From: Gekko japonicus
Taxonomy: Eukaryota
DNA length: 64,000 bases
Direction of reading: 5' to 3'
Assembly (NCBI RefSeq): GCF_001447785.1
Contig: NW_015174861.1
Location: forward strand, 424,136 to 488,135
Positions 1 to 64,000 of this stretch are shown in pieces; the stretch's first letter is position 1; every line of letters starts with the position of its first letter. The position numbers and the translations under genes are program-made. The notes beneath the pieces are model-generated. The model saw only the letters and a list, made by a program, of their open reading frames with translations, was not told the origin of the DNA and did no database searches.

Positions 1-215
1 CAGCCCGGGGAGGGACGACTGCATCGAGAGCAGCAGCGCTGCAGCCGCTGGCCTTCTTGCGTGCGGTGCCGCGGCGAGGTTGGAAACGATGCAGAGTTTA
101 AACGTGAAACGCTTCCGCCTCTTGCCTCGATAACTACATGGGAAAAATAAAAGGTGCTGGAGCTCGGCTTGGTTGCCTGGGACGCTTTTCCCCCGTTCAC
201 GGAGAAGGGGTTGTT
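1..215. promoter_or_regulatory. Edge of a CpG island, probably the promoter/5' region of a gene lying off-window to the left (ADAP2 by vertebrate synteny)
   Basis: High GC and CpG density (gcggtgccgcggcgagg) against an AT-rich flank; gene identity is inferred from synteny only. Confidence 0.5.
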
Positions 216-230
216 TCGTTGGTTACCTAT

Positions 231-1350
231 TTCTTTTTTAAGATGTATTTTTACTTTTTAGAAAACAAAGGAAAGATGTGAAGGGGATACAGAAATGAAA
301 AATGGGTTGCCTATCGTGATGATGTATATAAAAATAATTATGTAACACAGGGTGTATAAAAGAAAAAATGTTTCTACGTTTCTCCCCAACACCCCCTTCA
401 TTATAATTGTTTAAACGCTATCTATAAAATATAGTAATACTTCTGGCTGGGGTACATTTATATTCAACATTTTGGATTTCAAATTCCATAACTGATCTGT
501 TTTACATTTACATTATTGATTTCATCTTTACTACAGATTCAGTATTATATATTTTTGCCACCTCCACCAACTCAGTGTAACTTTTAACAATAAGTAATAT
601 ATCAGAGTACAGAAAGAAAATCTGTAATATATCTCATAACTGGGTAGAGGATATATCTGCTCAGGATTAATTTCTTTATACATTTATATTCAATATGTTA
701 CCTTTAAAACTTATTCTTGTTCTGCTTCTACATTTCAATACATTTGTGTACACATTTTGAACTACTCATTCTAGATTTGTCTCCTGCTTGCATAATACTC
801 CATCTCTCCTCAAATTTCGTGATTGATATATTTATCAGATAAAGTGTTAATTTTGCCATTACTGCATATTTGGTGAGTTTATTTTCCCATTCTTCTAGGC
901 GGGGGCAAACCTCTAGTTTCCATTTTTGCTGTGTAGATAATTCTAACCACTGTCACCATGTATTTGAATATTTCTTCCAGAATTTTTGGTAATTTATTAG
1001 GCAGTATACCTAATAACATATTCTTAGTTTCCATAGGGAATTAAAATTTTAATACATTTTTCCATGTATTTCCTTCCAATTTTTTTTTTTTTGCCTTTTT
1101 TACAAGTCTACCACATATGAAAAAAGTTCCATCTGTGTCTTGGTATTTCCAGCATTTTTCTTTGTAGGTTTTGTCTGCTTTCTCAGTGTAATTTGGGGTT
1201 ATATACCATCTAAAAATATTTTGCACCAGTTTTCTCTTAATGCTTGGCTGGCTGTAAACTTGATTTCTTTTCCCCATAAGCATTCCCATTGATCCATAGG
1301 TATCAATTCTCTAAAATTCTGCATCCATTTGATCATACATTTTTTCACAG
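231..1350 (-). mobile_element. L1 LINE 3' fragment (decayed ORF2 C-terminus, 3' UTR, A-rich tail)
   Basis: Minus-strand frameshifted peptides such as IFRWYITP...CWKY..DGTFF resemble the L1 ORF2 C-terminal region; T-rich end on + near 231. Confidence 0.7.
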
Positions 1351-2436
1351 GCTGAGGGAGGTTCTGGGGTCAGGCTGCAGATGGGGGGGAGAGGAAAGCT
1401 CCTACCCTACCACAAATTTTGTTAGTCTTTAAGGTGCTACTGGACTCTCACAGAAACTTGGAGGGCAAGAAGCCCTGCACCATTGAGTCCTCTCTTCTTG
1501 TTCCCACTGCACACTTGGGAAAAGCAAAAACTTCTTTTTAAAGCTTCTAGCTCTGGTGATGGGGGGGGGGAGTGTGACATAGCTCCTTGCTTCAGCCAGG
1601 GGGTGTGGCTGTAATGGGGGGGGAGGAAGGGCAAGCACTACTTTGTCCTGTTGGATTCTGGCACACCCTTCCCTCCAGCCACCACATAGGAAGACCAGCT
1701 GGGGCAGGGGCCAGCCAGCATACATGAGGGTTTTTTAAAAAAATTATTTCAGTCCCCCCTCCCTGACTTTTTATAAGGCCTCCCAGTGTAAAAAATCCTG
1801 GCTACAGGCCTGATCCACAGTGGCAACAGAGCATGCAGAAGTTTTTGCCACACTTCCCTTGCCTTGTCAAAACAAACACCTGTCTTACCGTTTTTGTTGA
1901 GGAGTTGCCATGAGAAATGTGCAGCCTATACCTTTGTACCTTTCTTCTTATAACTCCACAACCAAAAGAGCTGGAGACTTAAAGTGAAACCTGGGAACTA
2001 GAACACTGTCACAATAGACCATTATAATGATATAACTATTATGTATTTTTGTAAAAAGCCCTCCGGTATACAGTGGGTGGGGTGGCCACTGCAGGGATCA
2101 AGGCAAGGCCAATGGTGCTGATGTGGGAGGAAGCTTAGTTTGTAAGTAGCCTTGGACAGGTTCCCCGGAGAGGTGGCACAAAAGATTTCTAAATAAATAT
2201 AAGAATCCTCAAGTGAGAATCAGCCATGGGCAACTTTAAGCTAAACAGAGCAATGGCCAGAGAAGAGGGTGCTGAGCACTTTTTGTTCTGGCTGTTTTTC
2301 TCCTCAAAATTGAACCTCTGTACTCCAGACTCCCCTGCCATTCCTCTGTTCAGCTTGCAAGCCATCACTTGATGTTGCAGCCATCCAGTGACAAATTCTC
2401 ATTTGCAAGCATGGTTCTGATGGAGAAGAAACATAC

Positions 2437-2823
2437 CTTGAGCTGACTCAGAAGACATCCAGCTGACAGTTTGAGATTCTGGGATCCCCTGGCTTCTTGA
2501 TCATCTCTGCAGAAGAGTTCCAACAGCTCCTGGCCATTTTCAGGCTCCCTTCCTTCTGCTCTTAGGCTCTCCTTAATCTGCTGGACAATTTCTGTTATGT
2601 TGGCCAGTGATCTGTTTTCCACCAGGTTATTCTGACACAACTCCTGCCTGCATGTGGGACAGGAGGCCTTGGCCCCTTTCTGCTTGCAGTGCTGTGTGAT
2701 GCATTCTTTGCAGAAGCTGTGAGAGCATTTTTTGACTGATACAGGGTGCTTAAAATATTCCAGACAAAGGCAACAGCTCAGTTCATCTTGCAGATTTTTA
2801 AAAGGATCTGCTGCAGTAGCCAT
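2437..2823 (-). CDS. First coding exon of a TRIM-like (TRIM7/27/39-type) C3HC4 RING E3 ligase with a degenerate B-box
   Basis: Strong Kozak (accATGG); RING C-x2-C...C-x-H-x2-C-x2-C...C-x2-C; TRIM linker NRSLANITE; B-box remnant ELLELFCRDDQE; phase-0 donor AAG|gtatgt at 2437/2436. Confidence 0.8.
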
Positions 2824-2850
2824 GGTCTCCGGGAGACCGAGATCCAGATG

Positions 2851-2866
2851 ACTTTCAGTTTCTTTT
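2851..2866 (-). promoter_or_regulatory. ISRE/IRF-type element (GAAACTGAAAGT) just upstream of the RING gene ATG, with a GC box at about 2901-2913
   Basis: The + strand reads actttcagtttctttt, matching the GAAANNGAAA consensus on the minus strand. Confidence 0.55.
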
Positions 2867-3116
2867 ATTTTGTTTTAGAAATGTTTCCGTATTTGGAACA
2901 GGGGAGGCGGGGTTTGTTTTTCTGACCCTCTGATGCCTTAAGACTGCCATGAGAGTAAGCCAGCTGTGTTTCTTTAATGAACAAATAAACATATTTCTTA
3001 AAAGATACATGCATGTGCACGCTTCACAACCAGAGGCTTCTGGCAGTGGTAACTTTAGCTTATAAGCAGATTGGAACAAAGTTGTTTTCAGGCTCTGCGA
3101 GAGCAGGGTCACCGAG

Positions 3117-3367
3117 CATTCTAGATATTTGGAAGATGCGTTTCCTTTGACTTCAGTTTGCGGGCTGTGTGAGTGGAACCTGATTTCAGCATTTCAGCAG
3201 ACCACAAGGCTCATAGTATGAGGAGTGAATCATAGGTTCTCAAGGATACAGACGAAGATGCATGCCAATTTAAAGCTCAACAGGGAGATTGCTGAAATTA
3301 GGTTCCATTCACACAGCCGGCAAACTGAAGAAGTCAAAGGAAACGCATCTTCCAAATATCTAGAATG
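3117..3367. repeat. Long inverted repeat: ~75-bp arms (3117-3191 and 3290-3367) with a ~100-bp spacer
   Basis: Arms are reverse complements apart from 3 substitutions and one 3-nt indel. Confidence 0.9.
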
Positions 3368-3639
3368 GGCGTCTTTGCAAAGGCTGTTTGAAATATGTTA
3401 TGACTATGTGGACTCAAGTTACACTGAATACATGGACTTTATGTCTTTATCTTCAAATGAGGAAATATTGTATCTTATGCCTTAATATAGTTACAGTATG
3501 CATAAACGTTGTTGTTGTGACACCACCAACTTTATAATTGTTTAAATATATTGTTTTGGCAATTTTGATGGTGTTTTCTACTAGTGGAATTTGTATATTT
3601 GGGATTCCTGTAACACTAGTCTTTTTCCCTTGTTTGGAT

Positions 3640-3985
3640 TTACAACCTTTTCAGTTGGCATTCAGTCTCCAACAACAATGCCAAACTACTTCTCTGAGAT
3701 AATTCTTCCAAAGTATAGAAGGCATTCACACTGGCACACCTCAATGCCCTACTTTCAGCTGTGATGTCAGGAAAATTTTGAGGCAGCAGTAATATTGACT
3801 CTGTGGATCATATTCTGCTTGAGTGTCCCAAATTTTCAGCTCTAAGAGATGAACTGATCTCCCCCTTTAAGCAGGATTTCCTTTCTCCAGAAGCAAAATC
3901 ATCCTGGTTACTTAGAGATGAAAACAAACAAACTACTTGCGTGTAGTAAAATTTCTAGCAGCTGTTGTCAAATCACATGACAACT
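3640..3985 (+). mobile_element. Decayed LINE 3' end (RTE-X-like)
   Basis: Degenerate translation PNYFSEIILPKYR.AFTLAHLNALLSAV...IDSVDHILLECPKFSALRDELI resembles a non-LTR ORF2 C-terminus. Confidence 0.5.
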
Positions 3986-4249
3986 TTTGCAGTAGCAGCC
4001 TTTAAATTCTTCTTTGATTTCCTGTGGAAAGAGGCTTGTGGGATGAGGGTTTGAAGTTTATGACTCTGGCTGCAAAAACAGTAAAGACAATAAATAAATA
4101 TTGCACTGGGGGGAGAGAGATGTGAGCCAAGTCTGAGTGACTGTCGTTCATTTTTAATACCTCCACATTGCATGTTGGGGTGGGGAGATTTCCCTTGAAC
4201 TATTTATTTGTTTCATTTATACCCTACCTTTCCCCCCCAATGGGGACCC

Positions 4250-5100
4250 AAAGTTGCCGCCTCTGCCTCTGTTGCTGAGAACGATCCAAAGACTCATGAG
4301 GGTCTGTACGAGGTGCATCCTGATTGTCCCCTGGTGGCCGAGGCAACCTTGGTTCGCCAATCTCCTCTCACTAGCCAAGGCACGCCTTCCCCTCCCACAG
4401 GTGCCAGATCTGCTCCTGGCAGAGGGAGGAGCCCTCCTATTCCACGAGGTACACAAGCTCAAGTTAACAGCTTATCTCATGGACACTTAACTTTCTCTGA
4501 CAGAATCAACACTGTGCTACTCAATGCCAGGAAAGATTCTACGCGACGTTCCTCCAGTGGGAAGTGGGCCCGCTTCTTAGCCTCCATACAGCCCTCTGAC
4601 GTTCCCCTGGCTTCTGTCAGGATTGACCAGGTCCTAAACTTTCTGCTCTCACTGGCAGAGAAGGGACTCTTGCACTTCTCACTCAAAGTGTATTTGTCAG
4701 CAATTTCGGCCTACCATCAGGGCTTCGATGGTTTTTCCGTTTTCTCTCACTCAGTCTCTAAGAGATTTATGAAGGGTCTCCTCCACCTGTATCCACCAAT
4801 CCGCTCACCGGTACCCTTGTGGGATCTACCGCTGGTGCTCCGCCATCTCATGGGGTGACCCTTTGAGTCTATGGCGACTTGCGAGCTAAAGCATGCAGCA
4901 TGGAAAACTGCCTTTCTCGTCGCCATCACCTCGGCCAGGAGGGTGGGCGAACTCGTGGCTCTACGCCATGACCCACCGTTTCTTGTATTCCTGCCAGACG
5001 GTGTGATACTGGTCCCTGACATATCTTTTCTGCCTAAGGTGGTCTCCTCAGAGCGAGTCTCCAGCTGACTCTCTTGCCTGCACCAGAGCAAAACAAATGT
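4250..5100 (+). mobile_element. DIRS-type retrotransposon fragment (methyltransferase-like end overlapping the tyrosine recombinase), inactivated
   Basis: PPLPLL...ILIVPWWPRQPWF precedes an overlapping YR frame with YLSAISAYH, WDLPLVL and TAFLVAITSARRVGEL; in-frame TGA at 4856-4858. Confidence 0.85.
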
Positions 5101-5436
5101 GCCTGCCTATGCGCTGGCTCTACCCACACCACCTCTGGCTCTACCCACACCAGTCTCCCTCCCCTTGTTCAAAATAGAAATTGAGATCTCCCCCCACATA
5201 TGGTTGCATGGCAGCCTGCTGGCCCTTTCCCCACCATTTTTCCTCTGATCAGGGCACTTGCACTCACAATTTCCTCCTCTCCCTTTGCACTAGGATCCTT
5301 GACTTCTGCACCTCTGATTGCCCATCCCCTCAGGCTTGGCATCACCAGCTGGCCTTGCTCTGCCTGTCCCTCATCTTGGTTTTCCAACTTTCCGTCCCCC
5401 TTGTGTGCTAGGCAGTCCCCCCTTTGTACTTTGGAC

Positions 5437-6093
5437 TTTGTTGTTGTTCAGTCGCATAGTCGAGTCCGACTCTTCGTGACCCCATGGACCAGCTCCCGCC
5501 AGGCTCTCCTGTCTTCCGCCGTCCTCCGAAGTTGGCTCAATTTCATGTTCGTTGCATCGATGACACTGTCTAACCATCTCATCCTTTGCCGTCCCCGTCT
5601 TCTTTGGCCTTCAATCTTTCCCAGCATCAGGGTCTTCTCCAGGGAGTGCTCCCTTCTCATTTGGTGGCCAAAGTATTTGAGCTTCATTTTCATTATCTGG
5701 CCTTCCAGGGAACAGTCAGGGTTGATTTCTTTTAGGATTGACTGATTTGATCTTTTTGCAGTCCAAGGGACTCTCAAGAGTCTTCTCCAGCACCATAGTT
5801 CAAAAGAATCTATTCTTCTGCGCTCGGCCTTCCTTATAGTCCAACTCTCGCAGCCATACATGACTACTGGGAATACCATTGCTTTGACCATGCGGACTTT
5901 TGTTGGCAGGGTGATGTCTCTACTTTTTATCATGCTGTTTAGGTTCGCCATCGCTTTCCTCCCAAGGAGCAGGCGTCTTTTAATTTCATGGCTGCTGTCA
6001 CAGTCTGTGGTGATCTGGGATCCCAGGAACGTGAAGTCTGTCACTACTTCCACGACTTCCCCTTCTATTTGCCAAGGAGTGATGGGGCCGGAT
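5437..6093 (-). mobile_element. BovB (RTE) LINE, 5'-truncated, young
   Basis: Uninterrupted 201-aa RT C-terminus (VVTDFTFLGSQI...YGCESWT...WRELVHGVTKSRTRL) and a (CAA)n tail. Confidence 0.95.
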
Positions 6094-6099
6094 TTTTTG

Positions 6100-7270
6100 C
6101 AATCTTATATTGCAAAAAACATAAATACTGACAATAAAACTTTCTTCAAATACATTAGAAGCAGGAAACCAGCCAGGGAGGCAGCGGGGTCCTTGGATGA
6201 CCAAGGGGTAAAAGGAGTACTGAAGGATGATAGGGAAATGGCTGAGAAGCTAAATACATTTTTTGCCTCTGTCTTCACTGTGGAAGATGAGAAGTGCTTG
6301 CCCACTCCAGAACCACTGATTTTGGCAGGGGTGTTGAAAGACCTGAGTCAGATTGAGGTGATGAGAGAGGAGGTCCTACAACTGATAGACAACTTAAAAA
6401 CTGATAAATCACCAGGCCTGGATGGCATACATCCGAGAGTTCTGAAAGAACTCAGATGTGAACTTGTGGATCTCCTGACAAAAATATGTAATCTTTCATT
6501 AAAATCTGCCTCCATTCCTGAGGACTGGAAGGTAGCTAATGTCACTCCCATCTTTAAAAAGGGTTCCAGGGGAGATCTGGGAAATTACAGGCCAGTCAGT
6601 CTGACTTCGTTACCGGGTAAGTTGGTGTAAACTATTATTAAAGAAAGAATTAACAGGCACATAGATGAACAAAAACTATTGAGGCAGACTCAGCATGGGT
6701 TCTGTAAGGGAAGATCTTGTCTCACTAACCTGTTAGTGTTCTTTGAGGGAGTGAACAAACATGTGGACAAGGGAGACCCAATAGATGTTGTTTACCTTGA
6801 CTTCCAGAAAGCTTTTGATAAAGTTCCTCATCAAAGGCTCCTTAGTAAGCTCAATAGTCATGGGATAAAAGGACAAGCCCTTCTATGGATCAAAAACTGG
6901 CTGATTAATAGGAAACAGAGTGAGTACTTCTTCACCCAAAGAGTGATTAACACATGGAATTCACTGCCACAGGAAGTAGTGGCGGCTACAAGCATGGACA
7001 GCTTCAAGAAGGAACCGGATAAACATATGGAGCAGAGGTCCATCAGTGGCTATTAGCCACAAGGTATAGATAGGAATTCACAGGCTGGGGCAGGTGATGC
7101 TCTGTATTCTTGGTGCTGGGGGGGCAACAGTGGGATGGCTTCTAGTGTCCTGGCCCCACTGATGGACCTCCTGATGGCACCTGGTATTTTTGGCCACTGT
7201 GTGACAGTGTTGTACTAGATGAGGCATTGGCCTGATCCAACATTGGCTTCTCTCATGTTCTTATGTTCTT
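6100..7270 (+). mobile_element. CR1 LINE, 5'-truncated with an internal deletion
   Basis: KSPGLDGIHPRVLKEL, NYRPVSLTS, QHGFCKGRSCLTNL, YLDFQKAFDKVPH, FFTQRVINTWNSLP; CR1 3' UTR ending in atgttcttatgttctt; stop at 6628-6630. Confidence 0.95.
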
Positions 7271-7659
7271 TAACTAAGGATGTGCGGTGTCTAAATCATG
7301 TGAAATTCTTACAGTACATGTTGGAAAGATAGCACTATGCATGCACATACATTACCTCAAACTGCAGCAAAGGTCAACCCCGTTCAAGACTCCTACCCCA
7401 ACCAAAACCAGCACTGTTGAATCTGAATGTATTCCTTCTAGCAGTGTACAATGGAGATCTCTCAAATCAAATAAATATTAAACAATGTGTCTAGTCTTAT
7501 GCTAGAACACACATGCTATTTCAGTTATGATGCGGACAAGCATTTTTATTTTTTATATTTTCTTGCACAATGAAAATAAATGGCTTCAAAATGGAGATAG
7601 CAAATAAAACGGGTCTGAGTTACTCTGATCTCGCCTCTCTCTTTGTAAGCACTAGAAGG

Positions 7660-7757
7660 AAAAGACCTAGAATCGAGTCCACTAGCACCTTCGAGACCAA
7701 CAAGATTTTCAGAGTATCAGCTTTCGAGAGAGTCAAAGCTCCCTTCTTCAGACAGAA
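7660..7757 (-). mobile_element. Penelope-like terminal fragment with a degenerate hammerhead ribozyme core
   Basis: Minus strand CUGAAGA-agggag...cucuc-GAAAGCUG-AUAC followed by the same tail seen in other copies in this window. Confidence 0.65.
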
Positions 7758-7854
7758 GTAAAACACTTTAATACAGAAAGGGTTCCTACCGATCAAACTG
7801 AAAACAGCAACTGTTTTTTCCCCCTAAAGACCACTGGAGGGAGCTCTCGTTCTT

Positions 7855-7900
7855 ACAACCCGGAACTATTCTTCCTAGTTCCGAATGCCGGAATCTTGTG
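7855..7900 (+). promoter_or_regulatory. TEFM promoter with clustered ETS/GABP-type CGGAA motifs
   Basis: cggaacta/tagttccg inverted pair (7861-7883) plus ccggaat in a CpG-rich patch 70-110 bp upstream of the ATG. Confidence 0.55.
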
Positions 7901-7967
7901 TTCGAGGATGCATAAATAAGACAAGGGGGACAGCAAAAAGTGTTGCGCGGCATAGAAAAGGGCGAAG

Positions 7968-8004
7968 ATGAGCGTCAAAGGGCTTGTCGGTCTCATACAA
8001 AGAG
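7968..8004 (+). CDS. TEFM: TEFM exon 1
   Basis: MSVKGLVGLIQR, phase-1 donor G|gtaggg matching the exon 2 phase. Confidence 0.75.
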
Positions 8005-11000
8005 GTAGGGTGGTATTGTGTTTGTACCTTAGGTGCGAGGGAACTTTTCCCCCCTTCCTCCCTTTTGCCACTGTCAGAAAGACGTGCATTTATGGTAGTA
8101 CAATGGTACAAAGTTGGTGCCCCCTCGTTAAAAGACGGAGGAAAGAAAGGGCTCGTGTTAAAGATCGACGAATGTTCAGTAGAAGCCATAACCTAGAAAT
8201 CTGTTTGATCATGTCTTTTAAAGAAGGCGTTACCCAGGTAGCTGACCTTGGAACATCTGGTATTACTTGTGAACTCGTGCTACTAAGAACGTGTCTGGTA
8301 GTAACCCAAACAACAAATGAGGACACGTGCTCTCTTCTGCATTACATGGTGGCTGGAAAGCGTCACTTCTTATGAAAGTTAGCATACGGGTTCCACGTGT
8401 TGGGTGCACATCGTCCGTGTTATTTCAGTCCCGTGTCTAGGTGATAGGCATGAGGCGCTCAGTGCAGCACTGAGAGCGGCTGGGTGTGATTCCCAGAAGT
8501 ACAAAAAAATCCTGCCCTAGATGAACTGGGTACTAGCTACAGCACCCTGTTGCTTGTTCATATCTCAGTTTATCTAGGACAGTTGGGCAGAGATTTTCAT
8601 ACTTCTGGGAAACCCGGGGGGAGAGGGGTGTTCCAAAAGTAGCTCTTCAGTGATAAGATCAGTCAGTGTTGGTGGATGTTTCCCTTAAAAGCATTGACTA
8701 CCATCACTGATTTTCCTCTGCACTTTCAGTTGAAGGGAAGTATTAGGTGCATTTACTCAGGCCTCCTTGTAACTGTCTGAACCAACAGGCCTGGCCAATG
8801 CTCTTCATGACCTGAGGAAATGCCCTTGAATATATCTCAGCATCCTCTGCAATACTTATGGCTTCCATAGCAAAAAATTTTTTAAAAAATGCAGCAGTTC
8901 CCTGGCAGACAAGTTGTTCTGGAAAGGTAATTGGATCAGTAAAAGATTCTTTTTTAACTCCTGCTGTTGCAATGCGGGCTTATGGGTGGAGCAGGCCCAA
9001 AGCATGTACTGAGACAATACATCTGATCTCCCAAATAAAGCTACAATATTTCACATTTATACATAGTTTTCTTGAGTACTGAAAGTGGTTCATGTACAGT
9101 TGTCAGGATTAGAGTTGATTTCAAAACACAGGCTAGTGTCATTGCCTGTCATGAGTTCTCAATGCTGATAAGTTACCTGCTGATGATTATTGTTTGACAA
9201 GGTAGTGTGGACAGGATAGTTATTATTACTTCAGGCAAATAAAATGGCAGACAGTACAGAAAGTTTTCTCAGATCCCAGTCTGAATCATGTTCCTACCTG
9301 TGCTGTTATTAACTTGAGCAGAAGGGAGAAGTTTGGTAGATGTAGCTTCTTCCATCTCCAGAGGACTGTGATGGAAGAGGGTTTATTGGCTAATTTACTG
9401 TTAGAAAGAATATGGAGAATTTAAAGATTAACAGACACTATGAAAGATTCAGAGATTAGTTTAAAGGAATTCTTCTGACAGTAAAACTGTGTTGCTTGAT
9501 CTTTGATAATTTTCTGCGTGAACTGATATGTGGGATTCAGTGGATGTCTTAACTGTTTGTTACTGGCAACAAGTACTGGCAACTGCATGTGATTGGCATC
9601 TGATTTTTCCCCCCTAGGTAGAAAAGGTTTTCTCCAGCTGCCTTTAGGTTCATCTCGGCTGCAACCATTGTATCTTCTGTGGTGTCAGAAGTCAACATCT
9701 GTTGCACAGCACGACTCAGCTGATTCTTCATCTGTTCCTGAGAACTTTAGGGAACCTAAACCATCAATAGATGATTTGTATTCCTCTGAGCAGAAGTCTG
9801 CTGTTCTACAGCAACTCAATTTGGCAACTGTTGAAGAACTTTCTGCTATGAAACTCTTGCGAGGAAGAAAGTCCATTAATGTAATAGAGTACAGAAATAA
9901 GCATGGGCCATTTCAGGATTTACAGAGTTTACTGGGAGTACCTCTTTTTCAATATAAAACCGCTGTTAAAGTGTGTGACTTTATTCTTAACCCCCTTGCA
10001 AAAGAAGAAAGGAAGGAGAGGAAAACTGTATCCATAACGAAATTTATCAAGCCAGAAATAGAAAGTGAGAAATTGAAGGTATTCTTTAAGAACAGTGCCT
10101 TTTTCATATAACAAATATTAAGGCTGCAGTCCTTTGCATGTATGGGAGAAAGTCCTATTGAACTCACTAGGACTTACTTCAGAGAAAATGGGATTGGGTT
10201 GCAGAGCTTTTAATGCATTATTAGTTAGGTTGATCTGTCCAGCAAGGTTACATTCGATGGCTAGGATTCAAAGAGAACAGGCATGCACAATACAATTTTT
10301 GATGTAATTATTAAACCTCCAATGCTGTATCAAAAACTGCTTTTGAAACTCCCTGCCTTTTCAAAAGCAGCATGCCATGCATAGAGTGACTGCTGTTTGA
10401 AAAAAACCCCTCCCTCAGCAGAATTAGTAATGAAGCTGTTTGTGTCCAGTCCAGTGGATACTTTTATGAGAAACATCATTCTGGCAGCCTGATTCTGTCT
10501 AGAGTGCAGGAGCAAATGCCTGTGTAAGTAGGTCTTGCAATGTTTGTCATAGTAGACCAATCAAACCAGTGGGGCCCTTCTTGCATAGTCTCTCAGTACA
10601 TAGACTCTGTCTCTCTTTAAAGGTTAAATGCAAAGTGTTGGGAAGATATATAAGCCTGTGTCTTGTCGCATGTATAACTATACATCTAGGTCACAATTAG
10701 TTTAGTGTTTATAAACTTCCTAGACTAATCCAAATTCTGTATTTTAGGTATGTCTTCTTGAGTTTTGTGCCTCTAATTCTGGGAAGTTTCATGACTGGTA
10801 GCAAGTAGGATGGAGTCCTTTTTGAATGCATACTGAGCCTTTCCCATAATCTCTTTCAGAGTGCCAACAGCATTGTGTCTGTTGTTTTTGGCACACGCAG
10901 AATTGCATGGGCTCATGTTAACAGACATTTAACTATTCATGACTGGCAACAGCACGACTGCACAATGTTTATGAAAGGAACCTACATGCCGTCGGTTTAT

Positions 11001-12010
11001 CTGGAAGAGGTAAGCTACATTTTAATGGAAAGCAGCTTATGTTTGAAAAGAGTATTCATTTGTCATCTACGGGTAACTAGCAGGGTCTCTGGACTGCATA
11101 TAAAACAGGAGGAATAGATGCATTAATTTTATCTGATTGTCCTTTCTTTAAAATTGATACAGGGGTTGGAGGAAAATAAAGTGGGAAATTAGGGGTTTCT
11201 TTTTAGGGTTCTGTAAAAACAACGTCCACCTACAGTTTGGCTTTTAAAGATAGTGTTCAGCTTTTGCATACTGGAGGTCTAATCACTTACTGGCACTGAG
11301 AGTCCAAACCTATGGCTTGATTTAAAGGCATTGCCAAGTGAGGGAGAAAGATCTCCTATCAGAGTTTTCCTAATATGCATGCTTTTTAGGAGCTAGTAAC
11401 CTTTGGGATACCATGAAAAAGGTTGGTAGACACAGATATTCCTTGTAGATGTCTGAACCAGTAAACTCAGATTTTCTCCCTGGACCATGTAAATGGCAAA
11501 ACTAAATCTGACTTCAATACATATATATATATGTATATATAAACATGATTTTTGATGCATTATATTTTTCAGATTTCTTCTGTAGTATCCAGACTTCCTG
11601 AAGCAGATTTTTATGTTTTGGAAAAAAATGGACTTTCTGTTTTGAATGCAAATCTGTTTCCAGTGATGTTGCATCTTCGTACAGTAGAAGCTATGCTGTA
11701 TGCATTGTTACATAAAGCATTTGCAGAAGAGGGCCAGCATAAAGTACTAAGTATGGCTCGAATTTTTTTAGGGAAACACTTTGGGTTGATGGTGGGAGAA
11801 TCACGGACTAGTGGAATAGATCTTGTAAAACAGCTTCTCTTAGAATCTGTTACACTTGCTGAGCCTCGTGTGAATTTTCCAAGAGAGACAGTGGTGAGTT
11901 ACCAAAACCTGTTGTCTGCAAACAAGCCAAGGCGAGATGAGGAACTGTGTGATTCATTGCTACAAGCAGTAGCTTTTTATGAGATTTTAACAATGAACAA
12001 CAACACTTAA
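7968..12010 (+). CDS. TEFM: Transcription elongation factor, mitochondrial; exons 7968-8004, 9618-10078, 10860-11009, 11573-12010 (361 aa)
   Basis: HhH region (LQQLNLATVEEL...LLRGRKSINVIEYR) and RuvC/RNase H-like region (IVSVVFGTRRIAWAH, ADFYVLEK, EELCDSLLQAVAFYE); all junctions GT-AG and in phase; synteny with ATAD5. Confidence 0.95.
9618..10078 (+). CDS. TEFM: TEFM exon 2
   Basis: ttttcccccctag| acceptor, AAG|gtattc donor, HhH domain. Confidence 0.93.
10860..11009 (+). CDS. TEFM: TEFM exon 3
   Basis: ctttcag| to GAG|gtaagc; SANSIVSVVFGTRRIAWAH. Confidence 0.93.
11573..12010 (+). CDS. TEFM: TEFM exon 4
   Basis: tttttcag|ISSVVSRLPEADFYVLEK through to TAA. Confidence 0.93.
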   Translation: MSSVVSRLPEADFYVLEKNGLSVLNANLFPVMLHLRTVEAMLYALLHKAFAEEGQHKVLSMARIFLGKHFGLMVGESRTSGIDLVKQLLLESVTLAEPRVNFPRETVVSYQNLLSANKPRRDEELCDSLLQAVAFYEILTMNNNT

Positions 12011-13554
12011 ATCTTTCTAGATTTCCTTGACCACCTTCTCTTGTTTGGTTTATGGCATCTACGGTAATTTGGCAATGTTAATTAAATTTTTATACATTGA
12101 GTCTATACTATAGCCCAAGAAGCATATACCTTCAGCAGTGGCGAAGCCATGATCGTAACAGGGGGAAAAAGCTATTAAGAGCTAATATAAAATTTACAAA
12201 TATAAAAATCTAGTCACACTGTACAGCTCTATGGTTCTATGAAAAATCAAAACAAGGTTTGCCACTGTGGGTAGTATTACAGTTGTATGTAAATTTATTT
12301 AGAAGTGGTATGTTTGAGCCCACAAGGTTAAAAAAAAATTCATAGATCATATTTAAGGTAGTAACATTGCTACTGAATTATGTAAAATGGATACTATTGT
12401 TTGTCAGTTGCCTGAATGCAAATTTAAGAGTATATTATGGTTTACTTTAAGCAGGATGGCTGGGTTACATTTTTATCCCTCTGTTGCTGCAGAGAGCTGG
12501 TGTTTGTATGAGGGGTTCTCTTGTCTGTTATCTCTAACAACCTTGCAAAATAGGCTAGGCTGAGACTGAGCTTCACAAGTGAGTGGAGATTTGAATAGTC
12601 ATAACTCCGTCCCACATGAGAAGAGTGCATAGAGTCTTATGGTGCCTTGTTTAACTTCTAGTTCGTTATGTTCAGAGTGGGCTTCAGTATTCATTAACAC
12701 CATGTGTATACACAGCCTTATTCCCCAGAAATACACAAATATTTTGAGACTCTGTTGAGTACTGAAAGTTAACTGTACAACTTATTAAGTACCATTGCTA
12801 ACATGTATAGGCGAGAGGCCTCATGTAATGATCATATCCTACCATACCTAACAACTCATTGTGCTAGTTGGTACCAATATTTCTAGAGATGTGAAGGCCC
12901 AGAAACCTTTTCCCTGAAGTCCCTTTTACAATTTTTCCATTGGAAAATGTTTGGGAAATAAAGCTCCTACAAAGTATTTTCTCTTAGGATGAGTGAAACG
13001 CTTTTAAAGACAAGGTGGGCATGCTGTAGCCATATACAGCTCTTAAATCCAAGATGTGTTTCTGCACCTAGGACACCTAATCTTCATGAGGGGAGCATGT
13101 AGGGCTTTCATTGCATCTCAGGTGTTGCATGCCTTCTGTTGACCTTTCGACCTGACTTTTTTGTGGTTGATTTTTTTAATCTCAACATTAAACCACTGTG
13201 ACAGACATTTACAGAATGGGTAACAAAGTTTATTGCCCTCCCGTGCTGGATGGGATGGGAACTGAGCTCTAACACAGGGGTATCGAACTCATTTGTTACA
13301 AGGGCTGGATCTGACATAAGTGTCACTTTCTTGGGCCAGGCCATGCGTGCCATGAAATGTAACATAAGGTACCTGAGATATAAAATTTATAAAGATGATT
13401 TTAGATGCTGAATGGCAAGAGCAGGTGTTACTGGATTAGGTGTGATATGCAGAGGTGTGGGCATACCACCATTGGTGATGAGACAGGAAACCTAGGTCTC
13501 AGTTTGGTACAGAAGGATTCAGTCCAGGAGGATGCAAAGAATAAATGGAAATAG

Positions 13555-14015
13555 GTCTGGAGAAGTGAGCAGTGACTTACAAAAGCACATACCCTACCAC
13601 AATTTTGTTAATCTTGAAAGGTGTTACTGGATTCTTTCTACTGCTATTAGAAACCACAGCATTAAAAAAAAACCAGTGGGTGAACATTTTAACCTTCCAG
13701 AGGGCATTCAGTTGCTGACCTAAGAGTAGCAGTTCTCTTACAAAGGAATTTCAAAGGGAGATTAGAAAGAGAGACTGCTGAATTGTAACTGATCCCAAAG
13801 CTCAAGACAATGCAAACTCCTGGACTGAACTGAGACCTAGGTTTCTTCTCTCATTACCAATGCCTGTCATTGTCATTTGGTGTCTGAAATCACTTCCAAG
13901 ATATAAGGGCAGATGGACTCACATTCTAGCTGTATCTGAAGAACTGAGCAGTGACTCATGAAAGCTCATGCCCTGCTACAAGTTAATCATTAAGATGCTG
14001 CTGGACTCTTGCTCC
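13555..14015 (+). mobile_element. Penelope-like element remnant: GIY-YIG endonuclease C-terminal fragment between two hammerhead-bearing terminal repeats
   Basis: IRNHSIKKKPVGEHFNLP..HSVADLRVAVLLQRNFKGRLERETAEL...GLN.DLGF (13646-13860, with stops and a frameshift); related repeats at 13555-13645 and 13931-14015. Confidence 0.8.
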
Positions 14016-14209
14016 TGTGCTATTAGGTTCCTCTCCCCCCTTCACCTGTTGGAAAGGGGGATCTCTTCAAGTGCCCTGGGACTTGCTCTCTCTGGCTCTT
14101 TCCCACCCGCTCTTTGAAGTGTGCTGCCACACAAAAGCTTATATCTGGAATAAAATGTTGTTGGTCTTAAATACAGTACTCTCTCTTTGGTGTGCTCTCT
14201 GGCTCTTTC

Positions 14210-14385
14210 NNNNNNNNNNNNNNNNNNNNNNNNNNNNNNNNNNNNNNNNNNNNNNNNNNNNNNNNNNNNNNNNNNNNNNNNNNNNNNNNNNNNNNNNNNN
14301 NNNNNNNNNNNNNNNNNNNNNNNNNNNNNNNNNNNNNNNNNNNNNNNNNNNNNNNNNNNNNNNNNNNNNNNNNNNNNNNNNNNNN
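14210..14385. other. Assembly gap
   Basis: Run of N. Confidence 1.
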
Positions 14386-15662
14386 CCGAATACCCCCCCC
14401 CCCCCCCCCCCCGTCTCTCTGGCTCTTTCAATCGAAGGAAGGCTTTCGTTCTCTCCTCTGAAGCAGCACAGAGTTACTTGCTCTCAAGCTGGATCTGGCC
14501 CATGGTCCGTATGTTTGACAACCCTGCTGTAACCAGTAGCCACAAAGGGGGAAAGGCAGCGTATAACTGAAACTAAGGTACACTTGTTAAGGTATTATCA
14601 GCTTGTAGTTTTCTCTGAAGTGTTGGGTATATTTGCAGTTTTGATTGTACAAGACTAAGGGATGTATAACTTTTTAAATAACATAAATATTACAATTTTA
14701 TATGCAGTTATAAGATGAACACAATAAGAAGACTGAGATTTTAAGTCAAGTCACTCTACAATTAAATGTGTAGAACCATCTGTCGGTCACTTCTGGCATA
14801 CAACAAATAACTTCAGAAATGCTTGACAATCTGCACAATACAGTATTAATCCTGTAAGACATCTGTTACACGAGCATGCTGCTGCTTTAGAAAGATGATT
14901 CACATAACTCATACAAGAAATCTTTGCTTTCAGATGGGGTACTATGGGATATTTCAGCCAGTAATGGGAAATGTGTTTTGAATGGGGTTGAAGAAAACAC
15001 TAAAGTACTTTCACATTTATACGGATGATTTTATACCACCAGTTTAACATTTTTTTTTTAATCTAAAGATACCCTACACCAAAGCCTCATCCAGGTATTT
15101 ATTACTTCATTGCAGGTACAAAAAGAAATGCCACCGAGACTGGTAAAATATAAAATACAGTATAAAATATTCAGAATTACATATAAATACTACTACAACC
15201 CCCAATAACTGCTGATATAAAAGCATGCCTTACACAGAACTGATGCTTCACAATAGAATATCTCAGCATATTGGAGACAAATCTATTACACAGACACAGC
15301 TATAAAACCAAATTTAGTTTAATTGCAAGAGATTTCAATCATTTGACTAGTATTTTCTAGGAAATAGAACATTTATGAGGAAATTGGAAGAGTGGCTTAA
15401 ATATGTCACCTGCTGCTAAACGTGCAACTGGCCACAGAAATAGCTCCTTAAAAACCGAAGCCACATACTGAAAGGTTAAAGTTTATCCAGTTGTTATTTG
15501 AACACTGCTGGTGTAGATTTCAGTACAATAAGAAAGTTTAGCACCATTACAGTACATATATACAATTTTGTGTTTTTAAATAGAATCAAAATATAAACAG
15601 AACTTTGAATATACATTTAAAATGATTTTATATGTACAAAGGCGTTCATGGCATCAACCACT

Positions 15663-15741
15663 TTAAGGAAAGTCAGCTGCCAGACTGCTCAAAACTTCTC
15701 GTGGAAAATCACAGTGAATTCCTTCAAGGTAATGGAGAAAT
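15663..15741 (-). CDS. ATAD5: ATAD5 exon 23 (last coding exon)
   Basis: FLHYLEGIHCDFPREVLSSLAADFP followed by TAA. Confidence 0.92.
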
Positions 15742-18700
15742 CTGGTTGACAAAAAAATATATACATTTTAAAAGGACAAAAGCAGTTGTGTTAGGATAGG
15801 AATTTAGAATGCAGGATTATGAACTGACAATTTCCCATCCATGCTATTAAATGCAATTTAAGACTCTCCGACACACACATATTGCTATAGCAAAAGCTTA
15901 CCTTCTTTTTGTTTTTCCTTGTTCTTTCTGCATCTCTGACTTACAGATGTTGCGGAGAGTAGGCAAGTATTCTATAATACTGGCTTGTCTGCTGCTCAAA
16001 TTGAAAGGAGTTCTATTGGAAAAGGCAGCTTTGATTATTTCCAACCTCTTCTGGGCTTTTTCATGAATGCTGTGGAAGAAAAGCACATTGTTTCTTATCC
16101 CATTTCTAGGTTAACGAGAAAGATAACCCAGAAGATTTTAAGTTTTGTTATGTGTGCCCATCCATTGTACAATCAGTGATTTGGGTTCCATGCCTCTCTG
16201 CTACTTGGAGGGAGGGGGTGTCTGCTGTTCCCAGGAGCTACCTTTCAGGGGGCATTTGGGCCTACTTTGAGAGCTGAGAAAGTAGTGCTTCACAGAAAAA
16301 ATCCACCCACAGAAAAACTACCGGAGAGTTCTGAAACTTTAGAAGCCAATGCTAGTAGTACCCACATCCCAAATATACTATGATAATTTTTAAGCATGGC
16401 AGTCTATAAAACTTGTGCTAATTAAACAAGCCTCCAGAATAATGCCAAATCTCACTATCGATTCAAGTCACTTTAACTGGACATAACCCCAATGGATGTT
16501 CAGGCCCCTTACAAAGTGGGAGTTATCTTGATTTATGAAGGTAACACCTAACAATGTAATTTCATTTAACCTAGTCTCCAAAATAAGTCATGGTAAGATA
16601 ACAATCTTTGAATATCTGCAGCTGACGTTACCTGTCCAAAAGTATTTCTAGACATTTATTATGTAGACTTAACACCAATAATAGACCAAAGTTTCAACTT
16701 AAGTGGAATATGGATCTCGGTGGTGGCCAGTGTTCCCTCTAAGCTGAGTTATTGTGAGCTAGCTCACAGTTTTTAGCTTCTGGCTCACACATTTTTGTCT
16801 TAGCTCAGGAAGGATGGCTCCAGAGCAAACTAATTTATGCAGCAGCCAAATCACTCACAACTTTAATGCCACTAGCTCACAAAGTAGAGTTTTTGCTCAC
16901 AAGACTCCACGGCTTAGAGGGAGCATTGGTGGTGACATCTCTGAAGAAGCTTGGAAATATGGATTTTCATACAGATCTTCTTTCTTAGTATGTCTTTTAA
17001 AGAAACTATCATGAAGATGGTACACCAGTGGCACTTTATGCCACAGAAATAAGCCAGAATCTTCAAATTATGTGTTGCTATTGTAAATCTTCAGATGTAG
17101 ATTTCATGCACACATGGAAAATAGTTGATATACCAAAACAGGGCTTGGGTATTGATGTTACACTGAGACCAGAAACATCATTAGTCAATCATGTTTAAAA
17201 GGTCCCTGAAAGGTATCAGGGGACACTTGATAACAGCAGCTAGTTATAGATTGGGGGAAAAAAAATCAAACTTTTTAATAACGAGTAACTGCTGATCCAA
17301 AGGGAGCTGATGCACAGCACGTAGAATCATTATGAAAACCTTTAATTGAATGGGTAAAAACAAATAGTGGGTAATGGCTCATGTTCTTTTTGGCTTGACT
17401 GGTGGTTAACAAGTGAATATCTTAATATTGTTGAGAAGCTTTTTAAAGCATGTTGTGCTTTGTAAATCTACAGCAAATTTGAAGTGCTTTGTACTGACAA
17501 ACTTTTAGAAGAAAATGCAGTCTCTTTTGCTATTGTACTATTCTGTGGGCATCTAAGCACACATCTGTATATATTTTGAACTTTTGAACTTGAAGTCTTT
17601 TGAACTTACCTGGAATTAGCTGACAACTGACCAAAGTGTAAATTGGTCTGCTCTTTGGAAATACAGAGTGTAAGTTCTTCAAATCCATCTTTTCCAGCAT
17701 TCAAACACCTTTGCATGGCTTTTGAAACATCGTTAGAACATTTCTTGAAGGCCAGTGCCTCCATAGCTGCTTTCAATTCACTGCTGTTTTTGGAACTCCA
17801 CCAATCTGTGCGCTCCTCACTAAAGTCATCGGACAGCCCATGTTTTATTTTGCCTTTTGTCCAAATAAATTCCTCATATTTACAAGATTGCTTTGATTTT
17901 TGAGTCTTATTATTTAAGCAATAGTCTAAGAGAGACATATTTTCCTCAAATTCCGCTAATGAATTTAGGCACTGGAATGCATGAGCTGAGCCTTTTGCTT
18001 CTGTCATTCCACTGCTCAATGTTATTGTGCTATCAGTTGCAGGTTTCAGTCCACCTTTTTCTTCTTCCATGCATGAGGTAGATACATCAGATGGCACAGT
18101 GATGAGCCCAGAATAGTTCAGCTCACTCTCAAATAAATCACTATCATCCAACAGAGCCATTTTTCTCCGGTGCTTGGTCTGTTTAGACTTTTTCATTGGG
18201 CTGGCTTCCTCCAAGCAGTCACCATCAAGGGGTGCATGATTTGATTTTTTTTCTGTGATTGTTTTAAGTGGAAGGTTCACCATCTGAGCTGGTTTTGAAA
18301 GTACAGTAACTGGTAATGGTAAAGTTAACTCAAGGTTACTATAAATAAAGTCTACATTCTTCACCTGGAATTCTGTGAGGAGATGAATTAGCTTACTCCA
18401 TTCTTCTTTGGATGTGATTTCATGCTGTGAAAAATGGAAATAAGTAATGATTTTACATTAATAGATTTGAAGCGCATCCAATTCTAAAAACTGCAAGAAA
18501 TAGCTAATTCTTAAAATGGACCCAACAGCTATTCCACAGTTATCATCAATACAAGATTAATATATTTTTAGCTTAAGCAGGAACCTTCGGATTTAAAAAT
18601 TCCCTAGAAGTGGATCTTTTAAGGTTTTTTTAAAAAGGTATTTTCTAAGCACCATCATAGTTGTTCCCCCCCAATTCATTCCACCTGTATGAGGCTTAAA

Positions 18701-21700
18701 TTCAAGAGCATATTAACCTGAAAAAGAAACTATTTGTGTTAATAAGGTTAATCAATATCTACAGTAATTCATGCCTTTAAAGCATCTTTAAGATGTTATA
18801 AGACTTTTTGATGTAATTGTACTAGTAATTCTCTTATGATGATGCATACTGAGATGGAGGTACTGAACAATGAACAGACCATTTTAATAAACATTTGGGC
18901 TCATTTTCTGGAAAGCCATTGTCAATCAACAACTTGTAATGATTGGGTAACTAACTTGTACCACTGTAAGTATACCTTAAGAAATGAGAGCAAGTCTTCT
19001 GAAGGCAGAAAAATGTTCTTCAGGCCAAGCAAGCTTTCAATGCAGCCAGTGTCACACTTTGGAATTTTTAAGAGAGGCAGCTCAGTAGTCTTACAACTAG
19101 CAGGATCATCAGTGCACGTAATCTGCTCCATGCCACATGCCTTCTTGTTTCCTCCTAACAAAAGTTTTAAGTTAAACACACAGAAATGATAAACTATGAT
19201 AGCTGTATAGCAAGTTCAACCATTTTATTCAAAGCAAGCAATTCCTAGCATAGTTTTAAATACAACTATTTCAAATACAGAGTTTCTTTTCTCTATGAGA
19301 TGGCTGTTTGCTTCTGCAAGTCTAAACTGCTCTTCTTGCAGCTTCACTCTGTCATCTCAACCACTGCCCAAGTAGTCTGACTCCTCCCGCCAACATAGCA
19401 GCCATATATGAAAGACCAAGAGGAAGCAGGGTGAGCAGGCAGGCAAAAAAACCCCCATGCCTGCTACTGGTTAAGCTCAATTGACCCACCACCTCTCTCT
19501 GTAAGCATAAATATGTTTATTTATAAAAACCGAATTTGCTGTATTTTATAGTTGTTATACAGGGCTCCAATCAAAAAGCGGAACTCTAACATTCCAAATT
19601 GTTTCTTACTTCCATCAAATATAAAATACAAATTGCATATCATTGTTTTCCACATCTCCATTATATTATGTATCAGTACCTTCCACTGAACCTCAGTATT
19701 CCACATTCCTGCAAATTTCATCTTATTTCCAGTTCTTTACACATCTACTGTCCAACTAGGGACTCATTTAGAAAATAAAATCTTGTTTCCAAATGTATCT
19801 CAAAACGTTGTGAACCAGAACTGCCTGAATATATTACTGAAAAGCTGAAGACATTGTGAGAGTAATATGTAGATAGATTTAAGGTTTTTCCCCTCTATTA
19901 CTAAGTCATACTTACCATGAAGCACTATTTTTTTTCCTTTCAGATAGCCACCTCCACTCCTAACCCAGAACTGTAAATGGAGAATACTTTGTCTGATATC
20001 ACAATTATTTGTAGTTAGCAAAGCAGACAAGTCACCTATATCTGTTCGTAAGTTCTCAGCCAAACACAGAACTTGGAGGTAGCTAGCAACGTTTACCTAA
20101 AATAAAATGATTAGAAATTAACAATACTTAATGTTTAAAAAAAGAAACAGAAGCACTTACTTTTACATGGGTTGGATCTAAGCTCCCACAAATTAAAAGG
20201 ATTTGTGGAAATGGATCATTCTTGCCTTTTCCTTCCTTCAGCATAAAGCTACTGCTGAGGATGGGGGTGGTCTTGAGAACAATGTCATGTGGCACAAGAA
20301 GCTACAGCAAGAAGAGGGAACCGGACAAAATCACCCTGCCTTGCATGAGAGGAAAGGAAAACAAAGTTGTCCTGTTCTCCTTCCTTGCCACATGGCAATT
20401 ATTCTTAACTAGGAATAAGGCTCATTGTGGAAATAAATACAACAAGCTCTAGAAAAAGGCTCTGGGAGAGTGCCAAGGCCTTGGGCACTCAGCGTTAATT
20501 TGCTGTGGTGACCTCAGCAGGGTATAATGACACAGAGTCCACCATTTTCTCCAGAGGAACTGATCTTTGCTACCTGAAGAGCAGTTGTAATTTTGAGTGA
20601 TCTCCACCCCTCACCTGGACATTGGCAACAATGGTTCCCCCAGGAGGAAATGGCTGGTTTGGAGGATGGAGTCTATGGCATTGTACCTGTCTGAGGTCCC
20701 ATCCCTCCTCAAACCACACCCTCTCCAGGTTCCATCCCTCAAATCTCCAGGAATTTCCCACCTGGAGCTGGCAACCCTATCTCCTTCCCAGCCAATTATC
20801 AACCTACTTCCATTTCCCCCTCACTCTTTAGCTTTCCATCTCCCCCTCCACCTGCAGCCTGTTCCGTGCTCTGAAGCCCTGACTGCCATGTCACATTGGC
20901 TGTCATGGGGGGGGGGGATCTCAGCAGGGTATAAGGACACAACCATTTTCTCCAGGGGAGGGGAACTGATGTCTGCCATCTGGAGAGCAGCTGTAATTCT
21001 GAGTGATCTCCAACTCTCATCTGGAGATTGGCAATAATGGTTTCTCAGGAGGAAAAGTAGTCTTTCTCTGCAATGGGGACCAAAGCAGATTACATCATTC
21101 TCCTCCCCCTCTTTTGACTTGCACAACCCTGTGAGGTAGGTTAGACTGAAAGTCTGTGACTGGTCCAAAATCACCCACTCAGCTTCTACAGCAAGAACCT
21201 AGATCTAGCAGACCCTACTCTGAAGCACTGAATGCTACGCCTAGGGTAGCCAACCTCCAGGTGGAGCCTGAAGATCACCAGGTATCACAACTGAACTCCA
21301 GACAACAGATCTCCCCCCCCCGGAGAAAATAACTGCTTTGNNNNNNNNNNNNNNNNNNNNNNNNNNNNNNNNNNNNNNNNNNNNNNNNNNNNNNNNNNNN
21401 NNNNNNNNNNNNNNNNNNNNNNNNNNNNNNNNNNNNNNNNNNNNNNNNNNNNNNNNNNNNNNNNNNNNNNNNNNNNNNNNNNNNNNNNNNNNNNNNNNNN
21501 NNNNNNNNNNNNNNNNNNNNNNNNNNNNNNNNNNNNNNNNNNNNNNNNNNNNNNNNNNNNNNNNNNNNNNNNNNNNNNNNNNNNNNNNNNNNNNNNNNNN
21601 NNNNNNNNNNNNNNNNNNNNNNNNNNNNNNNNNNNNNNNNNNNNNNNNNNNNNNNNNNNNNNNNNNNNNNNNNNNNNNNNNNNNNNNNNNNNNNNNNNNN

Positions 21701-24700
21701 NNNNNNNNNNNNNNNNNNNNNNNNNNNNNNNNNNNNNNNNNNNNNNNNNNNNNNNNNNNNNNNNNNNNNNNNNNNNNNNNNNNNNNNNNNNNNNNNNNNN
21801 NNNNNNNNNNNNNNNNNNNNNNNNNNNNNNNNNNNNNNNNGCCCCAATGAGTTCCTCACAACAGCCACTGAGGGGAAAGTTAGTCCCACACAGGAGGCAA
21901 GCAGGAGAAATGTCTTCGTCAAGAGAGAAAGCTGTTTGCCAGTAATTCTGACAGGGCACAGTGGCTGAAGGGGGAGTGGGCAGGGAAGAGAAGCAGACCC
22001 AGCCCCCAGCCAATGGCATGCGAGTACTTTTGAGTGGCAGCTGATGGGCCAATGGCTGAGGGAGCACATTGCACAGCCAATGGGAGAGCTGCAAAGTGCC
22101 ACTCCACAATTATATATAATGAGAAATGGTCAATCAACACTGGATTTAATCCCCTGTGGACAAACAGTGACTATCACCTAGTGTTCTCAAGACTGTCCAT
22201 TTCTGGAATATATTTTAAGCACTATTCACATTAGCCAAATGTGCAAGTAAATATTTTATTTCTAGAAAATATTCTAATGACTAAAAATTAATTTTGATGC
22301 ATGCTGCATTATTTTAAAACCTCTGCTGTCATTGAGGAATTGTTATGCAAAGTTAGCAAGATCAATCATTGCTGGTACAACAGAAATGATGAGATGAACG
22401 CACAACAGCCCAGGCCAGAGGGTGTCTGAACAGCCTTGCATATATTTAAAGAAATTAATCAAGCTTACCTAAGTTAAAATACATTAACATTGATTCATAT
22501 GAGCAAAATAGACTACAAAGTGCTTTTGTACAATAAAAAATTGTACAATTATTACAGAATTACTTACATATAAACTTTTAACAATCTACAAATTAAACTG
22601 TTGTTGCAATAATGATCCATACACTGTTTTCTGTTGTACTAAAGGAATCTTCCATTCCAAAAACTGAAAGACTTACCAAAGAAGGAACAGTGAAGGTGAT
22701 TTCCTCGAACAAGCCATCAAATATTAAGCTGAATGATGGATCTATAGGGAAAAAGTCACAGCTTTTAAGAACAACTTTTCTTCTCAGAGAGAATCAAAAT
22801 ATCTAGAACATAAATGTAGCCCTTATCAATATTATAAATAAAAGTTACAAGAAATTACAAAAATAAATAAAAGAAAATCAGGAGGCAGGGTCACAAGGGG
22901 AAAAGATAAGTCAATTTGCAGTGCTTCCCAGTCCAAACAACTCCTGACTTTAGCATTATTCCAGAGAACAAGTAGCAGAAATAAATGCAACACACATATA
23001 TGCATTAGCAAAACAGTTTGCTTAGGGAAGGAAATTGCATCTGAAACACAGGGATAGAGGAAGACAGAGGTAGAAAATGAGAGATGAGTTGCAGGCAGAT
23101 CAGTGGAGAAAGAGAAGGGATAACTAATTATGCTGTAGAAGGAAGAGAAGCAGTCATGCTGCTTCCAAAAAAGAGCAGTCAGACATTTCTAGCATGTACA
23201 TGAGCGAGGTATGAAAGTTACAGCCTTTCCTTACTGTTATTCTCCAAGATTCTGAGCAGAAAAATAGCCAGAGGGAGAAGGTTAAACAGCCTCCCCTTCT
23301 CTTTAAGACTGTGGTCTCCTAAAATGCTTCTGGTTTAAAGGGATGGGAGAGGAATCTATAGAACTGCCTCATGTAGTTTCAAGGCCAAATCTTTTTGAAT
23401 GCAGTGGGACTCTCAGAATAACTATGCATACATGATAAAGATGTCAATTCCATTAGGCCATGCATTGCAGCACACTGCCTCCAGAGGATCCGACTTGTCT
23501 CAGTACTCAAGACGATGGTGATCCTCTATCACAGTTATGTTTCCATGACAAGTATGGAGACTTGAGCACATAGAAACAGGAGGAGGCTTAGACTTGGAAT
23601 CCAGTTACAACATCAGAAACAAATTAGCAATAAGAAGGATCTTTATTCAGTACAGAGCTTAGCATAGACTACCAGAGATTACAAAAATAACAAAGGCTAG
23701 GGCTGTTTGCCTTAACTAAACATTAATGATTCATAGTTACCACGTCAGGAGTATTCCTCAGTCCAAGATAGTCCAAGTACCAAGGGATTTTGAAGGGAAA
23801 TCCCATTTTTGCACAGCCATGTGCTCCAAGTCACAAAGCAACTCTTTGTCTCTCAAGAGGCAGCATTTCAGGTACAATAAAACAGACAATGACAAGAGGA
23901 GGAAGGGAGCTAAGCAAGAGAGCTCACTCTCATAGGGATCAAACAATTATACCCCAATTCCAGTCACAAATTAGATGTGACCATCAGCCAATTGTGAGTG
24001 GGCATGGGTGTGCCCAATTGTTGGTTGTCATAGCTGCAACATAGGATTGGCTAGAAGTTTGGAGCCCCTCCTGCAGTCAGGTGACCCAAACTCCAGCTAC
24101 TTCATTGTGTACGTGACTGGTCGCATGTGGGCCAGAAAGTGTAGCCATGAGGTCTGGTGTTTGGCATGAAAGTGTGAAAGAATGTGGGTTTATGGCATGG
24201 CTATTGAGGCCATGTGGCCTCACCAATTGGCTTGCAACAGGAAACAAGACACAGCATGTTATCAAAAGACACCACAGGAGAAGGCATGTGAATATAGAAC
24301 CAATATTTCTATACAGACCATATGTCAGAAGTGACTTGGTGGCATATAACACACACACGCACACACTTTTAAACATCTATTCAAAGACAACTTGGAGAGA
24401 CTGGCTTGACAATCAGATCTGGAACAGTGATGGAAAAGCTTATCTTACATTTTCCTCAAAAAAATCTAGCTCAGCACCAGGGAGTGTTCTTTTAAAGGTA
24501 GCAGCAGTGACCAACTTTACCCTGACCTGGCACAGAACTTAACCTCTGCAATACAATCTCTAGTAATCTCTCAACTGGACATCAGTAACTTTAGATGGGG
24601 CTTTCCTTAAGGACATTTGGGAGGTACAGTTGGTTCGGAAGACAGCAGCCTGATTAACTGCTGGTGTTAGCTGCAGAGAACATATTACTCTAGTTTCCCA

Positions 24701-27700
24701 AGATGCATTGGCTTCCAATTGCTTCCAGGCTAAATTCAGGATGTTGGTGATTACTTCAGAGCTCTTTATATCATTGGCTTCCCTCACACAATCCTACCCA
24801 TTTCCTGAGATCTGCAGGGGATAATCTGCTGATGGTTCCATTTAACATCAGGCCGGTAGCCACTTCCAGGCAAACACTATGTTCTGTAGACTGCAGGTTA
24901 TAGAAAATGTTGTCTTTTTTGTGGGATCTTATAGTCTTTAAGAAAGTATTACTTTGCCTTTTGTTCAGGCTGTTGATGTTTATATGTTTGGCTGACTGAT
25001 TAGGTTTTGTTGTGTATAGGTTTCATTTTTGTCTGAATTGTAGATATCTTACTGTTTTATTATCCTCTGTAGCTTAGTCTGGCAACTTTAGTGGAAAAGT
25101 GAATTCTGAACCTTCTACACAAGACTGTGTCTGGTCATGGAGAAAGAAAGGTTAAATAAAATAAATGATGTGGGAAAACATGTCCTGTCTTGCCAAAACT
25201 GCATACAGAAAATGAAGAAGCTAGTAGAATTATGTAGTACAAGAAACTTAAAAAGAGCAGAAGGAATAGGAATAAGATGGGTTAAGGAGGGGCTGTTTAT
25301 AAATAATAATACTTTGAAATCCATATTCCTTAACACAGATATGAATGTCTGAAGTACTCCATGGTGTCCAGGACCTCTAAGAGCTACAATAGAGCCTGTA
25401 ATGAAACACTAGTCACACCGTACATCTCCTGAAATATCAACCATTCACCTAATTAAGCCCCAAAAGAAAATGTTCAAAGCATATATTCAATATGATTTTA
25501 AAATATTCACAAGAGAGAACTTTTTGGAAATTATTATTACTCACCATTAGTAGTAAGAATGACAGGTCTCTTAGTAGTGGCCATGAATGTCTTTATTGCA
25601 TTTAGAAATCCAACATCTTCATCTAGTATTATATCAACCTATGAGAATGAAAGACCTTTAGCCATGCAATTGCTCTACAGAGTTTAAAGTATGTGTCTTA
25701 GCCAATTAGATAAGGCTCTGGTCCATTATTTCTTTATTTCTCAGAGTGGAGAGGGGAGTGTCAATAGTCACCAGAGAATCTTAAGGTAAGTTGAATCTGT
25801 TCTTCGTACTTAAAGATAGCAACAGAGCACATGGGCACATGGGCAAAAGTATGACAAGGATGCATTAGGAGTGCTTTCTTTTGTTTCTCTTTGAGACAAT
25901 CAATGCTGGTCAGCTGTACACACTCTTGCCTCCCTGAACAGCATTGAACCATTTGCTTGAGAGCAGAGCAGGAAATTATTCCATACCTCTTCAAAGAGGA
26001 TGAGAGAAGTTGCACTTTTTTTACTTGATTCCTCTTCTCCAGTTCCCCTTTTCATTGATTTAATCTGATCTTTATCTTCAGATAAGCTTTCATTTCTTTC
26101 TGCATAGATAGAGCATACACGTACAAACAGAAAATAAAGATCCAGTCAAAACCAGCAGTGAACTACAAAATGTATCAAGCTTTCAAAAATCAATTTAGAC
26201 ATCTGTGATACCTGACCACAGGCACATATATACCAGAAGTGCTTTGTAGTTCCATTCCTTGTAGTTCAGATTTTACAGTGATCTACAAGTAGTATCCAGG
26301 CAGCATATGATTAGTTTGCTTAACCTTAAGTACATTTTCTTACTCCCTGACTTACCTGGTCCCCTGTGGTGATTAACAATCTCCTCAAGGTGATCAAGCC
26401 CATCCTCACAGCAGAACAGAGTCATTCATGCAGAACACACAAATATCATTGTCCCTCTATTCAGGGTTGAAGGGTAGAAGGGAGACAGAGCTCTTTGCAC
26501 AGCCTTTATGGGGGGGATATGGCTTTCATGTCCTGATCTAGTCACTCAATTATGCTACATGAGAGTAAAAGCCACCCAGCTTTCATATCCCTGCTCTGTA
26601 ATAAACATATGCTCATTCTCCAACATGAGCTAGAAGGTCTAAAACTAGAAGGGAGAATGGAAAAACTGTGCATGTAGCTTTCATAGTATGGCCCCATGAC
26701 AGCAAGTGGATAACTGGCAGCAGCAACAGCACAGGTGAAGAGAGGAAAGAGCAGTCACACACCTGCCCAACAATTAAGACTGCAATAGATGATTGCTTCT
26801 TATGACTGGCCACATACACTGTGCCTTCTACATTTACAAGTATACACTATGATTTTGTTCCCCATCTTCAAATAAGCACATACATGTTATGTTCAAGCCT
26901 ACCTTTGTTGTTTTCTTGCTGTTGTACTTTTCGTTCCTTGGAAGACATTTTGAAATAGCTTGTTAATGTTTTGGGTGCCAAGCTTTGCTTTAATCCAGCT
27001 CTTCTGGGGGAAACTGGAGGCTTCTTTGGAGACCACTCTTTTCTGGGAGGGAATTTTCCTGAAATACCCAGGGTACTTTAGTGTAGAAAACATTAACTTT
27101 CATATTATCCCCATATATTTGCATTACACCGTTTCACATAATTTCTTTTTTCTTTTTTTTTTTTTGAAAATCATATTTATTCTTGAATTGAATACATTTC
27201 ATCATGTATACAAATTCTACTTATAGATATAACAGCTTACAGAGTCTCACAACATCGGATTTGACATTTTAACTTTTCTTTAACCATTTATAGAACGTTC
27301 CCCACCTATTAAAGAATATCGTTGTATCTTTATATTGTAATATTGTGGTGAATTTATCAATTTCAATCATTTCTTGCATTTTAGAAATTAGTTCTTTTTT
27401 CGACGGTATTCCCCCTTGTTTCCAATTCTTGGCAAATAGGATACGTGCTGCTGTAATTATATATCCCAAAACATATTTTTGCTCCTTTGTATATTTCTCT
27501 GGTATCACATTTAACAAAAAGAATTCTGGAGCATATGGTATTTCTATTTCTAATATACCGCCCAGTATTTTATGTACTTTATGCCAGTATCGTTGGGTCA
27601 CAGCGCACCTCCACCACATATGGTAGAAGGTGCCTACATTATTTTTACACTTCCAACAGTTCTTGGACAAATTTGGATACCATTTCGCTAACTTATCGGG

Positions 27701-30700
27701 CGACCAATACCAACGGTGGAACATTTTGAATAGATTCTCTTTATAGGAAATAGATCTCAAATGCTTTGCAGCTGTCCATATTTTAGACCAATCTTCAATA
27801 ATGTAACCAAAGTCTTGCATCCATGTAATCATACAACTTTTTACCTCTTCATCTAGCTCATAGTTTACCAGGAATAACTTATACAATTTTTGTATTAATT
27901 TATCATTCGTAGAAAGCCATAATTTGTCTAAATCATTCTTTTCTAGATAAAAACCTTTCTTTTTATGTTTCACATAATTTCTAAAGAATTTATCCTTGAA
28001 ACTACTGTTCCAACCTGCTTGAAGCGCTGTGGCAAGGCAGAAGAAAGCTTTCGTCTTACTTTCATGACCTTCAGCTCTTCAAATAGCAGCTGTGTGGACC
28101 TACTTTTGGGGACTGGCTGTACATGTGGGAGAGGCAGCCCCAGAGAACAACATGTCCCTGTCCCTAGACCATGTTAAAACTTCCAGTGTGTGATTATTCT
28201 TTGGGAGAATGTGCATGAAAAGTTGAATGTAACCCAGGGAGAGTCTATGTGATCATATTGCTATCAGCTGTTGTTTGTATATTTATAACCAGGGGTCATT
28301 TCCTGCAGGAGTGCACAGGAGCGGAGCTCCGGCAGTAAAGAGCCCAGGGGGTGGGCACATGCAACAAGCCCCACCCCCTGCTCCTAGCAGCCCCAGGCCA
28401 CGAGGAACAAGAAGCTTCTTTTCTTTCTTTCTCTTTCTTTCTTTCCTTCCTTCTTTCCCTTTCTCTCCTTCTTTCCTTCTCTCCCTCTTTCTTTCCCTCC
28501 TTCATTCCTTCTCTTTCTTTTCCTCCTTCTTTCCTTCTCTTTTCCCCTCCCTCCTTCCCTCCTTCTTTCCTGCACAGATCTGCATGTCCCCCCCCAGCTA
28601 GAAATCCAAAACAGTCCAGTGGCACCTTTAAGGCCAAGGTTTATTCAGGTACAAGCTCTCCCTCCTCTGCTAGGGCAGATCTGCGCATCCCCCCCCCCCC
28701 ATAGGTAGCAATCCAAAACAGTCCAGTGGAGCATGAGCAGTGGGTGTTGCCTTCTGACACACTTTTGGTGATGTCAGGGGGTGTGACATATGCAAATGTT
28801 ATGCTAATGAGTTCCTGCACCTCTTTTTCTACAAAATGACCCCTGTTTATAACTCAAGTTTCCGTGATGATACTCATGGCAGCATGCACAGGGCTTCTCA
28901 GGCACTCTCCCATCCAAGCACTGACCAGACTGTTTAGTTTCAGCCGGGTTGCTGTTTCATGTGCTTTCAAACCATGGCCCTCTGGGGCTACGATTGAGAT
29001 TTCCTATGTAAAAATCTGGGTGGGCATTATATAGCACATAGCTTCTTTAGTTATTAACTGGGGCTTTGAAAACTATTTCTAGCTATTTTTCTTCACTATG
29101 CTACTGATAAAACGAATAAGTTTCTTACTTGGTGATTTAGTACTGTTAAAGAAGCAGGGCTTATGGGCGTTTACACCTTGCTTGTCCACCTGGTGAGACT
29201 GAGTAGCTTCCTTCAGCTGAGAAAGAATTTGCCTTCCACTGCGCTGGCAAGAAGCATTAACTTCAAATATCTGCAGGAATATGGTTAAAAGATTAGGCAT
29301 AATACCAACATTACTTTGCCAGCTGACATTAAATTAGGCAAGTAGCTACGCAACCCAAACCTTGAAGCCAAGCTCTTGTGCACAAGCATAAACTGCTGCA
29401 GTCTTTCCAATGCCTGGTGGCCCAATTAGCAGCACGGTATTGCATAGTTCAGTCTCTTCATCACTGTATGATTTGTCATCTTTAAAATCCATGCTGTCGA
29501 AGGATTCTAGGATATTAAATAAAAATATGTTTATCCAGTTGCAAACTGGAACAGAAAACACAGAATGTGTAAATCTAGAGGAACTTTTATCTATGTGATT
29601 GCCTTTAATATTTTACTTACCCTAAAACTGAAATCCCACTGGTTAACCTTCTCTGGGCTCTCAAAACAGCTCATATTAAAATTCAAACTCTAATGCTAAT
29701 TAGCTCATATTAAAATTCAAACTCTAATGCATTGTGTTAAAACTAGTTGCATTGTGTTAAAACTAGTATTTTCCAGAGTACCTTGCTGACTGCCACTTTC
29801 TTCTTCCTCTTGGGCTCTGTTTTCTTCCAAATAAGTCCTTTTTTTCCATTCACTCAGCCACCTAAAACAAACAAACAAAAAAACAGTACTGCATGCACTG
29901 TGATACACATTGAAATAAAACTTCAGAAGACTGCAATTTACCCTAGATGAACATGGGGGAAACTGTGTATGCCAGGGGCAGTTTTACATTTGGAAGTTCT
30001 TGAGTCAGACTGACTACTTTTTAAACTTAGTAGAGTCCTAACACCATGGTTAATAGACTGGGAGCAGGATTCCCCCTTCCCATGTGAAAATTCCATCCTC
30101 TTCTCCCTGGTCAGCAGCAGCCATGGTATAGTATGACATCTGGCTATTATTACACTGTAGATCAATGGATTAAGGACCTATAACTTTATCAATTATTTGA
30201 ATGCATGGCTGTGTCGGACTATTAAGGGTTAATGCCTCACAGAGTCTGAGAACCTTTGAGTGACAGGCTGTTCAAATGGAATTCTGTGGAGAGCTTGGGT
30301 TAAGAAATGACAGTTGAAGAAGAGACAGTTTAGCACTGACGAGGACTGGGAAGGAGGCAAGAGGAGTGAGAGAATCATAGAAGATACCCATTCAAAGTGA
30401 AAAGGGACAGAGCTTCTAGTCAAGAGAAGTAATCCCTGCCCAGTGAAAAGGGAGATAACGCTTAAAAGAGGAATGATCCCTGGTCTGTGCAGAGAGAAGG
30501 ACTTTGGGAACTATGTTGTACATTCCTGACTTCTAAATGTGAAGTGTCAGTGAAACTCAGAAACCTATGCTTGCAAGTTAAAGCAGAAACTGAAAAGAAA
30601 GCCTCTCTCCTCAGAGATTCAAAGACCTTGTTGAAAAGCAAAAACAGTTTTTGGCAACATATTAACTGGATTTAGTGTGATTACAAAGTTACCTCAGTTT

Positions 30701-33700
30701 TTATTATCAGTTCACCATCCTATCCCTAATTCCACCTGTCCTTTCCCCCTCCAAGTTAAATAAAATATTTTGTTTACTTTTGAACTTTGAAAAGCCTCTT
30801 ATGTGCCATCACAGGAGCAGAATATTAGCAGATGATTTTGTCTCTTCTCTCAAGTCCTGGGCTGGGCCAGCATCAAAATATATAATAATGTGACAGGGTA
30901 GGACAGCCATAGACCAGCAAATAAGAACAAAACAGATATAGGGGCTGCTCAAGCAAGCAAGAAAGAAGAAACAAAGGGAAAACCCTGTGCATGAGGGAAG
31001 AAAGAGGGTGAGATTGCCATAATGGCATATAGACAACAATTGTGTATGCACTTATTTTTCGATATCTGGAAAACATTTATAGAAACTTGTGTACTTTATA
31101 TATATACTTTTAAAAAATTTGTAGCTGGATCTTGAGTATTTTTCTTTCTTATTCTATTTTTGAAAGAAAGAAAGAAAAATTAGCCAGAACTAACTTCAGC
31201 CAGACTGCTGACTAGCACTATACACCATTATATAAGCCTGGAAAGAATTCAGCTGTTGCAACAATCACTTTAAAAAATTCAAGAAGTTCAATCATTTCCA
31301 ACCTGTGTAGTTTTTTAATTGCTGCAGTGTTGCCTATTAGCTCATTGGAGTTCTGTGGCTGATATTTCTCTGTCCAGAGCACATCTTCATTGGCAGAATC
31401 TGCAGTCATAAACACAGAAACTACCCGTTTTAGTGTGCAAGACCATAACTACACGCTTACCATAACCAGCATTCAGCAAGCAGCTGAAAATGTCTTCATT
31501 CTTACTTGGAGCCTACTAATTTCATTTTAAAAAAAATAGCTTTAGCTACACAAAGGATAAAATGCCTTATTAGTTGATCTTGTCTTAATTTTATCTTTTG
31601 ACAAAACAGACATATCCTCAAACTTTTTATTCTAAAGTAGTCCTATTGATTTCAAGCTACTCCAGAGCACTGGTGCTACTATTGGTTATGCAAGCCAAAG
31701 TTTGAAAAAAATATGTTTTCTATTATATAACAAATTAGTACCATAACATTATTAGTGACTTGAACCAAGGACCCTGCCAAAATCATGTGTGTATGTGTCC
31801 CATTCCCTCCTCCATTAACCTTTACCACAGCGTTAGCTGCAGAAATCAGTTTCAGAGGGTTGGTAGATCCTATAGCTTATGAAGGATGCAAAACAGTGGA
31901 GGGCGAATGGTACAGCAGTCCCATCCTTTGCATGATCCATCTGTGCAGCAGAATCAAAGCCACTATGTATGTGTTTAAGTAAATCATTCTACTAATCTTA
32001 TGTAGATCCATTCAGACTGTGCTCCAACAAGGTTCTCAGTGGATTAGTAGTTCCTCAATATGCTGCATCTTCATCAAATCCGCACAAGAGTTGTCATATG
32101 GAGTACAATGAGTAATTCATGACTACAACTAGGATTTTTTGCTGATTCCCCCCCCCCTTTGCAGGAGACCTCCAATTTCCCTCCTTAAGCTATTCCTGGG
32201 GGTCCCCCCTGCATTTAGGGATGGGGTTCCACAGAAGGGGGGATCTGCAATAATCACCCTTTCCTTGAACCCATGGAAATCTAGGCAGGACCAACCCTGT
32301 GATAATGGGACTACCTTCCCAACATTTTCTAAAGCATTATGGACAAAAGCATAAAAAGTTACCAGAAATAGAACTTATTTCCGTGTTCACATCACCATCT
32401 TCTATTGTTATAATTTCAGGGGGTTCAGTCTCATCTGTGTCCACTGTGTGGGTTTTGTTTTCCATGCCTTCTTGTTTTACACACAGTTCTTTGGAAGCTG
32501 TATCGGACAGTTTCACATCTGCCTTTTCTGTCTGTTTCCTTCTTTTGTGTTTATGGCCCTCAGTTTTTCGTTTTCTTTTGTTCTCTCGCCGATTGTCAGA
32601 TTTCATGCTTGCCCTGATTACAGCTTCACATTTGTTTACTAGTCAAAGGAAAACAAAACATAGATCAGGTCAAGCAGTCTTAGCACTTCTCATGGTTACC
32701 TCTACCAAATAATTTGTACATGGTTTACTCACAAAGACTCTTGATCTAAGGCACTGTACAACATCTGTCAGCTCCCCCTTCCACTGACAGCTGTTTTTTT
32801 TTAAAAAGAGATATACCCAAAGACATGTAAACCCTCAAGAACAGCACCAATAAGGTGCAATGGACTGCTGCCAGGAGAGGAAAAAACTGTACATGCAGAA
32901 GTACATAAACCTCTCCAAACCTGGCCAAGATGAAGTTGTGTAAGCAAGTAAATTGAGTAAGCATTTAGGTTGCTACTTATGTCTGTGTTCTGATTTCAAA
33001 TTATATATGTTGCTAACCTTGTTTATTAGTTTCAGGAGTGATTTGTTTTTTCAGGAGTATATCAAAAAACCTTTTTGCAGGAAACTGGGGGTTAGAAGCC
33101 TTTATCTCTTCCAACAAACAATTCCTCAGTGTTTCAGAAAGAACTGGCCGCCAACCAGATGACTGCAATTAGAAAAATAACAAATGTTACTCTAAGAGTG
33201 AAAAACATAGCATATAATAAACCCAGGAAATCACATAGGCTGTGCAATTTTAAAGCAGGACTTGAGTAGAAGAAAGTTAGTTTAATAATATATGAAATTT
33301 ATTCACAAAAGCTGGACAGAGTAAAATGATTTACAAAGTACTAACCGTAATAATTGCAGAATCAGTGCTATTAGACTGAGCTTTTAAAACTGAAAATTCA
33401 CCAAGTGAGAAAGTACACTGTGCAATGTCAGTTACTTCCAAATTCTCTCTTAGATTAGTTAAGAGAGGGCAAGAGGGTGGTGTCAACTTCCACATCAAGC
33501 ACGCTACAAAACAAAAAAAGCTCAGTTAGCAGAATTAATAAATATATCAATGGATATATTGTGATCAAGTGATCAAAAAGTATTAGCAGTTTGCTGACAG
33601 ACTCATCACTTAACTAAAAAGCTGGTATATTAACCTGGATACAAAATGCCTATATGCAAGTTCTTTGCTATCCTGAACACTTCCAAAAATTAATCTTTGC

Positions 33701-36700
33701 TTTAAAAAAACTATACTGCACTTCAACTTCTAAACTGTTCTTGTCCTTGCCATCCTTAAAAAGAGGTCTCTCATTATGATTTTTCAGGCTCTATTGTTCT
33801 CCTGATGCAACTCACATTCAGGAAAGGATAAATATTAGCCCTATAAAATCCCATCTCCCTTTTCTATTTTTCTTCCGTAGAAAGCAAATATACACATTAT
33901 CTTAGATCTATTTACCTCCTCAGTGTTCTCCAAAGAAAAACAATAATTTCCTTGACCCTACAATCGCAAGCAGAATTTTAAACATGCTACTTGTTTATTT
34001 GCCTTAATGTATAACGCTGATGTATTTGTTTTGCTTCTGCAGTGGAAGAAGAGTGCCAACAAACTTTTCCCGAAGGTAAAAAAAAGTCCATGCCTCAAGT
34101 AATCAATACTCACCCTCATCCTTCTGCTGCACATGGCCCACTGTTCGAAGACAGGAATTTGTTGCAGAATATGCTTCCAAAGCTGCTGCTTTCTTTGCAA
34201 TTTGCCTTTTCAGCGACTCTGGCAAACCACTCATCAAAAATTTACGTTTTGCTTTGAATTGCTCATCATCTTGAGAATTTTCAGATTCATCTTCACTAAG
34301 GGAAATAACCCAATGTCGTGGATAGACGTTTAGTATTAATATATTAATTACAGTGTGTGTGTGTGTATGTGTATATATATTCCCTTTACTCCAGTGATTT
34401 TCAAACTGTATTCAGAGCTATCTTGGAGTTCCTCAGAAGCTTGTCAAAGGTTGTCTATGAGAAGATTAGTGGAAGATTATAAACTGAATGACCGTTTATA
34501 ATGTTGTAATCTGCTTTGAGTCTCACAGAGAAAGGCTATGAATGAAATAAACTAATAAAATACTAATCTTTATCTGCAGTATAAAGCCACGAAGGGGTGT
34601 TGGTGAATTCTAGAATGTACTCACAAGTTCACACTGGATAGAGGCATAAAATGCCAAAGAATCCTCTAAATGCCACAAGATTCCCCAAAGACTCTGATGT
34701 GGAAGGAAGTTTGAAAATCACTGTATATTAAGCAGACACATTTACCATTGTTGAAGCAACATCATACTCTCCTCTGGAGTTTATCACCAGCATTACATTT
34801 AAAAATACACTTTTTCAACTTTTGTTAAGTGCCACATACGCACACAATGCAGATGAATTCTTCTTTATCAAAAATGCTTGTTATTTCAGGTTGAAAAAAT
34901 ATTCACTTGACCTGAAGTAGCAAAATGTAATTTGAAAGGAATATCTTGCAAGCTACAATAATTATAAGCACATGAAAGCTTATACCAAGAATTAAACTTT
35001 GTTGGTCTTAAAGGCGCCATTGGACTCAAACTTTGTTCTATTGCTTCAGACCAACACAGCTACCCACTTAAATCTATGGGCAACAAAGTTTCAGACAGAA
35101 GCAACACAACCTGGCTACACAGTTTCAGGATCAAACAGAAGAAATGATTAATAGCAGGCCTTTTACAGACTCCCGGGGCCAGCCCACAACATCACATAGC
35201 CTTACCATAACACTACTGAAGGATCCCTGTTAACTAGGACAGTACTATAGGAGGCTTATGTGAAGCACGAAGCAGCACTGGCTTGATACATGAAAAGTTA
35301 GCAACAGCCTCCAGGAAGAAACATCCAGGAAGGATACTTCCACTGCCCTATGATAGTCAATTAGCATGAGCAGTGTAAAGTACAATAGGCTTGAACTGGC
35401 AAGTAGGGATGTGCAACATGGAAAAATATTGGTATTTTTTTGTTCCGGACATCAGGGAGCCAAAAAATGTCGGTATTTCAAGTTATTCAGGTTCTATATA
35501 CCAGTTTGGTATTTGGATCTAGGGTTTTTTTGGGGGGTATTCCGATATTATTTGGCTCCATTATTCCTTCTAGGGAATCATTCTGGGGGGCTGGAAGGGC
35601 TGTTTAAGCAAATGGCACCAAAATTGCAGCAGAATTGCAGTAGTGTTCCCTCTAAGCTGAGTTAGTGTGAGCTAGCTCACAGTTTTTTAGCCTCCGGCTC
35701 ACCCATTCTTGTCTTTGCTCAGGAAGGATGGCTCCAGAGCAAACTAATTTATGTAGCACCCATTCTTGTCTTTGCTCAGGAAGGATGGCTCCAGAGCAAA
35801 CTAATTTATGTAGTAGCCAAATCGCTAACTCACAACTTTAATGCCAGTAGCTCACAAAACAGAATCTTTGCTCACAAGACCTCACAGCTTAGAGGGAGCA
35901 TTGGTGCCTGTCCACTCAACAACTCCCAACTGAAGAATTGGATCTATGGGCCCTTGAACAAGGTGCCCCCAGCCATCCTCCATTGTTTCCTATGGGGGGA
36001 AAATGCTATGTTTTCTCCAGGGCAAACAATAACCAGCAGAAGCATGGGACAACATGGAAAGCCTAACACAGAGAATCCAAGCCAATACCAAATCAGAGAA
36101 TCCAACACAAGCCAACTTGTGCAAAGATCACAATGTAGCAACTTGCAAGACTGACAGAGCCAATTTCAAAGCACAGATGCCAAACCAAGCTGGCAAGCAG
36201 ATACCAAGTCCCAGCAAGAAGACAATGACCCAGACACAGAAAAATTAAAGAAAAAAACAGTCCTGAGAGCCTTAAAACACTGGTCCCAGATATTCCCAAA
36301 TTACTCCTAAATATTCTGAGACCCATTTACTGGTATCCCAGATACCACCCGGACTCCTGACTATAAGGTATTTTTTGGATATATATTTGGACTGGAAATA
36401 TCCACATGCACATTACTATGGTTAACAATTGGTCTCAGAAGCTCTTTATTTTACTTTCATCAGCTGTTCTACCAAGTTAAATTGCACTGGGGTGAAATAA
36501 TGCAGAAGTGAAGTCTGAGTGAGCACAAGTTTCTCACTCTTCACCCACACCACACACACACTCTCAAGTCTCCCTCTTGTGCCTACAGGGGTCTTCTTGG
36601 TGAAACGGTGTCACTATGCTAGTCTAGATTCCCCCACATATCTTTTGGTTCTGCCAGCACAGAAGGATTTAGGATCAACCTGAGGATCAGATCACAATGT

Positions 36701-39700
36701 TCAACTAAAGCAGCAAATATACAGCAGAAGAACGCAATTTAAATTTAAAAATACAATAGCTTCCACAAACCATTTCATTTCTCCATAAGCTCATAAACTG
36801 ACCTGCTTTCATCAGAGATCCTGATGGTTTCAACTGCAGGCTTCTGAACCTTTTTCCTGAATAACGAAGACACTTTTTCTTTGCCTTGAAAACGATATAT
36901 TGCTAGATTAGTATGGATTTTTATATTCTTAGCATATAACAAGGTCATGGATCCTTGTTAAAATATTAACATGAAAAGGCACATGCTAGTACTCTCTCTC
37001 TCTTATTTTTTTAACTAATTTCTGTTCTTAAGCAAAGGATTCCCAATGACAATGATCTCCTGTTTTGAAGTTAGTTGCTGTAGTCCATGTATATTGTGTA
37101 CACGGAGGTTTTTCTTTTACCACACACAAAGTAATGCCTCTCCTCCCCAGTTTCTCCCTTCTCACTGCCCACATGGAGACTTTTGTTGTTGTTGCCATAT
37201 ATATATGTGTGTGTGTGTGTGTGTCTGTGTATATATATATATGTGTGTGTGTGTGTGTATAAATAAAACATTTTCTCATCCCTACACAACAGGACGCTAG
37301 AGAAGAGTAAATATATTTCAGACTACTTCAGCAAAAGCAAACCATTTAGTCATTGGTACCGTAACTAAGGCTGCGGTCATAAGAATACTGTTTTGGGAGT
37401 AAATCCCACTGAGTAACATACAACTTACTTTTGAATAGAGCTGCTTAGGATTGCTCCATGAGTTTAGTAAAAGTAACTATCAAGTTTCTGCCTGTCTGCT
37501 ATCTCCTTTAGGTGCAGCCTTCAATAAAAAGCACTCAGTATGTCAGATTTTTAGAATTCAGGCCAAAAGCCCTTTGTTGCCTTAGATGCTTGTAAATAAT
37601 AGATTTCCAGGCACAAAACGATGTTTGCTTTTAACCATTTCTACAAATGGAACAAAACTTCTTGAACTAAGCTCAGGCAGTCAGCCTATGTTTACATATT
37701 TACAAAATATGTTAAACTTTTAATGTCTAAGAGGATGCTTTAAATAGCTATAATAGTTAGATTAAAATTAGCTACCACTTGATTTTTTAGTTGCTTTTGT
37801 ATTTCCAGCCTTTTTTCCCAAAACATCATTCAAATTTTGAAGAATCTTCTGCTTCTCCATAACTTCTGATATAGTAGTAACATCGCTTGGACTCGAATCC
37901 AAAATAATCACAGATTCCTGAATAAAAACAGAAGAAATATTACATATTTTTAAACATTACACAATGAAAAAGATGTCCTAACCACTTGTATAAAGCTTTT
38001 CTGAAAAATAATTACTCCTACATTCTAATGCAATGCACATGGATCCTTGTTGGAGAAAGTCCTCCCATTTATCTCACTGAAGGATGAGCCGTCATCCAAC
38101 ATCGTCAGTAAATATTTGGAGGTGTCTCTAACAAGCAAATAAATGTGGAAGCCCACACTGTGCTCACACTAGAACCCTATAGAGATTTGGGTAGGGTTGT
38201 CATACATACTGTATTGTTGCTACCATGAAACCTCTAAAGTGTTCATGTTTTTTCAACATCCAACAAAGGCCCATTCCACATGTGTACTTTACCTTGGATA
38301 TACAATCATTTAATGACATTTCCAATTTTTTGTTCCGCAACTTGTTTTCTCCATGCTGCGTCAATGTTGGGGTTTCCTTGGGTTTTTTGCACCCCCCGCC
38401 CCAAGAATACTTAATAGGCAATTTTATTTTCAAACCTATTGCAAGTCAGCTTGATTCCAGTGCGAAATGCTGGAACTGGTATTTTTCCCAGCAGAGATGT
38501 GGGCCCCCTTTTGAACATCCTCCTCTGTATCCATGCTTCCTTTTACCCTTTTCCATCCTCCTTCCCCCTGCTCTCTCCTCTCTGGCTGCAATTTTTTTTT
38601 TTTGTCATAAGAGAGATTAGCGATAGTGAATGTATAGGTAAGCACTATGTTTTCAGATGGTCATGCATGCGATAATGTGTTAATGTGTTATTTTAAATGC
38701 AACCATTCACCCCCAACAATTTTTATAATTCTTATTCTGAGTCTGGATTATTTTGATGTTTTTCCTGCTACCTCTGAGTCTGCTCCCAGGTTGTCCCTTT
38801 ACTTGCATCATACCAATGCCATCAATGTTCACTAACGTTCACTAACATGATATGTTTGAGAAGTTTCTTCTTTCCTGCTATGCTAATTTCTTCAGCAGTA
38901 CATGATTTCATGTCCCCCCCCCCTTACCTATTCCGATCTTTGGTTTTAGTAATCCCATTCACCCAGGGCTATCTTTACGACAGGCTGATCCCTTCACCCA
39001 GGCTGAGCAGTAATTTTTAGTACTATTAGGCTTGCAATAATGCATGGTCATCAGTGAGGGGGAAATTTTCATGTTATTTTGCTATACATATCACTCTTAT
39101 GTTTATTGCAATGGACTTTCATTGGTGCGTTATTCAAAACGGCGCATCCACGTAGCTGTGGAATTTTTTTTAAAGAGGTGGGTTGAAAATTATTGTGAGA
39201 ACACCTATCCACTCTGGAAAAAAGTGCAGGAGGTTTAACAAGTGACGTGGTGGGTGATTTAGTGCTAGAGCACAGTATCACTAAGGTGCCTGCACAAATT
39301 TTAAAAAGTGGAAGGTCATCTGATGGCAGTGATGACGACATTGCTGATGTCAACCGCCCTTGAATTTCAAAACTGAACACTGTGCCCCAGTGCAAAAAAC
39401 AACAACAAATTTAAAGCAGGAAATACTATGGAAAACAGGACAAGGTGCGGAGTGCTCAATTCCAAGAAGATTCCATAACTTGGAGATCAACTACACAGAA
39501 GATCAGGAGTAAGGTCAATACGGAGAACAGGCCAAAATCTGATCCTCTCTACAGCACTAGTGTAGAGCTGAACTAGAAAATTGAGTTCAGTTCCTGTTCA
39601 GCCTTGAGCAAGTCACACCTTCAGCCTCAGTTCCCCATGTGTTATATACAAATAGCACTGGGGTATTCTTGAGAAGGTATATGGATGAAAAGTACATTAC

Positions 39701-42700
39701 ACGTTAAGCTGCTATAAAGCAGATAAGTAATTAATGTTTTCAAGAAAGTACATGTTATTTTCTTTGAAAGCTCAACAGACGCCACTGTAATATTTTACTC
39801 ATTCTGAATTTAGAGTTTTACGACTCGAGGAAGACTAATGTATTATACATGTTATAATATATGTTCAAACGTGGGTGAATACTGACAACCACAAATTTTG
39901 TAAATATGTCACCCAAATGCGATTATGAACTTCAGGATGGATCCAAACCTCACCTTGCCTGGCAAGAGGGTATTTCCACTCACATGGTGTGTATGTGTGT
40001 GTGTGTGTGGGGGAAACCCCATTCCTGAGAGTTCCAACCCCAGAAGCAGCTTTGGTGGTGGTGGTGGGGTGGCTACAAGAGTAATGGAGACGCAGTAAAT
40101 CTCTTTGCAGTATCTAGATCCCACCCATTCACTAATGTATGTCTAAAAAGTGGGGAAATGTATTTTATTCATTTATATATACACCTCATTTCTCCCAAGC
40201 CAGGTAACAATAAATGCAATGTCTAATTAATCATCTATTACAATCATTAAACACATCATTAAACAGGTAAGCAAGAAACAACATGTATAACCTCCAAGTT
40301 GCCCAAAAAGCTCATTTAAATAGGTCCATTTTACAGCCTCGCTGGAAGTCCCCAAGGGAATTTTAGATATTTATAAATTCACTTGACTTTGTCACCATTT
40401 ATACATGAGAAGCAGCATTCACCCAATTTCAGACATGCAGTATAACATATAGGCTAACAAGGAAAATAAAACTTACAGACAAGCTCGTAAGTAAACATTT
40501 TCACCACGCATCATTTCAAACTTCCATTCTACCATACAGCAAGCAAAGAAAAACTATTACTTAAAAGATCCTAAATAAAATAAATGACATAAATAAGCTG
40601 GAATTTGTGGACTTACTTCTGCATTTTGCGGGTTTTTCTTTTCAGCAACAGCCTGTTGTCTAGAAGAGCGTCTTAGAGGTGCGCACAATGTCTCTTCCAT
40701 AATCCTTGCCTTGTTATGCTGTAGAGCCTTTGCTTTCTCAATCAATTTTTTTGCTTTGGATATATTGTTACTAGTAGCATTCATCTACCATCAAATTAAA
40801 AACAACCAGCAAAGGGCCATTAGCAGGCAACTACTGTATATTTAAGAAGCTGTTTGTGGTGTAACATGTGAAAACAAAATTTAAAAGATATCAAATTAAC
40901 TTTCCCTCTGAGCAGAGAAATGTTGTATATAATTTCCCAGAAATTGCTTTATTCAATTATCTGGTCTGGCATACCTTAAGGACCCTTTCAGACAGTCTTG
41001 TCTTTCTCTGAACCTCTATAAAACAAACTCAAAAGCAAGTCCCAGACGTCAATTTTCTTATTTATTTCTGTAAACTGGGAGATCAGTATTTGTTTTATAA
41101 GGAAACTTCAAAACACAATGAAAAAGATTGCTTCTCCTAGTTCAGGTGTTACATTTTATATGCATTGAGGGTCGGTTGGTGAGTCAAGGAAAAGCATGAG
41201 CATTGTATTACTTCTGGAAGTACTTGGAGATGAAAGGAAAAAAACAGCACCATCCCAACAGGACATTTGTATAAGTATCCTGAGTATTATTCTAAGGGGC
41301 TGCAACAGCTTTCCCCCACCCCTAATCCTACTCTACCATCTTATTATTTAAAAGGCATAATTTTGTTTCAAACAATACCTTTATACTCTGTGGTGAAAAG
41401 CCTTCAGAGGTACTAATTCTGGTGAATTTCATCCTGTATGTACAGTAAATCACAATACAAGTTTTTTAAAAAACAAAAAACATAGTAAATTTGGCTCTCA
41501 TGACCACTTCAACACCATTCTTTCACAGATGCAAGATAAACAGTTAGTAATAGTGGGTATTGTAAATAAAATGTAACCTATGATTGCCAAGTAACTGTAG
41601 TGTTTATATTAGTATTTTGACTAGAGCAATGAATGTAAATGATGAGGTTAGTATCTGCTAGCATTTCTTCTTCTCATTTATTTTATTTTTGTAGATATAT
41701 TAAAGAGATTTAACTCCTAATATACGCCAGGTTTACAGATGCAGAACATTATTTGGAAATAATGAGTATTCCAATAAACTCTTTATATTGTGTTAAATAC
41801 AGAGATTAAAAGGAAAAAACACACCATGGTGGTAAGTGAAAGTTCAGTGCACGCAGCTGGGCATTTACTCTTCCTTCCTTAAAAGAAGAAGGTGTATCTC
41901 TTAACTACTTTGGCAGTATGTGCACGCATCAATACCCCTTTTGCCACTGCAGAGTCCAGAATCAGAAAAGAGCAAGACATGAAAAATTGAAGGAGCAGGA
42001 GAAAATAAAGCAACAGCTCTCTCATATTGGATGAAGGAAGCTTTGATTCTCAAAAGCTTATACCACAAAATTCTTGGGCTCTAAAGTGCTACTGTCTCAA
42101 AAGTGATACAAGTAGGAAGGAGCAAACAGGTGAAATGGTAACCTAGGCAGCTTATTGATCTGCTTGCTTTATGGCATCCAACTCTTCCGCCTGCAGAGAA
42201 GCAGCAATCAGAAGCACAAAGAGGCCACAGTGAAGCACAGTAACTTGGCTTTTTGTTGAAGGAGTGGAAGTAGTAGTGGACCTGCACATGTGACTGGGCC
42301 ACACACATCACTCTGCCACTGTCAGCTTCAGGAGGTTCTGGTGATGCTTACAACAACCAGGGCTCAACCCAGCTAGTTAAGCACCTTGAAGCAAAAGTTA
42401 AGCATAGACATAAGTCTCTTCTATGAGACTTTGTAGTGCTTAAGTTTGGCTAGATCATCCCCTGTCTATAACCACCCATCTTAATAATGTCTTCCCCTGT
42501 GGATTGGACAATACACTGGTGTGGAGGGTGTAAAGATAAGCTGCCCCAAATCTCTTATTCTGGGTGCTGAAAACAGCTGCTCCAGCAGTCAGGCAGGCAG
42601 GGCACACTCCTCTTTTATTTTGTGAGAGTGAAAGCTCTGCTTTTACAAGATCTCAGCTTTCTACTCCCAAGGTAGGTGCACCTATGTTCAAGTCAGACCA

Positions 42701-45700
42701 ACACAGCTACCTACCTGAATCTATGTTCAAGTTAGTAATTCCAGATACAGCTTAAAATATAAATCAAATTTATTAGCACAAGGAGTGTTGCAAAGCATGA
42801 ACCACTCAGTTGCAGGCAAAATTATATATATAAAAAAGCCTCACTATTACTACATAAAACCTGGCTATCTGAAAACTTTAAACCTTACTACCTTTAGGCA
42901 TCTCTGGATATTATTCTTCAATCATCCATTTTACCCACCTGATAGAATACACGCCTCCTCCATAGTTAGCTGGTACAGCGTAGCAGCATGCCAAGGTGGA
43001 AACAGCTAAAAAGTGGCCATCCTATGTGCATTAAAAAACTGTATTTTCTAACACTCAGTGCATCACCCAGCAACTCAATGGCCAATCAGGGCCGGCCAGT
43101 TAATTAACATCTATGAGAAGAAACTAGAAAGGAGGAATAGAGACTATAAAAGAGTCTCTCAAGGTCAAATCTTCAATTAAAACAAAATGCACAAAGATGT
43201 CTCTAGTCACTATAGTGAGCACTTTCTGAATAGGCCAGAATCCCAACACTTAAAGTTCTGAAGGAAGGCCCAGTCTCCTTATTAGAACCTGAAGCCTGAA
43301 TTATCAAGTTCCTTACAGGGGAGCAGGGATACATCTTTCCTTTCTGTCCATCCAGCATGCTTGTTCATGCCTGGCCCCAGGTTGGCTCAATTAGCTGTCA
43401 CCAGGGGAAGGGCCTTCTCAGTTGTGGCTCTTACCTCGTGGAATGCACTCTCAGATGACACCCGTGCCCTGCCGTACTTGTTTAGTTTCCACAGGTCATG
43501 CAAGGCCGAATTGTTTAGGTTGGCCTTTGGAGGACAATCCACATGTTTGCATTGTTTTTATTAGTGGTATGGTGCTATCCATATATTTTAATTATTTAAT
43601 AGTTTAATGTTAATATTTAATATTTGCTATTTGGTTTTTATGTTGTTTTTACCTTCTTATATGGTTTTAACGTTGTAAGTTGCTGACACACCCTTTGGGT
43701 AAGTGGTGATTTTAAAAAATCTAATTAATAATTAAGAACAGCCCTGTCACTGACACCACCACAGTGGCATAATATGTATTCATATCCAATATTTATGGGC
43801 TCTGTATGCATAGATGAGTTCATTCCATGAATCTAAGAGTTCAGCCATCCATACAGAACCTACATGGCTTGGATTCGGCAGATTCCGGCTGCTATTGGAA
43901 CTGCAGCCAAAGTGCCAGTGCAAGGAGATGTAAAGCATGCTTCTCCAAACCCCCATCACCACCATGGGATCAAACCATCCCTATATGTATGTGTTTAGGT
44001 TACAGAGAGAAAGATACAGTAGCTGTAAACCAATGCTCTACAAGTTATAGTGGAGGTCTTATGACATTTGAAATATGCTCTGAAACAATATAAGGATTTG
44101 GGATCTGAAATGTTTTTAAAGGCTTGCTCTCCAGATTCTCAACATTCTGTACTATGCAGGGGAACATGGCAAGCCTTTGAAGTTACATACATTCAAAGCT
44201 TCCATTTACAAAATGTCTATACTCAACCAAAGTGGCTTTCATCCTAAAATGAAGATCTTACCTTATTGGGCTCTTTGCATCAAAGGGCTCAGTTATCACC
44301 TCAGCCTTATACATGTTACTTTTACTGGAGGAATTATTGTTTGTTTTGGGAGTAGAAGCCTGTAGAGGGCTATCACCAGGCGTATTTTCAGTAATAGCCC
44401 CTGAAATGTTCCCCTTTTTTGGTGTAACGTTTATGGAAGCTTCATTTTTCTTTTGCCGTGAACTTCTTCTCAATCCACTCTGATGCAATTTGTTCTGGGT
44501 CTCCACTGCAGTTACCTTAATTTGACTATTAGCATTACTGTTCTGGTTTCCATTAATAGTTAAATCTTCCACCTTTGTTTCCAATGTCAGCCGTTTCCTA
44601 CTGAGCTTGTTATTTTTCAAACGAGCACCACAATGTCTGCCAGTATTACGAAAATCACTAGCAACACAATCTTTTGGAACTTCATTTTTTTTGTTAGAAG
44701 CCTCCTCACTTTCTTCTATTTCTTCTTTGAGGTTTGAAGAGTTTTCTCTCATTTCCTTCTGTTTAGCAAATCCCTTTTTAGCTCCATTTTTTACTGTATC
44801 TGATTCTGGTTGTCTAAAAGCTTTCATGAACTGGGATCTTTCTTCTGCAGTGCATTTGGACTTCACAGTCTCTGAACTTTGAGTTTCCAACACAGCCAGC
44901 TCTAACTCTTCCTCTGCTATCACAACATTAGATTTTCTTTTCTGGGTAATTTGCTCAGTAGACTCCACCTTGGGAGTAGACAAATTGCTTTGTCTTTTAG
45001 CTGCTTTGGCTTTCTGTTTTAAAAAGATAGAAGCTATTTTTCTAGAAGAGAGAGATTTTGGAGGAACAGGATGAATTTCCGCAAGGACAGTTACTTTCTT
45101 AAGTGGCGATGGCTGAGCAGTTTGGCAGCTGACACTTTCACACAACACAACAGAATTGTCAGGTGTTTGGTCTTCTGATATTTGATCAACTTTATTTTCT
45201 CTTTGGCTTTTCAGAAAGTCTTCAAATGACACAGTCACTGTGCTTTCATTTAACTGTAGTGTCTCATGACTTTTACTCTCAAGTCCTAAAGTGCTTTTAT
45301 TTTCAGGCTCACTTGTAGAAACAAGTTGTATCTCATCAGCTTCTTTAGATTGTTCACTTAACTGAGTTTCAGGAATAAAACTTTCAGGGACATCTGTCTC
45401 ATCCTTATGCTTCCTTTTCTTAGATCTTTTAAAGTTATTATTTATTACTTTATCTTCTATCTTCTGTTTTATTTCTTCATCTTTGCCACTGACAGCATTG
45501 GAGGAGTTTTTGCTGCAATCATTTAACATTCCTTCCATGCTAGGGTCAAGCAATTCAGGTGCATTTTGACCAATTGAATGAGTTTTCAAGTCCTCATCCT
45601 TCAGACTGCATTTTTCACTATCATTCACTGAATCATGTTCAAGTGTTTTCATATCTTTTAATTTATTATTTAAATTACATCTCTTTCCTCTCCTCTTAAG

Positions 45701-48700
45701 TTTTGTCAAAGGTTTTGAAGAGATTTCCAGGGATAATATACTTTTCTTACTTTCCTTCTCTGCCACAGGTGAAACAATTTTCTCATTAGAAGGGGAAGTT
45801 TTTTTAAAGTAATCCATTATATTGTTGGATTTTGGTGGTGACAACACTCTATCGACATTTTTTGCTAATGGTGAAAAATAGTTTGTAATTGCTTTAACAG
45901 AAGGATCATCTTCTCTCCGTTTCTTACATGGCTATAAAGCAAAAACAGAATTCTCTGAAAGAACAGTTGCAGTGTACATTAAAATGCATTTCTTCTTACT
46001 CATCATTTCACATATTTGTTACGCTTATGATACAAAAATGATGCATTGTTTTCCTCTATTTTTATACTTGATTAATGGGGCTAGCTACGATAATCTTTAA
46101 GAGTTACGAGACTCTTTATTGCGGGGGGGGGAGATATTATATGCTGTAATAACATTAGGTTAGCCAGTAGGGGAAGAGGACTGTGGTACCCAGCACTACA
46201 ATAGAAGACACCATTCTTCAACACTGGTGTCTCTGACAACTATGGCCCAAACTATACAAGATGTTTTTGCATAAATTGGGTCACCTTTCTTGCAGCCAGA
46301 TGGCACCCTAAGCACCACACTGCCCAAACTGGGCCAAAAGCATGAAAACAGAAACGGCTTCAGCTTCCCCTGTGCCATTTTTCTGAGTAAAAACAGCCTT
46401 TGGGGCAGGGCCATGGCTACACATGCCATTCTGCAATGGTGTGTTATTTGTCCCCAGGGCCATTTCAGCTACAAAAAATAGTGTAGAGAGAAGGCTGTAG
46501 CCCCTGTGCAGTGGTCCTAATATGAATTGGACCTTGTGGCTCTTGGGGAAATAAGTTTCCCACAGCTGCCATCTGGTTGCAGGAAAGGCAGGTCAGGTTG
46601 GAAAAACACCGACCCAATTCCAGGAAAAAGTCTTGTGTAGTTTGAGCCTGTATTGCTATAGCCGGTAATACAAAGAGAAAGGACAAACTTCTACAAATTC
46701 CTTCTTACAAGAGTTCATAAACTCCAACTAAGTAGCAATGTACTTTTTGCACACCTCATTATTTAAGTCTTTACCCCATTTTCCTCTCTCCTTTGTCTGA
46801 CATGAAGCTTGATCCTATGCATGTTTACTGAGATATCCCATGGAGATTATGCCAAAACAATTATGTGTAGGATTGCAGCATGAGAAAATTAACTTTTTGG
46901 GGAGTAAAAATGAACCAGCAAAACAGGCACTATTACTAAACATACATTACTTCATAATAATGCACTACTTTACAACAACATGTACGTTTGCCCTTCCATC
47001 TTGCAGGACAGTATTTAGATTTAAATGAAAGCAACATGGGCATTACTACAACTTTAAGGACAGCAGGTTAAAATTTCCCATAACATACCAGGCAACACAA
47101 CGTCTTATCCAGCTCCATTCACACTACCACAAACCTCACAGCTCTCTAGAATCACATATGCTCACTGCTCTTACTACTGTGCTCCAAAGCCATATCACTA
47201 AGCTTCAGCTGTGCTGCCCTGGTTCTATTAGGAAACAAACCACATTCTGTCAAATTTACAAAGCCCCACAAAAACAGTTTCTAAATGTTCCTTGCCTGAG
47301 ATATAGCACAATCATATAAATCTGAAAAATTAAAGAACCTTGCCATCTATGAAGCCAAAATAAATGGAATAACTAAAACATTTTAAAAAAAGGAAATGGG
47401 CCGCTTGTAGGGTAGGATATAAATCCCAAGTAAATAAAAAAAAGACACATAACATATTGTCAAACCAACTGAAGCTTTAGTGTTCATTTTCATGGCCTCA
47501 CCCATATCTCACAATATTTTGCTGCCAGCCCCATTTACATTTATTGACACGGGGTTGCATCCCGAACACTATGTATGGAGTGAAGGTCACAAAACAGGAT
47601 TTTCCTGTCCCCTCATCTTGCAGTGAGGGAGTCCACACCCCTAATTCTGCTCCTCAGAGTCAGGAGACGGGGAGGGACACCAACAAACATCATCCCCCAC
47701 CAACAGAAGTGCTGTCACACCAATGAAATAGTACTTTTGAATCCAAACCATGGTCTTTTAAAACTTAGATCCTGTAAACCGTGGTTAAGTTCCAGCTCCT
47801 CCACTAACCCAGCCTTGCAGAAAAGAACCGAAAGATAATATGCCACCTGCAAAGAGTGGACCACACTGTGAGTCTAGTAAGTTATTTGCCTGGTAAACAA
47901 GGAGGACCTAGGAAGGACTAGTCCCCCCCCCCCTGCACTAGTGTCATCAAGAAAATTAGGTGGTCATCTTAAATGTACATACAAGTTTACAGGTATGTAC
48001 AGTGATATTTTTTTTAAGTTGGTAAATAAATAAGTACAAGCCTACAATGACCAGATTTAAACGCAGTTTTGTAGAAGGGATCTACTCACACATTATTATT
48101 TTTTTTAACTCCCCTTATAAAAGATCTGCGCATAGCTATGCTAATATATATTGGTTTTAACGATCATGCCTTCTCCAGAGAAGCATGGGGATTGCAATTT
48201 GCTGATGGTACCAAGACTTGCTCTGGCCTTCCCCCTCTTTGCACAGAACATGAAGGATCTGCGGGAGGAGAGGGCATGACTATTAAAACGAGGTTAATTT
48301 CACAGGTGGGTCAGTTGTTCATATACTGGCTTTGAAGGAGGAGTGTGTTTATGAAAACTTCCTTCTATGTCCTACCAACTCATCTGAGCCATTATAAATA
48401 TGCAGCCACCAAGAGTATTTTGGGTCACATTTAGTTCACTTTGGGACTGAACATGTCAACCATTGTTTATTATTTACTTTAAAATAGAAAAACACAGAAT
48501 TGTGGGAGAAATGACAAGGAAATTTTATCTTAAGGTAGACAAAAAAACAGTGTGACAACAATACAGATCTCCGTGTCATGGTACTGTGATGCAGTGGTTA
48601 AAAACACAGACCTAGCAATGAAAAGCGCCGAGTTCAAACCTCCCCATGGCCACGGAGTGTAGTGAGTAACTTTAAGTAAGCCGCTCTCTTTCTTTCAGCC

Positions 48701-49015
48701 TACTCTATCTCACAGGGTCGGTGTGAGGATAAAATCAGGGGGGCCACCTATTCTGCCTCCTTCAGACAAGCGAAATAAAAAAGGAAGTTAAAATAATAAA
48801 GAGGAAATGTCCTAAGCCGTGTTTGATTTCTTAACTTAAAAGTTCTCTTTTGGCCATAGAGCCACCCCGCCCCGTGCAAAGCTGCCCCACCAAATGCAAG
48901 AGCGCTGGGCCGCGGCCAGTCCTCATGCCCCTTCCGAGCCCCCGTCTCTCACCTGAGCATCCCCGTCCTTGTCGGATGGGGAAGCCGCCGTGGCCATGGT
49001 CACCCTCCCCACCAT
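15663..49015 (-). CDS. ATAD5: ATPase family AAA domain-containing protein 5 (Elg1-like PCNA unloader large subunit), 23 coding exons, 1751 aa
   Basis: MVGRVTMA...PCKKR start; KRKSNVVIAEEELELAVLE; LWTEKYQP; Walker A GPPGIGKT; IFEVNAS; LILFEEVD; TTKRPVILTTND; C-terminal RRFLHYLEG...AADFP. Exon lengths sum to 5256 nt with all phases compatible. Confidence 0.97.
15902..16069 (-). CDS. ATAD5: ATAD5 exon 22
   Basis: EYLPTLRNICKSE..KEQGKTKRR. Confidence 0.92.
16728..16928. mobile_element. hAT-type MITE (201 bp)
   Basis: TIRs cagtgttccctctaagc / gcttagagggagcattg; 8-bp TSD gtggtggc / gtggtgac. Confidence 0.85.
17610..18424 (-). CDS. ATAD5: ATAD5 exon 21
   Basis: 815-nt open exon HEITSKEEW...VDFIYSNLE...LDDSDLF. 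Confidence 0.93.
18976..19154 (-). CDS. ATAD5: ATAD5 exon 20
   Basis: PKCDTGCIESLLGLKNIFLPSEDLLSFLK. Confidence 0.9.
19916..20096 (-). CDS. ATAD5: ATAD5 exon 19
   Basis: VASYLQVLCLAENLRTD...CDIRQSILHLQFWVRSGGG. Confidence 0.93.
20500..21340. mobile_element. Cluster of non-autonomous DNA transposon fragments (tagggttgcca...tggcaacccta family) plus a minus-strand SINE at about 21040-21240
   Basis: Repeated accattttctccagg...aactgat modules shared with the copy at 51110-51322. Confidence 0.6.
21341..21840. other. Assembly gap (500 N)
   Basis: Run of N. Confidence 1.
22677..22741 (-). CDS. ATAD5: ATAD5 exon 18
   Basis: DPSFSLIFDGLFEEITFTVPSL. Confidence 0.9.
25545..25638 (-). CDS. ATAD5: ATAD5 exon 17
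   Basis: VDIILDEDVGFLNAIKTFMATTKRPVILTTN. Confidence 0.93.
25987..26099 (-). CDS. ATAD5: ATAD5 exon 16
   Basis: KKSATSLILFEE. Confidence 0.9.
26903..27058 (-). CDS. ATAD5: ATAD5 exon 15
   Basis: SPKKPPVSPRR...LAPKTLTSYFK. Confidence 0.85.
27147..27966 (-). mobile_element. Young 5'-truncated L1 with an open ORF2 C-terminus, poly(A) tail and 16-bp TSD
   Basis: 234-codon ORF (KMFHRWY...CWKC...GTFYHMWWRC...ITAARILFAKNWK); TSD gtttcacataatttct at 27131-27146 and 27967-27982. Confidence 0.95.
28290..28845. mobile_element. hAT-type MITE carrying an internal CT-rich microsatellite
   Basis: TIRs caggggtcattt / aaatgacccctg; perfect 8-bp TSD tttataac. Confidence 0.9.
28415..28570. repeat. (CTTT/CCTT)n polypyrimidine tract
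   Basis: Directly visible. Confidence 0.9.
29129..29270 (-). CDS. ATAD5: ATAD5 exon 14
   Basis: IFEVNASCQRSGRQILSQLKEATQSHQVDKQG. Confidence 0.93.
29361..29506 (-). CDS. ATAD5: ATAD5 exon 13 (Walker A)
   Basis: LCNTVLLIGPPGIGKTAAVYACAQELGFK. Confidence 0.95.
29782..29861 (-). CDS. ATAD5: ATAD5 exon 12
   Basis: WLSEWKKR. Confidence 0.88.
31303..31399 (-). CDS. ATAD5: ATAD5 exon 11
   Basis: EDVLWTEKYQPQNSNELIGN. Confidence 0.92.
32363..32638 (-). CDS. ATAD5: ATAD5 exon 10
   Basis: Basic KRKRK...KRRKQ exon, phase 1 to 1. Confidence 0.85.
33018..33162 (-). CDS. ATAD5: ATAD5 exon 9
   Basis: LRNCLLEEIKASNPQF. Confidence 0.88.
33346..33503 (-). CDS. ATAD5: ATAD5 exon 8
   Basis: CLMWKLTPPSCPLL...SLGEFS. 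Confidence 0.88.
34114..34295 (-). CDS. ATAD5: ATAD5 exon 7
   Basis: FKAKRKFLMSGLPESLKRQIAKKAA. Confidence 0.9.
35404..36418. mobile_element. Non-autonomous DNA transposon with a nested MITE (35641-35903) of the 16728 family
   Basis: Outer ends tagggatgtgca / tgcacattacta; the inner copy has the same TIRs as 16728-16928 and a 57-bp tandem duplication. Confidence 0.7.
36803..36884 (-). CDS. ATAD5: ATAD5 exon 6
   Basis: KEKVSSLFRKKVQK...DES. Confidence 0.82.
37196..37260. repeat. Compound (AT)n(GT)n microsatellite
   Basis: Directly visible. Confidence 0.9.
37776..37917 (-). CDS. ATAD5: ATAD5 exon 5
   Basis: ESVIILDS...LNDVLGKK. Confidence 0.85.
40617..40784 (-). CDS. ATAD5: ATAD5 exon 4
   Basis: ISKAKKLIEKAKA...PLRRSSRQQ. 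Confidence 0.88.
41379..41433 (-). CDS. ATAD5: ATAD5 exon 3
   Basis: MKFTRISTSEGFSPQSIK, phase 2 to 0. Confidence 0.85.
43330..43700 (+). mobile_element. L2 LINE 3' fragment
   Basis: RGRAFSVVALTSWNALS...FHRSCKAELFRLAF resembles the L2 ORF2 C-terminus. Confidence 0.7.
44262..45931 (-). CDS. ATAD5: ATAD5 exon 2
   Basis: 1670-nt open exon PCKKRR...KSPIR. Confidence 0.95.
48575..48790 (+). mobile_element. tRNA-derived SINE (Squam3/MIR-like)
   Basis: A-box-like gcagtggttaa, B-box gagttcaaacc, core ctcacagggtcggtgtgaggataaaa. Confidence 0.6.
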
Positions 49016-49620
49016 CTGCTTCCCAGTAACGGCCGGAGAGAGATCCCTCAGCCCCGGCAAAAGGTCCTCGGAGTCGTCGCCATGAGGGACAGTCACCCCA
49101 CTCTCCCCGCCCGCCTTCGCAAGCCCTCGGTCTCTTTCCTTCGACCACTCGGCCGGGCCCTGTCAGAAATTCGCGCGCGGGGGAACCAGCGGGCAAAACA
49201 GAAAAGCGCGCGCGGGACGTATTCGGAGCCCCGTGACGGCAGGCGAGGGGCGGGGCGTGCTCCTCGGGAGCTCACGTGACAAGGGGAGCGCAGGCAAGGC
49301 TGGCACCGCACCCGTTTCCCCTGTCACGTGAGCTCCCGCCCTCCGTTACATGAGATTTTATTCATAGGGCATATAGCTGTTGGTCGTTTGATCCCAGCAG
49401 TAGCGGCGGCGCCTCCCTCTCCCTAATCGCCTTTGGTTTTTCGAGGGAGTCGGCCTTGTAATGACAGCTTGACTACGGTATCTGTCAAGATTACTTTTCC
49501 CGCCTGTTGCGACCAGAGAGGAGTAGGCGGGGCCAGGCAGGGAAAGAAAGGAAAGAGAGCAAATGAGCCAAACGAGAGCCCTTGGGCGGGTAACCGTAGT
49601 AGTCTGAAAGAGCAAGGGGA
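48850..49620 (-). promoter_or_regulatory. ATAD5 CpG-island promoter with E2F-like sites, a GC box and paired E-boxes
   Basis: ttcgcgcgcggg (~49170) and aaaagcgcgcgcggg (~49202); ggggcggggc; tcacgtga at 49272 and 49324. Confidence 0.8.
48953..49015 (-). CDS. ATAD5: ATAD5 exon 1
   Basis: MVGRVTMATAASPSDKDGDAQ|gtgaga inside a CpG island. Confidence 0.9.
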
Positions 49621-50130
49621 CAAGTTCGAGTCCAGTGGCACTTTTAAGACCAACAAAGTTTTAATTCAAGGTGTCTGAAGAAATGTACATGCACAGGAAA
49701 CCTTATAACTTGAATAAAACTTTGTTGGTCATCAGGGCTTTTTTTGTAGAAAAAGCCCAGCAGGAACTCATTAGCATAATAGGCCACACTCAACAGCAGA
49801 AACTCATTAGCATATTAAGCCATACCCATGATAGCACAGTTCGTTAGCATATTAGGCCACTCCCCCATGTCACCAGAAGTGTGGTCATCCAGCCACACCC
49901 ACCTTTTGTTTCTTATTCTGTTTACTTTGTTGTCAAAACCCTGGGCTTTTTTTGTAGCAGGAACTTCTTTGCATGTTAGGCCACATGTAGCCAATCCTAA
50001 TGAGTTTCTGCTGTTAGGTGTGGCCTATTATGCTAATGAGTTCCTGCTGGGTGTGGCCAACTCAGGAGCCAGCCGGAACACCCCCCAAAAAGCCCTGTAT
50101 AGTCATAAAGGTGCCACCTGACTCGAACTT
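49620..50130. mobile_element. Inverted Penelope terminal repeats with a hammerhead remnant, interrupted by hAT MITEs (49733-50097)
   Basis: gaccaacaaagtttta..ttcaag / cttgaataaaactttgttggtc flank ctgaaga...gaaa; the inverted match resumes after the cagggctttt...aaaagccctg insertion. Confidence 0.7.
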
Positions 50131-51109
50131 TTTTCGGTAGCCATTAGGGGTCACACTTGTTCAAAGAGCGATGTTCTTGGTCTGCCATTGAAATGTCCTG
50201 TAATTATCTAGTGGTCTGATGCTTTACAGTTTTGCATTATTTGTGTACTTCAGTTCTTTATCTGTTATCTTCTATGGTAATAATTCCAGAGGGGTAGTCT
50301 TTTATCGTGTTCCAGCAAAAATATAAAGGAGTTTAAAAAAAGTTTTGTTTAAAGAAGTGTGTTTTGCACAGGAAAGCTGACACTTAGAATAAAACTTTGT
50401 TGGTCTCAAAGGTGCCGCTTGACTCAAACTTTGTTCTGCTACTTCTGACCTACAAGGCTACCTATCCACCTGAATAAAGAGTCATGTTAGTGCTTTGGGT
50501 GAGAGCCCATTTCTTCAGGTGCAAGTAACATATTTGTGTATAAATTCTTGTTTAGAACTTTTTGTATAGAACATCGAATATGAAGAAGAAGGCTCTATCC
50601 AGGAAAGAAGGGGGAGCGGGGGACTTACGGGCACCCCAGTGAGGGGTTATCAAGGCAAGTCAGAAGCACAGGTGGTTTGCCATTGCCTTCCTCTGCAGAT
50701 TCCTCCTGCATGATCTCCCATGAGAACCGACTCTGCTTAGCTTCCAAGATCAGACTATACTATACTATTCCACATCCCCAGGAAAGATTATGCTGGCATG
50801 ATTTTTTTGAGTGACAAGACTCCTGTTTTTTAAAAAATTTGAACTATTTACATTGTGCCTTATCTCCAAGTCAAGTTAGTTTACAAAGCATTGACAAACT
50901 GCAAACAAAAATAATGCAACAGTTGAATAGCAAAATAAAAAACAGCAGCAAAATCTGCTGGAAATAGTTTACCATACACCAAATACCATTTGAAATAAAA
51001 AACATTTTACACCCCTTCCTGAATTCAGAACATGAAGGTACTCTCTGCAACCATTCTGGTAAGCCATTTCAAAGGGCTGGTCGTACCACAGAAAAAAATA
51101 CCCACAACC

Positions 51110-51322
51110 TAGGGTTGCCAACTCTGAATTGGGAAACTGCTGCAGATTTTTGTGTAGATCGGGGAGGATGGAGTTGGCGGGGGGGGGGGACCTCTGCAGG
51201 CTATAAGGTCATCAAGTTCGCTCTCCTAAGCAGCCATTTTCTTCAGGGAAACTGATCTGTGTAGTCTTGAGATCTTTTGAAATTACAGATCTCCAGGCCC
51301 CACCTGAAGGCTGGCAACCCTA
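51110..51322. mobile_element. MITE with tagggttgcca / tggcaacccta termini, inserted among L2 remnants (about 50850-51600, minus strand)
   Basis: Terminal inverted repeats visible; flanking peptide LPLKMFQKFKLVQN is L2-like. Confidence 0.7.
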
Positions 51323-52109
51323 ATTGCCAGACAGAAGCCTAAAACAGAGCACTGCGAGAAGACTGAAGAATGTACCTGATGCACATAAGTATGCAGTTTG
51401 ATAAGCATGAGGAGAGTACAATGTGAAGTGTGTTAAAGGTAAAGCAGTTGTTAAAGCAGTTGATGCAGCGCTGGAGTTAAATGTTCCGTGTGCTTCCACA
51501 TTTTGTACTAATTTAAATTTCTGAAACATCTTCAGTGGCAGCCACATAAAGAGTGTGTTACAGTAGTCTAATCTGGAGGATATGGTGGTTTGAATTGCAT
51601 ATCTGCATCTGTCTCATTGCGTTCGCTGGGACTCATTTTCAGGTATGCAATTTAACAATTCAATCCTATGCATGTTTACTTTGAAACAAATCCCATTAAA
51701 TTAACATATTATAGGGCCTAAACTGTGATCCCGTGTTCTTGCTTCATAATAATCTGATGTTCCATGTGGCATTAGTTTTAAATCTGAGTGCTCAAAATAC
51801 CAGAACATTATTTTAACAAAACGTTTCAACTGCATATTCCTGTCAATTGTTTTAGTATATCTGGCATATATAAAAACCACTCGTTGATTAAATCAAGTAA
51901 CAGAATCGGAGTCAACTCTAAGACAATAAGAGTGAGGAAGCAAAGGAATGCTGAAGCTCATTGTTAGGGAAATAAGGATTCTGCTATACACATTAAATAT
52001 TAACTTTTTCAAGTGGAGGGAAATAATTTTTTCATCCATGTTATTGGATTTAATGAAGGGAGCAAGTAGTATTTCGAGGAGATGCCTAGTACTGCTACCC
52101 CATGTTAGG

Positions 52110-52529
52110 TGTTGAAATCATCCCTGGAAAATGATACAGAAAATGCGACCTCAAACCAGCTCCACCTAGTACCACATTGTTAAGTCGCTCGCTTAACAAA
52201 GCAGTCGGAGAGTGATTCAGCAAGAACACAACTTTATTCTTCAACTCAAACACAACTCCAACACGGATCAACATCTGATAGCCAGAACAGCCTTTACATT
52301 GCAGCTGTCCTGCTTTTAAACATTCCCGGCTAATATAGCTACACCCACTGTACAAATACCAACCAATAAGGTTGTTCACATAAGGACCAATAACGGATGT
52401 TCCCGCTCAGGGAGCTTGCTTGAAAGTGATTGGTTACGTGCTTCCTGGGCTAGTAACAGGATTGCATGGATTTGGATCCTAGCCCAGGACGAAGCTTTAC
52501 ATTACACTTCAATTAGATATTTCACAACA
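52110..52529 (-). mobile_element. Probable solo LTR
   Basis: TGTTG...CAACA ends with imperfect inverted termini, minus-strand AATAAA at about 52233, CCAAT boxes; no clear TSD. Confidence 0.45.
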
Positions 52530-52589
52530 TATCATGCATTCAAGGCAGCTTTGAATACACTACACACATTATTCAAGTTTGCCTGGCCT

Positions 52590-52805
52590 TGAGAGCCAGT
52601 GTGGTTAAAGTGTCAGACTAGGATCTGGGAGACCCAAATTTGAATCCCCACTTTGCCATGGAAATTTGCTAGGTGCGCTTGGCCAGCCACACTCTCAGCA
52701 TAACATAGCTCACAGGGGTGTTATGAGGATAAAATGGAGGAGTTGAGAACAATGTATGAACCACTTTGAGTTCCTATTAAGGAGAAGAGAGGTGTAAATA
52801 AATTA
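52590..52805 (+). mobile_element. tRNA-derived SINE (Squam3-like)
   Basis: gagagccagtgtggttaaagtgtcagactaggatctgggagaccca...gaatcccca head, ctcacaggg...gaggataaaatggag core, AT-rich tail. Confidence 0.75.
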
Positions 52806-52859
52806 ATACATAAATTCTACTCAGATACAAAGAAGAGGTCTTGAGAGCTGGGCCTAAAG

Positions 52860-53560
52860 CAACTTTTCTCTCCCCGCCCCCAATACAGTCTGAATCAAAG
52901 CTTCCACGCCGTGTTGTATTGGTACGGCATGGCTTTTTCAAAAACTCTTGTTCTTCGACTGAATGTACTAGGAAGATAAGTCCTAAAGCTGAACTATTGC
53001 GAGAGGGAACCATCCCGATTTAGAGAGAAAGAGAAGAAAACAAAAGAGGAACCCGTCCTCCCCCGCCCTTTTTGGCTAGCCAGATACCCGGATGTTGTTG
53101 GCTTCCGGGTGTGAGGCTGCTGCCAATAGTAGGTCAGCCTGCTGTCGCGGCCTGGTGTCGCGGCAGTACACTGTCGGTGAGGGGGAATGGAGCTCGAAAC
53201 CGAGGCGCTCTTGCAAGAGGCTCGCGAGAGCGTCGAGGCGGCGCGGACCTACCGCCGGGAGCTGCAGCAGCGCCTGAAGGGGCTGCACCTGGCACGCCAA
53301 CAGGTAGGGGGTGTGGGCGTGGCTGTCCCGGGATCCATGCGGTGGAGGCAGCAGCGAGGATGTGGGATCCCGTCCGTGCGCTTTCCCGGCCCTTTTCGCA
53401 TCAGACCCCTTCAGGCGAGGCGAGGCTTTCGGTCGCAATCCTGTGCGCGCTTACCCGAGAGTAAGCCCCACTTGATAGAACGGGGGCTTACTTCTGAGTA
53501 AACTGGCATAGGATTACGCTGTCGGTCTCTCTCGCCTTCCGGACTCGGACGTGTTGCTTG
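52860..53560 (+). promoter_or_regulatory. CRLF3 CpG-island promoter
   Basis: GC boxes ccccgccc (~52872, ~53060) and ETS motif gcttccggg (53101) in CpG-dense sequence. Confidence 0.75.
53187..53303 (+). CDS. CRLF3: Cytokine receptor-like factor 3, exon 1
   Basis: MELETEALLQEARESVEAARTYRRELQQRLKGLHLARQQ|gtaggg. Confidence 0.93.
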
Positions 53561-56500
53561 CGGCACTTTCAGCCTCTTTGGGCTCATCCTCTTCTCCCTC
53601 CAACGTTATTTGCAAGCGGCTATTTTACTCGTGACAGTCGGGTTTTGAAACACTTGCCCCGGTTATCTTCCCGGGAGGGCTTCTGCGTCTTTAGCAGCGG
53701 CTGTGCAAACAGAAATTCCACAGGGGAAACTTTTCCCGGTGTCGTTTCTTTCAGTCTCCTGGTATGCCTGAGTTACACATCCCAGAGAATTAGGTAGAAT
53801 GAAATATGGCTCTTTGGACTGTGGGAGATGTGGTCCAGCTTTTAATTTTCCTTCGTGTAAACGAGAAAGTCTATCTACTTGTGTTGCTGTACTGTTTTTC
53901 TATTTGTAGAGAGCTTTTTAGATAGGAGAAAGTTGGAAAATCCTCCACGATTCTTTCTCCACCTGCAGCCTGAAGTGGGGCAGGCCATTGTTTCACCTCA
54001 GTTTTCTGCCACCTCAAGCCCACCTCATTTTCCTGAGTGTGTAAAAAAGGCCTAATATGCTGCCTCACATGTGGCACTGCCAAGTTCAAGGGAGTGCTAA
54101 GTAATTTCCAAGACAGTAGGGCTGCAAAGCTATATGTACTTATCTGGGATTAAGCCCTAATGGATAGAAAAGGGTTTACTTCTAAGTAAATATTCACAGC
54201 TCACGCTGTGGGTTGACTATTTTGTATTGGGTTTTGTTGTGGTAGTCGATTCCCATCAATTCAATCCATAGGAAGACAGAAGATGGTTAACTGATAGATA
54301 TCAAAAGGTGTAGAAAGAATAATTCTATGGTGTTTATGAAGGCTGATGTCCTTTATGTTCTGGCCAGGACTGGGCTATGGAGATTTTTTGGGATCCCTTG
54401 CCTTGTTGCTAATTTCCAGAAGGGATACATAGTGAGCTATATCACTGACTAGGACATTGTGAAGAAGAATAAGCACTGTGTCAATTTAAATGTGTGTTTG
54501 GAATCCATACTGCGTCAAGGGAGTGGCATGGAGCTGATCTGTATTGCCTTAAAAACACTCATATGCAAAGTTGTTTGTTTCCATCCTTGTATAAAAGTGG
54601 GATTTATTTGGCTGTGATGAGAAGTCCAAGCCCAGAATACAGTTAGCACAAATGGAGGTGGCTTTCTTTAGATACAGAAGTTTCAAAGGTTTTGAAATAA
54701 CTGCTAGCTCCTGTACTCCTTCAGGTTTTAGATTTGTTCTCCTATCCCATTTTAGAAATTCAAGGCAGGCTGCTCCTTTCCAAAAGCAGACTATTAAAAT
54801 TCATTTCAGAGTTATTATTTATAAATTATGTAAACTTATAAAAGCCGTTCTGGTGAGTGTGACCTTGCATTAGAATAATAATTAAATATGAAATAAGTGC
54901 ATGCAGAGCTGCTATTATAACCCTGTAGGTATTTATTCAGTTTCAGTGTATTTTCTCCCCAAGACAGTTGGTATATTTGCCTCTAGCAAATTCAATACAT
55001 AAACAATAAACTTAATTTAAAAACTTTGTTTCATTGTATCATCCTAAAACGTAATCTGGAGATCCTTTCTCCTGTTGTGCAATGAATTGCTTAGCAGAAT
55101 CTCCCACTGTTGTTTTGCAGGCATCTCTGAGAATTCTTTGTAGATACAAAAGCACGTGTGGCCAGAAGGGAAATCTGCAGAGCACATGCTTCTCTGAGTT
55201 ACGGCCAATGAGCTAGTTGGATTGCTTTAGCATGTACAGCTGACCTAGTATACTGACTGGGTGTTTAATTTATCCCAGTGTGTTATCAGGACCTGGACAC
55301 ATAAAAACATCTGTGTGATAAAGATTAAGGAAACAAAGGGCAAGAGAAAGTGTTGGGTCAGAAAGCTTTCTGCTATTCTTTCCCCCCAGTTATTTTGGCA
55401 ATGCAGCGCTTAATGAGCTGGAGCTCATTCCCCAACTTAATGAATCAGATCTCTCTTGGAAGCAGATAATACTAGAGATAGTGAAGCCGTACCATATGTC
55501 TTTCCAGTTATATACAAAAAATTGGTTAGATCTGGCAAGATTGAATACATCTGGGATTGTATCACTGAGGGGAAAACATGGATATGCTGAGTTACTGATG
55601 TAACTGTTGACTCTGTGGAACGTGGATGGCCCATGGTTTAGTTGGTATCTTTTGCCATCTCTGTTGAGTAAATGGTGATGAAAAAGTCTGGTTTCAGGGA
55701 TACATAAGGATGATGGATGAGTTACAGCAGGACTAAATTTTGAATTTTATTGTCACGTCTGGTTGTAGTTTCTACATTGGAAGAAATGTGCTATGTATTT
55801 ACTTATTCTAGGGGAGAATGAAGGAATATACGATGAAAGTTTGAAATCTGCCTGTGTTTTTTAGGAGGCAGGTATGCAGTCCTATGCCTTCAGTTAGTAT
55901 GCACAATGGGCCAAGAAGATTCATTTCATCCATCTAATTGAATTTCCCAGCCCCACCTTTATTGCAGAACTTCTAACTACAGCAGTTTGCTGCTGAGCCA
56001 TCTTGGATTCTTGGCACCTGGTCTTACCAGCTGTTTTGCTAGTGCCAGATAAATGTTAGCTGGAAATATCTAGTTCGTATTTGGCTTTGTATTTGCGCAT
56101 CTAATCCAGACAATTGTAGGTACATTAGTATCGTTATTTTCATTTGGAGGCTTTCATGAATAGCCATATGGTGATTCTGAGATCAAAAGTAGATGTGAAT
56201 TTTGAGAACACAGAGAGCTAATGTAGTGCGGTAGACAGAGCGCTGGATTTGACTTAGGGAAATAGGGATTCCTTGTCAACTATAATGATATTTGGGCAAC
56301 CTTGAGCTAACCTCTCTTTAACAATCTGATTTACCTTACCACATTGTTTCCCCAGTGTTAGATACTTTAGGAATCCTGGGGCTGCAGAGCTAGCAGTGAA
56401 AGTATAGATATTGAAAGGATCTGATGTCATATACTTGAGCCTTGCCTCACTCAGATTACATTATTGTGGGTCCTTATTGGTTATGAGCTCCCTAGACCCT

Positions 56501-58227
56501 GGGCTTCAGAACATTTCTCAAAACCAGGAATTTTGCTGACAAATCCAACTGCCACATAACTGTGTTTAAATGTTGATTTTGTTAATGAATAAATTTGCAA
56601 GCATACCTAGCCAGACCTTGCAAATAAGTTCACAGATGTTACTGGTCCACTATTTGTTATTAGCTCGTGTGTCTGTCATACTACTGTTCATATTTATAAC
56701 CTAAAAGAAAGACAATGGAATAATAATTTAGTAATTATTTTTTAAATAGTGATCTGGAGGATTGCTGTTGCTGATCAGGAAGTGGCTGTTTGCACCTAAT
56801 GCTGTGGCTGCCCACAAGGGTTGCATCTGCTCCAGTGTAAGCAATGCTATATAGCCTTCTGTGGTCTGTTTGGATTGTGGACTTCAGTATCCATGTCTTT
56901 TGCAGGATTAACAACAAACCATGGTTTATTATTCTAGCAATGCACCTGGTGGTTGCGTGTTCCCTTTCCCTTCTTCTCTCTCTTATTCTGTGTGGCTAGG
57001 AAATTAAACACTTCTACTTTTATAGGAAACCATTGTTCGTTGTTTTCTCCAGATCACAAACTGTGGTTTGTTTGTTCTCTACCTTAGAAACCAGTGTTTT
57101 GGGATCTTGATTTTGAGATCAGAAAACAACAAACTATGGTTTGCTGCAGAAGCATTTCATTTCTTACCTGTGAACAAGGTGATGAGCCCATGGATTCTCC
57201 GGATTGATTCCTGTAATGACAAACAACGCCTCGTTTTTTCATGCAGCTCATCCCAGTAAATTCATACTTGTGTATTGATGTTGTAATATTGCACCAGTGC
57301 AATGGACTTAATGTTGCTACTCTTGCATCCCACCCCGTGTGCCATACCCTCTTCACCCATATGTGATTTCCTTGTCCAAGTAATTGCAATGTGCAATGGT
57401 GCCTACAGTTTTGCTGTCTTGAGCTGCTGCAACGCCTCTCGCTCTTTTCTAAAACAAATATATACACTATAATGAGTAGTGGTGATGCAACCAAAACCCC
57501 TTGCATTTGATCCTGTGCTCTCTTTTGCCTTGTACAGCAGGCTATAGGTGCTGCCTGCAACAATACTAGAAGACTCAAAGATGGAGTTTCTCCCTTCCTG
57601 TCGACTCTGTTTCATGTATGCACCCAAACACTTCCTTTTTTTGTCTGATGTACTGAAATAACAAATGAAGAAAAGTCAAACTGCACAGGGACTACAAAGC
57701 CCTTTGAATGCAGCTTAAAAAGGAAGTTAGTTATTCATAACCCAAGAGCATCCTGTGTCAGTACTTGTGAAGATCAGAAGTTACATCTGGTTAACATCTC
57801 TGCAGTCTTTCTGTGTGAGAAGTTTGCCTCTGTCTTGTGGGGAATTTCTCACCAGCTGAGCCATTTTATTCTTTTCACCAAACTATATTCAGTTTTCAAG
57901 CTCTCTTCTTACAGTAGCTGTAAAACTAAACAGAATATTTAACTGCGATAGATTCTCTTTTGATAGCCTTATAAAACAAAATGTCGTGATTGTTGGCTTG
58001 CATTTGGAGATAAATTTCAACCTGTTACGGTGGAGAGAAAGTAACAAGTGAATTGGGTCAGTACCCTCTCTATCCAAAAGCAGGAGCTCCATAGTCTCCT
58101 GGAGGAAGTAGATAGGACAGCCAGATGTGCACACTTTTTCAGATACAAGGAAATGGAAATAGAAATAACAATTATATATAGAGAGGGTGGATAGTGAATT
58201 AGCATATGGAATAATGAAGGTGTTTTT

Positions 58228-60300
58228 TTGGCTCCCCGAAGGGGATTTTTTATTGCATTTTTCTATAAACTACAACGAAAAAAGGGAGGGGGAAATTACA
58301 ACTAAGGGAGAAAGGAAAGAAAACCACTAAAAACCCAAGTATACCACAGGAAGTGGTGGCTTCAAAAGGGAATTAGATATGCATATGGAGCAGAGGTCCA
58401 TCAGTGGCTATTAGCCACAAGGTATAGATAGGGACTCTGGGGCAAGTGATGCTCTGTCTTCTTGGTGCTTGGGGGGGGGGGTCAACAGTGGGAGGGCTTC
58501 TAATGTCCTGGCCCACTGGTGGACCTCCTGATGGCACTGGTATTTCTGGCCACTGTGTGATACAGAGTGTTGGACTGGATGGGCCTTTGGCCTGATCCAA
58601 CATTGGCATCTTGTACAACAACTTGTATCAGTGTTAGTCTAAAATGCTATAGTTACATTGAACATGGTCGTTTGGGCTATATTATTTGTCTATGACCAAT
58701 AATTTCACTGTTTAAAGAGACACAAGAGCACCATCAATTAATAAAAGCTTATAAGCCATAATTCAGAGTTCTTCAGCCTTCATTTTTAAAAATCTTTTCT
58801 AATCCTCAATTGATAATCGCGTTTGGGGGCAGCTGCCCCCTTCTCAGAAGCAGAGTCCTCATCGGAAGTAGCAATAGAAGAGACAGTTCCATCGCTAGGT
58901 TTACTGTCCTCATCTTCCTTGCCGTCCTCACCCGACTCTCCCAGTTGCAGTCTCAGAAACTCACACGCTTTAGAAACAGAATCAATTTTTTCTTTTTTGT
59001 CCTTAAGTTTGAAAAGGACGGCTTTGGGAATCATCCATCTATAAGGAATGCTGTTTGTTTGTAAGAACATAATCAAGTCTTTATATTTTTTCCTCTTCTT
59101 CCGTATTTCAAATGGGATGTCTTTTAGGATCTTGATGATATTGCCTCTAATTTTCAGGGGTACTCCTGATGTTGCTTTCAAAATTTGGTCCCTCACATGT
59201 CTCTTCGAGAATCTTACCACTGTCTCTCCAGGCAGATTATTCTTCTTAATGTATACGGAATAGGCTCTATAGACCACATCTATTTCACTTATAAGATATT
59301 CCGCTTTTAAATCTGCAATTGGAGCCAATGCATCACTCAGTATTTGTTTTAGATTCTTGTCTTTGGCCTCAGGGACTCCTTGAAACCAGAGAACAAGGTT
59401 GACTTTCTCCATTTGTATCTGCAAAAGCTGAGATTCATCTGAAACTTGCTTCTTTTCCAGCAACTGCACCCTTTTGTTCACCTTTTTAGATTTGGCATCC
59501 ATTTCATTCAACTTCTCAGCTGTTTGCTCCGACATTTTTGTAGTTTCATTCAATTGGAGTTGCTGAGCTGCAAAGTTCTGGTTTAATGCTGTCAACTGTT
59601 GATTGATATTTGTCATCTGGTCCAGTAGAGGGTGCAAAGAGTCCGCTAACAGCTTAGAAAACTCCGTGGCATCTTCTGCTCAAGGGCTCATACTTCCAGG
59701 TGGTTTAAGTTTCGCTTGCTTTTCTTTCTCCATTTTCCTCAGCGCCATGTTTGCTGGTTGTTTATTTTTAAAAGAGAACTTGCTGAAGTCTCTGCAATTC
59801 ACCCAAACGCTTATTGGCACTCTAGTGTATTCCTCAAAACAGATTTCAACGCTTTTACTTCAGCTCCCCCTTGAAAAATTGCTACTTCGTTCATGCGTAT
59901 GGGAGGGCCCCCTCCCCCGCTCACTAATCTTGTTGTTCCCGGGGGAGCTTTCTTTTATAATCCCAGTGTTTTTGCTTAACTCGACTCACTGTTCATTGTT
60001 GGTCTGAAGACCTCGCCAAAGGTATGTGAAAAATGCCCGATCTCCAAATGCTTGTCCCGGTTGGTGGCTCGAGTTCCATTACGGACGCACAATGGCTGGA
60101 CCGTCGGGGGGAAGAGCGCCTCAATTCCCCAGCATCACGCTGGCGAAGAGGCCACCCTTCAAAGCCCCATGGCTAGGAGCCTATCGCAAAGGCTCTGGGG
60201 GGGTGGCAAAGAATGCCCCCCCCAGCCGCTGGCGCGCGGATCACCTCCCCAGGAGCTACCAGGGACGCGTCCGCTAGTGGGTCGCCATAAACCGGAAGTC
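58228..60300 (-). mobile_element. ORF1-only L1-derived retroposon (half-L1/HAL1-like) with TSDs
   Basis: GC-rich 5' UTR starting gacttccgg; ORF1 59748-58786 (coiled coil, LWFQGVPE, ILKDIPFEIRKKRK, YRWMIP; one TGA at 59680-59682); short 3' region, AATAAA, A tail; TSD taatgaagg(tg/ca)ttttt at both ends. Confidence 0.85.
58344..58610 (+). mobile_element. CR1 3' fragment nested in the half-L1 3' region
   Basis: Near-identical to the CR1 3' UTR at about 6967-7250. Confidence 0.9.
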
Positions 60301-61514
60301 TAATGAAGGCATTTTTAACAGATTAAAAGAATCATAAGCTTAGTATATATGGCTATCATCTGTTTGGGTTCAACAGGAAAAACATAGCATAGGTAATAAA
60401 TATGTTAGAATTGGAGACTTGATATATGCTTAATTGTGGAATGGTGAGAGTCTTGTCCCTTCTGATGTTACTGACGTTCATAGTTTGGATTATTCTGATA
60501 TTTTCCCATAGTAATAGCAGTAATAGAAGATAGAGTGGGAAAATTTTCATTACTATTATTACGTATATATGTAATAGTGACTTGGGGCCGACATCTGAGA
60601 ATATCTAAATCTGCAGATTGGGGCCACACAGACACAAAACAGATTTTCCTGCAAACAGATTGTCCTTCACAGACAGCATACTTACCGTGATTCAGGAGAG
60701 CTGGCTCAGAGCGGCTCCCAGATGGATGTCAAAAACGTTTTTAGAATTAATGCCAGATCTCACTTTTTTCCCCCCTGTAGTTGACTTAATTTTTTTGTGT
60801 TACAAATATGTTGAATTGTGTTTCAGTTAAAAAAAATACTCAAATTTCTTTTAAAAACAAACAGATCTGAGAGGGTTGTGTCTGCCTGCAGTGTTAGCAT
60901 TTAAGCCAACCCTGAACTGTTGTGGACTGAAAAGAATTACTTCTGCAGGGCCATTCTAATTCTGCACATGGTTGAGTTTCCTGCATTTTCTGCAGAAATT
61001 TTTGGTGTTTGAATTATGAGCTAGCTCCTCAGACTCAAGAAAACAGTCTGGGTTTAATTTTAGCTTTCTATACCAAAGTATATTTGAACAGATAGGTTAT
61101 TCTAATTCTGTTCTATTGTGCTAAATGGTTTTGAGAGCATTCCAAAAACACGCCACATTACTAATAAAAAATATTCTTGTTGTTAACTTCTGCTGACTGT
61201 ATGGATAAAATGTGCAGGTAGGACTGCATTTACATCAGATTACATCTGATGGATTTCAGAGGGAGTTACTTATAGGCAAGGTTATAAAAGTGCATACTGG
61301 TGAAAGCAATCTTTTGCACCAAGATACCTCCCCATTGACCTGTGAAAATGTTGGTGCATTGGCAAACAAAATAGGGAATGTTGGAGATGAAGGTCGTAGT
61401 TGGCTAGATGCGCTGGGAGTAAGCAGAGCTCCAGTAGTGCAGCCAGAACCTTGAGGGCTTGTCTTGGGTAGAGAATGAGCAGTACATGTTGAACAAAATC
61501 GAACAGGATAATAT

Positions 61515-61960
61515 GACAATTTCTATTTACAGCATTTATATCCTGCTTTTCTGCCCTTGCGAGGGCCACCCAAGGTGGCTAAAAATTTAAAACATGCAAG
61601 ATAAAATTACATTTTAAAACCATTAAAATTACCACCACCCCCGACAAACCTCCTTAAAACAATTAAAAACAGAGTTAAAATACCCACAAAACATAAAAAC
61701 GTCAAAACATTGGTTAGGAGGAAGGAATCACCGAGGCAATGCCAAACAAAACTTGCTGGCAGAAGATGGCAACAGAAGGGGACAGACAGATTTCCCTAGG
61801 GAGAGAGTTCCAGAGCTTTGGTGCCACGAGTGAGAAGGTACTCTCCTTGGATGCCACCCGCCTAATCTTAGAAAGCAGGAGCACCTGAAGCAGGGCCTCC
61901 AAAGAGGACTGTAGAGTTCAGGTGGATTTGTAAGGGATTAGGCAGTTCTTCAATGTGTTG
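61515..61960 (-). mobile_element. L2 LINE 3' fragment
   Basis: STFSLVAPKLWNSLPREICLSPS plus an AT-rich 3' UTR. Confidence 0.75.
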
Positions 61961-62458
61961 GTCCCAAAACATATATATGGCATCATCATGCCAGGAGTTG
62001 CCTACTCATGGTGCAACCTATAAAAGTGATAGGACAGTTGCAGATTTCTTTTCTTACAAGAACCTCTCAGTGAATCCTATGCAAAATATACTGGTTTTAG
62101 TTACTTGGTATTGGTTTACATCTCTTGGAGTGCCATCCTACGAAAAGTTATTCCAGTCTAAGCCCGTTGATTTGGACTCGAGTAACTCTGCTTAGGATTG
62201 CACTGTTAAGAGCCTAGATTTTGAACAGTTTTGTCAGAGAGCAAAATGGGGAAGCTGGTGATGTTCTCTATCCCTTCTGTGTTGTGTTCTTTTCGAACAT
62301 GCTTCACATTGACATTGACATTTGTTCATTGTTCCAGGATAGCTGGTGAGTGTTGATACCCCTCGCTACCCACAAATGCAAGGCATCTGGACTCAGGATG
62401 GTGAAAGCCCCTCCCAAGGCCTAACATCTGTATTGCCTTTTCCTTTGTCTCCCTTCAG

Positions 62459-62666
62459 ATCAAAGAGAGTGCAGCTCTGACGAGGGATGTACTTGGGCAG
62501 CATTTTAATGATTTAAAAGGGACCCTGAGGAAGCTGCTGGATGAGAGGCTGGTGTCCTTGCTGCAGGAAGTGGACACCATTGAACAGGACAGCATCAAGC
62601 CCTTGGAAGAGTGCCAGAAGCTGATAGAACATGGAGTCAGTACAGCTGATGAACTTGTCCGGGAAG
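62459..62666 (+). CDS. CRLF3: Cytokine receptor-like factor 3, exon 2 (gene continues beyond the window)
   Basis: cccttcag|IKESAALTRDVLGQHFNDLKGTL...LLQEVDTIEQDSIKPLEECQKLIEHGV...|gtagga. Confidence 0.95.
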
Positions 62667-63476
62667 GTAGGAGTCTATCTGTTAAAAATGTGCATTTTTT
62701 AAAAAAAGGTGTAGAAGTCTACCTTTCTTTACCAATATGTGATTATTCATTCACAATGCACGAAACATACGAGTAGGCTCAAGGCTTAAGGGATGTTTTA
62801 GTCTTGAAACGAAGATTAGCACATATCTGCGGAATGGTTTTGTCTGTGTGGTTTAGAGTAAAAACACAAGGAGATAAAGAGCTCTCATGAACAGAGCTAG
62901 GTCAGTGGTGGGATGACTAGTCCACGGATGCCAGCTTTCCAGGGTCCGTGGGCCAAATTACACATCTATTGGGGGGTGGGGGTGGCTGCCATTCTTCCAC
63001 ACCTCCTCCATCCCAGTAATGCTCAGTTTAAAAGGATGCAAGATGTGATGTCCTCCTGCCCCCCCCCCCCATCAATCAGTGAAACAGAGCCTAGGTAGGG
63101 AAACACTGTCACACCACACCATATTTACTTAACCGCTACTGTGTAGTTGTTGGCCAAGTATCTCCACTCTCAGTGAGAGCGCTTTCTGATACTGTGTGGA
63201 GATCCTTTAATTGGAAATGCTTGGACCTGCTGCCTTAGACATGTTCAGCATCTGCTCTTCCACTTCTATGTACTGTTCAATGATACACAAGACAAAATCA
63301 CCACCGTCTTTATCCTGTCCTGCATGGAATTGATTAACCTTTATATGGTTTTGTACTGGCTCTTTGAATTTGGATGCTTGTTTAATTCCATTGGGTTGGA
63401 TGCAGCAAACTGTGACACTCACAGGATGGAACCTGTCCCCCACCTCCCCACTATTTGTTGCAGAAGATTAGGGAAC

Positions 63477-63830
63477 TCATAAGAACATAAGAAGAGCTCT
63501 GCTGGATCAGACAATGGTCTGTCTAGTTCAGCATCCTGTCTCACACGGTGGCCACTTGGTTTCTCTGGAGGGCCAGCAACAGGTCATAGAGGTGAAGGCC
63601 TTCCCCTGATGTTGCCTCTTGGTCCTGGGATGCAGAAGTTTACCACCTCTGAATGTGGAGGTTCCTGTTAGTCACCATGGCCAGTAGCCACTGATAGACC
63701 TATCCTCCATGAATCTAATCCCCTTTTAAAGCTGTCTATGCCTGTAGCCATCACTACATCCTCTGAAAGCAAATTCCACATTTTAGTCACTGACTGAGTA
63801 AAGAAGTATCTTCCTTTGGCCATCCTGAAT
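63477..63830 (-). mobile_element. CR1 3' end
   Basis: cataagaacataagaa terminal repeat and CR1 3' UTR. Confidence 0.85.
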
Positions 63831-63834
63831 CTAT

Positions 63835-64000
63835 TGCTTGGTGACCTTGGGCCAGTCTAACCTACTTCACAGGGCTATTGTGAGGATAAAATGTAGGAGA
63901 GGAGAATGATGTAAACTGCTTTGAGTCCCAATTGGGGGAAAAGCAGAGTATAAATGAAGTGAATAAGCAAAGTATAAATGAAGTAAGTAAAGCAAATAAG
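63835..64000 (+). mobile_element. SINE 3' half (Squam3-like) with tail repeats
   Basis: gtgaccttgggccagtc...cacaggg...gtgaggataaaatg; repeated gtataaatgaagt. Confidence 0.7.

What the first reader, a model, noticed from the sequence alone, without database searches (positions are those of the whole stretch)
58212..60316. ORF1-only 'half-L1' retroposon inserted by L1 machinery in CRLF3 intron 1
Seen: a ~2.1-kb element with a CpG-rich 5' UTR, a 320-codon L1 ORF1 with a single stop, only about 270 nt of own 3' sequence, AATAAA and an A tail. It is bounded by a 16-bp TSD, taatgaagg(TG|CA)ttttt, ending at a TTTT/AA L1 endonuclease site. The TG versus CA difference is what opposite-strand decay of one CpG would give. 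There is no endonuclease or RT. 26 nt after the ORF1 stop an ATG (58759) reads MAYKLL, which may be the stump of ORF2. Known: ORF1-only HAL1 elements arose from L1 in mammals and are mobilised in trans. Inference: this may be an independently evolved squamate half-L1 family that supplies its own RNA chaperone and borrows ORF2.
Basis: partly seen in the sequence, partly recalled or inferred. Interest (0 to 1): 0.7.

Follow-up and report, generated by a model that had tools for sequence, protein, structure and literature searches.

The report
Long-lived lizard half-LINE-1 jumping-gene family
This is a dead copy of a large, old family of lizard jumping genes that keep only the RNA-packaging gene of LINE-1 and likely borrow the copying enzyme from full LINE-1s; the design is known from mammals, but here near-identical intact copies suggest it is still moving and can be tested.

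Summary
Confirmed and much larger than one copy. The element (minus strand, 60300-58228) is a decayed member of a genome-wide ORF1-only L1-derived family: 28 of 29 nearest copies share the ORF1-to-tail junction, a 22-nt tail word occurs 1,379 times, and 0 of 179 family copies have ORF2 behind ORF1 (21 of 24 autonomous L1s do). Family ORF1s form one clade (100/98), fold like human ORF1p, are only 33-57% identical between lineages and about 30% to autonomous L1s, and are under purifying selection (shared changes dN/dS 0.28, private 1.1). A young subfamily (1.84 kb, mostly 99.6-100% identical, intact 308-aa ORF1) and young intact L1s coexist. Most lineages end in a G-C hairpin between AATAAA and the A tail, with different but paired sequences; autonomous L1s and two family lineages lack it. 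The 'MAYKLL ORF2 stump' is wrong: that ATG is private to this copy. Same design as mammalian HAL1, likely of separate origin; not found in my paper searches, Repbase/Dfam not checkable. This scan noted the family before at other loci of this genome; the family-wide tests are new here.

The parts
60301..60316 (.). target-site duplication, 5' copy
   Evidence: 14 of 16 identical to 58212-58227; chance 2 of 3000
60292..60300 (-). conserved 5' terminus GACTTCCGG
   Evidence: a motif of this kind was found upstream in 92 of 161 family copies with enough flank; TTCCGG-type starts in young autonomous L1s; GGACTTCCGGTT reported for zebrafish L1 (PMC5381506, passages)
59749..60300 (-). 5' UTR, CpG-rich, likely internal RNA polymerase II promoter
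   Evidence: CpG o/e 0.72; first 207 nt 68% identical to the young subfamily; promoter role inferred from L1 biology
58786..59748 (-). L1-type ORF1 (coiled coil, RRM, CTD, acidic tail, basic end), 320 codons, broken by one TGA at 59680-59682
   Evidence: profile of 46 homologues hits human ORF1p E=4e-15; model pLDDT 86 matches 2yko E=9e-11
58761..58771 (-). conserved (G/A)ACTCTGAAT motif just after the ORF1 stop; the ATG behind it (58759) is private to this copy
58614..58785 (-). 3' UTR, proximal part
   Evidence: aligned in all 29 sibling loci
58344..58613 (+). nested, antisense 3' fragment of an abundant RT-bearing LINE (CR1 type by recall); replaces 9 nt of the host element, no TSD, no tail repeat
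   Evidence: absent from 28 of 28 siblings that cover the site; longer copies carry RVT_1, E=5e-36; reads continue into a (TTCTTATG)n tail
58230..58343 (-). 3' UTR, distal part: TTGGGTTTTTAG motif, pyrimidine tract, AATAAA (58254-58249)
   Evidence: 88-97% identical in 28 of 29 siblings, the 29th runs into an N gap
58233..58245 (-). terminal hairpin TCCCC-TTC-GGGGA between AATAAA and the A tail
   Evidence: sequence; predicted -7.2 kcal/mol; paired variants in other lineages
58223..58229 (-). remnant A tail (7 nt, 5 shared with the TSD)
58212..58227 (.). target-site duplication, 3' copy

Best explanation
The element is a dead copy of an old, multi-lineage, ORF1-only ('half-L1') retroposon family that is likely transcribed from its own 5' UTR, likely coats its RNA with its own ORF1 protein, and likely borrows ORF2p from full-length L1s to insert by target-primed reverse transcription. 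Shown: family status, absence of ORF2, L1-type TSDs and A tails, one ORF1 clade, purifying selection on ORF1 in the masters and neutral decay in copies, a young intact subfamily, young intact L1s in the same genome. Inferred: (1) ORF2 was lost once at the base of the clade; (2) ORF1p acts in cis, which is why selection keeps it (a trans-only protein would be free-ridden on); (3) the donor of ORF2p is the genome's L1s; (4) the G-C hairpin next to the A tail helps the RNA compete for ORF2p, as the Alu stem does in vitro, but is optional because two lineages lack it.
For: Family: 28 of 29 nearest DNA hits run ORF1 -> same ~300-nt tail; 1,379 exact matches to a 22-nt tail word, control 0; of the first 30, 22 have ORF1 upstream, 8 are cut inside the 3' UTR, 0 have ORF2. 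No ORF2: 0 of 179 family copies with at least 700 clean nt downstream have an endonuclease start, against 21 of 24 autonomous ORF1 loci. One clade: 100/98 support, stem 0.43. Selection: in 30 DNA-picked copies, CpG columns left out, private changes dN/dS 1.07 (ts) and 1.15 (tv), changes shared by 3 or more copies 0.28 and 0.29, Fisher p=2e-11; open full-length frames at 33-57% identity between lineages; young vs L002 lineage dN 0.14, dS 1.7. L1-type insertion: exact TSD of 11 nt or more in 76 of 153 copies (control 5 of 153), 11-21 nt, site pyrimidine|A-rich (T at -2 in 44, C/T at -1 in 58, A at +1 in 60 of 76); autonomous L1s show 14-18-nt TSDs of the same type. Recent activity: 19 of 19 fetched young loci carry a 308-aa ORF1, 15 of 18 at least 99.5% identical to L280 (picked for equal protein score); 78 exact matches to its 25-nt tail; five pairs or trios of L1s at 99.5-99.9% identity, several with intact ORF2. 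One chimera: L334 is a young full L1 whose end is replaced by 68 nt identical to a family ORF1 copy plus a long poly(A), inside one 17-nt TSD. ORF2p binds an RNA stem next to poly(A) (PMC10830416, passages).
Against: No direct test of trans-mobilisation or of a cis role of ORF1p. No autonomous ancestor was found: closest ORF2-bearing ORF1s are 26-41% identical and family UTRs give no blastn match to autonomous L1 ends beyond low-complexity stretches, so the donor and the origin by internal deletion are not pinned. Autonomous L1s were sampled by one Pfam search and two ORF2 searches, top hits only. The hairpin is missing in two lineages (0 of 15 in the L165 type; L351 type by eye), is weak in the youngest (-3.9 kcal/mol), and family tails were scored by picking the best hairpin candidate while autonomous tails were not. 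RNA reads cover the young element but show no start or strand, so intron read-through is not excluded.
Confidence: 0.86

Rival explanations
1. The ORF1-only lineages are repeated short-lived offshoots of an unsampled autonomous L1 clade, and the selection on ORF1 happened in those autonomous parents.
For: Autonomous L1s were sampled only through top hits; the assembly is fragmented; HAL1s arose several times in mammals (PMC5753468, passage).
Against: 0 of 179 clade members carry ORF2, across five protein searches and one DNA search seeded from different lineages; lineages 42% identical in ORF1 share 5' UTR and 3' UTR sequence; selection is seen inside one ORF1-only subfamily group; the youngest subfamily has no ORF2-bearing twin among 19 loci.
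Confidence: 0.07
2. The family is moved by the enzyme of another LINE (a Tx1-like or other clade) that recognises the 3' hairpin, not by the sampled L1s.
For: 3' stem-loops are recognition signals of 'stringent' LINEs (own knowledge); none of the sampled L1s ends in such a hairpin (0 of 36, 25 of them from one family).
Against: 0 of 30 hairpin-tail loci have any ORF2 upstream; poly(A) tails, TSD length and site match the L1s; the L334 chimera joins family RNA to an L1; hairpin-less lineages also spread.
Confidence: 0.05
3. ORF1p is kept mainly for a trans role, such as joining or poisoning L1 ORF1p trimers to divert ORF2p, or because it benefits the host by damping L1.
For: Kojima suggests such proteins multimerise with those of the autonomous partner (PMC5786205, passage); truncated ORF1 proteins can suppress L1 in trans (PMC5605252, title and abstract start only).
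Against: Copies decay neutrally (dN/dS about 1.1), so there is no host-level selection on copies in bulk; the coiled coils are only about 30% identical to L1 ORF1p; a trans-only benefit would favour ORF1-less cheats.
Confidence: 0.12
4. One-off internal deletion or premature polyadenylation of a full-length L1.
For: Such events are known (PMC4859970, passage).
Against: 28 of 29 siblings share the junction and tail; 1,379 tail matches.
Confidence: 0.01

Closest known systems
HAL1 (half-L1) of placental mammals and marsupials (Smit 1999; Bao and Jurka 2010, not held, seen only as cited in PMC5753468, PMC5786205, PMC3627910, PMC4859970, PMC13756887)
   Same: L1-derived, encodes ORF1p only, multi-copy, poly(A) and TSDs, ORF1 coding capacity kept over long times (29-44 Myr in guinea pig per PMC3627910 passage).
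   Different: Reptile host; ORF1 about 30% identical to the genome's own L1 ORF1s and 17-19% to human ORF1p, so likely a separate origin; at least seven lineages as far apart as 33-57%; a subfamily at 99.6-100% identity with intact ORF1; a terminal hairpin in most lineages. Whether mammalian HAL1s have such a hairpin or any young family I could not read.
Lizard clade-1-type autonomous L1 (Boissinot and Sookdeo 2016, PMC5381506, passages)
   Same: ORF1 architecture, CpG-rich 5' UTR, short 3' UTR with AATAAA and A tail, TTCCGG-type 5' start, TSD type.
   Different: No ORF2; separate ORF1 clade; longer 3' UTR with pyrimidine tract and hairpin; no alignable UTRs.
HeT-A (Jockey clade, Drosophila) and Ag-Sponge (CR1 clade, mosquito) (PMC5786205, passage)
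   Same: Non-autonomous LINE that encodes only the ORF1-type protein.
   Different: Other LINE clades and ORF1 types; HeT-A is telomere-targeted (own knowledge), this family is dispersed.
Alu SINE as ORF2p template (PMC10830416, passages)
   Same: RNA stem directly before poly(A), the architecture that human ORF2p binds and that was proposed to let Alu outcompete L1 RNA.
   Different: Alu is non-coding and its stem is long; this hairpin has 4-9 base pairs and its role is untested.

Membership tests
HAL1-type (ORF1-only L1 derivative) | ORF1 is of L1 type (coiled coil, RRM, CTD) | tested here: met
   15 of 46 aligned homologues hit PF02994 at E<=0.01, the window's own protein does not
HAL1-type (ORF1-only L1 derivative) | ORF2 absent as a family trait | tested here: met
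   0 of 179 vs 21 of 24; 0 of 30
HAL1-type (ORF1-only L1 derivative) | Dispersed copies with shared ends, A tail and own TSDs | tested here: met
HAL1-type (ORF1-only L1 derivative) | ORF1 coding capacity kept by selection | tested here: met
HAL1-type (ORF1-only L1 derivative) | Mobilised in trans by L1 ORF2p | tested here: inconclusive
   indirect only: TSD and site type, one L1/family chimera
HAL1-type (ORF1-only L1 derivative) | 3' end derived from an autonomous L1 3' end (bipartite, internal deletion) | tested here: inconclusive
   no blastn match to autonomous ends; only a short GACTC-type word after the stop codon is seen in both, by eye
Mammalian HAL1 families by descent | ORF1 groups with mammalian L1/HAL1 ORF1 | not tested
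   no mammalian HAL1 was in the tree; 17-19% identity to human ORF1p against about 30% to local L1s argues against
Autonomous L1 | ORF2 with endonuclease and RT behind ORF1 | tested here: not met
Catalogued Repbase/Dfam family | Match to a library consensus | not testable with these tools
   no repeat library is held

The most novel reading that the evidence does not exclude
Geckos harbour an independently evolved, still active ORF1-only parasite of L1 that has radiated as its own clade for a very long time into thousands of copies, and that beats L1's preference for its own RNA by two means: a self-made ORF1p coat and an Alu-like stem placed against the poly(A) tail. Its intact young copies would be the first living half-L1 on which the role of ORF1p in trans-mobilisation can be assayed.
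Probability: 0.45. Interest if true: 0.75.

Novelty: new member of a known kind. Interest (0 to 1): 0.58.

Why it matters
Why a non-autonomous L1 derivative keeps ORF1, and how it gets round L1's cis preference, has been argued from decayed mammalian copies. A family with near-identical intact copies and coexisting intact L1s makes this directly testable in a cell assay. It also shows that the half-L1 design is not a mammalian oddity, that such a lineage can outlive the L1 it came from and diversify like an autonomous clade, and that it makes up an abundant repeat class that protein databases barely hold (one hit).

Tried and rejected
ORF2 stump (MAYKLL): rejected, ATG private. Hairpin as an obligatory signal: rejected, two lineages lack it. 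Search for an autonomous partner with the same tail or a close ORF1: none among 20 extended PF02994 loci, 30 ORF2 C-terminal loci and 20 long-ORF2 loci. Pfam on the window ORF1: only coiled-coil noise. Word-indexed protein search: nothing for the single protein, one unnamed hit for the alignment; so the range across reptiles is not settled; one named protein with a family-type C-terminus comes from Gekko kuhli (P0144). Protein atlas gave no answer. dN/dS within protein-picked groups (0.09-0.18; singletons 0.34) is biased by the way they were picked and by CpG decay and was replaced. Copy de-duplication merged two neighbouring pairs wrongly and may have left a few true duplicates; counts are good to a few. 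A few of the 76 TSDs (e.g. L007, L025, L248) are likely false. Sequencing-run search: 20 holders of the young element, all organism A, none on record as RNA. RNA lay: three runs of one study cover the young element at about 4-45x with no clear strand or start; the window copy's ORF1 and its flanks have close to no reads. First-look candidate counts (3,176 DNA; 21,000-27,000 protein) are unscored and are not copy numbers. No complex prediction was run: a trimer would pass by likeness to solved ORF1p.
Full report
Observation. The element lies on the minus strand, 60300 to 58228, between two exons of a host gene on the plus strand (53187-53303 and from 62459; the name CRLF3 is recalled). It starts GACTTCCGG, has a 552-nt CpG-rich 5' UTR (o/e 0.72), a 320-codon ORF with one TGA, 286 nt of own 3' sequence split by a 270-nt antisense insert, AATAAA, a 13-nt perfect hairpin and a 7-nt A run. 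The flanking 16-mers match at 14 positions; 2 of 3000 random zone pairs do as well. A contig from DNA run X20 crosses the 3' junction unchanged.

The protein is an L1 ORF1p. Alone it hits human ORF1p weakly (E=0.002); a profile of 46 homologues hits it at 4e-15; the AlphaFold model (pLDDT 86) shows a long helix, an RRM and a CTD and matches 2yko at E=9e-11, 18% identity.

It is a family. A 490-nt probe across the ORF1 stop gave 40 scored hits at 83-100%. Of the 29 other loci fetched, 28 carry the same tail through to the A run and the 29th enters an N gap; none has the nested insert, which replaced 9 nt without a TSD and is the 3' end of an abundant RT-bearing LINE (CR1 type by recall). A 22-nt tail word occurs 1,379 times, control 0; in the first 30 such loci 22 have ORF1 upstream, 8 are cut within the 3' UTR, none has ORF2. 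Searches seeded with diverged copies met by chance in the flanks showed further lineages. After rough de-duplication, 0 of 179 family copies with clean downstream DNA have an endonuclease start within 900 nt, against 21 of 24 ORF1 loci found with PF02994. In a 58-row IQ-TREE tree (20 family rows picked across lineages, 20 autonomous, 18 database proteins) the family is one side of a branch with 100/98 support (root not inferred). Full ORF1s are 33-57% identical between main lineages and 24-34% to three autonomous ORF1s.

Selection. In the 30 copies picked by DNA similarity, CpG columns excluded, private changes have dN/dS 1.07 and 1.15, changes shared by three or more copies 0.28 and 0.29 (242/70 against 50/67, p=2e-11). 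Copies decay neutrally; the masters kept ORF1. Between the young subfamily and its sister, dN is 0.14 and dS 1.7.

Insertion signature. 76 of 153 copies with a located tail have an exact TSD of 11 nt or more (control 5 of 153), mostly 14-20 nt, at pyrimidine|A-rich sites, most enclosing 1.6-1.9 kb. Intact autonomous L1s show the same TSD type and TTCCGG-type starts.

Still moving, probably. About 30 hits had the same score and a 312-codon frame. All 19 fetched carry a 308-aa ORF1; 15 of 18 are at least 99.5% identical to L280 over their main block; several have perfect 15-19-nt TSDs. Their 25-nt tail word occurs 78 times, though some of those copies are older (83-96%). Young autonomous L1s (five pairs or trios at 99.5-99.9%, several with ORF2 frames of 1240-1270 codons) are present as possible donors. 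One of them, L334, ends not in its own 3' UTR but in 68 nt identical to a family ORF1 copy (L351), 16 further nt and a long poly(A), all in one 17-nt TSD. A template switch from a family RNA to the L1 RNA during reverse transcription is the simplest reading; a 3' transduction is not excluded; it is one event. RNA reads of three runs cover the young element at about 4-45x without clear strand or start, which shows presence in RNA, not own transcription.

The 3' hairpin. Most lineages place a G-C stem between AATAAA and the A tail, with different letters that still pair: TCCCC-NNN-GGGGG, CCCTG-(TTT or CTCG)-CAGGG, CCCT-TCG-GGGG, TTCTCTCCT-TTTT-AGGAGAGGG. The last 35 nt fold at or below -4 kcal/mol in 28 of 34, 17 of 21, 17 of 20 and 24 of 25 copies of four groups (15 of 15 in a group picked by the hairpin word itself), at -3.9 in the young group (1 of 14 below -4), and in 0 of 15 of the L165 lineage and 0 of 36 autonomous tails. 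Human ORF2p engages an RNA stem next to poly(A), and this was proposed to let Alu outcompete L1 RNA (PMC10830416, passages). A like role here is a hypothesis; the stem is optional.

What fails. The ATG at 58759 is private to this copy, so MAYKLL is no ORF2 remnant. No autonomous parent was found: ORF2-bearing ORF1s are at most about 41% identical over partial alignments and UTRs do not align.

Mechanism. Shown: architecture, family, clade, selection, L1-type insertions, young copies. Inferred from L1 biology: internal promoter, ORF1p binding its own RNA, capture of ORF2p from an L1, target-primed reverse transcription at T-rich nicks.

Known systems. HAL1 is described as an ORF1-only L1 derivative that arose several times in mammals (PMC5753468, PMC13756887, passages), kept ORF1 for 29-44 Myr in guinea pig (PMC3627910, passage), and is grouped with HeT-A and Ag-Sponge (PMC5786205, passage). 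Bao and Jurka 2010 was not held. Seven searches (listings only) and passages of PMC5381506 and bioRxiv 10.1101/050880 showed no reptile half-L1; subscription papers, supplements, Repbase and Dfam were not seen and could hold it. The host is likely a gecko (family-type C-terminus in a Gekko kuhli protein; inference). This scan had already noted such elements at eight or more other places of this genome, mostly without family tests; a word search for hairpin, young subfamily and selection found no note.

Verdict. Real; works like HAL1 and meets the tested HAL1 features; likely a separate origin. New member of a known kind, raised in interest by its depth, abundance and living copies.

Noticed in passing
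L334 (G000:C2815:427000-434000, minus strand): Young full-length L1 whose last codons and 3' UTR are replaced by 68 nt of a family ORF1 plus poly(A), in one 17-nt TSD; likely a template-switch chimera.
   Followed up: yes
L280-L298: Young 1.84-kb ORF1-only subfamily with intact 308-aa ORF1; several copies have extra letters between TSD and 5' end (L284, L286).
   Followed up: yes
L330-L347: Several young autonomous L1 families with intact ORF2 coexist (99.5-99.9% pairs), ORF1 and ORF2 overlapping or adjacent.
   Followed up: partly
3' UTRs of autonomous L1s (L090-L139, L330-L349) and of the family: A GACTC word shortly after the last stop codon recurs in many autonomous L1 tails and as (G/A)ACTCTG in several family lineages; seen by eye, not tested against chance.
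   Followed up: no
L002, L007, L008, L015, L024, L165, L299, L239/L252: Family copies often lie next to or inside other family or L1 copies, some head to tail, more than seems expected; not quantified.
   Followed up: no
L062/L063 (G000:C4011:91409-96954): Tandem duplication of an autonomous L1 5' UTR plus ORF1, a possible route to ORF1-only units.
   Followed up: no
window 58344-58613, 7001-7251, 63678-63732; L053: Pieces of a young, abundant CR1-type LINE; another family copy (L053) also has one in its 3' UTR, antisense.
   Followed up: partly
window 48751-49750: A second CpG island upstream of the host gene's island (53001-53750); not examined.
   Followed up: no
window 57325: DNA run X20 has a 17-nt insertion relative to the window.
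   Followed up: no
P0004 (XP_015280709.1): A gecko protein named 'apolipoprotein A-IV-like' is an L1 ORF1 relative (E=1e-29), so likely a mis-named transposon frame.
   Followed up: no
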